Source of the DNA: Mucisphaera calidilacus
GTDB taxonomy: Bacteria; Planctomycetota; Phycisphaerae; Phycisphaerales; Phycisphaeraceae
Length of the DNA stretch: 32,000 nucleotides
Assembly (NCBI RefSeq): GCF_007748075.1
Contig: NZ_CP036280.1
Span: 210,001 to 242,000 of the forward strand
Reading direction: 5' to 3'
Of this stretch, positions 1 to 32,000 are shown one piece after another (positions within the stretch are counted from its first letter, which is position 1; each line of letters opens with the position of its first letter). The notes beneath the pieces are model-generated. The model saw only the letters and a list, made by a program, of their open reading frames with translations, was not told where the DNA came from and searched no databases. Position numbers and translations under genes: made by a program.

Positions 1-2660
1 CCCTCTTCGGACGCAGGTTCTTCGTCGACTTCCTCGTACTCGACCTCGTCCACGACCTCGGCCACGACCTCGGCGTCGTCGCCGTCCTGCTCCTCGGCGT
101 AGTCAAACGCGGCCTGCACGCCTTCCTCGCCCTCTTCGGATGCCCCGGCCTCGAGGGCGGCATCGGCAGCCGCCTGGGCCGTCATCGCCTCCCACTCCTC
201 GAGCGAGATGTTCACCTCGCGTGCCTGCGCGGTCTTGTGCCCGCCGAGGATACCCGCCGCCTCCATCTCCTCGATGATCCGTGACGCCCGGCCGTAGCCG
301 ATGTTCATGCGTCGCTGGAGCAGCGAGACCGACCCGCGGTTGGTCTCGATGACCACACGCACCGCCTCGTCGAAGAGCGGGTCGCGTTCGCTCAGGTCGG
401 CGTCGACCTCCTCGCTGCGCAGCTGGACGAGCTGCGGCTCGAAGTTCTGCTCGGCCTGCGTCTTGAGGAACCGGCAGGCACCCCGCACTTCGCTGTCCTC
501 GACCAGCGATCCCTGAGCGCGGGTGAGCTTGCTCGAGCGTGGCGAGAGGAAGAGCATGTCGCCATGGCCGAGCAGCAGCTCGCCGCCTTTCTGGTCGAGG
601 ACGATGCGGCTGTCCATGCCCGATGCGACCTTGAAGGCGATGCGTGCGGGCATGTTCGACTTGATCAGCCCCGTCACCACGTTGGCCTGCGGCCGCTGGG
701 TGGCAAGAATCAGGTGGATGCCGACGGCGCGTGCCTTCTGGGCGATGCGGACGATCGAGCCTTCCACCTCCTTGTTGGTCATCATCAGGTCGGCGAGCTC
801 GTCGATGACGAAGACGATGTAGGGCAGCTTCTTGGGGATGCGTGCCTCCTCGGCGGGGCTGCTCGGCTCCATCCGCTCGAGGATCTCCTCCCACTCCAGC
901 TCGTTGTAGCTGCTGATGTCGCGCACGCCGACCTCGGCGAGCAGCTCGTACCGCTCGTCCATCTTCGTCACCGCCCACTCGAGGATCGAGGCGGCCTTGG
1001 GCATCTCGGTCACGACCGGGCACATGAGGTGGGGGATGTCCCGGAACATCGACATCTCGACCATCTTGGGATCGACGAGCACCAGCTTGAGCTCGTCGGG
1101 CCGCTTGGTGTAGAGGAACGACATGATGACCGCGTTCATGCAGACCGACTTGCCCGAGCCGGTGGTGCCGGCGATGAGCAGGTGTGGCATGGAGGCGAGG
1201 TCGGAGATCAGCCGCGTGCCCGAGGCGTCCTTGCCGAGGAACATCGGCAGACGCATCTTGCGTGTCGCTTCCTCGGAGCCCTGCATCAGCTCCTTCAGCC
1301 GGACGCGTTCCTTCTTGATGTTGGGGACCTCGATCCCGACGGTGTCCTTGCCGGCGGAGTTCGCGACCACGCGGATGTTCTGGGCCTTCATCGCGCGGGC
1401 GAGGTCGGAATCAACGGCCTGGATGCGCGAGACCTTGGTGCCCGGCGCGAGCCGGACCTCGAAGAGCGTGATGACGGGGCCCGAGTCGATGCCGACGACC
1501 TCACCCTCGATCCGGTACTGACGCAGGGCCTTCTCGAGTTCGAGCGCCTGGTCGCGAACGATCGCCTCCTGCTCGGCGGTGAAGTCGCCCTCGGGCTCCT
1601 CCAGAAAGTCCATGCCCGGGAACTGGTAGCCCGAGAGGTCGATCTCACGAGGCGGCGCGGTCGACTTGGCCTGCTTGGGCGCGAAGTTGATGGGCAACGC
1701 CGCCATCTTCGCACGCAACTCGTCGGGGTTGAACTTCTTCTGGCTCTGGAGGTAAGCCTCGGCGACCTCGGCCTCGTCGTCGAGCTCCTCGTCGTCCTCC
1801 TCCTCCGGCTCCTCGTCCTCATCGACCTCTTCGTATTCGTACTCGTCCTCCTCCTCGGCAACCACGTGCTCGTCGGGGTCGAACGCTTCGGTGCCGCCGA
1901 AGCCGCCGGCGTCCTCGTCGATGTGCTCGTCTTCTTCGGCCTGTCGCTTCTTGCGGCTGGCCGTGGCACGCTCACGGCTGGCCTCACGCATGCGGTCGAG
2001 TCGTGACCCGCCCGGCCGGGGCCTGGCCATCTCGCCCAGCGCACCGATGGCGCCGGCCGCCATGGGGACGCCCGCGCGGGCCCCGCGCCAGCCCAGCCCG
2101 ATCAGTCGCATCGGCCACTCGATCGCGAGCTTCTCCTCGGTCAGGATCGCGCCGACCCAGAAGGTGAGGCCGAGGATCAGGAGCGTCCCGATGAGCGCGA
2201 AACGCTCAGAGAGCTCGAGCTCGATGACGGCCGCGAGCAGCCCGCCCGTGCCGGGCGCCGAGGCGTGTCCCGTGACACCCGCGGGCAGGGCGGCTGCGAG
2301 CAGGGCGCTGCCGGTCACGGCCATCAGCAGCAGGCCCGCGGTTCGGATCCACAGCTGCGGCACGGCGTGGCCCAGCGCACGCAGGGCGAGGTAGACGCCC
2401 GCGCCGGCGGCGAGAATCCAGACTCCCGGGCCGAGCATGAGATAGGCCTTGTGGGCGAGGTAGGCACCGACCGAGCCGGCCCAGTTGGCGATCTCGGTGT
2501 TCGTGACGCCCTCGGCGACAGCGGGGGGGTCCATCGGGTTGTAGCTCAGCAGCGAGACCACCAGCAGCAGCCAGAGCCCGGCACCGATCAGCCAGAGGAT
2601 GATCAGCCAGGGCAGGGCGCGGGTGTTCTCGTCGGCCTGGGTCTTGCGTTTTGCGGGCAT
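1..2660 (-). CDS. ftsK: DNA translocase FtsK/SpoIIIE. The start is in the window and the 3' end runs off the left edge.
   Basis: Not in the ORF track because no stop lies in the window. I translated the minus strand by hand. ATG at 2660 is preceded by GGAGG about 10 nt upstream. The N-terminus is hydrophobic and multi-TM (LPWLIILWLIGAGLWLLLVV...), followed by an acidic linker. The Walker A segment MPHLLIAGTTGSGKSV lies at about 1141-1190. FVIDELADLMM and IHLILATQRP motifs follow, and the C-terminus has a gamma-domain-like SLLQRRMNIGYGRASRIIEEME. Confidence 0.9.
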   Translation of the reverse strand, partial: MPAKRKTQADENTRALPWLIILWLIGAGLWLLLVVSLLSYNPMDPPAVAEGVTNTEIANWAGSVGAYLAHKAYLMLGPGVWILAAGAGVYLALRALGHAVPQLWIRTAGLLLMAVTGSALLAAALPAGVTGHASAPGTGGLLAAVIELELSERFALIGTLLILGLTFWVGAILTEEKLAIEWPMRLIGLGWRGARAGVPMAAGAIGALGEMARPRPGGSRLDRMREASRERATASRKKRQAEEDEHIDEDAGGFGGTEAFDPDEHVVAEEEDEYEYEEVDEDEEPEEEDDEELDDEAEVAEAYLQSQKKFNPDELRAKMAALPINFAPKQAKSTAPPREIDLSGYQFPGMDFLEEPEGDFTAEQEAIVRDQALELEKALRQYRIEGEVVGIDSGPVITLFEVRLAPGTKVSRIQAVDSDLARAMKAQNIRVVANSAGKDTVGIEVPNIKKERVRLKELMQGSEEATRKMRLPMFLGKDASGTRLISDLASMPHLLIAGTTGSGKSVCMNAVIMSFLYTKRPDELKLVLVDPKMVEMSMFRDIPHLMCPVVTEMPKAASILEWAVTKMDERYELLAEVGVRDISSYNELEWEEILERMEPSSPAEEARIPKKLPYIVFVIDELADLMMTNKEVEGSIVRIAQKARAVGIHLILATQRPQANVVTGLIKSNMPARIAFKVASGMDSRIVLDQKGGELLLGHGDMLFLSPRSSKLTRAQGSLVEDSEVRGACRFLKTQAEQNFEPQLVQLRSEEVDADLSERDPLFDEAVRVVIETNRGSVSLLQRRMNIGYGRASRIIEEMEAAGILGGHKTAQAREVNISLEEWEAMTAQAAADAALEAGASEEGEEGVQAAFDYAEEQDGDDAEVVAEVVDEVEYEEVDEEPASEE

Positions 2661-2741
2661 AGGACAACTGCCTCCGTGTGTACACGTCTCTCGCTGATTA
2701 TCGGCCACCCCCGGGACTGAACGCCATACCTAAACGCGAAC

Positions 2742-3206
2742 TCACACCCCCGTGTGCCCGAACCCGCCCTGGCCGCGTGTGGTCGCGCAGAGATCATCGA
2801 CGACCGACCAGCTCACCCGCGGCACCGGCAGCACCAGCATCTGGGCGATCCGCATGCCACGCTCGACCACGAAGGGCTCCGGGCCGTGGTTGATCAGGGG
2901 CACGCACACCTCGCCTCGGTAGTCGGCGTCGATCGTGCCCGGGGCGTTGGGCATCGAGATCCCGAACTTGACGGCGAGGCCCGAGCGCGGGCGGACCTGC
3001 GCCTCGTAGCCGACGGGCACGGCCATCGAAAACCCGCAGGGGATCAACTCGATACCGCCACCCGGCGCAAGGGTTACCGACTCGTCCTCAGCCACGGCAG
3101 CGTGGAGGTCCATGCCGGCGGCGTGCTCCGTGCCGTAGGTGGGGACCGGCAGGCCCTCGCCGTGCGCGAGCCACTTGAGTTCAACACTGATGGCGTCTGG
3201 ATTCAT
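2742..3206 (-). CDS. dut: dUTP diphosphatase
   Basis: The ORF 2742..3224 contains dUTPase motifs (AAGMDL, RPRSGL, GTIDADYRGE, RGQGGFGHTG). I chose the internal ATG at 3206 (MNPDAISV...), which gives a typical length of 154 aa. Confidence 0.9.
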   Translation of the reverse strand: MNPDAISVELKWLAHGEGLPVPTYGTEHAAGMDLHAAVAEDESVTLAPGGGIELIPCGFSMAVPVGYEAQVRPRSGLAVKFGISMPNAPGTIDADYRGEVCVPLINHGPEPFVVERGMRIAQMLVLPVPRVSWSVVDDLCATTRGQGGFGHTGV

Positions 3207-3240
3207 GAGGACACGATAACCCAAGGCGGGCGAGACGGAC

Positions 3241-4098
3241 TCACCACTCGTCCCGGATCATCTTCTCGATCGCGTCGGCGAGCCCGTCTTCCATATTGGT
3301 GCCGGTGACACGCTGCGCCACCGACCGGACGTGATCCGGCGCATTGCCCATGGCCACCGACATCCCGGCGGCTCGGAGCATCGGGACGTCGTTGACCTGA
3401 TCACCGACGACCGCAACCTCGTCGGCGCCGATGCCGTGCTCCGCAGCGAGCCGCGAGATGCCCGTCCACTTGGTCACCCCCGCGGGAAAGACCTCGAGCA
3501 GCTGGTACATCGCACGCCCGTCCGGCGCGGGGATGGTGGCGAAGTGGTGAGTCTCGACCGCGTCGCCGAGTTGCTCCTCGACGCGAGCGTGCGAGGCGCG
3601 GATGGACTCGAGCTCGCCGACGACACTCAGCCGCAACGCGCCCTCCAGGTGCTCGTCGCCGAGCTCACGGACTTCCTCGTAGGTGGAGCCGTTGTGGTCG
3701 AACCACCAGGTCGTCTCGTCCTGCACCTCGCCGGAGCCGGTGATCATGTACTCGTAGCCGGCGACATCGGGGTCGCGGAAGATCAGGATGGCCTGCGGCA
3801 GGTCCCACAGCAGCTCGAGCGTGCTGGTCAGCAACGCGTGGGGGATGACCTGCGCGTTGTGGGTATGGCCGTCGGACAGCCGTGCGGTGTGAGCCCCGGT
3901 CATGAAGACACCCAGATCGAGCTGCGGGATGTGCCGGATGACCGATCGTGCCTCGCGCCAGGTGCGTCCCGTGCAGGGAACCACCATCGTTCCGGCATCG
4001 ACAGCTGCTTCGATGGCCTGTGCGGTCCGGTCGGACACGCTGGAATCATCACGCAGCAGCGTGCCGTCAAGGTCGAGTCCGAGCAGTCGATACTTCAT
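3241..4098 (-). CDS. HAD-superfamily hydrolase, Cof-type (subfamily IIB) phosphatase
   Basis: N-terminal DxDGT motif (LGLDLDGTLL), a cap region, and a C-terminal GDQVNDVPML motif (the GDxxND HAD motif IV). Confidence 0.8.
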   Translation of the reverse strand: MKYRLLGLDLDGTLLRDDSSVSDRTAQAIEAAVDAGTMVVPCTGRTWREARSVIRHIPQLDLGVFMTGAHTARLSDGHTHNAQVIPHALLTSTLELLWDLPQAILIFRDPDVAGYEYMITGSGEVQDETTWWFDHNGSTYEEVRELGDEHLEGALRLSVVGELESIRASHARVEEQLGDAVETHHFATIPAPDGRAMYQLLEVFPAGVTKWTGISRLAAEHGIGADEVAVVGDQVNDVPMLRAAGMSVAMGNAPDHVRSVAQRVTGTNMEDGLADAIEKMIRDEW

Positions 4099-4140
4099 GT
4101 CCAGACTCTACGCGATGACGCAGCGTCAGGATCGTGTGAA

Positions 4141-4941
4141 TCACCAGTAGCGTTCGAAGTGCAGGTTGCCGTCGGGGTGCTCGCGGCCCTTGGTCTTCCA
4201 GCCGCGTTGTTCGAGCTCGCCCTGGCACTGGTCGATCATCGCCGGGTTCCCGCAGAGGAAGACGTGGCACTGCTCCGGTGTCAGCTCGGAACCGGTGAGC
4301 TCCTTGTACATCTCGGGGTCGAGCGCAATCGGCACACGCCCGCGCAGGCCCTTCCAGTCCGAGTCCTCTGGCTCACGCGTGCACATCGGCAGGTAGATGA
4401 CCGAGTCGTCCTCAGCGGCGATCTTCTCGAGTTCGTCGCGGTAGCCCAGGTCGATGGCCACACGGCAGCCGTGCAGGATCACCAGCTTGTTCCAGCGTCC
4501 GGTGTGCTGATATGTCTTGAGCATCGAGAGGTAGGGAGCCAGTCCGGTGCCGGTGGAGACGAGCACGAGGTCCTTGCCGTCGGGCACGCCGTCGAGCGAG
4601 AAGTGGCCCTTGAACTTGGCGTCCATGAAGATCGGGTCGCCGACGTTCATCTGCCAGAGCTTGGGCGTCAGCGCACCCTCGTCGACGCGGACGATGAAGA
4701 ACTCGATGTGGTCCTTGACCTTCGGCGATGAGGCGATCGAGTAGGCACGGCGGATGAGCTTGGGCCCCTTGCGTCGGGGGTTGGGAGCCGCGTCGGGGTC
4801 GATCAGGCCGAGCGTCGTGAACTGGCCCGGCTCGAAGTCGATCTCGGAGCCGTCGTCGTAAGCAACCTTGAAGGCAGCGAGTTCGGGGTTGAAGTCATAC
4901 CGTTCGATCAGGCGCGCGTTGTAGGGGCTTTCATCACTCAT
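4141..4941 (-). CDS. fpr: ferredoxin--NADP(+) reductase (Fpr-type flavodoxin/ferredoxin reductase)
   Basis: RRAYSIASSP FAD-binding motif, LVSTGTGLAPYLSM NAD(P)-binding motif, and a C-terminal ...FERYW. I chose the ATG at 4941 (MSDESPYNARL...). The 62 upstream codons of ORF 4141..5127 overlap the holB start region. Confidence 0.8.
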   Translation of the reverse strand: MSDESPYNARLIERYDFNPELAAFKVAYDDGSEIDFEPGQFTTLGLIDPDAAPNPRRKGPKLIRRAYSIASSPKVKDHIEFFIVRVDEGALTPKLWQMNVGDPIFMDAKFKGHFSLDGVPDGKDLVLVSTGTGLAPYLSMLKTYQHTGRWNKLVILHGCRVAIDLGYRDELEKIAAEDDSVIYLPMCTREPEDSDWKGLRGRVPIALDPEMYKELTGSELTPEQCHVFLCGNPAMIDQCQGELEQRGWKTKGREHPDGNLHFERYW

Positions 4942-5037
4942 GAGGGGGATTCTACAGACAGAAGCGTCTCTTGTCCGCCCGACGGCGGCATGAATCTGCC
5001 GAGTCATGCGGGTGCCGTCCTGCTCTACAATCGCGAC

Positions 5038-6153
5038 ATGGACGGATTGATCGGTCAGCCTGTCGCCGTCGACCTGCTCAAACGCCAGCTGGCGAGCGGC
5101 CGACTGCACCACGCCTACATCTTCCACGGACCCTCAGGCGTAGGGAAGATGACCTGCGCCCTCGCCTTCGCCGCCGCGTGGCTCTGCCAGGACCGGGCCG
5201 ATGGCATGGCCTGCGGACGATGCGCGAGCTGCGCGTCGCTGGCCGATCCGATCCGGAATGCCTCGGGCATCCCGCTCGACGAGGAGGGGCTGATCAGCCT
5301 GAATCATCCCGACCTCCACCTCGTCACGAAAGAACTCGCTCGGTATCACAAAGAGAAAAGGATCCGCGACCACAAGCTCTCCAACATCCCCGTTGATGTG
5401 GTCCGCGAGCACCTGATCCAACAGGCCTCCATGACCCCGACCCTCGGAGCGCGAAAAGCCTTCATCGTCGATGAGGCGGAGCTGATGCAGGCCGAGAGCC
5501 AGAACGCGATTCTCAAGACCCTGGAGGAACCGACGCCCGGGACGCTCCTGATCCTCGTGACGGCGGTCGAGGACCGGCTGCTCCCCACCGTCCGCAGCCG
5601 GTGTCAACGCATCGCCTTTGTCCCGCTGACGGATGCCGATGTGCGTGACTACATCGCGGGCGAAGCGCCGGACCTCTCCGCGGCCCGCGTGGACCGCCTG
5701 GCCGAACTGGCCGACGGGAGCTTCGGCAGGGCCCGGATCGCTCTGGACTACAACCTCGTCGACTGGGTCGACGCCATCGGCGACGGCCTGGAGCAGATCG
5801 ATCAAGGCAGAGCGCAGCCCGAACTGGGCGCGATGATCCACCAGTCGATCGACGACTTCGCCGCCGAGTGGGTCAAGAAACACGCCGGCGCGTCGAAGCT
5901 GGCCGCCAACCGCCTCGGGCTGAATCTGATGGCGACCCTGATCGCCGGCCGGGCCCGACGCCGACTCATGGAAGTGGCCCCCACACTCGACGCGGACGAT
6001 CCGATCGACGCGGACGCACAGGTCGCTGGCATGCTCGGGACCATCGACGCCGTGGAATACTGGACCGGCCTGGTCCGCTCGAACGTCAACCTGACGCTGG
6101 CCTGCGACCACCTCGTCATGCGGCTGGAACGATCGGCCGTCGCCAGCGCCTGA
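5038..6153 (+). CDS. holB: DNA polymerase III subunit delta'
   Basis: N-terminal GQPVAVDLLKRQLASGRLHHAYIFHGPSGVGKMT (AAA+ clamp-loader P-loop variant), a Cys cluster CGRCASC, and the sensor motifs IVDEAELM and SRCQRIAF. I chose the ATG at 5038 (MDGLIGQ). Confidence 0.8.
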   Translation: MDGLIGQPVAVDLLKRQLASGRLHHAYIFHGPSGVGKMTCALAFAAAWLCQDRADGMACGRCASCASLADPIRNASGIPLDEEGLISLNHPDLHLVTKELARYHKEKRIRDHKLSNIPVDVVREHLIQQASMTPTLGARKAFIVDEAELMQAESQNAILKTLEEPTPGTLLILVTAVEDRLLPTVRSRCQRIAFVPLTDADVRDYIAGEAPDLSAARVDRLAELADGSFGRARIALDYNLVDWVDAIGDGLEQIDQGRAQPELGAMIHQSIDDFAAEWVKKHAGASKLAANRLGLNLMATLIAGRARRRLMEVAPTLDADDPIDADAQVAGMLGTIDAVEYWTGLVRSNVNLTLACDHLVMRLERSAVASA

Positions 6154-6159
6154 TCCGCG

Positions 6160-7332
6160 TCAGTGCAGGAAGAAACGCACGCCCGACATCGCCATGGTCA
6201 TGCCGTGCTCGTCGGCGGCAGCCACGACGTCCTCGTCACGCTTGGACCCGCCGGCCTGAAGCACGGCCCGGACGCCGGTACGCGCCAGGCGGTCGATGTT
6301 GTCGCGGAACGGGAAGAAGGCGTCCGAGCTGCAGGCAAGGTGATCGAAACCGGCGAGGTAGTCGGCTCGCTCCGCCGCGCTGATCGGCTGTGGGTCAGCG
6401 GTCAGCCCCGCCGAGATCTGCTCGCGCTCGAAGGGGCCCAGCTCGTCCCAGCGGACATACTGATCGATGATGTTCACCTTCTCGGCACGCTTGAGCCCCG
6501 GCCTGAAGGGGAGTTCGAGCGTCCTGGGGTGCGTCTTGAGCAGCCACGCCTCCGCCTTGGTGCAGGCGAGCCGTGTGCAGGCGATGCGCGATTGCTGGCC
6601 GGCGCCGATGCCCACCGCCTGTCCCGCGTAGCCCAACGCTACGGAGTTCGACTGCGTGTGCTTGAGGGTGACCGTGGCGACGAGCAGCGTCTCGATCGCC
6701 TCGGGGGAGAAGGCCTTGTTCTTCGTCACGACGTTGCCGAGCAGCTCCGGGCCGATCGGCTGGTCGTTGCGCTTCTGGCTCAGCCGCATGCCGAACTCCA
6801 GCCGGTCCTCCATCTCAGGCGGCTCGTAGCCCGGGTCGATCTCGAGCATCAGGTAGTTGCCGCCTTTCTTGGCCCGGATGATCTCGAGCGCCTCCGGCTC
6901 GTAGCCCGGCGCGATGATGCCGTCGGATACCTCCGGCTTGAGCAGGCGCGCGAGCGACGCGTCCGCAGGCTGACTCAGCGCGACGAAATCGCCGAACGAC
7001 GCGGAGCGGTCGGAGCTGCGTGCCTTGGCGTAGGCCGAGGCGATCGGCGAGAGATTGGGCCCGTCATCGATCAGATGCCCGGCGCAGAAGACTTCGGAAA
7101 GCGGGCCCGCGACCGCCGCACCGGCGGGGCTGACGTGCTTGTAGGAGGCCGCGGCGGGCTTGCCGGTGGTCTGGGCCAGCTCGCGGACCAGCTGCCAGCC
7201 ACGCAGGGCATCAAGAATGTTGATGAAACTCGCGGCCCCATTGACCACGCGAAGCGGCGTATCCCCTTGTGGCATCTGGATTTGAGCGGGTTGTTGGTTG
7301 GGGTTGCACCCGTAACGCAGCGCGATGTCCAT
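6160..7332 (-). CDS. purH: phosphoribosylaminoimidazolecarboxamide (AICAR) formyltransferase, single-domain PurH-like protein without the IMP cyclohydrolase/MGS domain
   Basis: LRYGCNPNQQPA, SYKHVSPAG, GIGAGQQSRI, SSDAFFPFRDNI, AVLQAGGSKRDEDV and the terminal GVRFFLH all match the AICARFT half of PurH. The protein is 390 aa and starts directly at the AICARFT region. Confidence 0.8.
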   Translation of the reverse strand: MDIALRYGCNPNQQPAQIQMPQGDTPLRVVNGAASFINILDALRGWQLVRELAQTTGKPAAASYKHVSPAGAAVAGPLSEVFCAGHLIDDGPNLSPIASAYAKARSSDRSASFGDFVALSQPADASLARLLKPEVSDGIIAPGYEPEALEIIRAKKGGNYLMLEIDPGYEPPEMEDRLEFGMRLSQKRNDQPIGPELLGNVVTKNKAFSPEAIETLLVATVTLKHTQSNSVALGYAGQAVGIGAGQQSRIACTRLACTKAEAWLLKTHPRTLELPFRPGLKRAEKVNIIDQYVRWDELGPFEREQISAGLTADPQPISAAERADYLAGFDHLACSSDAFFPFRDNIDRLARTGVRAVLQAGGSKRDEDVVAAADEHGMTMAMSGVRFFLH

Positions 7333-7539
7333 CAGATTGTCTCCAGATTCTGGGATGACCGAGCTTGTCCAGACGGTTTAGACCGGTCGAGAGGTAAGAG
7401 CGTACCTGAAGTTCCGCCAAAGTCGACTGGACGAGGCTTATACAATGTGTTTCACTTGTTATACGCCTCAATCCACTGTGAGGAAGACCGAGAGATCCCC
7501 CTTCCAATCACCCGGCAGCACGTTCACCAGGAGTCCATC

Positions 7540-10500
7540 GTGTCGCAAACCCATGCTCCATCGTCCGATAATACGGTTCGCTTCGAGTCGCTTGAGGATC
7601 GTGTGCTGCTCAGCGCGGTGACGGAAAACCCCACGGGGTTCACCGTATCGCTGGGTGAGGGTCAGTCGATCCTTCTGGACTTCGACGAGGACGGCCCGGT
7701 TGCGTACGACGTTCAGGCCGACCTGATGGAGGTCTTCGCCCAGAGCAGCGCCAGCACCTCGTCGCTGCCCGTGCCCGTGGGGACCCAGCCCGAGGGCGCA
7801 CTCTCCGGCAAGATCGTCTACGTCCACGCCGGCCACGGCTACACCTGGACCAACAACAGCTTCTGGACCACCCAGCGCGGTGAGGGCTTCGAGATCGTCG
7901 AAGACATGGGCAACATGGATCAGATGAACTTCCTCATCGATCAGCTCTGGAACGCCGGCGCGACCGTCGTCCCGCTGCGTCCGGCACAGCACCAGATCAA
8001 CGAGGTCGTGCTCGATAACGTCGACGCTGAGGTGACCTTCGTCGGCAGCTGGAACAACAGCTCCTCGTCGATCTACTACGGCGAGTCGGGCGAGACGCCT
8101 TACCGCTGGGCCTCAACCTCGGGCACCGAGACCGCCTACGCCCGATACACGCCCGACATCCCCGAGGCGGGTTACTACCCCGTCTACACCTTCGCCCGCC
8201 ACGGCAGCGACCGCGTCGAGCAGCTCTACAAGGTCCACCACACCGGCGGCATCACCGAGGTCACGGTCGATCACTCGAAGGTCGGCAGCGGCTGGGTCTA
8301 CCTCGGCAACTTCTACTTCGACGAGGGCACCGACGGCTACGTCGATATCTCGAACCGCAGCGACCAGTCCGGCGTCGTGATCGCCGACGCGATCCGCTTC
8401 GGCAACGGGATGGGCGACAGCCTGCGCAACGGCTCGCCCTCGGGCTACGCCCGCGAAGACGAGGCCGGTCTCTACTGGATGGAGGCACTCGTCCGCGAGT
8501 CCCAGGGCATCTCGACCAGCGAATACCGCTCGTCCTCGGATGACCGCAGCGCGACCGTCAGCGCCTCGCCCCGCTGGGCCGAGTACATGAACCGTGAGGC
8601 CGGCGGCTCCTTCTCCGACCGCGTCTTCCTCTCCTACCACTCCAACGCCGGCGGCGGCCGCGGCGCCGTCGGACTCCACAACACCAGCAGCGGCGGCAAC
8701 ACCCCCAACCAGTTCGAGTGGGCGGAGCTGACCGGCGCGCACCTCAACGACGACATGCAGGCGATCGGCTCCCCGCCGCTTGAGCACCTCTGGTCCAACC
8801 GCTCGACCAACACCTATCAGGCTTCGTTCAACTACGGCGAGATACACAATGCCTATATCGGCGGCGAGTTCGACGCCACCATCCTCGAAGTCGCCTTCCA
8901 CGACAGCCAGTTCGACTCCGAGCTGATGCGTGACCCGGTCATGCGTCAGTGGGCGGCGCGCGCCTCGGTGCACGCGATGATCGAGTACTTCGACAACCGT
9001 AACAACGTGGCGAGCACCGTCGAGGCACCCGAGGCCGTCACCGGCGTCTCGGCCATGACCAACGCCCAGGGCGACGTGACACTCAGCTGGGACAAGCCCG
9101 CGTTCGGCGGCGTCAACGGCGACGCCGCGACCGGCTACCTCATCCAGACGTCCTTCGACGGCTACGGCTTCGACGGCGGCACCTACGTCGCCGGCGGTAA
9201 CACCCTCACCCACACCTTCGACGACCTCGACGGCGCCAACGGCGTCCACTACTTCCGCGTCCTGGCCGTCAACAACGGCGGCGTCTCCCTCGACTCCGAA
9301 ACCGTCGCGGCCAACCCCGGGCAGGCCGGCGACCCCTCCATCCTCATCGTCAACGGCTTCGACCGCTTCGACCGGACCCTCAACCCGCAGATCACCTACA
9401 GCGTCGGCACCATCGACCGCGTCCGCCCGCAGTGGATGAACAGCTTCGACTACACCGTGCAGCACGCCGACGCCATCCACGCCTACGACCCCTCGATCGG
9501 CTTCAACTCGGTCCAGAACGAGGATGTCATCAACGGCACCGTCGACCTCAACCTGTACACCACGGTCGTCTGGATCCTCGGCGAGGAATCGACCGCCGAC
9601 GCGACCTTCGACGCCACCGAGCAGGCGCTCGTGAGCTCCTTCGTCGGCAGCGGCGGCAACCTCTTCGTCTCCGGCTCCGAGATCGCTTACGACCTCGACG
9701 GCGTCAACAACGGCCAGAGCTTCTTCAACAACACGCTGGGTGCGACCTACGTCAGCGACGACTCCGACTCGAACACCGCGGCGGGTGTCAGCGGATCGAT
9801 CTTCGCCGGCATCTCGCTGAACTTCGACGACGGCGACGTCGTCTACGACGTCGACTCGCCCGACGTCATCTCCGCCACCAACGGCTCACTCGCCGCCATG
9901 ACCTACGGCGGATCGAGCGGCGGCGGCGGACGACCGGGCGGCGGAGGCGGCGGCGTAGCCGCGATCCAGCTCGAGGCCTCAGGCGGCCAGGGCGGCGTGG
10001 TCATGCTCGCCTTCCCGTTTGAGTCCATCGTCAGCCAGGACGACCGCCACGACGTGATGGCCGCGGCGCTCGGCTTCCTCGGCGCCGACCCGATCGAGCG
10101 CCCCGACGCACCGACCGACCTCGACGTCGCCATCTACACCAACCAGGCGGTCGTGAGCTGGACCCAGCCCGACGACCCGACCGCGGTCGGCGTGCACGTC
10201 GAACGCGCGGTCGCCGACGGCCTCTTCGAACGCATCACCACCGAGCCCCTGACCGACCCGGTCTTCCTCGACACCGGCCTGCTCGAGGGCATCGCGGTGG
10301 CCTACCGCGTCGTCTCCGTCGACGCAGAGGGCGTCACGAGCCTGCCGCTCGAGGTGGTCGAGGGCACGCCCCCGACCGCCACCTCGGTCGTCGCCGACAT
10401 CGACACACCGCTCTACCAGCTCGACGGCACTTGGTCCTCCTTCGTCGGGCTGGGCTACGAGGGCAGCTTTGCGCACGCCGGAACCGTCGGTGCTCCGTCG

Positions 10501-11787
10501 ACCGCCACCTGGAACCTCGACCTGGAACAGGCCGGTCACTACGAGGTCTCGGTCTTTATCCCCGAAGCGCTGATGATGGTTCCGCTGGGCCATGGCTCCT
10601 ACACCCTGACGACCACCAGCGGCACTGCGGCCGCCAGCGTCGATCAGGCTCAGTCACCCACAGGCGGCTGGCTGTCACTCGGCAGCTTCGACCTCGCTGC
10701 CGGCGAGTTCGAGCTGATCCTCGACGCCGCCGCATCGACCGACGGCTCCTTCGTGGTGGCCGACGCCATCCGTGTGGCGACCGTCACCGTCGACCAATTC
10801 CAGGACCCCGCCGAGGTCGTCGAAGTCGTCGTTGGCTCCGAAACCTGGACCCAGGCCTTCCTCGATCAGATCGATACGGGACGCGGGCTCGGCTACGGCA
10901 TGCCCGGCGGCGCGGGCCAACTCGCCTCACTGCCCTGGTCAAGCCTCAACACGATCTCGCTCGTCTTCAGCGAGGCGGTCTACGTCACACAGGATGACTT
11001 CGACTTCACCTGGAACGACGGCGCTGCCGAAGAGGCCGTCGTCTTCGTCTACGACGCGGCCGCGCACACCGCAACGTGGGTCTTCGACAGCAACGCCTAC
11101 ACGCCCGCCGGCGTGGTCACGGTCCAGCAGGTCGGCACGGTGCTCGACCACCAGGGCGTCGAAGCCGATACCGACTGGGTCAACGGCGTCTCCGAGGCCT
11201 CGGGCAACGGCATCGCGGGCGGCATGATGAACTACCTCTTCAGCGTGGTCGCCGGCAGCGCGGATGGCGACACCATGATCGACGCCAACGACATCGACGC
11301 GGTGCTCCGTGCCACGCAGGGCAACGGCGCAACGGCCTTCACCGACCTCGACGGCTCCGGCACCACCGACGCCGACGACGCCAACCTGCTCGTGATCGAC
11401 ATCCTCGGCACGCAGTTCGGCGACGCGAATCTCGATCAGTCCGTCGACCTGCTCGACCTCTCCGCACTGGCATCGAGTTTCGATGCGACCGACGGCGACT
11501 GGGCCAGCGGCGACTTCAACGGCGACGGCAACGTCGACCTGCTCGACCTCTCGCTGCTCGCTTCGAACTTCGGCTACACGGCCCCGGTCCCCGCGCCGGC
11601 GCTGGCGCAGGCAACCGTGGCTGAGCCGCAAATCGCCTCGAAGACCCAGCAGACCCAGCAGGACCAGTCACGCGTCTGGTCGCAGTCGCGTCAGCACGCC
11701 CAGCAGCAGCCGCTGACAACACGCGCCGGTGACCTCGTGGTTGATGCCGAGGAGGACGAGGCCGTCTTCGGTCTCTGGGAAAGCTGA
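7540..11787 (+). CDS. large multidomain surface/secreted-type protein. It has a LEPR-XLL-like N-terminus, an amidase_3-like domain split by a golvesin-C/Xly-like carbohydrate-binding insertion, FN3-like modules, a second CBD-like module, and C-terminal dockerin/EF-hand-like repeats.
   Basis: GTG at 7540 is in frame with ORF 6163..11787 and is preceded by AGGAG at 7529-7533. Everything upstream is antisense to purH. Motifs seen:
- RFESLEDRVLLSA at residues 14-26.
- GKIVYVHAGHGY, FLSYHSNAGGGRG and ILEVAFHDS (MurNAc-L-Ala amidase-like).
- Two VxFxGxW...G.Y.V...GGW..LG.F...ADAIRF/V modules.
- GDANLDQSVDLLDLSALA and GDFNGDGNVDLLDLSLLASNFG repeats. Confidence 0.8.
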   Translation: MSQTHAPSSDNTVRFESLEDRVLLSAVTENPTGFTVSLGEGQSILLDFDEDGPVAYDVQADLMEVFAQSSASTSSLPVPVGTQPEGALSGKIVYVHAGHGYTWTNNSFWTTQRGEGFEIVEDMGNMDQMNFLIDQLWNAGATVVPLRPAQHQINEVVLDNVDAEVTFVGSWNNSSSSIYYGESGETPYRWASTSGTETAYARYTPDIPEAGYYPVYTFARHGSDRVEQLYKVHHTGGITEVTVDHSKVGSGWVYLGNFYFDEGTDGYVDISNRSDQSGVVIADAIRFGNGMGDSLRNGSPSGYAREDEAGLYWMEALVRESQGISTSEYRSSSDDRSATVSASPRWAEYMNREAGGSFSDRVFLSYHSNAGGGRGAVGLHNTSSGGNTPNQFEWAELTGAHLNDDMQAIGSPPLEHLWSNRSTNTYQASFNYGEIHNAYIGGEFDATILEVAFHDSQFDSELMRDPVMRQWAARASVHAMIEYFDNRNNVASTVEAPEAVTGVSAMTNAQGDVTLSWDKPAFGGVNGDAATGYLIQTSFDGYGFDGGTYVAGGNTLTHTFDDLDGANGVHYFRVLAVNNGGVSLDSETVAANPGQAGDPSILIVNGFDRFDRTLNPQITYSVGTIDRVRPQWMNSFDYTVQHADAIHAYDPSIGFNSVQNEDVINGTVDLNLYTTVVWILGEESTADATFDATEQALVSSFVGSGGNLFVSGSEIAYDLDGVNNGQSFFNNTLGATYVSDDSDSNTAAGVSGSIFAGISLNFDDGDVVYDVDSPDVISATNGSLAAMTYGGSSGGGGRPGGGGGGVAAIQLEASGGQGGVVMLAFPFESIVSQDDRHDVMAAALGFLGADPIERPDAPTDLDVAIYTNQAVVSWTQPDDPTAVGVHVERAVADGLFERITTEPLTDPVFLDTGLLEGIAVAYRVVSVDAEGVTSLPLEVVEGTPPTATSVVADIDTPLYQLDGTWSSFVGLGYEGSFAHAGTVGAPSTATWNLDLEQAGHYEVSVFIPEALMMVPLGHGSYTLTTTSGTAAASVDQAQSPTGGWLSLGSFDLAAGEFELILDAAASTDGSFVVADAIRVATVTVDQFQDPAEVVEVVVGSETWTQAFLDQIDTGRGLGYGMPGGAGQLASLPWSSLNTISLVFSEAVYVTQDDFDFTWNDGAAEEAVVFVYDAAAHTATWVFDSNAYTPAGVVTVQQVGTVLDHQGVEADTDWVNGVSEASGNGIAGGMMNYLFSVVAGSADGDTMIDANDIDAVLRATQGNGATAFTDLDGSGTTDADDANLLVIDILGTQFGDANLDQSVDLLDLSALASSFDATDGDWASGDFNGDGNVDLLDLSLLASNFGYTAPVPAPALAQATVAEPQIASKTQQTQQDQSRVWSQSRQHAQQQPLTTRAGDLVVDAEEDEAVFGLWES

Positions 11788-11859
11788 GGCAGAACGGCCC
11801 AGATCGACCCGAGAAACCGATAGGATGAGCACCTGACCGCGAGGTTTCGCGCTTGTCGC

Positions 11860-13755
11860 GTGGGATCGCTGCTGAGGTTGTGCATGTCATCCCATGTTCA
11901 TGGCATCGGAGAAGTAACGGCGACGCAGTCGGTCACCGAGGACCCCTTCGGCTACGACGGCCCGCCGGACCAGTTCCTCGCCCGCTTCCTGGCCTCCCAG
12001 CGTGCCGCCGGCCTGAGTCTCGGCGGAGCACTCCTGCGCCCCGAACGCGAGGGCGTCGTGGAAGTGCTCGCGCTCGACCCCTCCCCGACGTCGGGCGGCG
12101 GGAGCCGCCCCGCATGGCTCACCAGCGCCACCCAGGGCGTCGCCACCGTCATGGCCGAGGGCCAGGCACGCGTCCTGCCCTTTCAGGACACCGGCGGGAT
12201 GTACCTCACCGGACCGAGCGGTTACCTCGGCCTCCTGCCCCTGCGTGGCGAGGGCCCGGTACGAGGCGTCGCCGCCTACCTCCTCGACGAAACCACCCAG
12301 CACGGCGCCGAACTCGCCGTGCGCCGGCTCGAACTGACCTGCGCCTCACTCGGCCTCTACGAGCTCAAGCGGACCTTCGAACGCAAGCAGGCCGACCTCG
12401 AACTGATGGGCGGGGCGGTCTCGCTGCTCGCCTCCGTCTCCGAACACGACCGGTTCAAGGCCGCCGCCATGGCCGCCTGCAACGAACTGGCCCAGCGCAC
12501 CAAGGCGATGCGCGTGAGCTTCGGCGTCCTCCGCGGCCGCTACATGCGCGTGCTCGCCATGAGCCAGACCGAACAACTCAACCGCAAGATGCGCCTCATC
12601 CAGGACATCGAGAGCGCGATGGAGGAGTGCCTCGATCAGGACCTCGAGATCCTGCACCCCGCGCCCGACAACGCCGACTTTGTGAGCCGTGCCACCGCCG
12701 ACCTCGCCGAAAGACACGGCCCCTCACGCATCCTCACCATCCCCATGCGGCTCGATGGCGTGCCCGAAGCCGTGATGCTCATCGAGCTCCCCACCGATCA
12801 GGGACTCACCGCCCGCCAGGTCGAGGCGCTGCGGCTGACCTCCGACCTGCTCGCACCGGCACTCATCCGCCAGAGCCGGCAGGACCGCTGGTTCGGCGCG
12901 CGGTTCGCGGCCTTCTGCAAACGCCACGCCGGGGAGATCGTCGGCCCGAGACACACCTGGGCCAAACTCACCGCCATCGCGCTGCTGATCGTGCTGCTCG
13001 TCTCCGTGCTCTACCCGGCGCGCTACCGCGTCGAGGGCACCTTTGTCATCAAGGCCTCCGAACGCCAGATCGTCGCAGCGCCCTTCGGCGGGTATCTCGC
13101 CGAGGTGCACGTCGAACCGGGCGACAACGTCGTGGCCGGCCAGACCGTGCTGGCGACCCTCGACACCGCCGACCTCACGCTCGAACTCGCCTCCCTGCTG
13201 GCGGAGATCGAGAGCTACCGCAAGGACGAGGCCATGGCACGACGCGACGGCGACATCGCCGGCCAGCAGATCGCCCAGGCACGACGCGACGAGGCCCAGG
13301 CCCAGGCCGACCTCATCGCCTACCGCATCGAACAGGCCGTCATCCGGGCACGCGTCGACGGCGTCCTCGTCGAGGGCGACCTCAAGCGGCAGATCGGCGT
13401 CGCCCTCGAACTCGGCCAGCCGATGTTCGAGGTCGCACCCCTCGACACCCTCTACGCCGAACTGAGCGTCCCCGAGACACGCGTCACCGAGGTCGAAGTC
13501 GGCCAGACCGGACTGCTGGCGTCGGTCGCGCGCCCCGGCACCTACCTGCCCTTCGCCGTCGACCGCATCGACCCGGCCGCCGAGGTCGTCGAGGGCCAGA
13601 ACGTCTTCAAGGTACGCCTGAGTTTCGACGAGCAACCCGCCGAGCTCCAGCCCGGGATGCAGGGCGTCGGCAAGGTCGACGTCGGCCGCAGGCCCCTCAT
13701 GTACATCTGGACCCGTGACGCGATCCGCTGGCTGCGCATGCAGCTCTGGATCTGA
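11860..13755 (+). CDS. HlyD-family periplasmic adaptor (membrane fusion protein) with a cytoplasmic N-terminal domain of about 360 aa (possibly tandem GAF-like)
   Basis: A single TM segment (WAKLTAIALLIVLLVSVLY) is followed by HlyD hallmarks: VAAPFGGYLAEVHVEPGDNVVAGQTVLATLDT (lipoyl-like), a coiled-coil stretch, then IRARVDGVLVE and a beta-barrel tail. An alternative start is the ATG at 11884. The GAF assignment for the N-domain is a guess from its alpha/beta pattern only. Confidence 0.75.
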   Translation: MGSLLRLCMSSHVHGIGEVTATQSVTEDPFGYDGPPDQFLARFLASQRAAGLSLGGALLRPEREGVVEVLALDPSPTSGGGSRPAWLTSATQGVATVMAEGQARVLPFQDTGGMYLTGPSGYLGLLPLRGEGPVRGVAAYLLDETTQHGAELAVRRLELTCASLGLYELKRTFERKQADLELMGGAVSLLASVSEHDRFKAAAMAACNELAQRTKAMRVSFGVLRGRYMRVLAMSQTEQLNRKMRLIQDIESAMEECLDQDLEILHPAPDNADFVSRATADLAERHGPSRILTIPMRLDGVPEAVMLIELPTDQGLTARQVEALRLTSDLLAPALIRQSRQDRWFGARFAAFCKRHAGEIVGPRHTWAKLTAIALLIVLLVSVLYPARYRVEGTFVIKASERQIVAAPFGGYLAEVHVEPGDNVVAGQTVLATLDTADLTLELASLLAEIESYRKDEAMARRDGDIAGQQIAQARRDEAQAQADLIAYRIEQAVIRARVDGVLVEGDLKRQIGVALELGQPMFEVAPLDTLYAELSVPETRVTEVEVGQTGLLASVARPGTYLPFAVDRIDPAAEVVEGQNVFKVRLSFDEQPAELQPGMQGVGKVDVGRRPLMYIWTRDAIRWLRMQLWI

Positions 13756-13763
13756 GGTGAACG

Positions 13764-15965
13764 ATGTCGACGCGCCGTCCCCTCTTCAGCGAGTCGTGGT
13801 ACCGGGTGGCGGAGATGGCGCCCCGACTGCGCCCGCAGATCGACACCTACCGCCAGCACTACCGCGGACGGCTCTGGCACGTGCTCCGCGACCCCTCGAA
13901 CAACAAGTTCTTCAGGCTCGATGAGGCCTCCTACCGATTCGTCGCGATGCTCAACGGCCGGCGGACCATCCGCGAGGTCTGGGAAGCCTGCTGCGACCAG
14001 CTCCAGGACCAGGCGCTGACTCAGGGCGAAGCCATCCAGGTCATCGGCCAGCTCTACACCTCCAACCTGCTCGACGCCGACGTCTCCGCCGACACCGCCG
14101 GCATCTTCGACCGCTACAAGCAGCGACGCCAACGCGAGGTGTCGGGCTACATGATGAACCTGCTCTTCGCGCGGATCCCCATCTACGACCCCGACGCGTT
14201 CCTCGACAAGTGGGTGCACCTCACACGATGGGCCTTCGGTCCCGTCGGCCTCATCCTCTGGTGCCTGCTCGTCGGCGCGGGGCTGTTCGTGGCGATCGGA
14301 CGCTCGGACGCCCTGCTCAGCCAGGCATCCTCGGTGATCGCGCCGCGCAACCTCTTCTGGCTCTACATCGCGATCGTCGTCATCAAGCTCTGGCACGAGA
14401 TGGGACACGGCTTCGCCTGCAAGCACTTCGGGCAGCAGCGCCACGCCGGCGGCGAGGTCCACACCCTCGGCGTCATGCTGCTCGTGCTCGTCCCCGTGCC
14501 CTACGTCGACGCCTCCTCCTCGTGGGCGCTGCGCAACAAGTGGCACCGCTTCTGGGTCGGCGCCGCGGGCATGTACTTCGAACTGGCGGCGGCGGCGCTC
14601 GCCACCTTCGTCTGGGCCGCCACCAACGCGCAGACGTCCTTCTACGGCGTCCCGGTCCACGCCCTCGCCTACAACGTCATGTTCATCGCAGGCGTCAGCA
14701 CCATCCTCTTCAACGCCAACCCGCTCATCCGCTTCGACGGCTACTACATGCTCTCCGACGCGCTCGAGGTCCCCAACCTCATGCAGCGGTCGAAGGACTA
14801 CCTCTACTACCTCGTACGCAAGTACCTCTACGGCGTACGCCGGCCCATGAACCCCGCCCACGTGCACGGCGAAGCGCCCTGGCTCTTCAGCTACGCGATC
14901 CTCTCGAGCATCTACCGCGTCTTCCTCCTCACCTCGATCCTCCTGTTCGTCGCCGACCAGTTCTTCTTCCTCGGCATGATCTTCGCCATCTCCGGCCTCA
15001 TCGGCTGGGTGGGCACGCCCCTCTGGAAGTGGGTCAAGTACCTCGCCACCAACCCCGAACTCGCGCGCACACGCTCACGAGCCGTCATGGCCTCCGCGAC
15101 GCCGATCGTGCTCCTGCTCGTCCTGCTTGGCGTCGTGCCCGCGCCGGAACACGGACGGGCCGAGGGCGTGGTCGAGGCCGATCGCCGAGCGGTCGTCTTC
15201 GCCGGCGCCGACGGCGTGCTGGATACGATCGCCGAGCAGTCATCGACCGTCCCGCGAGGCGGCCTCCTGATGCGCGCGCACAACGCACAACTCGAGAGCC
15301 AGCAACGCGAGCTCGTGGCACGTCTCGAGCAGATCCGCGTGCAGCTCGCGCAGGCACGCACCGAGAGCACGGCCGAGGCCCAGGCACTGCTCGAGCAGCA
15401 GACGGCCCTGCGTCAACGGCTCGACCGGGTCAATCAGCAGATCGTCTCGCTCGAGGTCACCGCGCCGTTCGAGGGCCGCTGGGACGCCCAGCCCGAACTG
15501 GTGCCCGGCCTCTACCTCCGGCAGGGCGAAGCGATCGGCACCTTCCTCGACGACCGCGACCCGCGCGTGCGCATCATCGCCGACCAGTCACTCGGCCCGC
15601 GTCTCTGGGCCCGGTACGCCGAGGGCCTGCTGTCCGTCGAGTTCCGCGTCTCGGGCCTGCCCGAGACCACACTCAACGGCGCCATCACCCGCGTCGCCCC
15701 CGCCGGCCAGAGCCAGCTCCCCAGCCCCGCGTTATCCATGGGCGCCGGCGGCCTGATGCCCACCGACCCCGAAGACCCCAATGGACAACGCGCCGCAGAA
15801 CCCTTCTTCGAGGTCCGTATCACCCCCGAGATCGAAACGGAACACCACGGCTACCTGCGCCCCGGCCAACGCGTCGTCGCACGCTTCGCGCTCGGCTACC
15901 GACCGCTGCTCTGGCAGTGGTGGGACGCCCTCTCACGCCTGCTCCAGGAACGGTTCCAGGTCTGA
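13764..15965 (+). CDS. fusion protein: PqqD/RRE-like N-domain + M50 (site-2 protease) zinc metalloprotease membrane domain + C-terminal HlyD-like adaptor domain
   Basis: - HEMGH at nt 14394-14408, inside a TM helix.
- NANPLIRFDG (NxxPxxxxDG, the second S2P motif) at 14712-14741.
- N-terminal FFRLDEASYRFVAMLNGRRTIREVWEAC...GEAIQVIGQLYTSNLL resembles the PqqD family.
- From about residue 463: RAEGVVEA..., a coiled coil, then LEVTAPFEGRW, which is HlyD-like.
- The gene starts 8 nt after the upstream stop. Confidence 0.8.
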   Translation: MSTRRPLFSESWYRVAEMAPRLRPQIDTYRQHYRGRLWHVLRDPSNNKFFRLDEASYRFVAMLNGRRTIREVWEACCDQLQDQALTQGEAIQVIGQLYTSNLLDADVSADTAGIFDRYKQRRQREVSGYMMNLLFARIPIYDPDAFLDKWVHLTRWAFGPVGLILWCLLVGAGLFVAIGRSDALLSQASSVIAPRNLFWLYIAIVVIKLWHEMGHGFACKHFGQQRHAGGEVHTLGVMLLVLVPVPYVDASSSWALRNKWHRFWVGAAGMYFELAAAALATFVWAATNAQTSFYGVPVHALAYNVMFIAGVSTILFNANPLIRFDGYYMLSDALEVPNLMQRSKDYLYYLVRKYLYGVRRPMNPAHVHGEAPWLFSYAILSSIYRVFLLTSILLFVADQFFFLGMIFAISGLIGWVGTPLWKWVKYLATNPELARTRSRAVMASATPIVLLLVLLGVVPAPEHGRAEGVVEADRRAVVFAGADGVLDTIAEQSSTVPRGGLLMRAHNAQLESQQRELVARLEQIRVQLAQARTESTAEAQALLEQQTALRQRLDRVNQQIVSLEVTAPFEGRWDAQPELVPGLYLRQGEAIGTFLDDRDPRVRIIADQSLGPRLWARYAEGLLSVEFRVSGLPETTLNGAITRVAPAGQSQLPSPALSMGAGGLMPTDPEDPNGQRAAEPFFEVRITPEIETEHHGYLRPGQRVVARFALGYRPLLWQWWDALSRLLQERFQV

Positions 15966-17965
15966 TGGTCGGCTCGACCCCCGATTCCGACCTCGCCGCA
16001 CCGCCCAGCCAGCTCTGGCGCAACCTCTCGCGACCGGCCAAACCGCCCAAGCTCCCGCGCGGCCTCGACGGCTTCTGGAACCTCGCCACCGGACGCATCG
16101 TCCCGCTCATCCCGCGCACCCGTCGCTACCTCCAGCGCGCCCAGCGGATCCACGAGGCCGCCGAGGCGCACCGCACCGCCGCCGTCCCCGCACTCGACCA
16201 GCGGGTCGAGGACCTGCGAGCCACCTTCCGCAAGGGGCGCGCCGAACGCGAGCACGTCGACGAGGCCATGGCCCTGATCGTGGAGCTGGCCGACCGCACG
16301 CTCGGCATGCGGCCCTACGTGGTCCAGGTCGCCGCCGGCCTGTCGATGTTCGACGGCTGCCTCGCCGAGGTGGCCACCGGCGAGGGCAAGACGCTCATCG
16401 CGACCCTCCCCGCGATCCTCGCCGGCTGGCGCGGCCGCGGCTGCCACGTCGTCACCGTCAACGACTACCTCGCCCAACGCGACGCACAGACCATGGGGCC
16501 GCTCTACCGCAAGGCAGGCCTGCGCGTCGCCTCCGTCCACCAGGAACTCAAAGACGACGAACGCCGACAGGCCTACCTCGCCGACGTCACCTACCTCACC
16601 AACAAGGAAGTCGCCGCCGACTACCTGCGCGACCGGCTCAAGCAGGGCAAGGCACGCGGGCTCGCCTCGACACTCGTCGACGCCATCACCACCGGACGCG
16701 GGTCCTATGGCCGGGGGATGGTCCAGCGCGGGCTCGCCTGCGCCATCGTCGACGAGGCCGACTCCGTGCTCATCGACGAGTCGGTCACACCCCTGATCAT
16801 CTCGACCGAGGCCGACAACGAAGACCAGGCCCAGGCGTTCAAACAGGCGGTCGCCATGGCCGACCAGCTCGAACGCGACCGCGACTACAAGGTCGTCGCC
16901 CGCTACAAGGAAATCGAGCTGACGCGCGCCGGACGCGAACGCTCACGCGAGATCGCCGAGTCCCTCGACCTCTCAGGCGTCTGGTCGACGCCACGCGGCC
17001 GCGAAGAACTCGTGCACCAGGCCCTCTCCGCTAAAGAGCTCTTCCTGCCGGGCCAGCAATACGTCATCCAGGAGGGCAAGGTGGTGATCGTCGACGAGTC
17101 GACCGGCCGCCTCATGCCCGACCGTTCCTGGCGGCACGGCCTCCACCAGGCCGTCGAGGCCAAGGAGGGGCTGGACGTCAGCGGCGCCAAGGAGACACTC
17201 GCCCGCATCAGCTTCCAGCGCTTCTTCCGCATGTACGAGAACCTCTCGGGTATGACCGGCACGGCATGGGAAGAACGCTACGAGTTCTGGGAGGTCTACA
17301 GCCTCGCAACCGTCCGATTCCCGACGCACCGACCCCGGATCCGCGAGGAGATGCCCGACCGCGTCTTCGCCTCCGCCGAGGCACGCTGGCTCGCGGTCGT
17401 CGAGGAAATACGCCAGCTCCACGCCACCGGGCGCCCGGTCCTCATCGGCACACGCTCGGTCGAGGCCAGCGAGAAACTCAGCTCGCTCCTCGCCGCGCAA
17501 GGGATCCACCACGAGGTGCTCAACGCCGTACGCCACGCCGAGGAAGCCGCCATCGTCGCCCGGGCCGGCGAACGAGGCCGCGTCACCGTCGCCACCAACA
17601 TGGCCGGCCGAGGCACCGACATCAAGCTCTCCCGAGGCGTCGCGGAACTCGGCGGGCTCGCGGTCATCGCGACCGAACGCCACGAGTCAGGCCGCGTCGA
17701 TCGGCAGCTCTTCGGACGCGCCGGCCGCCAGGGCGACCCCGGCTCAGCCGTCTGCTTCGTGAGCCTCGAAGACGAACTGATCAAACGCTACACACGCGCC
17801 GTCGACCGCGCGATCCTCTCGAACTACGCCGGCAACCCCGTCGCCGCCAGCTACCTCTTCAACCAGGCCCAGGGCCGAGCCCAGCGCATGGCACGGGCCA
17901 ACCGCAAGGGCGTCCTGGAACACGACCACTGGCTGGAGAAACACCTCGGCTTCGCCCCGGAATAG
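15965..17965 (+). CDS. SecA-like DEAD-motor ATPase (NBD1-PPXD-NBD2), truncated after the start of the helical scaffold
   Basis: The ATG at 15965 overlaps the upstream TGA (TGATG). Motifs: LAEVATGEGKTL (Walker A, nt 16373-16396), VVTVNDYLAQRD, IVDEADSVLIDESVTPLIIS (DEAD box at 16751-16762), FQRFFRMYENLSGMTGTA, TNMAGRGTDIKL and TERHESGRVDRQLFGRAGRQGDPGS. The protein is 666 aa and ends shortly after RKGVLEHDHW. This is the last part of the 14210..17965 ORF in the track. Confidence 0.85.
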   Translation: MVGSTPDSDLAAPPSQLWRNLSRPAKPPKLPRGLDGFWNLATGRIVPLIPRTRRYLQRAQRIHEAAEAHRTAAVPALDQRVEDLRATFRKGRAEREHVDEAMALIVELADRTLGMRPYVVQVAAGLSMFDGCLAEVATGEGKTLIATLPAILAGWRGRGCHVVTVNDYLAQRDAQTMGPLYRKAGLRVASVHQELKDDERRQAYLADVTYLTNKEVAADYLRDRLKQGKARGLASTLVDAITTGRGSYGRGMVQRGLACAIVDEADSVLIDESVTPLIISTEADNEDQAQAFKQAVAMADQLERDRDYKVVARYKEIELTRAGRERSREIAESLDLSGVWSTPRGREELVHQALSAKELFLPGQQYVIQEGKVVIVDESTGRLMPDRSWRHGLHQAVEAKEGLDVSGAKETLARISFQRFFRMYENLSGMTGTAWEERYEFWEVYSLATVRFPTHRPRIREEMPDRVFASAEARWLAVVEEIRQLHATGRPVLIGTRSVEASEKLSSLLAAQGIHHEVLNAVRHAEEAAIVARAGERGRVTVATNMAGRGTDIKLSRGVAELGGLAVIATERHESGRVDRQLFGRAGRQGDPGSAVCFVSLEDELIKRYTRAVDRAILSNYAGNPVAASYLFNQAQGRAQRMARANRKGVLEHDHWLEKHLGFAPE

Positions 17966-17980
17966 CCGCCGTCTCGCCGA

Positions 17981-18814
17981 TTATTCAGCCGGCTCAAGCG
18001 ACGCCAGGCGAACCACAAATCCCGAGGGCAGACCGCCGTCGGGATTGTCGATCTCAAAGACACAGCGGAACGTCTGCGAAGCCGGGTCGATGATCGCGTC
18101 CACGATCGTGAGCCTGCCCCGCAGCGACTCGGACGCGGGCGCCGACCCGATCAGCCCGTACATCGCGTTGAGCTTCATGTCGCCGTACACCTCCGCCGGC
18201 AGGTGAATCTCGGCACGGATCGGGCTGATGCTCACGATCGCCAGCAGCGAGTCCTCGGTCTGGACCGTCTCGCCCGACTCCACCGTCCGCCGCAGCACCA
18301 CGCCGTCGAACGGCGCGTCCAGCCGGTAACGATCCAGACGCTCCAGCTCCAACTCGTAACGCTTCTCCGCGATCAGCTTGTTGTCCTTCGCCAGCTGCAG
18401 GTCAGCGGTCGCCTGATCACGCTGCACGCGCGTCCGCCGAACCTCCCACTCGCTGGCCGCGTCCTTCTCGAAGCTCGTGGTCACCCGGTCAAGCAGGATC
18501 TGCGCCTCCTCGAGGGCGTACTGCGCTCGCAGGATCTGGGCGTCGCTCTCCGCCTGCAGCCTCGACGACTCGGTCGACAGCCGCTGAATCGCGTCGTCCA
18601 TCTGCAGCAGCGGTTGACCCTCCTTGACATACTCGCCCTCCACCACCAGCACCTGCTCGACGATCCCGTCCACCGGCGCCGAAAGCTGAACCTGCTGGGC
18701 CGGACGCGTCACGCCCTCGTAACGCGACAGGTTGATCCGGCTCTGACCGAGCACGGGAAGCGAGGTCACAAAACCGACGATCAGGCCGGCGACGATGGCA
18801 TAGTGGTACTTCAT
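17981..18814 (-). CDS. HlyD/efflux-type periplasmic adaptor subunit, with no adjacent pump
   Basis: ATG at 18814 (MKYHYAIVAGLIVGFVTSLPVLGQ signal/anchor). VQLSAPVDGIVEQVLVVEGEYVKEGQPLLQMDD, a coiled coil, then LDAPFDGVVLRR. The upstream 196 codons of ORF 17981..19402 overlap ruvA antisense and I rejected them. Confidence 0.75.
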   Translation of the reverse strand: MKYHYAIVAGLIVGFVTSLPVLGQSRINLSRYEGVTRPAQQVQLSAPVDGIVEQVLVVEGEYVKEGQPLLQMDDAIQRLSTESSRLQAESDAQILRAQYALEEAQILLDRVTTSFEKDAASEWEVRRTRVQRDQATADLQLAKDNKLIAEKRYELELERLDRYRLDAPFDGVVLRRTVESGETVQTEDSLLAIVSISPIRAEIHLPAEVYGDMKLNAMYGLIGSAPASESLRGRLTIVDAIIDPASQTFRCVFEIDNPDGGLPSGFVVRLASLEPAE

Positions 18815-18887
18815 GCCCGCACGGTACCGCGAGGACGACCCGGGCGGCAAGGCGGCATCACCGCCACGCTGCGTGTACGCTGAGCGC

Positions 18888-19523
18888 ATGATCAGCCGGA
18901 TGCGTGGATTGCTGGAATCGGTGGCCGACGACCGCGTCGCCCTGAGCGTCGGACCGTTGAGTGTCGAGGTCCTCGTCCCCGCTGCCGAGCCCGAACGCTT
19001 CGAGGGATCCGTCGGCAGCGAGGTCACCCTCCACACCCTGCTGGTCATCGAGAGCCAGAACCAGGGCGCGAGCCTCACGCCACGCCTGCTCGGCTTCGCC
19101 TCGGCATCCGACCGCGCCTTCTTCGAGCTCTTCGTCACCTGCAAGGGCATCGGACACCGCAAGGCCCTGCGGGCCATGGCCCTCCCCGCCTCGACCATCG
19201 CCACCGCCATCACCGAACGCGACCTCGTCACCCTCCAGAGCCTGCCCGAGATCGGCAAGCGGACCGCCGAGACCATCGTCGCCACCCTCTCGGGCAAGGT
19301 CGACCGCTTCGCCGTCGCCGACCCCGACCGACCCGCCACACCCGCCGCATCAGGCGACACGGGCCCTCTCCCCGAAGGCCCCGCGTCCGAAGCCGTCAGC
19401 ATCCTCGTGCAACTCGGCGAACCCCAGAATCAGGCCGTCGCCCTCGTCGAGAAGGCGATGCAGGCCGAACAAGACCTCGAAACCTCCGAGGCGATCCTCG
19501 CCGCCGTCTACCGCGCACGGTGA
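18888..19523 (+). CDS. ruvA: Holliday junction branch-migration complex subunit RuvA
   Basis: MISRMRGLL...V.L.VGPLSVEVLVP OB-fold start, FELFVTCKGIGHRKALRAM and LPEIGKRTAETIV helix-hairpin-helix motifs, a flexible linker and a C-terminal domain III. I chose the ATG at 18888. Confidence 0.85.
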   Translation: MISRMRGLLESVADDRVALSVGPLSVEVLVPAAEPERFEGSVGSEVTLHTLLVIESQNQGASLTPRLLGFASASDRAFFELFVTCKGIGHRKALRAMALPASTIATAITERDLVTLQSLPEIGKRTAETIVATLSGKVDRFAVADPDRPATPAASGDTGPLPEGPASEAVSILVQLGEPQNQAVALVEKAMQAEQDLETSEAILAAVYRAR

Positions 19524-19547
19524 CTCTGCCCCACGTCCCTCCCCGCC

Positions 19548-19931
19548 TCAAAATTCCGAGTCCGCAAACAACGGACGAATCTCCGCAACAGCCAGCACCA
19601 TGGCTAACAGCGTCCCCAGCACAAACGGCACCACCGCGATCCATAGCACCCTGCGCTTCAACAGCCAGCACAGGTAGGTATGCACCACCGGTCCTGCCAT
19701 GAACAGCACATTCGCTTCGATCACACACATCACATAGTGACCCGGGAACATCTGGAACGAGTGCATGACTGTCTCGTAATGCCAAGCGAAATACCCCACC
19801 AGCCCAGCCAGTACGAGGTTGTACGGAACCCGCAGAACCTCCCACAGCAAAAAGATCTGACGCGCGGTCTGCCATAGGAAGCCGGAATCAGCAGTTTCGG
19901 GTGCTGTCATCGCTGACGCATAGCTTACCAC
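19548..19931 (-). CDS. hypothetical integral membrane protein
   Basis: The ORF has 3-4 predicted hydrophobic helices and GC-rich third codon positions, and lies directly downstream of the DUF4405-like gene. The start is uncertain: 19931 overlaps the upstream stop by 7 nt, or the ATG at 19910 could be used. No family recognised. Confidence 0.5.
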   Translation of the reverse strand: MVSYASAMTAPETADSGFLWQTARQIFLLWEVLRVPYNLVLAGLVGYFAWHYETVMHSFQMFPGHYVMCVIEANVLFMAGPVVHTYLCWLLKRRVLWIAVVPFVLGTLLAMVLAVAEIRPLFADSEF

Positions 19932-20425
19932 TCACCCCGACGTCGCTCCTGCCGATCGCCCGCACCACGCTCACCCTGCTCATCCACCATCATGCTCTGC
20001 TCCCACCGGCCGCCGCCACGCCGAGATGAATCGTCACGCTCCACCGACGCCCGCGCCACCCAGCCCAGCCCAAGCGTCAGGACGACCAGCAGCGTCAGCG
20101 CCGCCAGACCGGTCGTGAGCTGTGTCATCAGCGACGGAGCACCCTTGCTGCTCGGCCAGATCATCCTCCGCACCGTAATGAGCACCCAACTCCAGTGCGT
20201 CATGAGATGAACCAGCACCAGACCGATCGCCACGTAGCTCGCCCACAGGTGGATGTCGCCGTAGCCGTGCCGGGTCAGACCCCAGAGCGTCGCCCGTCCG
20301 CCACCACCCCCACCGCCATGGCCGTGGGGCAGCACAAAGGCAATCAGCAGCCCCGTCAGCATCAGGATGAGCATGCAGACCGCCAGGGCAGCGTCGATCA
20401 GTGCGTTGAGTGTGTTGCGTTTCAT
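19925..20425 (-). CDS. membrane protein, DUF4405-like (cytochrome-b-like His-containing helices)
   Basis: TM helices with conserved-looking His residues (HGYGDIHLWASYV..., LVHLMTHWSW), an HGHGGGGGGG loop and a charged C-terminal tail. The family assignment is by resemblance only. Confidence 0.55.
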   Translation of the reverse strand: MKRNTLNALIDAALAVCMLILMLTGLLIAFVLPHGHGGGGGGGRATLWGLTRHGYGDIHLWASYVAIGLVLVHLMTHWSWVLITVRRMIWPSSKGAPSLMTQLTTGLAALTLLVVLTLGLGWVARASVERDDSSRRGGGRWEQSMMVDEQGERGAGDRQERRRGEW

Positions 20426-20494
20426 GTCAGACCTCGCAGGGGATATCCGACAATCTAACGCGTAACCGGTCTTTTGATTGCAGCCGACCCGTGC

Positions 20495-21493
20495 TTACTC
20501 GATGCCCTGCTCGCCCAGCCAGCGCTCGGCATCGATCGCCGCCTTGCACCCCATGCCCGCCGCCGAGATCGCCTGGCGATAATCCGCATCGCAGACGTCG
20601 CCCGCACCGAACACGCCCGGGATGTTCGTCGCCGCCGACGGCTCCCTGACCTTCAGGTAGCCGTTGTCGTGGAACTCCAGGCCCGAATCCCTGATGAAGC
20701 CGGTCGCGGGGGTATGGCCGATGGCGATGAACAGCCCGCCGAGATCAAGCTCCGACGTCTCGTCGGTCTGCGTGTCCTTGAGTGTCACCCCGGTGATGCG
20801 GTCGTCGCCGAGCACATCAACCACCGTCTTGTTCCAGAGCACCTCCGCCTTCGGGTTGTCGAGAACGCGCTGCTGCATCGCCTTGGAAGCCCGCAACTCG
20901 TCGCGGCGGTGGATGATGTAGACCTTGGAGGCGAACTTGGTCAGGTACATCGCCTCCTCCATCGCCGTGTCGCCACCGCCCACCACGCCCAACGGCTGAT
21001 CCCGGAAGGCAGGCAGCGCACCGTCGCAGACGGCGCACGCGCTCACACCGCCACCCGCCTGGGCCAGACGCATCTCGTTCTCCAGCCCCAGCCAGTTGGC
21101 CGTGGCACCCGTCGCGATGATCACGCTGTGGGCCTGGATCGTCTCCTTGCCCGACGTCAGCTTGAACGGACGCTCGCTGAAATCAACCGTGTCGATGTCC
21201 GCCGTCACCACACGCGTGCCGAAGCGCTCGGCCTGCTTCTTGAAGTCCGCCATCATCTCCGGGCCCGTCACGCCCTCGGGAAAACCGGGGTAGTTCTCCA
21301 CCTCGGTGGTCAGCATCAACTGGCCACCCGGCAGAACGATCGACGGGCTCGACTTGGGAAAACCCTCGTAGACGAGCGGCTCAAGACTGGCGCGGGCGGC
21401 GTAAATCGCCGCCGTCCAGCCCGCCGGGCCCGACCCGATGATGACAACCTTCTCGATCTTCCCGTTGCTGGCCTGCGATGGTGTATTACTCAT
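20495..21493 (-). CDS. trxB: thioredoxin-disulfide reductase
   Basis: VVIIGSGPAGWTAAIYAARA (FAD GxGxxG), the redox-active CAVCDG, GGGDTAMEEA (NADPH site) and GVFGAGDV. Confidence 0.92.
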   Translation of the reverse strand: MSNTPSQASNGKIEKVVIIGSGPAGWTAAIYAARASLEPLVYEGFPKSSPSIVLPGGQLMLTTEVENYPGFPEGVTGPEMMADFKKQAERFGTRVVTADIDTVDFSERPFKLTSGKETIQAHSVIIATGATANWLGLENEMRLAQAGGGVSACAVCDGALPAFRDQPLGVVGGGDTAMEEAMYLTKFASKVYIIHRRDELRASKAMQQRVLDNPKAEVLWNKTVVDVLGDDRITGVTLKDTQTDETSELDLGGLFIAIGHTPATGFIRDSGLEFHDNGYLKVREPSAATNIPGVFGAGDVCDADYRQAISAAGMGCKAAIDAERWLGEQGIE

Positions 21494-21582
21494 GCAGGCA
21501 ATACTAGCGAGTCAGACAATCTGTTCCCGCCAGTCACGCAGATCAACCGCTGCATCACGTCACGCGTCCGCCCCGTCTGCCG

Positions 21583-21804
21583 TCAGCAGCAGGTGCACGC
21601 AACCTCCGGCTCCATCGCCACGCGTTCCTTCCGCTTGACAGGCCTCAGGCTCTGAATGGCCCGGCCCGCCGCCGCAAAGATCATCCCCAGCACGTTCACA
21701 CTCGGACGGTTGTCATGCATCGGGCATGGCGACTCCGGTGCCGCCTCATGCTCCAGAGTGTTGAAGGCAGCAAAAGCCAGCAGCATGGGGTCATAGTTGT
21801 TCAT
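21583..21804 (-). CDS. small hypothetical protein (73 aa) ending in CTCC
   Basis: The ATG at 21804 is preceded by AAAGGAGA, with the AGGAG core 7 nt upstream. It lies on the same strand as trxB and 89 nt upstream of it. No family recognised. The longer version (21918) has an Arg-rich, non-protein-like N-terminus. Confidence 0.4.
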   Translation of the reverse strand: MNNYDPMLLAFAAFNTLEHEAAPESPCPMHDNRPSVNVLGMIFAAAGRAIQSLRPVKRKERVAMEPEVACTCC

Positions 21805-22278
21805 AGCAAGTCTCCTTTTCATTCGGTGCGCGACAGGCCACCGGTCGGCGACATCGCGCCGTACAGGTCTTCGGGTTGGGGCCGGGATCGACAAGCCGAC
21901 CGCCAGATCGATCAACACATCACAAGGGACAGCGTCCGCGATCCGTGATCGGTCTCGTGCCTGCTTTCAATGGGGTCAGCCTTAGCCGCGGCGGGGTTCC
22001 GCGGCCCACCGGGAGACGGGCTCTGGGGGAGAGTCCCGTGTCTCCTCGGCGTGTCCCGAGACCAAGAGGCCTCAAGACGCCGTCGAGCGATCAGGCGGTG
22101 GGACCAAGGCCACAAGCCTCGGTGTGCCTGAGTTGTCGCCCGACATCGGCTGCCGGTCTTTCTCATCTTGGAGTATCTATCGGCGAAACGCAAGCCGCCA
22201 ACGGTTAGAAATCTGACAGTTTTTTAAGCCAAAGACGGCGAAGTCTGATGATCAGCTTTCATCGTCAACAGGCCTCGA

Positions 22279-25200
22279 TCAGGCCGCTCCCCGTCGTCGC
22301 AGCAAGGCACAGCCGAGGCCGAGAATCGTCAGTCCGGCAGGCTCGGGGATCGAGTAGAGGGCGACGTCGTTGCCGTCTCCGCCGCGATAGGTGATGAACA
22401 TGTCGATGCCGTTGAAACGCGTGACCAACGCGCCCTCGGCAAGCCCGTCGAACGTGCCCGTCAACAGGCCATCAACATGGATAAAGGTGTAGCTCTCGCC
22501 GAGCACCGCGTTGTAGTAATCACCCGAGAACTCGAGCTGACCCATCAGCGTCAGGTCGCCGGTGACCTGTAACCCCTGGATGTATGAATAGAGACTGATC
22601 AGCAGTTCAGCCTCGGTGCTGAGTTGGGTGTAATCCCCAAGAACGAAGCCGCGGGTGCGCCCCAACGGCTGGAACGTGCCGGTGTCATGGTCAAAGTCAC
22701 CCTCGATCCGCCGCGTAAAGAGCAGATCGCCATTGAAGTCAAACGTCCCTTCCTCTTCAATCACGACGCTCCCCGTCTCGAGCGAATCGCCATTGAACTC
22801 GAACTCGGCACCCGGCGCAACCTCAATGCTGCCCGATGTTTGTATGAAATTACCCGAGGCCCGCAGCCGGCCGTTTTCGGCGCGAACGATGCCTCCATTC
22901 TGGATGTCAACCTCCAGCGATCCGAAGCCTCGGATGGTGTTATCACGATTGAGGATGCCACCAGAGGCAGCGTCCGGATGTTTGCGGATGATCGCCTCGT
23001 GGTTGCTGAGAACAATCTCCCCGCCTCCGGTCAGCATCACCGTGTCATTCAGATACAGGATCTCGTGGTTCGCGAAGCCGCTGTTCTCGAAGGTGATCAC
23101 GCCCGTGTTGTGGATGTCACCCCCGATCAGCCGGTCGCTGATCGACACGGTCATCGTGCCTTCGAGCGTGAAATCTTCGAGTAGCCCGCCGACGATCACG
23201 CCCCCCGGCGCGATCCGGAGCGTCCCGCCGCGGATCGTGCCGCTCAGATCCAGAAGTGACCCCGCCGGCACCTCGACGACGCCCCGGTTGTCGATGTCGG
23301 CCTTGATCGTGCCCCGTCCGTCGATGCGGATCGTGTTGTCGATGTTGATCAGCCCGCCGGTCGTCTCGCCGAACTGAGCGATCCACGCGTCGGAGCTGTT
23401 GAGAATCACCGCGCCGCCGCCGTCGAGTGTCACCTGCCCATCCAGCCAGAGCGCCTCGACATTGGAGAATCCCGAGTTCTCATAGGTGATGACGCCGGTG
23501 TTCGTGATCCCATTACGCACGACCAGCTCATCAATGCTGACCCGAAACATCCCTGACATCTCAACGTCTTCCAGGCCGTTGCCGTCGATCCAGACGTTGC
23601 CCTCGGACACCAACCGGCCGCCCACGAGGCTCCCACCCAGCCGCAGCCGGGCACCGTCGCGGATGACGACTTCTCCGTTGGCGTTGTCCGTCTCCGAGAG
23701 GATCAGCCGCCCGCCCGAAGCGATCACCGTGTCGTGATTGACAAGCGGGACGTTGATGCTGCCGTTGCCCGAGATCGTGTTGTTGAGGTTGACCAGCCCA
23801 CCGACCCCCTCGACCTGATTGATCCGCGCATCAGCGCTGGTCATGATCACCTCGCCGTTGCCCGTCAGCGTGACCTGCCCGTGCAACCCGAGGATCTCGT
23901 TGTTCGCGAATCCGCTGTTCTGGAAGCGAATCGTGCCCCGGTTGTCCAGCGTGCCCCTGACCGGACGGTCGTCCATGCTGACCGTCAGGGTGTCCACATT
24001 CGTCACGTCCTCGATCAGCCCGCCGATGATCAGCCCGCCCGGCTCGATGTCCAGCGTGCCGCCGCTGAGGGTCCCGCCGAGGTTGAGTACCGAACCACCA
24101 CCTATCGCCACCGTGCCCGTGTTGGTCACGTCGACGAGGAGGTTGCCCCGACCGCTGGTCCGGATCGTGTTGTCGATGTTGACCAGTCCACCGGTCCCGC
24201 TCGCCTGGGTGATCCTTGCGTCGCCACTGTTGAGGATCACCGTGCCCCCGCCCGTCAGCGTCACCTGGTCATGCAGGCCAAGGTTCTCATAGTTGGAGAA
24301 TCCGCTGTTCTCGAACGTGATCAGACCCGTGTTGTTCAGGGTCCCCGCCGCGCCAAGGTCGCTGCTGCTCACCGTCACCGTGCCCGTCGTGGTCACGTCT
24401 CGGATGCCCACCCCCGCGATCAGCCCGCCCGGTTCGCCAACGATCACGCCGTTCGACAACTCGCCCAGAAGGTGCAGCCGCCCGTTTCCAGCGATCTCGA
24501 CCTCCCCGCCCGTGTTGTCCGTCGTCCCGATGTAGAGAGTTCCGTTCTCGGCGCGGATCAGACCCTGATTCGTGATCGCACTGCTGATCCTGCCCACACC
24601 ACGCAGCGTGTTGTCGACATTTACGATCTCGCCGCTGCCCGACGACGGCTCGATCCGAGCCTCGCTGCTGTTGAGCACGAACTCCCCGCCGCCGGTCAGC
24701 GTGACCTGTTCAACAACACCCAGCACCTCGTTGTTCGAGAATCCGCTGTTCTGGAACGTGATCGTGCCCGTGTTGTTGATCGCTCCGGCCATCTTCGCAT
24801 CGTCGAGACTGACCACCAGCAACCCGTTGACCGTTAGGTCACGGAAGGCCTCGCCCGAAATCTTCCCGCCCTCGCCGGTCAGCGTGCCGCCCGACAACGC
24901 ACCGATTAGGCTCAGCCGTCCGTTGCTCGCGACCTGAACCGCTCCGCCCGTGTTGTCGGTTGTCGCAAGCAGCAGCGTGCCGTTCTCCGCGCGAATCACG
25001 CCGGCATTGGTGACGCTCGCCGTGATCCGGCCGTTGCCGCGGATGGTGTTGTCCGTGTTGATCAGCCCGCCCGTGCCGAATAGCTGCGAGATCTTTGCGT
25101 CGCTGCTGGTCATCAGGACTTCACCGCCGCCTGTCAGCGTCACCGGCCCGTTAAGACTCAGACGCTCCGTGTTCGAGAAGCCATGGTTCTGGAAGGCGAA

Positions 25201-25536
25201 CACGCCTGCGTTGTCGATCTCCCCCAAGACGGTCAGGTCGTCGAAGGTCATCGTGAACATGCCGCCGGGCGCGATGGTGATACCGCCAACCTCGCCTCCG
25301 CCGGCCACCGCCGCCACACCCGCCGGGAACGTCGCCGTGTCCGATCGCCTCGGGAAGACCTTGATGGTCCCAGGCGACGTCTCGTTCACCCAGTTGTCCG
25401 CGGTGTTCCAGGCCGTTCCCGCGCCGCCGACCCATGTAAACACGTCACCGGCAGCCTGAGCCGACATCGCAGCCGACAGAAGCGCCGCCATCGTGTAAGC
25501 CGAAGCCGAATACCCGCATACTCGGAATGCAAACAT
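22279..25536 (-). CDS. PEP-CTERM-anchored beta-helix-like repeat protein
   Basis: Signal peptide MFAFRVCGYSASAYTMAALLSAAMSAQAAG, from the ATG at 25536 (the track starts at a GTG at 25551). Six tandem repeats follow, and the C-terminus is IPEPAGLTILGLGCALLRRRGAA (PEP motif + TM + Arg-rich tail). Confidence 0.8.
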   Translation of the reverse strand: MFAFRVCGYSASAYTMAALLSAAMSAQAAGDVFTWVGGAGTAWNTADNWVNETSPGTIKVFPRRSDTATFPAGVAAVAGGGEVGGITIAPGGMFTMTFDDLTVLGEIDNAGVFAFQNHGFSNTERLSLNGPVTLTGGGEVLMTSSDAKISQLFGTGGLINTDNTIRGNGRITASVTNAGVIRAENGTLLLATTDNTGGAVQVASNGRLSLIGALSGGTLTGEGGKISGEAFRDLTVNGLLVVSLDDAKMAGAINNTGTITFQNSGFSNNEVLGVVEQVTLTGGGEFVLNSSEARIEPSSGSGEIVNVDNTLRGVGRISSAITNQGLIRAENGTLYIGTTDNTGGEVEIAGNGRLHLLGELSNGVIVGEPGGLIAGVGIRDVTTTGTVTVSSSDLGAAGTLNNTGLITFENSGFSNYENLGLHDQVTLTGGGTVILNSGDARITQASGTGGLVNIDNTIRTSGRGNLLVDVTNTGTVAIGGGSVLNLGGTLSGGTLDIEPGGLIIGGLIEDVTNVDTLTVSMDDRPVRGTLDNRGTIRFQNSGFANNEILGLHGQVTLTGNGEVIMTSADARINQVEGVGGLVNLNNTISGNGSINVPLVNHDTVIASGGRLILSETDNANGEVVIRDGARLRLGGSLVGGRLVSEGNVWIDGNGLEDVEMSGMFRVSIDELVVRNGITNTGVITYENSGFSNVEALWLDGQVTLDGGGAVILNSSDAWIAQFGETTGGLINIDNTIRIDGRGTIKADIDNRGVVEVPAGSLLDLSGTIRGGTLRIAPGGVIVGGLLEDFTLEGTMTVSISDRLIGGDIHNTGVITFENSGFANHEILYLNDTVMLTGGGEIVLSNHEAIIRKHPDAASGGILNRDNTIRGFGSLEVDIQNGGIVRAENGRLRASGNFIQTSGSIEVAPGAEFEFNGDSLETGSVVIEEEGTFDFNGDLLFTRRIEGDFDHDTGTFQPLGRTRGFVLGDYTQLSTEAELLISLYSYIQGLQVTGDLTLMGQLEFSGDYYNAVLGESYTFIHVDGLLTGTFDGLAEGALVTRFNGIDMFITYRGGDGNDVALYSIPEPAGLTILGLGCALLRRRGAA
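22780..25203 (-). repeat. six in-frame tandem coding repeats with periods of 146, 147, 130, 147 and 131 aa
   Basis: I used the anchor motif I(T/R)F(Q/E)NSGF(S/A)N ... VTLTGGGE ... DNTIRG. The GFSN/GFAN anchors fall at residues 124, 270, 417, 547, 694 and 825, numbered from the GTG at 25551. Confidence 0.75.
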
Positions 25537-25683
25537 ATCCAGATTCCTCACTCCAAAACTGATTAAATCGCTAGACGAGTACCCGCATCATACTACCTTA
25601 TGATTTAAACTCCACACCCTTTCCGCAATTTCTGCCAACCTCGGGTAAATACATGGCTCGCTCCTCGGCGGCACCCTGTAGCG

Positions 25684-25911
25684 TCACGGATCCGCCTCGT
25701 CCAGCACCTGCGTGAACACCGTCTGACCGCTCCGGAGCATCGCGCTCAGATAAGGCCGACACATCCCGCAGCAGGTCGATGCTCCCGTTCGCAGCGCCAG
25801 CTCATCGAGATTCAACCCGTCGCGCTCGGCCTGCGCAAGCAGGTCCGTAAACGCCTGACGCGTGCAGACACAGCGATCAATACAAATGGGGGGGCAGGAA
25901 TCAGGCATCAT
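25684..25911 (-). CDS. BFD-like [2Fe-2S]-binding domain protein
   Basis: 75 aa with the Cys pattern C-x-C ... TGASTCCGMCRPYL, typical of bacterioferritin-associated-ferredoxin-like domains. The start overlaps the stop of the upstream gene (TAATG). Confidence 0.7.
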   Translation of the reverse strand: MMPDSCPPICIDRCVCTRQAFTDLLAQAERDGLNLDELALRTGASTCCGMCRPYLSAMLRSGQTVFTQVLDEADP

Positions 25912-26681
25912 TACTTCAGGTCAAACAGCGAATTGTCCTCAGGCCCAAACCAGCCCAGACCGAGCTGCCGGTTCTGTTCCTCGGTGAAACCGTAGGCGCT
26001 GCCACGCGTGAAGGTCATGGACACACGCGTCATGTGGCCATCCAGCCAACCCGCGTTCGTACCACCCTGATGCCGGAAGTGAATCGACGGGCTTGCTTCC
26101 CATCCCGCCGCGTGAAAGGGGGGTTCCGCGAACGAATACTCCATCAACACCTCGCCATCCGTCGAGAAGGCCGTGTCGGTGAAATGCACGGTCCGCGTCG
26201 GATCCGCCGCCATGTCGATCCGGTTGGACGACTCCGAATAGAGCTCCTTGGGATCATCCGTGCCCAGGTAGTTGCGGTTGTAGCCATACCCGCCGCAGCT
26301 CGCCTCGAAGCCGGCGATCTCCGGCTCAAAGCTCGGGCACCGCTTGACGTCTACCGACTGAAAATAAGGAAAGAGCGGAGCACGAGCCGAGTCGAAAGGC
26401 TCGTCGATCGCGTCACGTTGACCGTGCCAGCGGTGCAGATTCTCCATGAACCGCGCCGCAGCAGGCACCAGGTGCTCGTCGTGGTCCGAGGCATAAGCGT
26501 GGTTCGCCAGCATCAGCTGCCGAAGGTTGCTCCCGCACACGACGCCCCGCGCCGACGACCGCGCCGCAGCAAGACTCGGCAGCACCAACGCCACCAGCAG
26601 GCCGATGATCGAGATGACCACCAGCAGCTCGATGAGCGTAAACGCCCTCTGCCTCACGCTGACTCGGATCGTGCTCCGCAT
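25911..26681 (-). CDS. prepilin-type N-terminal cleavage/methylation domain protein, DUF1559 / H-X9-DG family
   Basis: [26 protein letters not shown] (type IV pilin-like leader and methylation motif), and a C-terminal [12 protein letters not shown] that gives an exact H-X9-DG spacing. Confidence 0.9.
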
Positions 26682-26688
26682 CCGTGGA

Positions 26689-27423
26689 TTACCGGCTCCT
26701 GCGTGTCACCGCAGCCAGGCCCACCAGCATCAGGCCGGCCAGCGACGAGGGCTCCGGAACGAGTTGAAGGTTGTCCAACGCGATGTACGTCGGCGTGTTG
26801 ATGCCGAACTCTCCCACGTCGGTCGAGCTGAACGACAACCCGATCGAACGCGCATCGCCCACCACCGTCAGGTCGATCGCCTGCCACGTGTCGAGGATGA
26901 ACAGGCCGTCGACAGCCGTGTAGGAACCCAGCGTGATCGCCGCGGTCGATCCGGTCAACGCACCCGTCCCGTTCGCGCCGCTGTAACCGTTGAGCGTGAC
27001 CGTGAACAGGTCGGTGCCCTGGGGATCGCTGCCGAAGGCCGTCGCGACGAGGTTGCCGTCACGCATCGCCAAAGCCGCATAGGTCGTGTTCGTGATCGAC
27101 GCCGACACCGCCGTCTGATCCGCCGGCAGGTTGATGTAGCCCCAGCCGCCGCTGGCAATCGCGTAGTTGCCGTCGCCCTCGACGTCCACACCGGTGTACG
27201 CCGCGTACTGGTTCAGGAACCCAGGCGTCGTCGTGTCGTTCACGTCCGAATACGTCCAGCCGAAATACTGCCCGCCGGTGAACGCAACACGCTTCGACAC
27301 GAAACCGGCTCCGCTCACGTAGTCCGGACCGGGCGTGATCAGTTCATCGAAATCGACAAGCACGTCGCCGCAGGCAACGCCGGCCATCAGGCCCAGAGCA
27401 GTCAGGGTGGTCAGGTGATTCAT
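26689..27423 (-). CDS. secreted PEP-CTERM protein (possibly DUF4465-like)
   Basis: GGAGAAAG RBS upstream of the ATG at 27423, signal peptide [19 protein letters not shown], and C-terminal [23 protein letters not shown]. The DUF4465 resemblance is weak recollection only. Confidence 0.75.
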
Positions 27424-27496
27424 GGTCTTTCTTTCTCCGATTCAATAAGGTTGAAAGCCGACCGCACACCGCGTGCGGCCGGCATCAAAACAACAC

Positions 27497-28738
27497 TCAG
27501 CGACGCGACGCGTCGACAACCAGCCCAAGCGACAGCAGCAACGCCACCGCCGGCTCGGGCACCGAAGATGCGCCGAAGCCGCTCGCCAGTAGCGAAAGAT
27601 CCAGCAGGTCGACCGTGCCGTCCGCGTTGAAATCGCCGTCGGCCCAGCCAGCCGAATCACCAAAACTCGATGCCAGACTCGACAGGTCCAGCAAGTCCAC
27701 GTGGTGGTCGAGGTTCGCGTCGCCGAACGACGTCCCGATCAGATCCGTCACCAGACGCTCCAGGTCCGACGCGTCGGTCTGGCGGTCGCCGGTGACATCG
27801 AAAGCCACGCCGCCGAATCCCGCGACCAACGTGTCGATATCCGCAGCCGTCACCACCCCGTCGCCGTCCACGTCACCCGCCACCGCGTCCGCCGCCGTCA
27901 GCAACGCAATACCGCCGACGCTGTAGCTCAGGTCAAAACCGCCCGAACCCACCGTCGGGTGAGCATCAAGAATCGGATTGCCCAGCGAATCGATGAAGTG
28001 CCCGTTGCCCGGGATATCCACCAGCCGCACGAAACGCACGCCCGCCAGGTCAAGCCCCGGCGAACCCGCGAGCTGAGCCAGATCAAAAGGCGTGCCCCAG
28101 TTGGTCGCGTGCTTGCCCGCGAGGTTGTACACGTTCGTCTCGTCCAGACCCGCGTACTGTGAGATGCCCTGCAGGTCCCCGGGCGTGTTGGTCGAGACCG
28201 CATCGAACCGCACGAAGTGCTCGCCGTCCGACGAGACCTCGACAAACGCCAACTCCGCGAAAAAACCGCCCGCGAACCCCGAGAAACCGTTCTCAAACAC
28301 CGCGAAATCAAAACCCGGCCCGTCAACCAGCGGGTGCGCCAGCTCGATGACCGCGCTGCCCGGATCGTCGTACCCGGTGAAGCCATACTCGTCATCCGTG
28401 TCTGTCACGTCCCCCGAGAAGGGCTGCGTCGCTCCGGAGAAGGGGGGTATCTGGCCCGTCGCCGGCGGATTCGCCGGGTCGTACAACTCGCCCAGCGAAC
28501 CGTAACCCGTCACCGGATCGCGGTAGCTGACACCCACGCCCGGAGCCGGGCTGTAGTCGATCAACACCCCGTTCCACGCCGTGATCCCGGGATCGCTCTT
28601 GGCCACAGGCGGGTCGAACGCGTTGCCCGGATCGTTCGAATTCGCCGAGTAAGGGCCCGCCAGGGCCGTGGCAGAAATAAGACCGAGGCCAACCGCCGCA
28701 GCGACGACCTCCCGGCTGCACCCGAGGTGCTCAAACAT
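27497..28738 (-). CDS. secreted protein with dockerin/EF-hand-like repeats and a PEP-CTERM anchor
   Basis: The ATG at 28738 is preceded by GAGAGAGG. Signal-like VVAAAVGLGLISATALAG. GDVDGDGVVTAADID, GDANLDHHVDLLDLSSLA and GDFNADGTVDLLDLSLLASGFG repeats. C-terminal VPEPAVALLLSLGLVVDASRR. The upstream 88 codons of ORF 27497..29002 are Arg/Ser-rich and I rejected them. Confidence 0.75.
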   Translation of the reverse strand: MFEHLGCSREVVAAAVGLGLISATALAGPYSANSNDPGNAFDPPVAKSDPGITAWNGVLIDYSPAPGVGVSYRDPVTGYGSLGELYDPANPPATGQIPPFSGATQPFSGDVTDTDDEYGFTGYDDPGSAVIELAHPLVDGPGFDFAVFENGFSGFAGGFFAELAFVEVSSDGEHFVRFDAVSTNTPGDLQGISQYAGLDETNVYNLAGKHATNWGTPFDLAQLAGSPGLDLAGVRFVRLVDIPGNGHFIDSLGNPILDAHPTVGSGGFDLSYSVGGIALLTAADAVAGDVDGDGVVTAADIDTLVAGFGGVAFDVTGDRQTDASDLERLVTDLIGTSFGDANLDHHVDLLDLSSLASSFGDSAGWADGDFNADGTVDLLDLSLLASGFGASSVPEPAVALLLSLGLVVDASRR

Positions 28739-29262
28739 GGGAAACCTCTCTCGGCCATACGCGGACCGACTCCCGAGGGATGATGGGGTCCGCGCGTGGT
28801 CCGGGAACGGCTGCGACGTCGGGAGAGCGAAGACAGACGATAAGCCCGGGCCGTCCAAAAACGCGAGGACATAAGCCCAAGCCTCGGGCAGGTCTTCCGG
28901 CTCAGGGCACCTGCTCCATCCGCCTTCCCGCGACGACCCGTTGCAGGCCGAAGCAGTGGCTCTGGATGAAGCCCGCCTCCCGATCGATCGTCGAGAGGCC
29001 ACCCATTACGGCGGCGCGTCCGCGGAGGAATGGCCGGAGTCTCGCTCCGACGCACCTCGCTTCCCTTTTCAGAACCCGTGTCGATCCGACATCAGGTCGC
29101 ACCTGAGGCAGAACCCAAAATACGCCCCCTCCCTTGCCCAGTCAATACCGGATGCACAACTCCCCTGATTTTCGCGCTCCGGACGCCCCCGGCACTTGCA
29201 ACAACCGCCCGTCGTGATACGCTGTTTGGCCCGACCGACGGGTCCGCCCCGACGTCAGCTAC

Positions 29263-29334
29263 GCGGGTGTAGCTCAGTGGTAGAGCGTCACGTTGCCAAC
29301 GTGAATGTCGTGAGTTCAAATCTCATCACCCGCT
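29263..29334 (+). tRNA. tRNA-Gly (anticodon GCC)
   Basis: Hand-folded cloverleaf:
- Acceptor stem GCGGGTG/CACCCGC.
- D-arm GCTC-AGTGGTA-GAGC.
- Anticodon stem TCACG/CGTGA with loop TTGCCAA.
- T-arm GTGAG-TTCAAAT-CTCAT.
- Discriminator T.
CCA is not encoded. Confidence 0.93.
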
Positions 29335-29335
29335 T
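29293..29335 (+). repeat. direct repeat copy 1 (att-like), the 3' part of tRNA-Gly
   Basis: The 43-nt string TTGCCAACGTGAATGTCGTGAGTTCAAATCTCATCACCCGCTT is identical to 31180-31222. Confidence 0.85.
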
Positions 29336-29343
29336 TCTCCTTG

Positions 29344-29379
29344 AACGCCCTTGGCAGCACGCCAGGGGCGTTTTCTCTT
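29344..29379 (+). terminator. rho-independent terminator candidate downstream of tRNA-Gly
   Basis: An 11-bp stem AACGCCCTTGG / CCAGGGGCGTT (one G-U pair) with loop CAGCACG, followed by TTTTCTCTT. Confidence 0.6.
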
Positions 29380-29660
29380 GCCCACGTCGCGAGTGAGAGC
29401 CAAGTCGCTGCAGCCGGCCGCCTACTCCCGGGGACCAACACACGCCAGCCTGTGCCACCGTCGGCCTGCCTTCCGGCACCCACTGCGGCACCATGACGCC
29501 CCAGCATGTCACCGTTCTTGGCACCGGTGACGTGATGTTTCGGCCGCGAATAGCGGTACGACCGAGTGGTCGGGTGACAGGCTGGAGCTCGCCACACGGG
29601 TGAACGCGGGCGGAAATGGACAGCGGGTTCTGTCGGTTCTGTCAGCGGGACGGGGAACGA

Positions 29661-30413
29661 TCAACTGGCAGCCAGAGGTGCTGGTGATGCCGCCAGAACG
29701 ATGCGGGTATTGCGTGCCCCTGGCTCGGGTTGACGCAGGGTGTAGCCCTCACGTTCCAGATCATCCAGCGCGTTCCGCACGGCGATGCGGTTGGCCGAGC
29801 ACTTCTCGGCCAAGGCGACCTCGGAATCGGCACTGCCGCCTGCCGTGTCGCATCGCAGCACCAGAAGGATCGAGCATCGCAGATCACCCTTACGGACGAT
29901 GCGGTCGAGGTAAGCCGGGTTCTGGTTGATGATCCACCGGGCCGGTCGAAGAGCATCAAGTTTCGGTGGTTCGTCCGGAAGCCACAGGTTCCACCGTGCG
30001 CCTTCGGAACAGGCATTGCGCTGAGCGATCTTCGTCAAGGCAGGCGAGTGGCGTTGCACGGCGAACAGGGGATACGGGGCATCGGCCGGTTGGCACACCT
30101 CGGCGGCGATCAGGAGTTCCCGAGATGCACCGTGCTTCACCGCCAGTGTGATGAACGCACCGAGCACGGGCTGATAATCCGCTTCGAGCTCTGTCTCTAC
30201 CAACCGCTTGAGTCGATGGCGAGCGATGAAGTTGCCGTATCGGCTCAACCAGGTGACGGCCATATAGAACAGGCGAGCGTTCTCCGCGGCCAGCTGCGCG
30301 GTGTCCAGCAACAGGCGCTCGAGGTCTGGCGTGGCGCGCGCGGGGCGGGAGCCGAACAGAACACCCGCCCGTGACCAGCGTGCGATCGTATTGTCGAGGT
30401 CAGCGTGGGGCAT
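29661..30413 (-). CDS. hypothetical protein with a C-terminal winged-helix (MarR/ArsR-like) DNA-binding region
   Basis: The ATG at 30413 (MPHADLDN...) overlaps the upstream gene's end by 14 nt. The C-terminal EVALAEKCSANRIAVRNALDDLEREGYTL looks like a wHTH recognition helix plus wing. The N-terminal 200 aa are unrecognised. Confidence 0.6.
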   Translation of the reverse strand: MPHADLDNTIARWSRAGVLFGSRPARATPDLERLLLDTAQLAAENARLFYMAVTWLSRYGNFIARHRLKRLVETELEADYQPVLGAFITLAVKHGASRELLIAAEVCQPADAPYPLFAVQRHSPALTKIAQRNACSEGARWNLWLPDEPPKLDALRPARWIINQNPAYLDRIVRKGDLRCSILLVLRCDTAGGSADSEVALAEKCSANRIAVRNALDDLEREGYTLRQPEPGARNTRIVLAASPAPLAAS

Positions 30414-30957
30414 CGCAGGGCTCCAGGTCATCGAGAATCGCGCGAGGGGCATCGTGGGTTTCACGCGTGAGCGACTCGGCATCGAGGCGGTCGAGATGCT
30501 CGCGCAGGAAGGCAATGTCGCCAGCGGTTGGCCGCATGGCGATGATGTCTTCGAGATCCTGCGGCCGTACCGGCGCACCCATGAGTTTCATGGCCATCAG
30601 GTCTCGGCGGCCAATGGCCAGTACCTCCAGCGACCCGAACCGGCCAACCGACTCACATCGCTTCCGCCAGCCGATCGGAAGCAGGTGGGCGTATATGCGG
30701 CTGTCGCGGTTAAGCCAGTCAGCGGGCAGACCACGCCTTTCGGCGACCTGCCGCGCGGCATCGTGAACAGATTCCCAGCCCGCATCGGGTTCACTGACGA
30801 TAACGTCGCAATCGTGGGTCACGCTCGTCGCCGGCAGGCCCGCAACGACCATGGCCGCCACAGCCCCGCCGAGGATGACGGTCACGCTGTTGCAGGCCGT
30901 CTCTGTCAGCAGGTTGCCGGTCTGTTGCAGAGCTGCGATGGCTTGGGTTCGATCCAT
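30400..30957 (-). CDS. nucleotidyltransferase-fold protein (DUF6036-like / minimal NTase)
   Basis: ATG at 30957 (MDRTQAIAAL...). ILGGAVAAMVVAGLPATSVTHDCDVIV fits the GG.A...G..R.T.D.D NTase pattern. LPIGWRKR...DLMAMKLMGAPVRPQDLEDI fits the C-terminal part of that family as I recall it. Confidence 0.6.
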   Translation of the reverse strand: MDRTQAIAALQQTGNLLTETACNSVTVILGGAVAAMVVAGLPATSVTHDCDVIVSEPDAGWESVHDAARQVAERRGLPADWLNRDSRIYAHLLPIGWRKRCESVGRFGSLEVLAIGRRDLMAMKLMGAPVRPQDLEDIIAMRPTAGDIAFLREHLDRLDAESLTRETHDAPRAILDDLEPCDAPR

Positions 30958-30971
30958 GGCCGCCTTAATGT

Positions 30972-30986
30972 GTATAGTGATACTAT
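30972..30986. promoter_or_regulatory. perfect 6-3-6 palindrome in an AT-rich patch, an operator/promoter candidate for the NTase-wHTH pair
   Basis: TATAGT-GAT-ACTATA lies 15-29 nt upstream of the NTase start codon (minus strand). It sits within GTATAGTGATACTATATATATT, one of the few AT-rich patches I noticed by eye in this GC-rich window. Confidence 0.35.
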
Positions 30987-31179
30987 ATATATTGGCTCGC
31001 GACTCGTCAACCTTCACTCCCGCAGCACCCCGCCCTGCAGGGCGGCGTAACGCAGGCAATTGTCGTCACTGTCAAGCCTTGTGAACGCCACGCCGACTCG
31101 TCGCCGTAGTCGGCACCGCGAGGGCCGAATTAGGAATAAGTGTCTATAAAACATACATTTGCATCCCTGATTCATCGTT

Positions 31180-31222
31180 TTGCCAACGTGAATGTCGTGA
31201 GTTCAAATCTCATCACCCGCTT
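31180..31222 (+). repeat. direct repeat copy 2 (att-like), a displaced tRNA-Gly 3' fragment
   Basis: An exact 43-nt copy of 29293-29335, running from the anticodon loop to 1 nt past the discriminator. No 5' half of a tRNA precedes it. Confidence 0.85.
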
Positions 31223-31234
31223 ACTTCACAAGAT

Positions 31235-31265
31235 CCCCGTTCAACGATTGTTGGGCGGGTTTTTT
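31235..31265 (+). terminator. rho-independent terminator candidate after the displaced tRNA fragment
   Basis: A 10-bp stem CCCGTTCAAC / GTTGGGCGGG (two G-U pairs) with loop GATT, followed by TTTTTT. Confidence 0.55.
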
Positions 31266-31419
31266 CTAGGCACACCTCAAGCGAAACCTGCATCGCGACA
31301 CTCAGCCACCGCCGGGATCGCCATCAAACAACCCGTTTCGACTCTGCTAGTCTCCAGATCCGCGGGCAAAATCGACGCTGCCCACCGTTTCCCCCGCCAC
31401 GCCGATTCGGGATAACCCA

Positions 31420-32000
31420 TGACCACCACGACGCCACAGACGCCTCGCGAGCGATTCATCGCTGGGCTCGAACGACGACCCTTCCCGGGCCTGATCCCCA
31501 CCTTCGAACTTGTCTTCTACCTCACCATGGAAGCCTTCGGACGGGTCCACCCGCTCCACCGCCACTTCGATCAGTGGATGCAGATGACGCCTCGCGAACG
31601 CGACCTCCACCGGCGCGATATGGCCGACGTCCTCATCCACACCGCCAACTACTACGGCCACGACGCCATCTTCCTCCACCCAAAACCGGAGACACTCGAC
31701 GAGACGCTCCGGCAGATCGACACGGTCCGAGCCATGACAGGCGACCGCTTCTTCCTCATCGCCCATGGCGACGCAACCCTCCCCATCCCCTCGGGAGCCG
31801 AGATGGAGTCGATGTCACTGCGGATGGCCGAGGAACCCGAAGCCGTCGAGTCCGAAGCTCAACGCAGCCTCGACCGGGCGCTGGAACGCGCCGACACACT
31901 GCGCGACCACGGCGGACTCGACGCACTCATGCTCTGCTCCGACTACTGCTTCAACTCAGGACCCTTCCTCCCGCTCCCCTGGTTCGACCGCTTCGTCACC
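31420..32000 (+). CDS. uroporphyrinogen decarboxylase (URO-D)-family-like protein, 5' part; it runs off the right edge
   Basis: Not in the ORF track. I translated it by hand from the ATG at 31420 with no stop to the window end. Third codon positions are strongly GC-biased. The N-terminal TPRERFIAGLERRPFPGLIPTFEL resembles the URO-D/MtaA-like family N-terminus. The product call is tentative. Confidence 0.45.

Follow-up and report, generated by a model that had tools for sequence, protein, structure and literature searches.

The 1415-aa protein encoded at positions 7540 to 11787 of the 32,000-nucleotide window analysed here, from Mucisphaera calidilacus, most likely begins with a LEPR-XLL-type leader of about 27 residues rather than a Sec signal peptide, and comparative genomics strongly supports the view that such leaders belong together with the four-gene cassette that follows it. 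On the reading that we consider probable from these sequences, the protein, a predicted peptidoglycan amidase, would be a cis-encoded cargo and the cassette a type-I-like exporter by which the leader is recognised through an RRE-like domain and cleaved by an M50 protease. Motif and cassette are each already known, and neither is new alone. The motif was put forward in 2004 as a signal for export in planctomycetes, RRLxxExLExRxLLA, the 'planctomycete-specific signal peptide' (Studholme et al., 2004, as quoted in PMC8567305), and the cassette was described in 2015, its cargo unknown, as a GAF-adaptor, an M50-adaptor, a truncated SecA, and a small adaptor (Kamneva et al., 2015; PMC4452313). No paper linking the two was found in the literature, and their coupling across phyla is the new part relative to the 2015 description. 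The start of the gene and its leader are laid out as follows.

7529 to 7533, plus strand: Shine-Dalgarno-like AGGAG, 6-nt spacer to the GTG start
7540 to 11787, plus strand: encodes the 1415-aa protein (LEPR-type leader, amidase-like core, CBM-like inserts, FN3, dockerin repeats); 100% match to an NCBI protein
7540 to 7776, plus strand: predicted disordered leader and linker, residues 1–79, without h-region (pLDDT, Kyte-Doolittle)
7579 to 7620, plus strand: LEPR-XLL-type motif RFESLEDRVLLSAV, residues 14–27 (NF012209, 16.3 bits; about 111 of 120 homologues)

A sequence-only reading of this DNA had placed the start at the GTG codon 7540–7542, preceded by AGGAG, and the M. calidilacus protein held by NCBI agrees, being 100% identical with the same start. 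It is highly improbable that this start is wrong and that an ordinary Sec or Tat signal peptide arises from another. The frame is indeed open far upstream, to 6163, but there it runs antisense to purH (6160–7332), and the sole intergenic in-frame start upstream of 7540, a GTG at 7447, adds 31 residues without a hydrophobic stretch, so that the earlier statement that no upstream extension supplies a signal peptide stands. The orthologues P0002 and P0003 also begin at the equivalent position with the motif included, and neither an RR pair nor a Cys is present in the N-terminus. The gene ends at 11787 and the next begins at 11860 on the same strand, leaving the gap of 72 nt that had been reported, and no plus-strand terminator-like site lies between them.

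The N-terminal sequence is MSQTHAPSSDNTVRFESLEDRVLLSAV, and the leader contains RFESLEDRVLLSA. An h-region is lacking because the best 12-residue Kyte-Doolittle mean within residues 1–70 is only 0.83, and AlphaFold assigns residues 1–79 a pLDDT below 50. The NCBIfam model NF012209 (LEPR-XLL) matches residues 14–26 at 16.3 bits against a cutoff of 17, formally just below threshold; an orthologue at 60% identity, the nearest, carries the NCBI name LEPR-XLL, and the motif lies at the equivalent position throughout most of the homologues counted above, with the consensus R-x-L-x-[FL]-E-x-L-E-P-R-x-L-L-S-A. The suggestion that a LEPR-XLL-like N-terminus stands in place of a signal peptide was thus well founded. 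In 4 of the 120 homologues, a hydrophobic Sec-like N-terminus replaces the motif and ends at the same AAGLVxVGTQP junction, which implies that the motif sits where a removable signal for export would be; in 16, a hydrophobic stretch precedes the motif, a poor fit with purely cytoplasmic recognition. The protein shares with the LEPR-XLL family the N-terminal site, the core FExLExRxLLSA, and a large surface or secreted carrier, and differs in reading LEDR (D for P) and in its carrier, an enzyme of 1415 aa and not a giant adhesin. In Tuwongella, 8 of the 10 longest proteins carry the motif (PMC8567305). The literature found assigns the family no machinery, in keeping with the earlier remark that its export route is not established.

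Beyond the leader, the protein is modular.

7777 to 9009, plus strand: N-acetylmuramoyl-L-alanine-amidase-like core, residues ~80–490, split by Golvesin_C domain 1 (Foldseek; homologues carry PF01520)
8005 to 8403, plus strand: Golvesin_C domain 1, residues 156–288, CBM6/CBM35-like fold (profile and structure match)
9034 to 9306, plus strand: FN3-like module 1, residues 499–589, weak
10078 to 10362, plus strand: FN3-like module 2, residues ~847–941 (titin and myomesin FN3 matches)
10390 to 10776, plus strand: Golvesin_C domain 2, residues 951–1079 (1.7e-18)
11419 to 11562, plus strand: dockerin-type Ca-binding repeats, residues 1294–1341 (borderline score)
11587 to 11784, plus strand: Q-rich C-terminal tail with acidic patch and FGLWES at its end, conserved in a subfamily

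The gene product is most likely an extracytoplasmic enzyme of the peptidoglycan-amidase type, as predicted from its modelled core. Foldseek matches this core to the amidases Ami1/Rv3717, AmiC, and CwlD, and its insert to CBM6/CBM35; H99, E121, H367, and E450 are invariant. Of the domain make-up originally proposed, the amidase fold (in the model) and the CBM-like modules (two Golvesin_C matches in Pfam, 8.5e-51) are retained, while fn3 is weak, Dockerin_1 is borderline, and Amidase_3 gives no Pfam match even at E ≤ 1. Amidase_3 enzymes (AmiA/AmiC, Ami1/Rv3717, CwlD) share the predicted fold and the H, E, H, E set, but here the catalytic domain is split by the Golvesin_C/CBM-like insert and escapes the Pfam model, long FN3/CBM/dockerin extensions follow it, and a LEPR leader stands where those enzymes have a Tat or Sec signal.

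The downstream cassette had been read in the order SecA-like/M50/HlyD, which requires correction to the following.

11860 to 13755, plus strand: gene 1, 631 aa, GAF-like domain on the cytoplasmic side, a TM segment, and an HlyD-type periplasmic adaptor
13764 to 15965, plus strand: gene 2, PqqD/RRE-like domain (~20–100), M50 membrane metalloprotease (137–457; HExxH 211–215), and MacA/AcrA-like adaptor (459–731)
15965 to 17965, plus strand: gene 3, SecA-like ATPase with DEAD motor, preprotein cross-linking domain, and second P-loop
17981 to 18820, minus strand: gene 4, small HlyD/biotin-lipoyl-type adaptor with N-terminal anchor, convergent

The genes are tightly coupled, with an 8-nt gap and a SecA-like ATG that overlaps the M50 stop (TGATG), and the SecA-like ATPase is without a wing/scaffold domain. 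The HExxH and NxxPxxxxDG motifs of the M50 protease are invariant in 24 sequences. The RRE-like domain noted earlier is recovered as a fold of three strands and three helices in the structure model, although Pfam PqqD scores 18.7 bits against a threshold of 23.4, and the C-terminus of the same protein models as a MacA/AcrA-type TolC adaptor (MacA/MexA/AcrA match, E~1e-11).

The link between leader and cassette was surveyed among the neighbours of 158 independent cassette loci (80 from GTDB genomes and 78 from metagenomes) found via an M50 profile. LEPR-type N-termini occur in 19 of 195 genes at rank 1 (9.7%), 8 of 148 at rank 2, and 5 of 336 at rank 3 or beyond (1.5%; Fisher test, rank 1 versus rank ≥ 3, OR 7.1, p = 3e-5); a conservative within-locus gene shuffle is marginal overall (p = 0.11) and reaches p = 0.035 where a locus has six or more flank genes. 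Planctomycetota, Verrucomicrobiota, Nitrospira, and Proteobacteria show enrichment of LEPR-XLL genes right beside the cassette, in arrangements that vary (following the SecA-like gene, divergent relative to the small adaptor, co-oriented upstream, or convergent), and the neighbouring cargo families (cadherin/RTX, PATR, lipase-like, amidase) are unrelated save for the motif. NF012209 is passed by 8 of 10 neighbour N-termini, at 18.5–36 bits, and at two or more further loci with other flanks (L014 and L085) the amidase family precedes the cassette. All 10 of the alphaproteobacterial plasmid cassettes examined are immediately preceded, on the same strand, by a giant LEPR-XLL gene (3,500–12,900 aa), a pattern that may mostly represent the transfer of a single mobile unit and not ten separate events; four of these giants are PGAP-named LEPR-XLL, and in the remaining six the motif is read either at the annotated start or shortly before it. 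In Chlorobium chlorochromatii, sapC and tolC flank the LEPRxLL giants, which reach more than 36,000 aa and cluster in co-expression with a horizontally acquired secA (bioRxiv 10.64898/2026.03.19.712371). The earlier proposal that leader and cassette form one system is therefore upheld by the genomic pairing and is weaker in the shuffle and in PVC-type loci, where a LEPR gene is in view at only about 20% (about 80% are without).

Recurrent adjacency in many phyla points to a dedicated and hitherto undescribed route of export. The M50 protein would capture the leader through its cytoplasmic PqqD/RRE domain, the SecA-like ATPase would take the role of an ABC transporter and drive the unfolded chain, the M50 protease would cut the leader off near the LLS-A junction, and three HlyD-type adaptors would link to a TolC-type outer-membrane channel, making export a single ATP-driven step. 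Counted against this exporter reading are the low PVC figure, the overall shuffle result, the hydrophobic stretches before the motif, the sub-threshold PqqD score, a Thalassospira locus in which the SecA-like gene is absent, the LEPR giants with RTX repeats, and the excess of LEPR proteins over cassettes; with 52 in one genome (PMC8567305), most would need service in trans.

Two other readings share some of these observations. LEPR-XLL could be a general non-classical export or anchoring signal that the housekeeping machinery serves, via Sec/YidC or some unknown path, with the cassette exporting a RiPP-like peptide or non-protein substrate and co-travelling in mobile islands, for which it shows signs of horizontal transfer (PMC4452313). 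We regard this as unlikely. The best NCBIfam match of the RRE-M50 protein is a daptide RiPP intramembrane protease (NF041824, 151 bits against a cutoff of 300), but no conserved small precursor gene is evident beside the cassette among the neighbours seen, without a dedicated small-ORF search, the recurrent small neighbour being DUF3467 (about 95–127 aa; at least 37 loci), and the preprotein cross-linking domain of the SecA-type motor implies that the substrates are long polypeptides. The missing LEPR neighbour at most PVC loci, and the homologues with a Sec-like N-terminus or a hydrophobic segment before the motif, would suit a general signal; the plasmid giants, and a motif that is all the neighbours have in common, would not.

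Alternatively, by analogy with LapG/LapD-LapA, the cassette might be a regulated maturation or release device acting after or alongside classical type I secretion, with LEPR-XLL as a retention segment of giant adhesins cut by the M50 protease under GAF sensor control, an arrangement that we hold to be improbable. C-terminal RTX repeats, as in classical type I substrates, occur on LEPR giants of Vibrio (PMC10868602) and Nitrospira (L045) but are absent from the 1415-aa protein by domain search. The GAF-like domain fused to an adaptor and the presence of SapC and TolC among the neighbours (sapC is frequently near the cassette; PMC4452313) would fit such a device, whereas an ABC transporter is absent from the loci examined (also PMC4452313), and the cytoplasmic RRE and SecA-like protein would place recognition before export, as the exporter reading has it.

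Peptidase-containing type I exporters (colicin V CvaAB-TolC; the PCAT family) cut double-glycine leaders with the exporter's own protease. The proposed exporter resembles them in leader recognition and cutting by an exporter protease, an HlyD-type adaptor, TolC, and one-step export, and differs in having an RRE-M50 metalloprotease rather than a C39 cysteine peptidase and, as motor, a SecA paralogue rather than an ABC transporter; in place of small bacteriocins, its presumed cargo runs to 12,900 aa at the loci examined and beyond 36,000 aa in the published C. chlorochromatii proteins. In RiPP systems, RRE-fused M50 proteases (daptide NF041824; YydH/LiaK NF058609), which remove leaders, likewise join a PqqD-like element to an HExxH intramembrane protease; here the scores are far under both cutoffs (for NF058609, 21.8 against 225 bits), a C-terminal periplasmic adaptor is fused, and the protease is accompanied by a SecA-like ATPase and HlyD proteins, without RiPP tailoring enzymes or short precursor genes among the neighbours seen. 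Accessory SecA2 and SecA2-SecY2 systems of Gram-positive bacteria use a second SecA motor for large surface proteins with atypical N-terminal signals. The likeness lies in that second motor and its presumed special cargo; here the SecA paralogue is without a wing/scaffold domain and SecY2, its partners are an M50 protease and tripartite-pump adaptors, and the hosts are diderm. These systems are also discussed in PMC4452313, whose secondary SecA_DEAD, type-I-secretion-related locus comprises the same four proteins (GAF-HlyD, M50, SecA_DEAD without wing/scaffold, and HlyD/biotin-lipoyl) with the same taxonomic spread. That description names no cargo, signal, or PqqD/RRE domain, whereas in M. calidilacus the gene of a LEPR-type protein ends 72 nt before the locus, and the coupling recurs across phyla.

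The gene at 7540-11787 (plus strand) of Mucisphaera calidilacus, a member of the Phycisphaerae within the Planctomycetota, encodes a protein that is 100% identical to the corresponding NCBI entry and shares its 1415-aa start. The sequence-only reading had preferred the GTG at 7540 on account of an upstream AGGAG, and both the spacing of that element and the database start bear this out:

7529-7533, plus strand: AGGAG, with a 6-nt spacer to the GTG at 7540

Alternative start codons were rejected. The sole intergenic in-frame start, GTG 7447, would add 31 residues without any hydrophobic stretch, and beyond it the open frame merely runs antisense to purH (6160-7332), in agreement with the earlier statement that no upstream extension supplies an h-region. 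The N-terminal sequence is MSQTHAPSSDNTVRFESLEDRVLLSAV, and no h-region of approximately 7-15 residues, as for Sec export and signal peptidase I, was found in it; the highest 12-residue Kyte-Doolittle mean within residues 1-70, a heuristic measure, was 0.83, as expected from the claim that the N-terminus lacks a hydrophobic core. Residues 1-80 contain neither the RR pair of a Tat signal nor the Cys of a lipoprotein lipobox. AlphaFold2 assigned a pLDDT below 50 to residues 1-79 and folded residues 80-490 confidently. The LEPR-XLL model NF012209 matches residues 14-26 with 16.3 bits (E=0.0055), marginally below its curated cutoff of 17, and the orthologue P0002 carries the LEPR-XLL name at NCBI. 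The observation originally made on this gene is confirmed.

The motif, which occupies residues 14-27 of the protein, recurs in approximately 111 of 120 homologues, with a median starting position at residue 29 and the family consensus R-x-L-x-[FL]-E-x-L-E-P-R-x-L-L-S-A-A-G-L-V. Its end is usually separated by 7 residues from a conserved G-x-Q-P-x-G core, a distance that extends to about 60 residues in the subfamily represented in the window. Four orthologues (P0087, P0095, P0098, and P0113) carry a hydrophobic, Sec-like N-terminus in place of the motif; because these Sec-like N-termini are joined to the same ...AAGLVxVGTQP, the motif sits where a removable export signal would. The shared junction suggests that a leader may be cleaved near LLS(A). 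A conserved hydrophobic stretch (e.g., RALVAVLTIVTGVVGG) followed by RR precedes the motif in 16 of the 120 homologues, including P0004-P0012, P0053, and P0065.

The remainder of the protein had been described as extracytoplasmic in character, with amidase-like, carbohydrate-binding, FN3, and dockerin modules, and this description holds at the level of folds. Pfam detected two Golvesin_C domains, a weak fn3 match, and a borderline Dockerin_1 match; Amidase_3 (PF01520) gave no match in the protein even at E<=1 and does match homologues that are 53-60% identical to it. A PDB sequence search returned FN3 matches only. Foldseek searches with the predicted structure of the core pointed to the peptidoglycan amidases Ami1/Rv3717, AmiC, and CwlD, and those with an insert of the modelled core to CBM6/CBM35 modules. 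H99, E121, H367, and E450 are invariant among 26 aligned sequences and would correspond to the zinc-binding H/E/H and the catalytic E of such an amidase. An LEPR-motif homologue elsewhere (P0006, at locus L084) is found among AnmK, NamZ, beta-lactamase, and gamma-glutamyltranspeptidase genes of MurNAc/peptidoglycan recycling, company that fits a cell-wall substrate for the amidase. The C-terminal extremity carries a further feature:

11587-11784, plus strand: Q-rich tail, acidic patch, and [FL]GLW[ED], also present in P0002, P0003, P0022, and P0031

Neither P0049 nor P0078, homologues encoded next to the cassette, has this tail, which could serve as an additional signal for sorting or anchoring.

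Downstream of the amidase gene lies a cassette of four genes:

11860-13755, plus strand: GAF-like domain and HlyD adaptor
13764-15965, plus strand: PqqD/RRE-like domain, M50 protease, and HlyD-like adaptor
15965-17965, plus strand: SecA-like protein with DEAD motor, preprotein cross-linking domain, and second P-loop, without the wing/scaffold domain
17981-18820, minus strand: small HlyD adaptor, convergent

The plus-strand cassette genes are separated by 8 nt and then overlap by 1 nt (TGATG). A promoter/terminator scan found neither a sigma-70-like promoter nor, between amidase gene and cassette, a plus-strand terminator-like site, results that carry little weight in either direction. The M50 protein scores 21.2 bits against the Pfam Peptidase M50 model (cutoff 27.2). 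Its HExxH motif (211-215; H211, E212, and H215) and its N317-x-N-P-L-x3-D325 motif (N317, N319, P320, and D325) are invariant among 24 homologues, conservation from which the protease is predicted to be catalytically intact. The AlphaFold model (pLDDT 80.5) predicts a three-strand/three-helix N-terminal domain, a helical membrane core, and a C-terminal adaptor. The predicted strands (27-33, 36-43, and 48-52) and helices (54-61, 69-83, and 87-99) of the N-terminal domain follow an RRE-like pattern; PqqD (PF05402) scores 18.7 bits, below its cutoff of 23.4, and is present in several M50 homologues, some of which NCBI names 'PqqD family'. The modelled adaptor resembles MacA, MexA, and AcrA in Foldseek (E~1e-11), and a profile match to EmrA was obtained at 6.5e-8, in keeping with the alpha-hairpin, lipoyl, and beta-barrel fold of tripartite-pump periplasmic adaptors (HlyD/MFP). 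The cassette encodes three adaptors of this TolC-coupled type in all.

In its composition of GAF-HlyD, M50, SecA_DEAD without SecA_SW, and small HlyD/biotin-lipoyl genes, the cassette fits what has been described as the 'secondary SecA_DEAD / type-I-secretion-related locus' (Kamneva, Poudel and Ward, 2015; PMC4452313). The wing/scaffold domain missing from its SecA-like protein has a SecY-interacting role (PMC4452313). The cargo and function of the locus were unknown in 2015, and that study mentioned neither a signal motif nor PqqD.

That the LEPR-type N-terminus belongs with the adjacent cassette, as the sequence-only reading had proposed, is well supported by gene neighbourhoods. A tblastn search of PLSDB with the M50 protein returned 19 alphaproteobacterial records; among the 10 examined, every plasmid locus has, immediately 5' of the cassette and codirectional with it, a gene of approximately 3,500-12,900 codons, assigned to LEPR-XLL by its PGAP name or by a motif read in the sequence.

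Basis of the LEPR-XLL assignment for the giant gene preceding the cassette on alphaproteobacterial plasmids
Pontibrevibacter: PGAP name 'LEPR-XLL domain-containing protein'
Pseudosulfitobacter: PGAP name
Thalassospira: PGAP name; motif VEPIEPRILLSAD
Rhodobacteraceae M382: PGAP name
Methylosinus: translation; motif IIFDTLEPRVLLNAD
Mesorhizobium ciceri: translation; motif VHFEALEPRLLLSAD
Sinorhizobium: translation; motif LALETLEPRYLLSAD
Pseudohalocynthiibacter: translation; motif VLMETYEPRLLLSAD
Alisedimentitalea: motif VVEQLEPRLLLAAD, in frame shortly 5' of the annotated start
Rhizobium johnstonii: motif IIFESLEPRLLLSAD, in frame shortly 5' of the annotated start

Since an in-frame motif lies upstream, the RefSeq starts of the giant genes in Alisedimentitalea (L176/L178) and Rhizobium johnstonii (L185) are probably too short. 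The pairing of LEPR giant and cassette spans three alphaproteobacterial orders, and the bodies of the cargo proteins are very different; the ten plasmid loci probably descend from a common mobile unit and therefore do not represent ten independent events. Genes for DUF3467, SapC, and TolC often accompany the plasmid cassettes. SapC-family and TolC genes recur beside proteobacterial cassettes (L170, L178, and L184; PMC4452313 S2 Table), and the adjacency of SapC in Proteobacteria had been reported previously (PMC4452313). The DUF3467 protein (~95-127 aa) often joins the cassette as a fifth component, encoded at L168, L169, L172, L174, L181, L185, and at least 37 of the loci L004-L167; in Proteobacteria its gene separates the giant LEPR-XLL gene from the GAF-adaptor gene, and it is absent from the window and from L001-L003. 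It may act as a cargo chaperone. The Thalassospira marina plasmid (L174) carries the LEPR-XLL gene, DUF3467, two adaptors, M50, and TolC, and the SecA-like gene is absent from the locus.

A profile search with the M50 protein yielded 158 loci (GTDB genomes, 80; metagenomes, 78 after removal of duplicates), in most of which the four-gene cassette could be mapped.

LEPR-type N-termini among cassette neighbours, by rank
Rank 1: 19/195 (9.7%)
Rank 2: 8/148 (5.4%)
Rank >=3: 5/336 (1.5%)

Rank 1 is enriched over rank >=3 in the pooled data (OR 7.1, p=3e-5, Fisher), and two of the five matches at rank >=3 look spurious. The same comparison gave p=0.09 in the metagenome replicate alone, and shuffling of genes within loci gave a marginal result (p=0.11 overall; p=0.035 when restricted to loci having 6 or more flank genes). 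Approximately 80% of the 158 loci have no LEPR gene in view. NF012209 was passed by 8 of 10 neighbour N-termini, with 18.5-36 bits. In Nitrospira, as in the window, the LEPR gene precedes the cassette and is codirectional with it, whereas Verrucomicrobiota and part of the Planctomycetota have it 3' of the SecA-like gene; it may also be divergent from the small adaptor or convergent, and a LEPR neighbour occurs on one gammaproteobacterial contig. These neighbouring proteins have only the motif in common, being cadherin/Big/RTX, PATR, or lipase-like proteins or lacking any Pfam domain. The amidase family itself precedes the cassette in the Mucisphaera clade, where the entire neighbourhood is syntenic, and in two further flanking contexts (L014 and L085); in other genomes (e.g., L084) a homologue lies away from the cassette, and none was found in locus L004. 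For the giant neighbour in Thiomicrospira (L082), which protein searches did not recover, the homologues are mostly internal fragments; LEPR-XLL is present in both of the two that have a genuine N-terminus, and other giant genes fill the loci of these two. At L086 and L087, LEPR-XLL proteins of ~2,000 aa have same-strand genes of 12,755 and 14,004 codons 5' of them.

The motif has its own history: Studholme et al. (2004, cited in PMC8567305) put it forward as a new export signal of planctomycetes. Tuwongella immobilis has 52 motif proteins, including 8 of its 10 longest (PMC8567305). In Chlorobium chlorochromatii, LEPRxLL giants are flanked by sapC and tolC and cluster in co-expression with a horizontally acquired secA, Cag_1676 (bioRxiv 10.64898/2026.03.19.712371). 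One Chlorobi species was reported to carry the cassette (PMC4452313); because this carrier is not named in the text or the supplements examined of that study, and the neighbours of Cag_1676 are not listed in the bioRxiv supplement, the connection between Chlorobium and the cassette stays indirect. A literature search found no paper tying the LEPR-XLL motif to the cassette; motif and cassette were each already known, and the connection between them appears to be new.

The interpretation of the N-terminus as a signal and of the cassette as its machinery is, as a whole, partly supported. In the LEPR-XLL leader and the four-gene cassette, diderm bacteria might possess a protein secretion system that had so far gone unrecognised, with DUF3467, SapC, and TolC as frequent accessories; to this reading we give slightly less than an even chance. 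The signal would be the N-terminal leader, bound in the cytoplasm by the RRE; a SecA paralogue in place of an ABC transporter would power movement of the chain; the intramembrane M50 metalloprotease would remove the leader near LLS(A); and the adaptors, coupled to a TolC-type channel, would export the protein in one step. The putative cargo would include both the largest bacterial proteins known and enzymes like the amidase, and the system would be spread over PVC bacteria, Nitrospirota, Chlorobiota, and Proteobacteria. Speculatively, it would make sense for a peptidoglycan amidase to skip the periplasm of the cell that produces it. Recognition in the cytoplasm leaves the hydrophobic stretch preceding the motif in the 16 homologues unexplained. 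Classical type I secretion combines a HlyB-type ABC motor with a C-terminal cargo signal, whereas here the candidate signal is N-terminal and neither the window cassette nor the annotated plasmid loci include an ABC transporter. The proposed system would function most like the peptidase-containing type I exporters of double-glycine leaders, in which other parts fill the protease and motor roles.

If the link is real, two long-standing orphans, the motif of 2004, since seen on giant proteins of many phyla, and the 'second SecA' cassette of 2015, would account for each other. It would provide an exit route for some of the largest bacterial proteins, including symbiosis factors longer than 20,000 residues, and type-I-like secretion would gain a SecA-driven, M50-processed branch. 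Through the link, the motif also becomes a simple sequence tag for predicting PVC secretomes, whose members standard signal-peptide predictors would be expected to overlook for want of a hydrophobic core in the motif. The link is open to direct experiment, since the cassette and an adjoining LEPR-XLL giant occur in tractable Methylobacterium, Ruegeria, and Rhizobium.

Three minus-strand genes elsewhere in the window were also noted:

22279-25551, minus strand: 1090-aa repeat protein with classical signal peptide and PEP-CTERM tail IPEPAGLTILGLGCALLRRRGAA, without a Pfam match
25911-26681, minus strand: type IV pilin-like N-terminal methylation motif and DUF1559, typical of Planctomycetota
27497-29002, minus strand: 501-aa protein with hydrophobic signal-like N-terminus and PEP-CTERM-like end VPEPAVALLLSLGLVVDASRR

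The dockerin repeats of the last are nearly identical in style to those at the C-terminus of the amidase protein; its features therefore indicate that Sec export and PEP-CTERM sorting of dockerin proteins are also used in the same stretch.

Follow-up and report, generated by a model that had tools for sequence, protein, structure and literature searches.

The trio of adjacent genes at positions 11860-17965 of the window (the whole stretch of 32,000 nucleotides from Mucisphaera calidilacus that was analysed; proteins QDU70370-72) is probably, judged by sequence and gene neighbourhood, the core of a widespread gene set for export of very large surface proteins carrying an LEPR-XLL tag. The gene set, in which a short SecA and a protease-adaptor fusion would stand in place of any known pump, is probably undescribed so far, and we found no description of such a SecA-like/M50-MFP export system in the literature. 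On balance we favour a TolC-dependent, type-I-like machine for secretion and leader processing of LEPR-XLL proteins. The original prediction was of a non-canonical, SecA-driven envelope export machine with the M50-HlyD protein as membrane part and leader protease. Synteny, the absence of a pump and intact motifs support it; TolC, a fourth adaptor and the cargo had to be amended, and the function is proposed from comparative genomics.

The three genes are tightly packed on the forward strand, as are all of their features given below. The first (11860-13755) encodes an HlyD-type adaptor (MFP) with a GAF domain, GAF-MFP (QDU70370.1; 623 aa from the annotated start, ATG 11884), the second (13764-15965) a fusion of PqqD-like domain, M50 protease and MFP (733 aa, QDU70371.1), and the third (15965-17965) a short SecA paralogue (666 aa, QDU70372.1). 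Both junctions are as predicted, with an 8-nt gap between genes 1 and 2 (TGA 13753-13755, ATG 13764) and a TGATG overlap of genes 2 and 3 at 15963-15967. Convergent with the SecA-like gene and 15 nt from it, a small stand-alone MFP of 277 aa is encoded on the reverse strand (17981-18814); it has an N-terminal membrane anchor and matches RND_mfp above cut-off (133.6 bits). The candidate cargo gene on the forward strand (7540-11787) encodes a protein of secreted type (1415 aa with Golvesin_C, fn3 and dockerin); it starts with GTG, preceded by an AGGAG site, and ends 73 nt upstream of the cassette.

Gene order was followed in 159 loci, which represent at least seven phyla, and partner genes were counted on the 64 loci that are fully flanked. 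The SecA-like gene lies directly 3' of the M50-MFP fusion in 129/140 loci and GAF-MFP lies upstream of the fusion in 130/137, and a neighbourhood search seeded with the SecA-like protein recovered the same trio, which is syntenic across phyla. The cassette occurs in Planctomycetota, Verrucomicrobiota, Lentisphaeria, Nitrospira, Desulfobacterota, Fibrobacter and Alpha-, Beta- and Gammaproteobacteria. About 8% of the M50-MFP genes have no SecA-like neighbour, so that the M50-MFP family does not strictly require the motor; distant M50-MFP clusters without SecA (25-28% identity), found on Citrobacter/E. coli plasmids and in Azospirillum, include TolC.

A cassette of three genes was too narrow a description, since the small MFP at 17981-18814, missed earlier, is present in 55 of the 64 fully flanked loci as a fourth conserved member. 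A TolC-like outer-membrane factor (OMF) gene is found inside the cluster in 22/64, e.g. on Methylosinus pMSC49a, where seven genes stand in one row with TolC last. The earlier statement that TolC is absent is therefore true of the M. calidilacus window, where no OMF gene was found, but not of its relatives. In the complete operons of Methylosinus and Pontibrevibacter, the only envelope components are MFPs and TolC. No ABC, RND or MFS family is conserved among the clustered flanking ORFs of the 159 loci, and a conventional pump is not a conserved neighbour in seven annotated replicons either, which argues against a pump lying just outside the window. No known protein-conducting channel fold was found among the cluster proteins, a point against the favoured export machine.

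These data bear on the idea of small-molecule or metal efflux, or of an efflux adaptor operon and an unrelated SecA paralogue having come together by chance, which is suggested by the public annotation of gene 1 ('efflux RND transporter periplasmic adaptor subunit / MdtN'). We regard it as scarcely credible: there is no RND, ABC or MFS partner, gene order is kept across phyla together with translational coupling, and conserved proximity to giant LEPR-XLL genes is already observed. The combination of PPXD, RRE and protease in the cassette moreover favours a polypeptide substrate.

Gene 1 is an HlyD-type adaptor with a cytoplasmic domain, as was first proposed, and this domain turns out to be GAF. 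HlyD_3 and HlyD_D23 matches at residues 391-600 exceed the Pfam cut-offs. The GAF match is weak in the M. calidilacus protein itself (E 0.0056) and is present in 21 of 22 family members, with a best E of 2e-10. The GAF domain (residues ~205-335, nt 12472-12864) lies in the cytoplasmic N-terminal region, followed by a single TM segment (residues 366-384, nt 12955-13011) and the periplasmic HlyD/MFP domain (residues 391-631, nt 13030-13752).

The fusion is N-in with 7 TM segments, which places its RRE in the cytoplasm and its MFP domain in the periplasm. The RRE, a PqqD-like winged-helix domain (residues 27-100, nt 13842-14063), corresponds to the candidate peptide-recognition domain of the original prediction; the PqqD match is weak (E 0.0022), and residues 27-99 of the AlphaFold model have a winged-helix topology of three strands and three helices. 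By analogy, this domain suggests leader-peptide binding. The 7-TM site-2-protease core (residues 144-457, nt 14193-15134) carries both M50 motifs intact, HEMGH (residues 211-215, nt 14394-14408) and NANPLIRFDG (residues 317-326, nt 14712-14741), and H211, E212, H215, N317, N319, P320 and D325 are invariant in 18 gene 2 homologues. The C-terminal MFP domain with its alpha-hairpin (residues 459-733, nt 15138-15962) was not detected by Pfam, but the HlyD assignment is confirmed by family profile (EmrA 6e-8, MacA 3.6e-4) and by structure (MacA, MexA and AcrA, E about 1e-11).

An HExxH intramembrane metalloprotease is shared by the fusion, YydH (yydFGHIJ) and the daptide enzyme, and the NCBIfam matches of the fusion are daptide_HExxH (the best, 151 bits) and YydH/LiaK. 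Together with the PqqD-like RRE, this could indicate that the fusion matures and exports a small ribosomal peptide, like those proteases, from an unannotated precursor. Such a role is very improbable, as both scores are far under the cut-offs (300 and 225, respectively), the recurrent neighbours are giant proteins, and neither a conserved small precursor-like ORF nor a radical-SAM or other modification enzyme was found in the 159 loci. The sole small conserved gene near the cassette in these loci, DUF3467 (16/64 fully flanked loci), has no leader/core pattern. Unlike YydH and the daptide protease, the cassette protease is fused to an MFP, and unlike RiPP loci, with their precursors and tailoring enzymes, the cassette adjoins candidate substrates of 400 to about 13,000 aa.

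The gene 3 product has SecA_DEAD, SecA_PP_bind and P-loop_SecA matches and aligns with residues 14-605 of the about 840 in B. subtilis SecA. It comprises NBD1, PPXD (residues 288-398, nt 16826-17158) and NBD2 with complete ATPase motifs: Walker A GEGKT (residues 139-143, nt 16379-16393), DEAD (263-266, nt 16751-16762), GRGTDI (548-553) and GRAGRQG (584-590). The motifs of both enzymes, M50 and SecA-like, are thus intact and invariant rather than degenerate. Motor and PPXD compare with B. subtilis SecA at a TM-score of 0.70-0.73 and 41% identity. Because the protein stops about 35 residues into the scaffold helix (residues 625-661, the first ~28-37 residues of the helix only), wing domain, two-helix finger and C-terminal tail are all missing, in agreement with the truncated motor described earlier. 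The truncation is common to the whole family (640-697 aa), which has a conserved N-terminal extension of its own and a C-terminal ...DDWL-x3-LGFA tail, and every NCBIfam SecA and SecA2 model scores under its cut-off on gene 3 (e.g. 604.6 vs 814).

The resemblance to canonical SecA allows a two-step route, in which an accessory SecA targets LEPR-XLL proteins to SecYEG, as established for SecA2 paralogues, the M50 enzyme serves as leader peptidase, and the three MFPs with the OMF serve only the second step, moving the protein out of the periplasm much as MacAB-TolC does with periplasmic substrates. That the cluster encodes no channel-like protein would fit. We nevertheless hold this route to be unlikely. 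Scaffold and finger help to engage SecY in SecA-SecY complexes (e.g. 3DIN, 5EUL), and the family-wide truncation removes finger, wing and most of the scaffold; the leaders have no hydrophobic core for recognition at the SecY lateral gate; and neither secY2 nor accessory Sec genes recur near the cassette in the 159 loci.

The LEPR-type leader consists of a short basic stretch followed by [FL]-x-L-E-x-L-E-[PDSEQ]-R-x-L-L-[SDTN]-[AG], always at most ~60 codons from the ORF start, with no hydrophobic h-region. The 1415-aa protein begins with MSQTHAPSSDNTVRFESLEDRVLLSAV and carries such a leader at residues 15-26 (nt 7582-7617) with the motif FESLEDRVLLSA; its NF012209 (LEPR-XLL) score of 16.3 bits is slightly under the NCBI cut-off of 17. 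It has neither a hydrophobic signal peptide nor a TM segment. From its leader and position we consider it likely to be the cassette cargo, so that the earlier statement that no precursor gene is present is probably wrong, and the substrate would be a large LEPR-XLL-type protein rather than a small RiPP-like peptide of the yydFGHIJ kind.

Of the loci, 16/81 from genomes and 14-16/78 from metagenomes include LEPR-type N-termini, which nearly always directly adjoin the cassette. The motif is present in 27/213 genes next to the cassette and in 4/317 lying farther away (odds ratio 11.4, p = 4e-8). About 80% of the loci have no LEPR-type gene on the sequence covered, which could be caused by contig truncation and distant cargo genes. 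In all five annotated alphaproteobacterial RefSeq replicons examined, a giant protein of 8,148-12,918 aa is encoded directly upstream; two are named 'LEPR-XLL domain-containing protein', and in the remaining three the motif is present in the sequence. A giant protein is also encoded ahead of the SecA-less clusters in the Citrobacter/E. coli plasmids and Azospirillum, and its leader reads ALESRQLFDG or ALEPRFMFDAAG.

RTX/serralysin domains are as a rule a hallmark of proteins secreted by classical ABC-type T1SS. A Vibrio LEPR-XLL protein that carries them at its C-terminus has been described in one paper; this counts against the export reading and in favour of retention, release or quality control: the giants would exit otherwise, and the role of the cassette would be to retain, process or extract their N-terminal end (cf. 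LapD/LapG-LapA), under regulation by GAF and c-di-GMP genes, with the SecA-like motor pulling or unfolding for proteolysis. The REC-GGDEF-EAL genes that neighbour the cassette in 21 loci, the ligand-sensing nature of GAF and the invariant protease as a core component agree with this. It is still decidedly unlikely in our view, because the cargo genes have no conserved neighbour from another secretion system, MFPs and TolC are all that the Methylosinus and Pontibrevibacter operons offer in the envelope, and Pfam detects no RTX or T1SS signal in the window cargo.

In the favoured export reading, the trio would be the core, in cytoplasm and inner membrane, of a tripartite, TolC-dependent protein exporter, completed by the small MFP and a TolC-like OMF encoded elsewhere in the genome. 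Its cargo would be large or giant surface or extracellular proteins with an LEPR-XLL leader and no Sec signal peptide. The cytoplasmic RRE of the fusion may capture the leader, after which the SecA-like ATPase, with its polypeptide clamp (PPXD) and without the SecY-engaging scaffold, finger and wing domains, would thread the unfolded chain into a conduit, starting from the N-terminus. This conduit would be built from the membrane and periplasmic MFP domains of GAF-MFP, M50-MFP and small MFP, docked to the OMF. The intramembrane zinc protease would remove the leader, and the cytoplasmic GAF domain may gate the machine on small-ligand binding; the REC-GGDEF-EAL neighbours hint at cyclic-nucleotide control.

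SecA, SecA2 and the engineered E. coli truncation SecA-N68 (PDB 5K9T) likewise have NBD1, PPXD, NBD2 and all ATPase motifs. The cassette protein differs from SecA and SecA2 by its missing C-terminal domains, and from SecA2 also in having no SecY2 or Asp partners and in being always encoded after an M50-MFP gene. SecA_DEAD/PPXD modules inside giant Omnitrophota and Actinobacteria proteins, proposed to export the giant itself (West-Roberts et al., bioRxiv 10.1101/2023.11.21.568195), likewise combine motor and preprotein-binding domain without scaffold or wing and are tied to giant extracellular proteins. In those cases the module belongs to the giant's own chain, whereas the cassette SecA stands alone as the product of an operon that also encodes MFPs, the M50 protease and, in relatives, TolC; both roles are predicted.

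For tripartite systems, the abstract of a 2021 review (PMC8277102) gives ABC, RND and MFS as the only inner-membrane partners. In T1SS, especially the leader-cleaving PCAT class, genes for periplasmic MFP adaptors and a TolC-like OMF likewise accompany that of the cargo, and both kinds of cargo are large and repeat-rich without a Sec signal. As in PCATs, the leader is N-terminal and the protease is an integral part of the inner-membrane machinery; in PCATs this protease is a C39 cysteine peptidase fused to the ABC protein, in the cassette an MFP-fused intramembrane M50 zinc enzyme. In place of an ABC transporter, the cassette has a SecA-family DEAD motor with polypeptide clamp as its ATPase. 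It has three different MFP-type proteins where T1SS have one, and its LEPR-XLL signal is N-terminal, in contrast to the C-terminal signal of RTX substrates.

The GAF-MFP gene (11860-13755, + strand, annotated start 11884), where MFP denotes an HlyD-type periplasmic adaptor, the M50-MFP fusion gene (13764-15965, +) and the SecA-like gene (15965-17965, +) encode proteins identical to QDU70370.1, QDU70371.1 and QDU70372.1. The public names of these entries are 'efflux RND transporter periplasmic adaptor subunit/MdtN', 'hypothetical protein/Peptidase family M50' and 'preprotein translocase subunit SecA', respectively. The open reading frames, the 8-nt gap between the first two genes and the TGATG overlap between the second and the third are exactly as in the original prediction, which had proposed a SecA-driven machine for processing and export.

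The SecA-like protein contains the DEAD motor (NBD1 and NBD2) with all ATPase motifs, and the preprotein cross-linking domain (PPXD). It aligns to residues 14-605 of the about 840 residues of B. subtilis SecA and no farther, and in the structural model (pTM 0.72) the C-terminal end is a single helix (625-661). Compared with canonical SecA and SecA2, the cassette has a SecA-family motor, but by alignment and model this motor is missing most of the helical scaffold, its two-helix finger and the helical wing domain, and it scores below the cut-off in every NCBIfam SecA/SecA2 model (best 604.6 bits against 814). The model matches SecA structures with TM-scores of 0.70-0.73 and 41% identity, and the engineered E. 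coli truncation SecA-N68 is among the structural matches. The nearest 120 homologues are all 640-697 aa long; the truncation is therefore a family trait and the gene is not a pseudogene. As SecA is universal in bacteria, the bacteria carrying the annotated replicons described below are expected to have an ordinary chromosomal secA, and the short SecA-like form would be an accessory paralogue.

The M50-MFP carries the zinc-site motifs of site-2 proteases (M50) in a polytopic membrane core. Both motifs, HEMGH (211-215) and NANPLIRFDG (317-326), are intact and invariant over 18 homologues. The Pfam M50 score of the window protein is 21.2 against a cut-off of 27.2, and distant relatives exceed this cut-off (34.8 and 30.1). 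The AlphaFold model (pLDDT 79.5) has an N-terminal winged-helix domain, a membrane core of seven helices and an MFP with a short alpha-hairpin, in this order. An N-in orientation with seven TM segments makes the N-terminal domain cytoplasmic and the MFP periplasmic. Residues 27-99 of the model form three strands and three helices, the topology of a PqqD-like domain (RRE), and the score against PF05402 (PqqD) is 18.7 bits, below the cut-off of 23.4; PF05402 is recorded in many homologues. The topology fits our assignment of this domain as a predicted RRE. The C-terminal MFP part matches the folds of MacA, MexA and AcrA (E about 1e-11, from the model), and its sequence profile matches EmrA (6e-8).

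An M50 protease with an RRE is also what is found in some RiPP proteases, and a RiPP exporter was considered as an alternative. It is poorly supported: the NCBIfam scores are below the family cut-offs, with 151 bits against 300 for the daptide protease model and 21.8 bits against 225 for the YydH/LiaK model, and there is no RiPP context, as neighbours encoding a RiPP precursor or tailoring enzymes are absent from the 159 loci.

The GAF-MFP has a single TM segment (residues 366-384) and a periplasmic HlyD/MFP domain with Pfam scores above the cut-offs. Its family profile matches MacA, EmrA and MexJ with E-values of 1e-18 to 1e-12. The cytoplasmic domain is a GAF domain, which is weak in the window protein and matched by 21 of the 22 family members.

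Conservation was evaluated by a locus scan, using an M50-MFP alignment against one genome per species. This resulted in at least 597 loci, and the best 80 come from Planctomycetota, Verrucomicrobiota, Lentisphaeria, Nitrospira, Desulfobacterota, Fibrobacter, and Alpha-, Beta- and Gammaproteobacteria. Metagenome contigs, scanned in a second round, added 78 non-duplicate loci. The SecA-like gene was found directly 3' of the M50-MFP gene in 129 of 140 loci with enough flank, and the GAF-MFP gene 5' of it in 130 of 137, and a search seeded with two short SecA-like proteins led to the same trio. When loci with at least 4 kb of flank on both sides were used (64 in total), the conserved operon was accompanied by a small stand-alone MFP in 55, by a TolC-like outer-membrane factor (OMF; Pfam OEP) in 22 and by a DUF3467 protein, just 5' of the GAF-MFP, in 16. 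The small MFP is present in the window (17981-18814, - strand), convergent and 15 nt past the SecA-like stop, with a TIGR01730 score above the cut-off. OMF and DUF3467 genes were not found in the 32-kb window. The OMF is annotated 'TolC family' in the Methylosinus, Citrobacter and Azospirillum clusters.

Clustering of all flanking ORFs of the 159 loci gave no recurrent ABC, RND or MFS transporter, and thereby ruled out a conventional pump just beyond the cassette. The sole ABC-like flanking cluster, seen in 4 loci, consists of a soluble protein of the ABC-F type, and the annotated operons examined have no ABC transporter. Plain efflux, as suggested by the public name of the GAF-MFP, is poorly supported because no such transporter recurs as a partner in the flanks. 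An anti-phage defence system was likewise discarded, as the PADLOC models gave no match for any of the four proteins.

These results favour a real and self-contained system. The trio is syntenic in other genomes, no conventional pump recurs beside it there and its catalytic sites are intact, which are the three points on which the original prediction was to stand or fall. The core of the interpretation also stands, and three details do not: a fourth component, an MFP, had been missed, an OMF is found in relatives, and the apparent cargo is a protein instead of a peptide.

A clue to the cargo came from rare loci without the SecA-like gene, in which the gap between M50-MFP and OMF holds a PEP-CTERM protein and a protein starting ...LLFE[SG]LE[SD]R[LI]LLSG, similar to the N-terminal leader motif LEPR-XLL. 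In the window, the gene upstream of the cassette (7540-11787, +; 1415 aa) starts with GTG at 7540, preceded by an AGGAG site, and encodes Golvesin_C, fn3 and dockerin domains. The N-terminus of the protein is MSQTHAPSSDNTVRFESLEDRVLLSAV..., and residues 14-26 score 16.3 bits against NF012209 'LEPR-XLL', below the cut-off of 17. The candidate leader is MSQTHAPSSDNTVRFESLEDRVLLSAVTENP. Neither a hydrophobic signal peptide nor a TM segment was found in this protein. An ordinary signal peptide is present in the 1090-aa protein at 22279-25551, which therefore does not belong to the LEPR type.

A leader HMM was built from ten LEPR-type motifs and used for searching six-frame translations of all loci. 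LEPR-type N-termini were found in 16 of 81 loci of the first set and in 14-16 of 78 of the independent second set. In every case no more than about 60 codons separate the motif from the ORF start; a basic stretch usually precedes it, and there is no h-region after it. Nearly all of these genes adjoin the cassette, being located directly 3' of the SecA-like gene, directly 5' of GAF-MFP or DUF3467, divergent from the small MFP, or within the cluster. With the farther flank genes of the same loci as internal control, LEPR genes make up 27 of 213 adjacent versus 4 of 317 farther genes (odds ratio 11.4, p = 4e-8). Two of the four 'far' cases (loci L121 and L144) lie between M50-MFP and a TolC-like gene, beyond the automatic cluster span. 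In loci with the SecA-like gene, most of the adjoining LEPR-type ORFs have a length of 1,100 aa or more, and many of these ORFs are cut by the contig end.

In annotated replicons the LEPR-type proteins reach 8,100-12,900 aa. A plasmid of Pontibrevibacter nitratireducens encodes a 'LEPR-XLL domain-containing protein' (10,603 aa), DUF3467, GAF-MFP, M50-MFP, SecA-like and small MFP, with 4-nt overlaps at four of the five junctions. Methylosinus sp. C49 pMSC49a has an 8,847-aa protein (leader ...IIFDTLEPRVLLNAD), DUF3467, GAF-MFP, M50-MFP, SecA-like, small MFP and TolC. A Pseudosulfitobacter plasmid has a LEPR-XLL protein (12,918 aa), GAF-MFP, M50-MFP, SapC, SecA-like and small MFP, and a Mesorhizobium ciceri plasmid a 10,518-aa protein (leader ...HFEALEPRLLLSAD), DUF3467, small MFP, GAF-MFP, M50-MFP and SecA-like. 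RefSeq itself thus uses the name LEPR-XLL for the cargo equivalents in Pontibrevibacter and Pseudosulfitobacter. On an Alisedimentitalea plasmid an 8,148-aa 'calcium-binding protein' is followed by GAF-MFP, M50-MFP and SecA-like. Its annotated start is probably too far downstream, as the LEPR motif VVEQLEPRLLLAAD is in frame directly 5' of the annotated ATG (L172:226-330, NZ_CP123586.1, upstream of 183224).

The cassette seems to represent a novel type of secretion machinery, and we rate an export function as somewhat better than an even bet. In the proposed mechanism the cytoplasmic RRE would bind the LEPR leader, and the SecA-like motor, which has a polypeptide clamp, would drive N-to-C translocation into an assembly of GAF-MFP, M50-MFP and small MFP docked to the OMF. 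Cleavage of the leader would take place at the M50 site, and the GAF domain would control the machine, possibly through cyclic nucleotides. We give roughly even chances to this complete model, i.e. a new diderm secretion class in which a SecY-independent SecA paralogue drives LEPR-XLL giants of up to about 13,000 aa through three MFPs and TolC, with an RRE-guided M50 leader peptidase and a GAF gate. A main weakness of the export reading is that no inner-membrane channel fold is identifiable among the cassette proteins. The chief alternative to this reading is a two-step pathway, with the SecA-like protein delivering substrate to SecYEG; in solved SecA-SecY complexes the engagement of SecY is aided by the scaffold domain and the two-helix finger, and the SecA-like protein is missing the finger and most of the scaffold. 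A role in retention and release, or in quality control, is a further alternative to export.

By analogy, the cassette would work most like type I secretion, especially the peptidase-containing class. HlyD-family MFPs, as in type I secretion, are provided by gene 1, gene 2 and the small MFP, but the defining ABC transporter is absent from the cassette. The nearest published idea, also a proposal, concerns SecA_DEAD/PPXD modules without scaffold and wing inside giant Omnitrophota proteins, which were suggested to aid the export of those proteins (bioRxiv 10.1101/2023.11.21.568195). A 2021 review of tripartite systems names ABC, RND and MFS as the only inner-membrane partners (PMC8277102). If the model is true, tripartite envelope systems gain a new engine type beyond these three, SecA paralogues gain a function apart from the Sec translocon, and site-2 proteases can serve as peptidases for secretion leaders. 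With 8,000-13,000 aa in the replicons examined, LEPR-XLL proteins rank among the largest proteins of bacteria, and a dedicated machine would explain how these giants exit without a Sec signal peptide. The system is found in PVC bacteria, Nitrospira, sulfate reducers, rhizobia and roseobacters, and bears on adhesion, biofilm and symbiosis biology as well as on engineered secretion of very large proteins. The literature searched contained neither an account of the cassette nor a function for LEPR-XLL or DUF3467, although a description in a subscription journal is possible; the LEPR-XLL motif received no more than passing mention, with no export route or function assigned.

The SecA-like gene is missing from two types of cluster. 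The first (loci L031, L058, L121, L140 and L144) has the order GAF-MFP, M50-MFP, PEP-CTERM protein (about 290-320 aa), LEPR-leader protein (about 400-460 aa), OMF and small MFP. In these PVC-type clusters the cargo is 400-460 aa, and short cargo may do without the motor or use one supplied in trans. The second type contains distant M50-MFP genes (25-28% identity, Pfam-positive for M50 and HlyD), present on 27 E. coli, Citrobacter and Hafnia plasmids (99.9% identical copies) and in Azospirillum (L174), in the order giant protein, TolC, small MFP, MFP, M50-MFP. The giant proteins, of about 4,470 aa in the enterobacterial plasmids and about 3,400 aa in Azospirillum, start ...FALESRQLFDGAA and ...MALEPRFMFDAAG; in Citrobacter freundii pB18196_2 (L173, 267964-287728) the Ig-like giant is 4,465 aa with the leader RFALESRQLFDGAA. 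Cargo size alone is therefore no predictor of motor presence, and the LE[PS]R-type leaders of these clusters imply that the association of M50-MFP and leader predates the SecA-like subclass and extends beyond it. The occurrence of the SecA-less form on E. coli and Citrobacter plasmids makes it testable in tractable hosts. No link of the enterobacterial cluster to the IncHI protein RSP was found: the 27 plasmids include none from Salmonella, and the RSP papers make no mention of TolC or HlyD genes.

Further neighbours and motifs were noted at these loci. A REC-GGDEF-EAL gene (c-di-GMP turnover) is the next commonest neighbour, occurring just 5' of the small MFP in 21 of 159 loci (cluster F1; e.g. 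L015:371-2122). Together with the GAF domain, it hints at second-messenger control of the machine. The DUF3467 protein (about 100-125 aa) lies directly 5' of GAF-MFP in about a quarter of the loci, in several phyla (L019:7662-8036, L163:11851-12132, L165:9732-10052 and about 33 others). Its profile gave no match in the PDB, and a SecB-like chaperone was dropped as a candidate after hhalign against an approximate E. coli SecB sequence gave a probability of 0.3. SapC family proteins (PF07277) are found within the cluster in Pseudosulfitobacter (L166:14245-15066) and beside it in Alisedimentitalea (L172:558-1355). Many alternative-frame and antisense ORFs in the 67% G+C region are conserved merely as shadows of real genes, and a promoter and terminator scan of 7200-19000 gave nothing above chance.

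The C-terminal tail of the SecA-like protein (window 17900-17962, residues about 646-666) is conserved as ...R-K-x-V-L-x-x-D-x-W-L-x3-L-G-F-A, with D654, W656, L661 and F663 invariant in 25 sequences, and the N-terminus has a conserved P-K-L-P-x-G-L-D-x-x-W motif. Each of the two motifs is a candidate site for docking to the membrane partners. Just before the RRE sheet of the M50-MFP (window 13800-13845, residues 13-27) the motif W-Y-R-V-A-x-L-x-P-R-L-[RL]-S is conserved, reading L[RK]PRLLSS in some relatives (L084, L096, L027 and L048 among the loci noted). Its similarity to the LEPRxLLS leader is weak (2.6-3.0 bits with the leader HMM) and could be due to chance, or the motif could act as an autoinhibitory pseudo-substrate. 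The RefSeq names are inconsistent and probably misleading: several short SecA-like proteins (P0185, P0206, L165:14210-16126 and L166:15059-17083 among the entries noted) are called 'prepilin peptidase' or 'DEAD/DEAH box helicase', and M50-MFP proteins 'PqqD family peptide modification chaperone' or 'HlyD family efflux transporter periplasmic adaptor subunit'. The window also contains a run of secreted-type genes on the - strand (25911-29002), comprising a prepilin-type N-methylation/DUF1559 protein (25911-26681), a DUF4465 protein (26689-27423) and a dockerin-containing protein of 501 aa (27497-29002).

Follow-up and report, generated by a model that had tools for sequence, protein, structure and literature searches.

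Introduction

The closest characterised homologue of the protein described here is MpaP (DapP), the daptide leader peptidase, in which an N-terminal RRE is fused to an intramembrane site-2 protease (S2P) and for which RRE-dependent removal of the leader has been proposed. The daptide leader reads ELExMEAP, and its L(-7) and M(-4) are essential. MpaP occurs in the monoderm Actinomycetota and Bacillota, in RiPP clusters with short precursors and tailoring enzymes, a daptide cluster being defined by short precursors that end in Thr together with MpaB/C/D/M-type enzymes. Another protease of the M50 type, EpeP (YydH), is thought both to cleave and to export its peptide.

RREs specialise in binding short linear leader motifs, which add as a strand to beta-3 and contact alpha-3. 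Among secretion machines, type I secretion systems (T1SS) and peptidase-containing ABC exporters combine a signal-recognising inner-membrane component, which also cleaves the leader in the peptidase-containing exporters, with HlyD-type membrane fusion proteins (MFPs) and a TolC-family channel. Such systems, each dedicated to its substrate and linked to it in an operon, serve very large repetitive surface proteins.

Bacterial surface proteins of giant size (4,000-36,000 aa) are being recognised more and more in symbiosis, predation and adhesion. In Chlorochromatium, the LEPR-XLL giants were reported to "lack known signals" and to be co-expressed with a secA gained by horizontal transfer (preprint); giant proteins of Omnitrophota contain SecA motor domains without scaffold and wing domains (preprint).

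Here we analysed a 32,000-nucleotide stretch of DNA (the window) that encodes an RRE-S2P-MFP fusion protein. Because the module to which this protein belongs, with its SecA-like motor and two further adaptors, adjoins large LEPR-XLL proteins, the fusion protein is probably the tag-reading and tag-cutting part of an undescribed export machine. Full-text searches of the accessible literature found no description of the fusion or of the module, and turned up only the daptide RRE-S2P work, a review of RiPP proteases and two preprints about giant proteins. The RRE-S2P fusion as such is already known from the daptide MpaP, and what is distinctive here is the MFP tail and the gene context.

Results

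Domain architecture of the fusion protein

The fusion protein and its recognisable parts lie at the following positions of the window:

13764..15965, + strand, RRE-S2P-MFP fusion protein (ORF, 733 aa)
13842..14072, + strand, PqqD/RRE-like winged-helix domain, residues 27-103, predicted cytoplasmic (PqqD profile, AF2, Foldseek)
14241..15137, + strand, S2P/M50 membrane domain spanning residues 160-458, for which seven TM helices are predicted (NF041824, Pfam, AF2, hydropathy)
14394..14408, + strand, HEMGH zinc-binding/catalytic motif, residues 211-215 (direct sequence reading and conservation)
14712..14741, + strand, NANPLIRFDG motif, residues 317-326 (direct sequence reading and conservation)
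15138..15962, + strand, periplasmic MFP (HlyD/MexA-like) domain, residues 459-733 (Foldseek, AF2, weak Pfam)

A hypothetical protein of Mucisphaera calidilacus (Phycisphaerae) has the same sequence (100% identity). The fusion protein is a member of a large unstudied family, with relatives in at least 3,868 clusters (50% identity clustering, E<=1e-30) from many diderm phyla. In the single-protein search all of its Pfam matches fall under their gathering thresholds, so that the domains are assigned from the family as a whole and from structure, including an AF2 model with a pLDDT of 85.5. On this evidence (ORF, profiles, Foldseek and conservation) the open reading frame and the three domains that the preliminary description had claimed for it are real, and the strings it had quoted are present, namely FFRLDEASYRFVAMLNGRRTIREVWEACCDQLQDQALTQGEAIQVIGQLYTSNLL at residues 49-103 as well as the two protease motifs at the residues listed.

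Against Pfam PqqD (PF05402, gathering threshold 23.4 bits), residues 1-135 alone score 22.0 bits (E 2e-4) and the full-length protein 18.7 bits. PqqD was nonetheless matched at E<=0.01 by 30 of 33 diverse orthologous N-domains (best 1.2e-8), which matched no other family, and a profile of the N-domain searched against all PDB sequences returned PqqD only (3g2b at 0.086, 5sxy at 0.33). Two independent AF2 models, one of them built on a narrow alignment of the N-domain, give three strands (residues 27-33, 36-43 and 48-52) followed by three helices (54-61, 69-83 and 87-99), which is the winged-helix order of the PqqD/RRE fold. The structural neighbours found by Foldseek are two leader-bound lasso RREs, TbiB1 (5v1u/5v1v) and the lasso B1 RRE 6jx3, and PqqD 5sxy, with target-normalised TM-scores of 0.62-0.69, a probability of ~1 and E-values of 0.015-0.05. 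A PqqD/RRE-like identity of this domain, first proposed from a sequence pattern, is thus upheld by specific matches of both profile and fold. Across phyla the RRE is as highly conserved as the catalytic core (0.61-0.64, versus 0.36-0.47 in the MFP part), as would be expected of a domain whose ligand is itself conserved.

The best family match of the fusion protein is NCBIfam NF041824, the daptide intramembrane metalloprotease (E 4.7e-44, 151 bits, residues 44-409), at a score short of the equivalog cutoff of 300 bits; a weaker NCBIfam match is to YydH/LiaK (E 1e-4). Pfam Peptidase_M50 scores 21.2 bits (E 2e-4), below its gathering threshold of 27.2 bits, and it is through NF041824 instead that homology to M50 proteases is established. 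The HEMGH motif lies inside a helix (194-226) and NANPLIRFDG at the end of another (295-317; AF2, hydropathy), so that the protein has the S2P arrangement of an HExxH in one TM helix and a downstream Asp ligand in another, D325 being the presumed third zinc ligand. H211, E212, H215, N317, P320 and D325 are invariant in 70 orthologues, which indicates that the protease domain is not decayed. A hydrophobic beta-hairpin is found at residues 235-248. Together, the NF041824 homology, the invariant residues and the seven TM helices bear out the M50-type protease recognised earlier by its two motifs.

The region after the last TM helix, read in the preliminary description as a HlyD-type adaptor, indeed has the MFP fold, with alpha-hairpin (residues 508-561; helices 508-534 and 536-561), lipoyl and beta-barrel parts following a membrane anchor. 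Foldseek matches it over ~270-300 columns to MexA, MacA, AcrA and TMexC (E 5e-12 to 1e-9), and the match to Pfam HlyD_D23 is weak (14.3 bits versus a cutoff of 30, E 0.026). An N-in/C-out topology fits the seven predicted TM helices, the way charges are distributed and the HExxH motif, which lies at the inner end of an out-to-in helix (AF2, hydropathy). In this prediction the RRE and the S2P active site both face the cytoplasm while the MFP part lies in the periplasm, and the incompatible placement of N-domain and active site that would have told against the earlier proposal does not arise.

A conserved module around the fusion gene

The fusion gene is flanked by the genes of three module partners:

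11860..13755, + strand, GAF-MFP partner, 631 aa, start codon uncertain, its N-terminal part GAF-like and cytoplasmic, with a single TM helix (HlyD/GAF Pfam)
15965..17965, + strand, truncated SecA-like ATPase, 666 aa (SecA Pfam domains, alignment to B. subtilis SecA)
17981..18814, - strand, small MFP of 277 aa, anchored in the membrane by its N-terminus; its gene and the SecA-like gene are convergent (Pfam)

The GAF-MFP matches Pfam HlyD_3 (E 4e-16), HlyD_D23 (E 5e-15) and, weakly, GAF (0.006), and its TM helix is at residues 366-384. The small MFP matches HlyD_D23 (E 3e-19), HlyD_3 (E 4e-19) and Biotin_lipoyl_2 (E 5e-10), with a TM helix at residues 5-23. The ATPase is matched by SecA_DEAD (E 3e-96), SecA_PP_bind (E 7e-26) and P-loop_SecA (E 2e-60), and the ATG of its gene overlaps the stop codon of the fusion gene. 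It is alignable only to residues 14-605 of B. subtilis SecA, and retains NBD1, PPXD, NBD2 and the start of the scaffold helix, while the wing domain, the two-helix finger and the C-terminal tail are missing.

Relatives were found in at least 597 candidate stretches of GTDB species genomes, and synteny was read on the best 80 loci, which come from Planctomycetota, Verrucomicrobiota, Lentisphaerae, Nitrospira, Desulfobacterota, Alpha-, Beta- and Gammaproteobacteria and Rokubacteria. In these 80 loci the fusion protein is almost always full length, the GAF-MFP gene lies next to it in nearly all, and the downstream SecA-like gene and the small MFP are kept in most; the module genes are the only genes of the window conserved with them. 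The clusters lacking the SecA-like gene are those of Thalassospira and a distant Citrobacter variant. Occasional further members among the related loci are DUF3467 (~21), TolC (5) and SapC (4). The window has no DUF3467 gene, nor is there a TolC-like gene among the window ORFs scanned, and the DUF3467 profile gave a single, spurious match among PDB sequences, a de novo designed protein. RND, ABC or MFS transporters were found neither in the window module nor in the related loci. The module also contains no known protein-conducting inner-membrane channel, and S2P domains are not known to act as a pore.

This survey of domains and neighbours, which the preliminary description had called for, thus places the fusion gene beside two further MFPs and a truncated SecA-like ATPase, often with DUF3467, TolC or SapC. 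Recognition, maturation and export in one chain, as had been suggested, is not what the loci show: the fusion protein is one subunit of a module in which four to five genes are conserved together.

LEPR-XLL proteins beside the module

Upstream of the module lies a gene for a large protein, which ends 75 bp before it:

7540..11787, + strand, candidate substrate, a large protein of the secreted type, of ~1,415 aa, with a GTG start at 7540 after AGGAG (start-codon analysis, Pfam)
7579..7617, + strand, LEPR-XLL-like N-terminal motif, residues 14-26, RFESLEDRVLLSA (NF012209, own motif HMM)

This protein has two Golvesin_C domains, fn3 and dockerin, and no Sec-type hydrophobic signal was found in it. 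Its N-terminus carries FESLEDRVLLSA, without the basic stretch found in many other leaders. The motif scores 16.3 bits (E 0.0055, residues 14-26) against the curated NCBIfam NF012209, just under the cutoff of 17, and 25.6 bits against our own motif HMM, for which the best non-member reached 5.9. We relied on the HMM and a reversed-sequence control because a simple regular expression for the motif gave 16 matches in 2.5 M residues of six-frame translation, which is about the chance rate. The HMM gave 11 hits at 19-30 bits, versus at most 5.9 for all other sequences and at most 4.4 for the reversed-sequence control, and for nine of these hits a module gene is only 75-500 bp away.

In other loci the corresponding neighbours reach 17-36 bits on NF012209, whose cutoff is passed by seven of ten neighbour N-termini. 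On alphaproteobacterial plasmids the module lies downstream of giant genes of 12-39 kb on the same strand, and the giants on annotated records all have LEPR-XLL (6/6, four N-termini having been read directly and two taken from NCBI annotation, one of which also scores 19.4 bits with our HMM). LEPR-XLL surface proteins beside the module are thus large to giant, up to ~12,900 aa. In many more loci, ORFs of 1,000 aa or longer on the same strand run off the upstream edge. A recognisable LEPR ORF falls within the flank of only ~12% of genome loci, a figure that is a lower bound because many flanks are short or are cut inside large ORFs. The adjacency of module and LEPR-XLL genes could reflect co-regulation rather than a relation of substrate and machine.

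Discussion

A proposed exporter and its alternatives

We propose, with a probability of roughly 0.55, that the fusion protein recognises the signal, processes it and acts as adaptor, as one subunit of a dedicated trans-envelope exporter for large LEPR-XLL surface proteins. The proposal is built on the domain architecture, the conservation of catalytic residues, the predicted topology, the synteny of the module and its adjacency to LEPR-XLL genes. The strong conservation of the RRE, the likeness of the daptide leader to LEPR-XLL, the secA co-expressed with the Chlorochromatium giants and the SecA domains in Omnitrophota giants are consistent with it. Several observations speak against it: the window's own motif falls just under the curated cutoff and its N-terminus has no basic stretch, a recognisable LEPR ORF is seen at only ~12% of genome loci (a lower bound), the module contains no known protein-conducting channel, some clusters have no SecA-like gene, the window ORFs scanned include no TolC-like gene, and gene adjacency could also stem from co-regulation. 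In such an exporter the cytoplasmic RRE would bind the short leader of the substrate, [F/L]-E-x-[L/M]-E-P-R-x-L-L-S/A, which makes the LEPR-XLL motif its candidate ligand, and the substrate in the window would be the upstream 1,415-aa Golvesin/fn3/dockerin protein. The truncated SecA-like ATPase, with its PPXD retained, may engage the unfolded chain and supply energy, and the S2P active site would remove the leader near the cytoplasmic face of the membrane. The MFP domain of the fusion protein, the GAF-MFP and the small MFP could together form a periplasmic conduit, joined in proteobacteria to a TolC-family channel. Leader binding by the RRE, cleavage and its site, export and the role of the ATPase are steps that we infer, as we would the identity of the inner-membrane pore and the stoichiometry of the complex. 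Judged from sequence, the earlier idea of an N-terminal motif that is bound, cut at the membrane and passed to a periplasmic conduit thereby gains a candidate class of substrates, the LEPR-XLL proteins beside the module here and in many genomes, while its restriction to a single chain has to be given up.

The module might export its large neighbours with the leader being read elsewhere, by the PPXD of the SecA-like protein, the GAF region or DUF3467. The RRE-S2P part would then process or regulate a component of the module, for example in the release or activation of a partner or in the clearing of stalled substrates. Synteny ties machine to substrate and is silent on which subunit reads the signal; the PPXD is a known signal- and preprotein-binding domain, and DUF3467 and the GAF region have no assigned role. 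However, short linear leader motifs are precisely what RREs are dedicated to, MpaP is proposed to remove its leader in an RRE-dependent manner and that leader resembles LEPR-XLL, the RRE equals the catalytic core in conservation across phyla, matching a conserved motif, and the RRE-S2P-MFP protein still lies beside LEPR-XLL proteins in clusters without a SecA-like gene or DUF3467. We therefore regard a reader other than the RRE as unlikely. Improbable in our view is a role in a RiPP pathway, with the fusion protein cleaving leaders and exporting small modified peptides in the manner of MpaP or EpeP/YydH, the MFP tail being an adjustment to the diderm envelope and the large neighbours a coincidence. 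This reading would agree with the daptide protease as top family match (E 4.7e-44), with the weaker YydH/LiaK match, with the RRE, a domain typical of RiPP pathways, and with the thought that EpeP cleaves and exports its peptide. The score of 151 bits is nevertheless far under the equivalog cutoff; in the best 80 of at least 597 loci neither RiPP tailoring enzymes nor conserved short precursor ORFs were found beside the module, the only conserved partners being MFPs, the SecA-like protein and DUF3467; a motor of the SecA type that has a PPXD suggests the transport of polypeptides, not small peptides; and the adjacency to LEPR-XLL is too regular for chance. We rejected the RiPP reading on these four grounds.

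The S2P catalytic motifs and a membrane-re-entrant beta-hairpin also occur in signalling S2Ps, and GAF, weakly matched in the partner protein, is a common sensory domain. A regulatory protease similar to RseP or SpoIVFB might thus carry out regulated intramembrane proteolysis of, for example, an anti-sigma factor or a membrane sensor, the GAF-MFP sensing a ligand and the MFP domains serving only as scaffolds that span the envelope. Such a role seems distinctly improbable and was rejected, since no conserved sigma/anti-sigma or other transcription factors were found in the neighbourhood of the best 80 of at least 597 loci, the PDZ and CBS regulatory domains of typical signalling S2Ps were not found with Pfam, and a SecA-like ATPase, three MFPs and an occasional TolC indicate transport. 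The MFP fold, and the name "HlyD family efflux transporter periplasmic adaptor subunit" that NCBI gives to plasmid homologues, would suit an ordinary efflux-pump adaptor anchored in the membrane by a decayed protease domain. That reading is hardly credible and was likewise rejected, as RND, ABC and MFS transporters were not found in the module and the catalytic residues of the protease are invariant in the 70 orthologues.

Returning to an RRE-read exporter of LEPR-XLL proteins, its generalisation is more tentative, and we would give it slightly less than even odds: a diderm secretion pathway not described before, in which a LEPR-XLL signal would be read by an RRE and removed by an S2P, and very large proteins would leave through a conduit of three MFPs driven by a SecA-derived motor. 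If the module is the exporter of these proteins, it would be the missing link between signal and machinery. Such a pathway would explain the exit of LEPR-XLL giants that "lack known signals", and its substrates would include the largest known proteins of bacteria, among them the giants of Chlorochromatium (20,000-36,000 aa). It would also mean that the RRE, until now characteristic of natural-product pathways for small peptides, is used as a receptor for a secretion signal, and that a SecA-derived motor works with conduits of the MFP/TolC type. The export of LEPR-XLL giants becomes testable, as cultivable carriers of the module include Mesorhizobium, Ensifer and Thalassospira. Thousands of proteins could be renamed that now stand under misleading names, of which we met "PqqD family peptide modification chaperone", "efflux adaptor", "DEAD/DEAH box helicase" and "prepilin peptidase".

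Comparison with known systems

Like MpaP, to which it is directly homologous over residues 44-409, the fusion protein has an N-terminal RRE followed by an S2P core with HExxH, and the MpaP leader, ELExMEAP, shares a hydrophobic-E-x-hydrophobic-E pattern with the F-E-x-L-E-P-R of LEPR-XLL. MpaP, however, has no MFP domain, the fusion protein reaches only half of the equivalog cutoff (151 versus 300 bits), and genes of daptide clusters are not conserved in the window or in the best 80 of at least 597 related loci. EpeP/YydH is also a membrane M50 protease, with weak homology (E 1e-4), but it belongs to a small-peptide system of Bacillus and is without RRE, MFP domain and SecA-like partner.

The C-terminal 275 residues have the same fold as MexA, AcrA, MacA and EmrA, which are stand-alone lipoproteins or single-TM proteins that serve RND, ABC or MFS pumps. 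In contrast to these tripartite-pump adaptors, the adaptor is here fused to a 7-TM protease, with no pump in the module, and the partner is a SecA-like ATPase rather than an ABC, RND or MFS transporter.

SecA2 and the SecA domains of Omnitrophota offer the likeness of a specialised second SecA-type motor associated with the export of particular very large proteins. The DEAD and PPXD domains of Omnitrophota, which lie inside giant proteins, and the partner described here are both without scaffold and wing domains; here, though, the motor is a separate 666-aa protein whose gene is translationally coupled to the RRE-S2P-MFP gene, and the accessory SecY and Asp proteins of accessory SecA systems are not present in the module.

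With T1SS and peptidase-containing ABC exporters (HlyBD-TolC; the C39 bacteriocin exporters) the module would have in common a dedicated reader of the leader, MFPs and a channel. MFPs are present, but TolC is found in only 5 related clusters, an ABC transporter is missing and the ATPase is a truncated SecA, an S2P metalloprotease is found instead of a C39 cysteine peptidase, three different MFP-domain proteins stand in the place of one, and the candidate signal is N-terminal rather than C-terminal as in the RTX type. The proposed exporter would thus resemble a T1SS-like conduit that is driven by a SecA-like motor in place of an ABC transporter.

Domain organization and topology of the fusion protein

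The gene analysed here encodes one polypeptide combining PqqD/RRE, site-2 protease (S2P) and membrane-fusion-protein (MFP, HlyD/MexA-like) regions:

13764..15965, plus strand, RRE-S2P-MFP fusion gene, 733 aa

Its product shows 100% identity with a Mucisphaera calidilacus (Phycisphaerae, Planctomycetota) hypothetical protein, and all sequence strings cited in the preliminary description, which had proposed this three-part fusion, were found in it. Pfam matches of the fusion protein alone were all sub-threshold (PqqD, residues 39-102, E 2e-3; Peptidase_M50, residues 201-286, E 2e-4; HlyD_D23, residues 465-646, E 0.026), and each domain was therefore checked by other routes. The isolated residues 1-135 match PqqD at E 2e-4, with 22.0 bits against the Pfam cutoff of 23.4 bits, and 30 of 33 orthologue N-domains, from different phyla, do so at E<=0.01 (best 1.2e-8), no other family being matched. 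When an N-domain profile was compared with all PDB sequences, two PqqD structures were the sole matches. Two AF2 models show three strands followed by three helices, as in RREs, and Foldseek relates the modelled domain to PqqD and to the leader-bound lasso RREs TbiB1 and B1 (TM-score normalised to target 0.62-0.69); the RRE-containing enzymes ThcOx, LynD, TglHI, CteB and MibB were also matched, among generic winged helices. Profile and fold matches thus bear out the earlier assignment of the N-domain to PqqD/RRE.

Residues 44-409 match the NCBIfam model of the daptide intramembrane metalloprotease (E 4.7e-44), and among 70 orthologues no variation occurs at H211, E212, H215, N317, P320 or D325. 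The C-terminal domain resembles MexA, MacA, AcrA and TMexC (E 5e-12 to 1e-9; Foldseek, full AF2 model, pLDDT 85.5). In comparisons across phyla, conservation of the RRE equals that of the catalytic core and exceeds that of the MFP part, in keeping with a conserved ligand.

There are seven transmembrane helices (160-179, 194-226, 259-286, 295-317, 370-399, 401-429 and 437-457). Loops on the N-domain side carry more positive charge, and HEMGH occupies the inner end of a helix running out-to-in; the RRE and the protease active site are therefore both predicted to face the cytoplasm and the MFP domain the periplasm, a topology compatible with the one first proposed.

A conserved four-gene module

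A phmmer search of 1.84 billion representatives returned at least 3,868 clusters at E<=1e-30, and since lengths in the top 150 clusters are nearly all 710-740 aa, the architecture is fixed. With one genome per GTDB species, at least 597 candidate stretches encode a relative; the best 80 of these loci, almost all full length, are distributed over Planctomycetota, Verrucomicrobiota, Lentisphaerae, Nitrospira, Desulfobacterota, Alpha-, Beta- and Gammaproteobacteria, and Rokubacteria. By tblastn of the window neighbours, the same four-gene set occurs in almost all loci with sufficient flank, and no other window gene is conserved at the best 80 loci. The three partners of the fusion gene are:

11860..13755, GAF-MFP
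15965..17965, SecA-like protein
17981..18814, minus strand, small MFP

The GAF-MFP stop codon lies only 8 bp ahead of the fusion-gene ATG, and the SecA-like ATG overlaps the last base of the fusion-gene stop codon (window 15962..15967), which suggests that these three genes are translationally coupled. NBD1, PPXD and NBD2 domains are present in the SecA-like protein, and its alignment to B. subtilis SecA covers residues 14-605 only; wing domain, two-helix finger and C-terminal tail are therefore missing. In some clusters the module occurs without this gene. Several plasmids carry the truncated protein, 46-48% identical to that of the window, misnamed as 'prepilin peptidase' or 'DEAD/DEAH box helicase'.

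All-against-all clustering of flank ORFs revealed a frequent fifth gene, DUF3467, just upstream of GAF-MFP at about 21 loci, with none in the window. The DUF3467 proteins are about 100-130 aa long, their clusters span phyla, and their profile gave no useful match to PDB sequences. TolC-like genes are found in five clusters and SapC-like genes in four.

Table. Genes at loci (L numbers) of other genomes and plasmids encoding relatives of the fusion protein
DUF3467 (examples): L017:1455-1838, L040:7641-7982, L083:4851-5132, L085:12732-13052, L093:16784-17089, L095:17681-17977
TolC family: L085:19981-21408, L095:23075-24487, L084:2492-4411, L040:15476-16414
SapC family: L092:22245-23066, L063:12282-13055, L094:22262-22960, L045:3539-4234
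Misnamed SecA-like: L085:17210-19126, L092:23059-25083, L083:9127-11112, L093:22177-24138

LEPR-XLL proteins as candidate substrates

At each annotated plasmid homologue tabulated here, a giant gene precedes the module on the same strand, in several cases annotated with LEPR-XLL, an N-terminal motif of large surface proteins (NCBIfam NF012209).

Table. Giant genes upstream of the module, with N-termini from direct reading
Pontibrevibacter: about 31.8 kb, annotated LEPR-XLL, LMLDPMEPRVLLSADP
Methylosinus: 26.5 kb, IIFDTLEPRVLLNADV
Alisedimentitalea: 24.4 kb, QLEPRLLLAADF, just upstream of a mis-annotated start
Pseudosulfitobacter: 38.8 kb, annotated LEPR-XLL
Mesorhizobium ciceri: 31.6 kb, HFEALEPRLLLSADF
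Thalassospira: 12.1 kb, annotated LEPR-XLL

The annotated start of the Alisedimentitalea giant removes its LEPRLLLAAD leader (L090, around 425-470). At the Ensifer locus an ORF of more than 6,000 aa extends past the upstream edge, as do ORFs of at least 1,000 aa, on the same strand as the module, at many more loci.

A simple motif regex performed no better than chance and was discarded; a motif HMM was therefore built. It gave 11 matches at 19-30 bits, against at most 5.9 bits for the rest and 4.4 bits in the reversed-sequence control. Each of the 11 sits close to the beginning of a module-adjoining ORF, nine of them 75-500 bp from a module gene. The NF012209 cutoff is reached by 7 of 10 module-neighbour N-termini. 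A LEPR ORF is visible at only about 12% of genome loci, whose flanks are often truncated.

The window has its own candidate substrate, near a PurH-like ORF and distinct from a run of three secreted-type genes (25911..29002, minus strand):

6160..7332, minus strand, PurH-like AICARFT/IMPCHase ORF
7540..11787, plus strand, candidate substrate, GTG start at 7540 with AGGAG ahead, N-terminus MSQTHAPSSDNTVRFESLEDRVLLSAV
7579..7617, plus strand, LEPR-XLL-like motif RFESLEDRVLLSA
25911..26681, minus strand, prepilin-type N-terminal methylation motif protein
26689..27423, minus strand, DUF4465 protein
27497..29002, minus strand, dockerin-containing protein, 500 aa

The candidate substrate contains fn3 and dockerin domains besides two Golvesin_C domains, and its N-terminus shows no Sec-type hydrophobic core. 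Its NF012209 score is borderline (16.3 bits against a cutoff of 17). Candidate leader peptides for the RRE include RFESLEDRVLLSAV and HFEALEPRLLLSAD. No LEPR-like motif was found in the three secreted-type proteins. The PurH-like ORF, just upstream of the candidate substrate gene and divergent from it, matches profile positions 78-311 only, which suggests either the loss of an N-terminal portion or a mis-set start.

A distant S2P-MFP relative (about 25% identity) occurs on enterobacterial conjugative plasmids (17 Escherichia and 8 Citrobacter records), with loci on Citrobacter freundii pB18196_2 (L084, 278947-294584) and at L091:565-804. There the S2P-MFP relative comes after genes for TolC, two or three MFPs and a giant protein of Ig-like type; no SecA-like gene adjoins the relative, an IS5-like element coming next. 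The giant carries a variant motif, RFALESRQLFDGAA, at its N-terminus, which NF012209 misses.

Proposed mechanism and alternatives

The best reading is that the fusion protein would be part of a dedicated exporter for LEPR-XLL proteins. The RRE would read the LEPR-XLL leader and the S2P domain remove it, while the truncated SecA would power export and handle the unfolded chain, and the three MFP domains, plus TolC where present, would form the periplasmic conduit. That the module constitutes an undescribed secretion pathway we propose tentatively, with a probability of roughly 0.4. The exporter reading draws support from the cross-phylum conservation of the RRE and from the resemblance between daptide and LEPR-XLL leaders. 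Preprints add further observations: the LEPR-XLL giants of Chlorochromatium, said to carry no known signals, are reported to be co-expressed with a horizontally acquired secA, and the LEPRxLL giants of Chlorobium chlorochromatii are flanked by SapC and TolC (2026 preprint). Giant Omnitrophota proteins contain SecA DEAD and PPXD domains without scaffold and wing domains, for which a role in their own export was suggested (2023 preprint).

The module might instead export the giants while another subunit reads the signal, which we regard as unlikely; the conservation of the RRE speaks against it. Other readings concern the fusion protein itself, and at related loci we found no conserved ABC, RND or MFS transporter, RiPP enzyme, short precursor or regulator. 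A RiPP-type peptidase and exporter for small peptides is improbable, as precursors and tailoring enzymes are absent near the module, and a signalling S2P, for which one would look to the conserved regulators that are absent nearby, is more doubtful still. A plain efflux adaptor is hardly credible, given a module without a pump and an invariant protease catalytic site.

Comparison with known systems

No description of the fusion or the module was found in the literature searched, whose coverage was incomplete. Fusions of an RRE with an intramembrane site-2 protease are already known, having served as the handle for daptide discovery, and MpaP was put forward as a leader peptidase that depends on its RRE (daptide paper); epipeptides and pearlins are also matured by M50 proteases. 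What distinguishes the present protein is its C-terminal MFP domain and its gene context. It is homologous to MpaP, yet both its score and its gene-cluster context place it outside the daptide protease equivalog. By analogy, it resembles the leader-processing component of PCAT/T1SS; the module, however, falls outside the T1SS definition, as it has no ABC transporter and its candidate signal is N-terminal.

The daptide leader ELExMEAP, with L(-7) and M(-4) as its essential residues, and the LEPR-XLL core F-E-x-L-E-P-R have in common the pattern hydrophobic-E-x-hydrophobic-E. The Pontibrevibacter leader (L083), LDPMEPR, closely resembles the MpaA leader deduced from Ala-scan numbering (E-8, L-7, D-6, P-5, M-4, E-3, x, P-1). 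This likeness hints that the RRE-S2P proteins of the daptide and LEPR-XLL systems recognise a related hydrophobic-E-x-hydrophobic-E motif.
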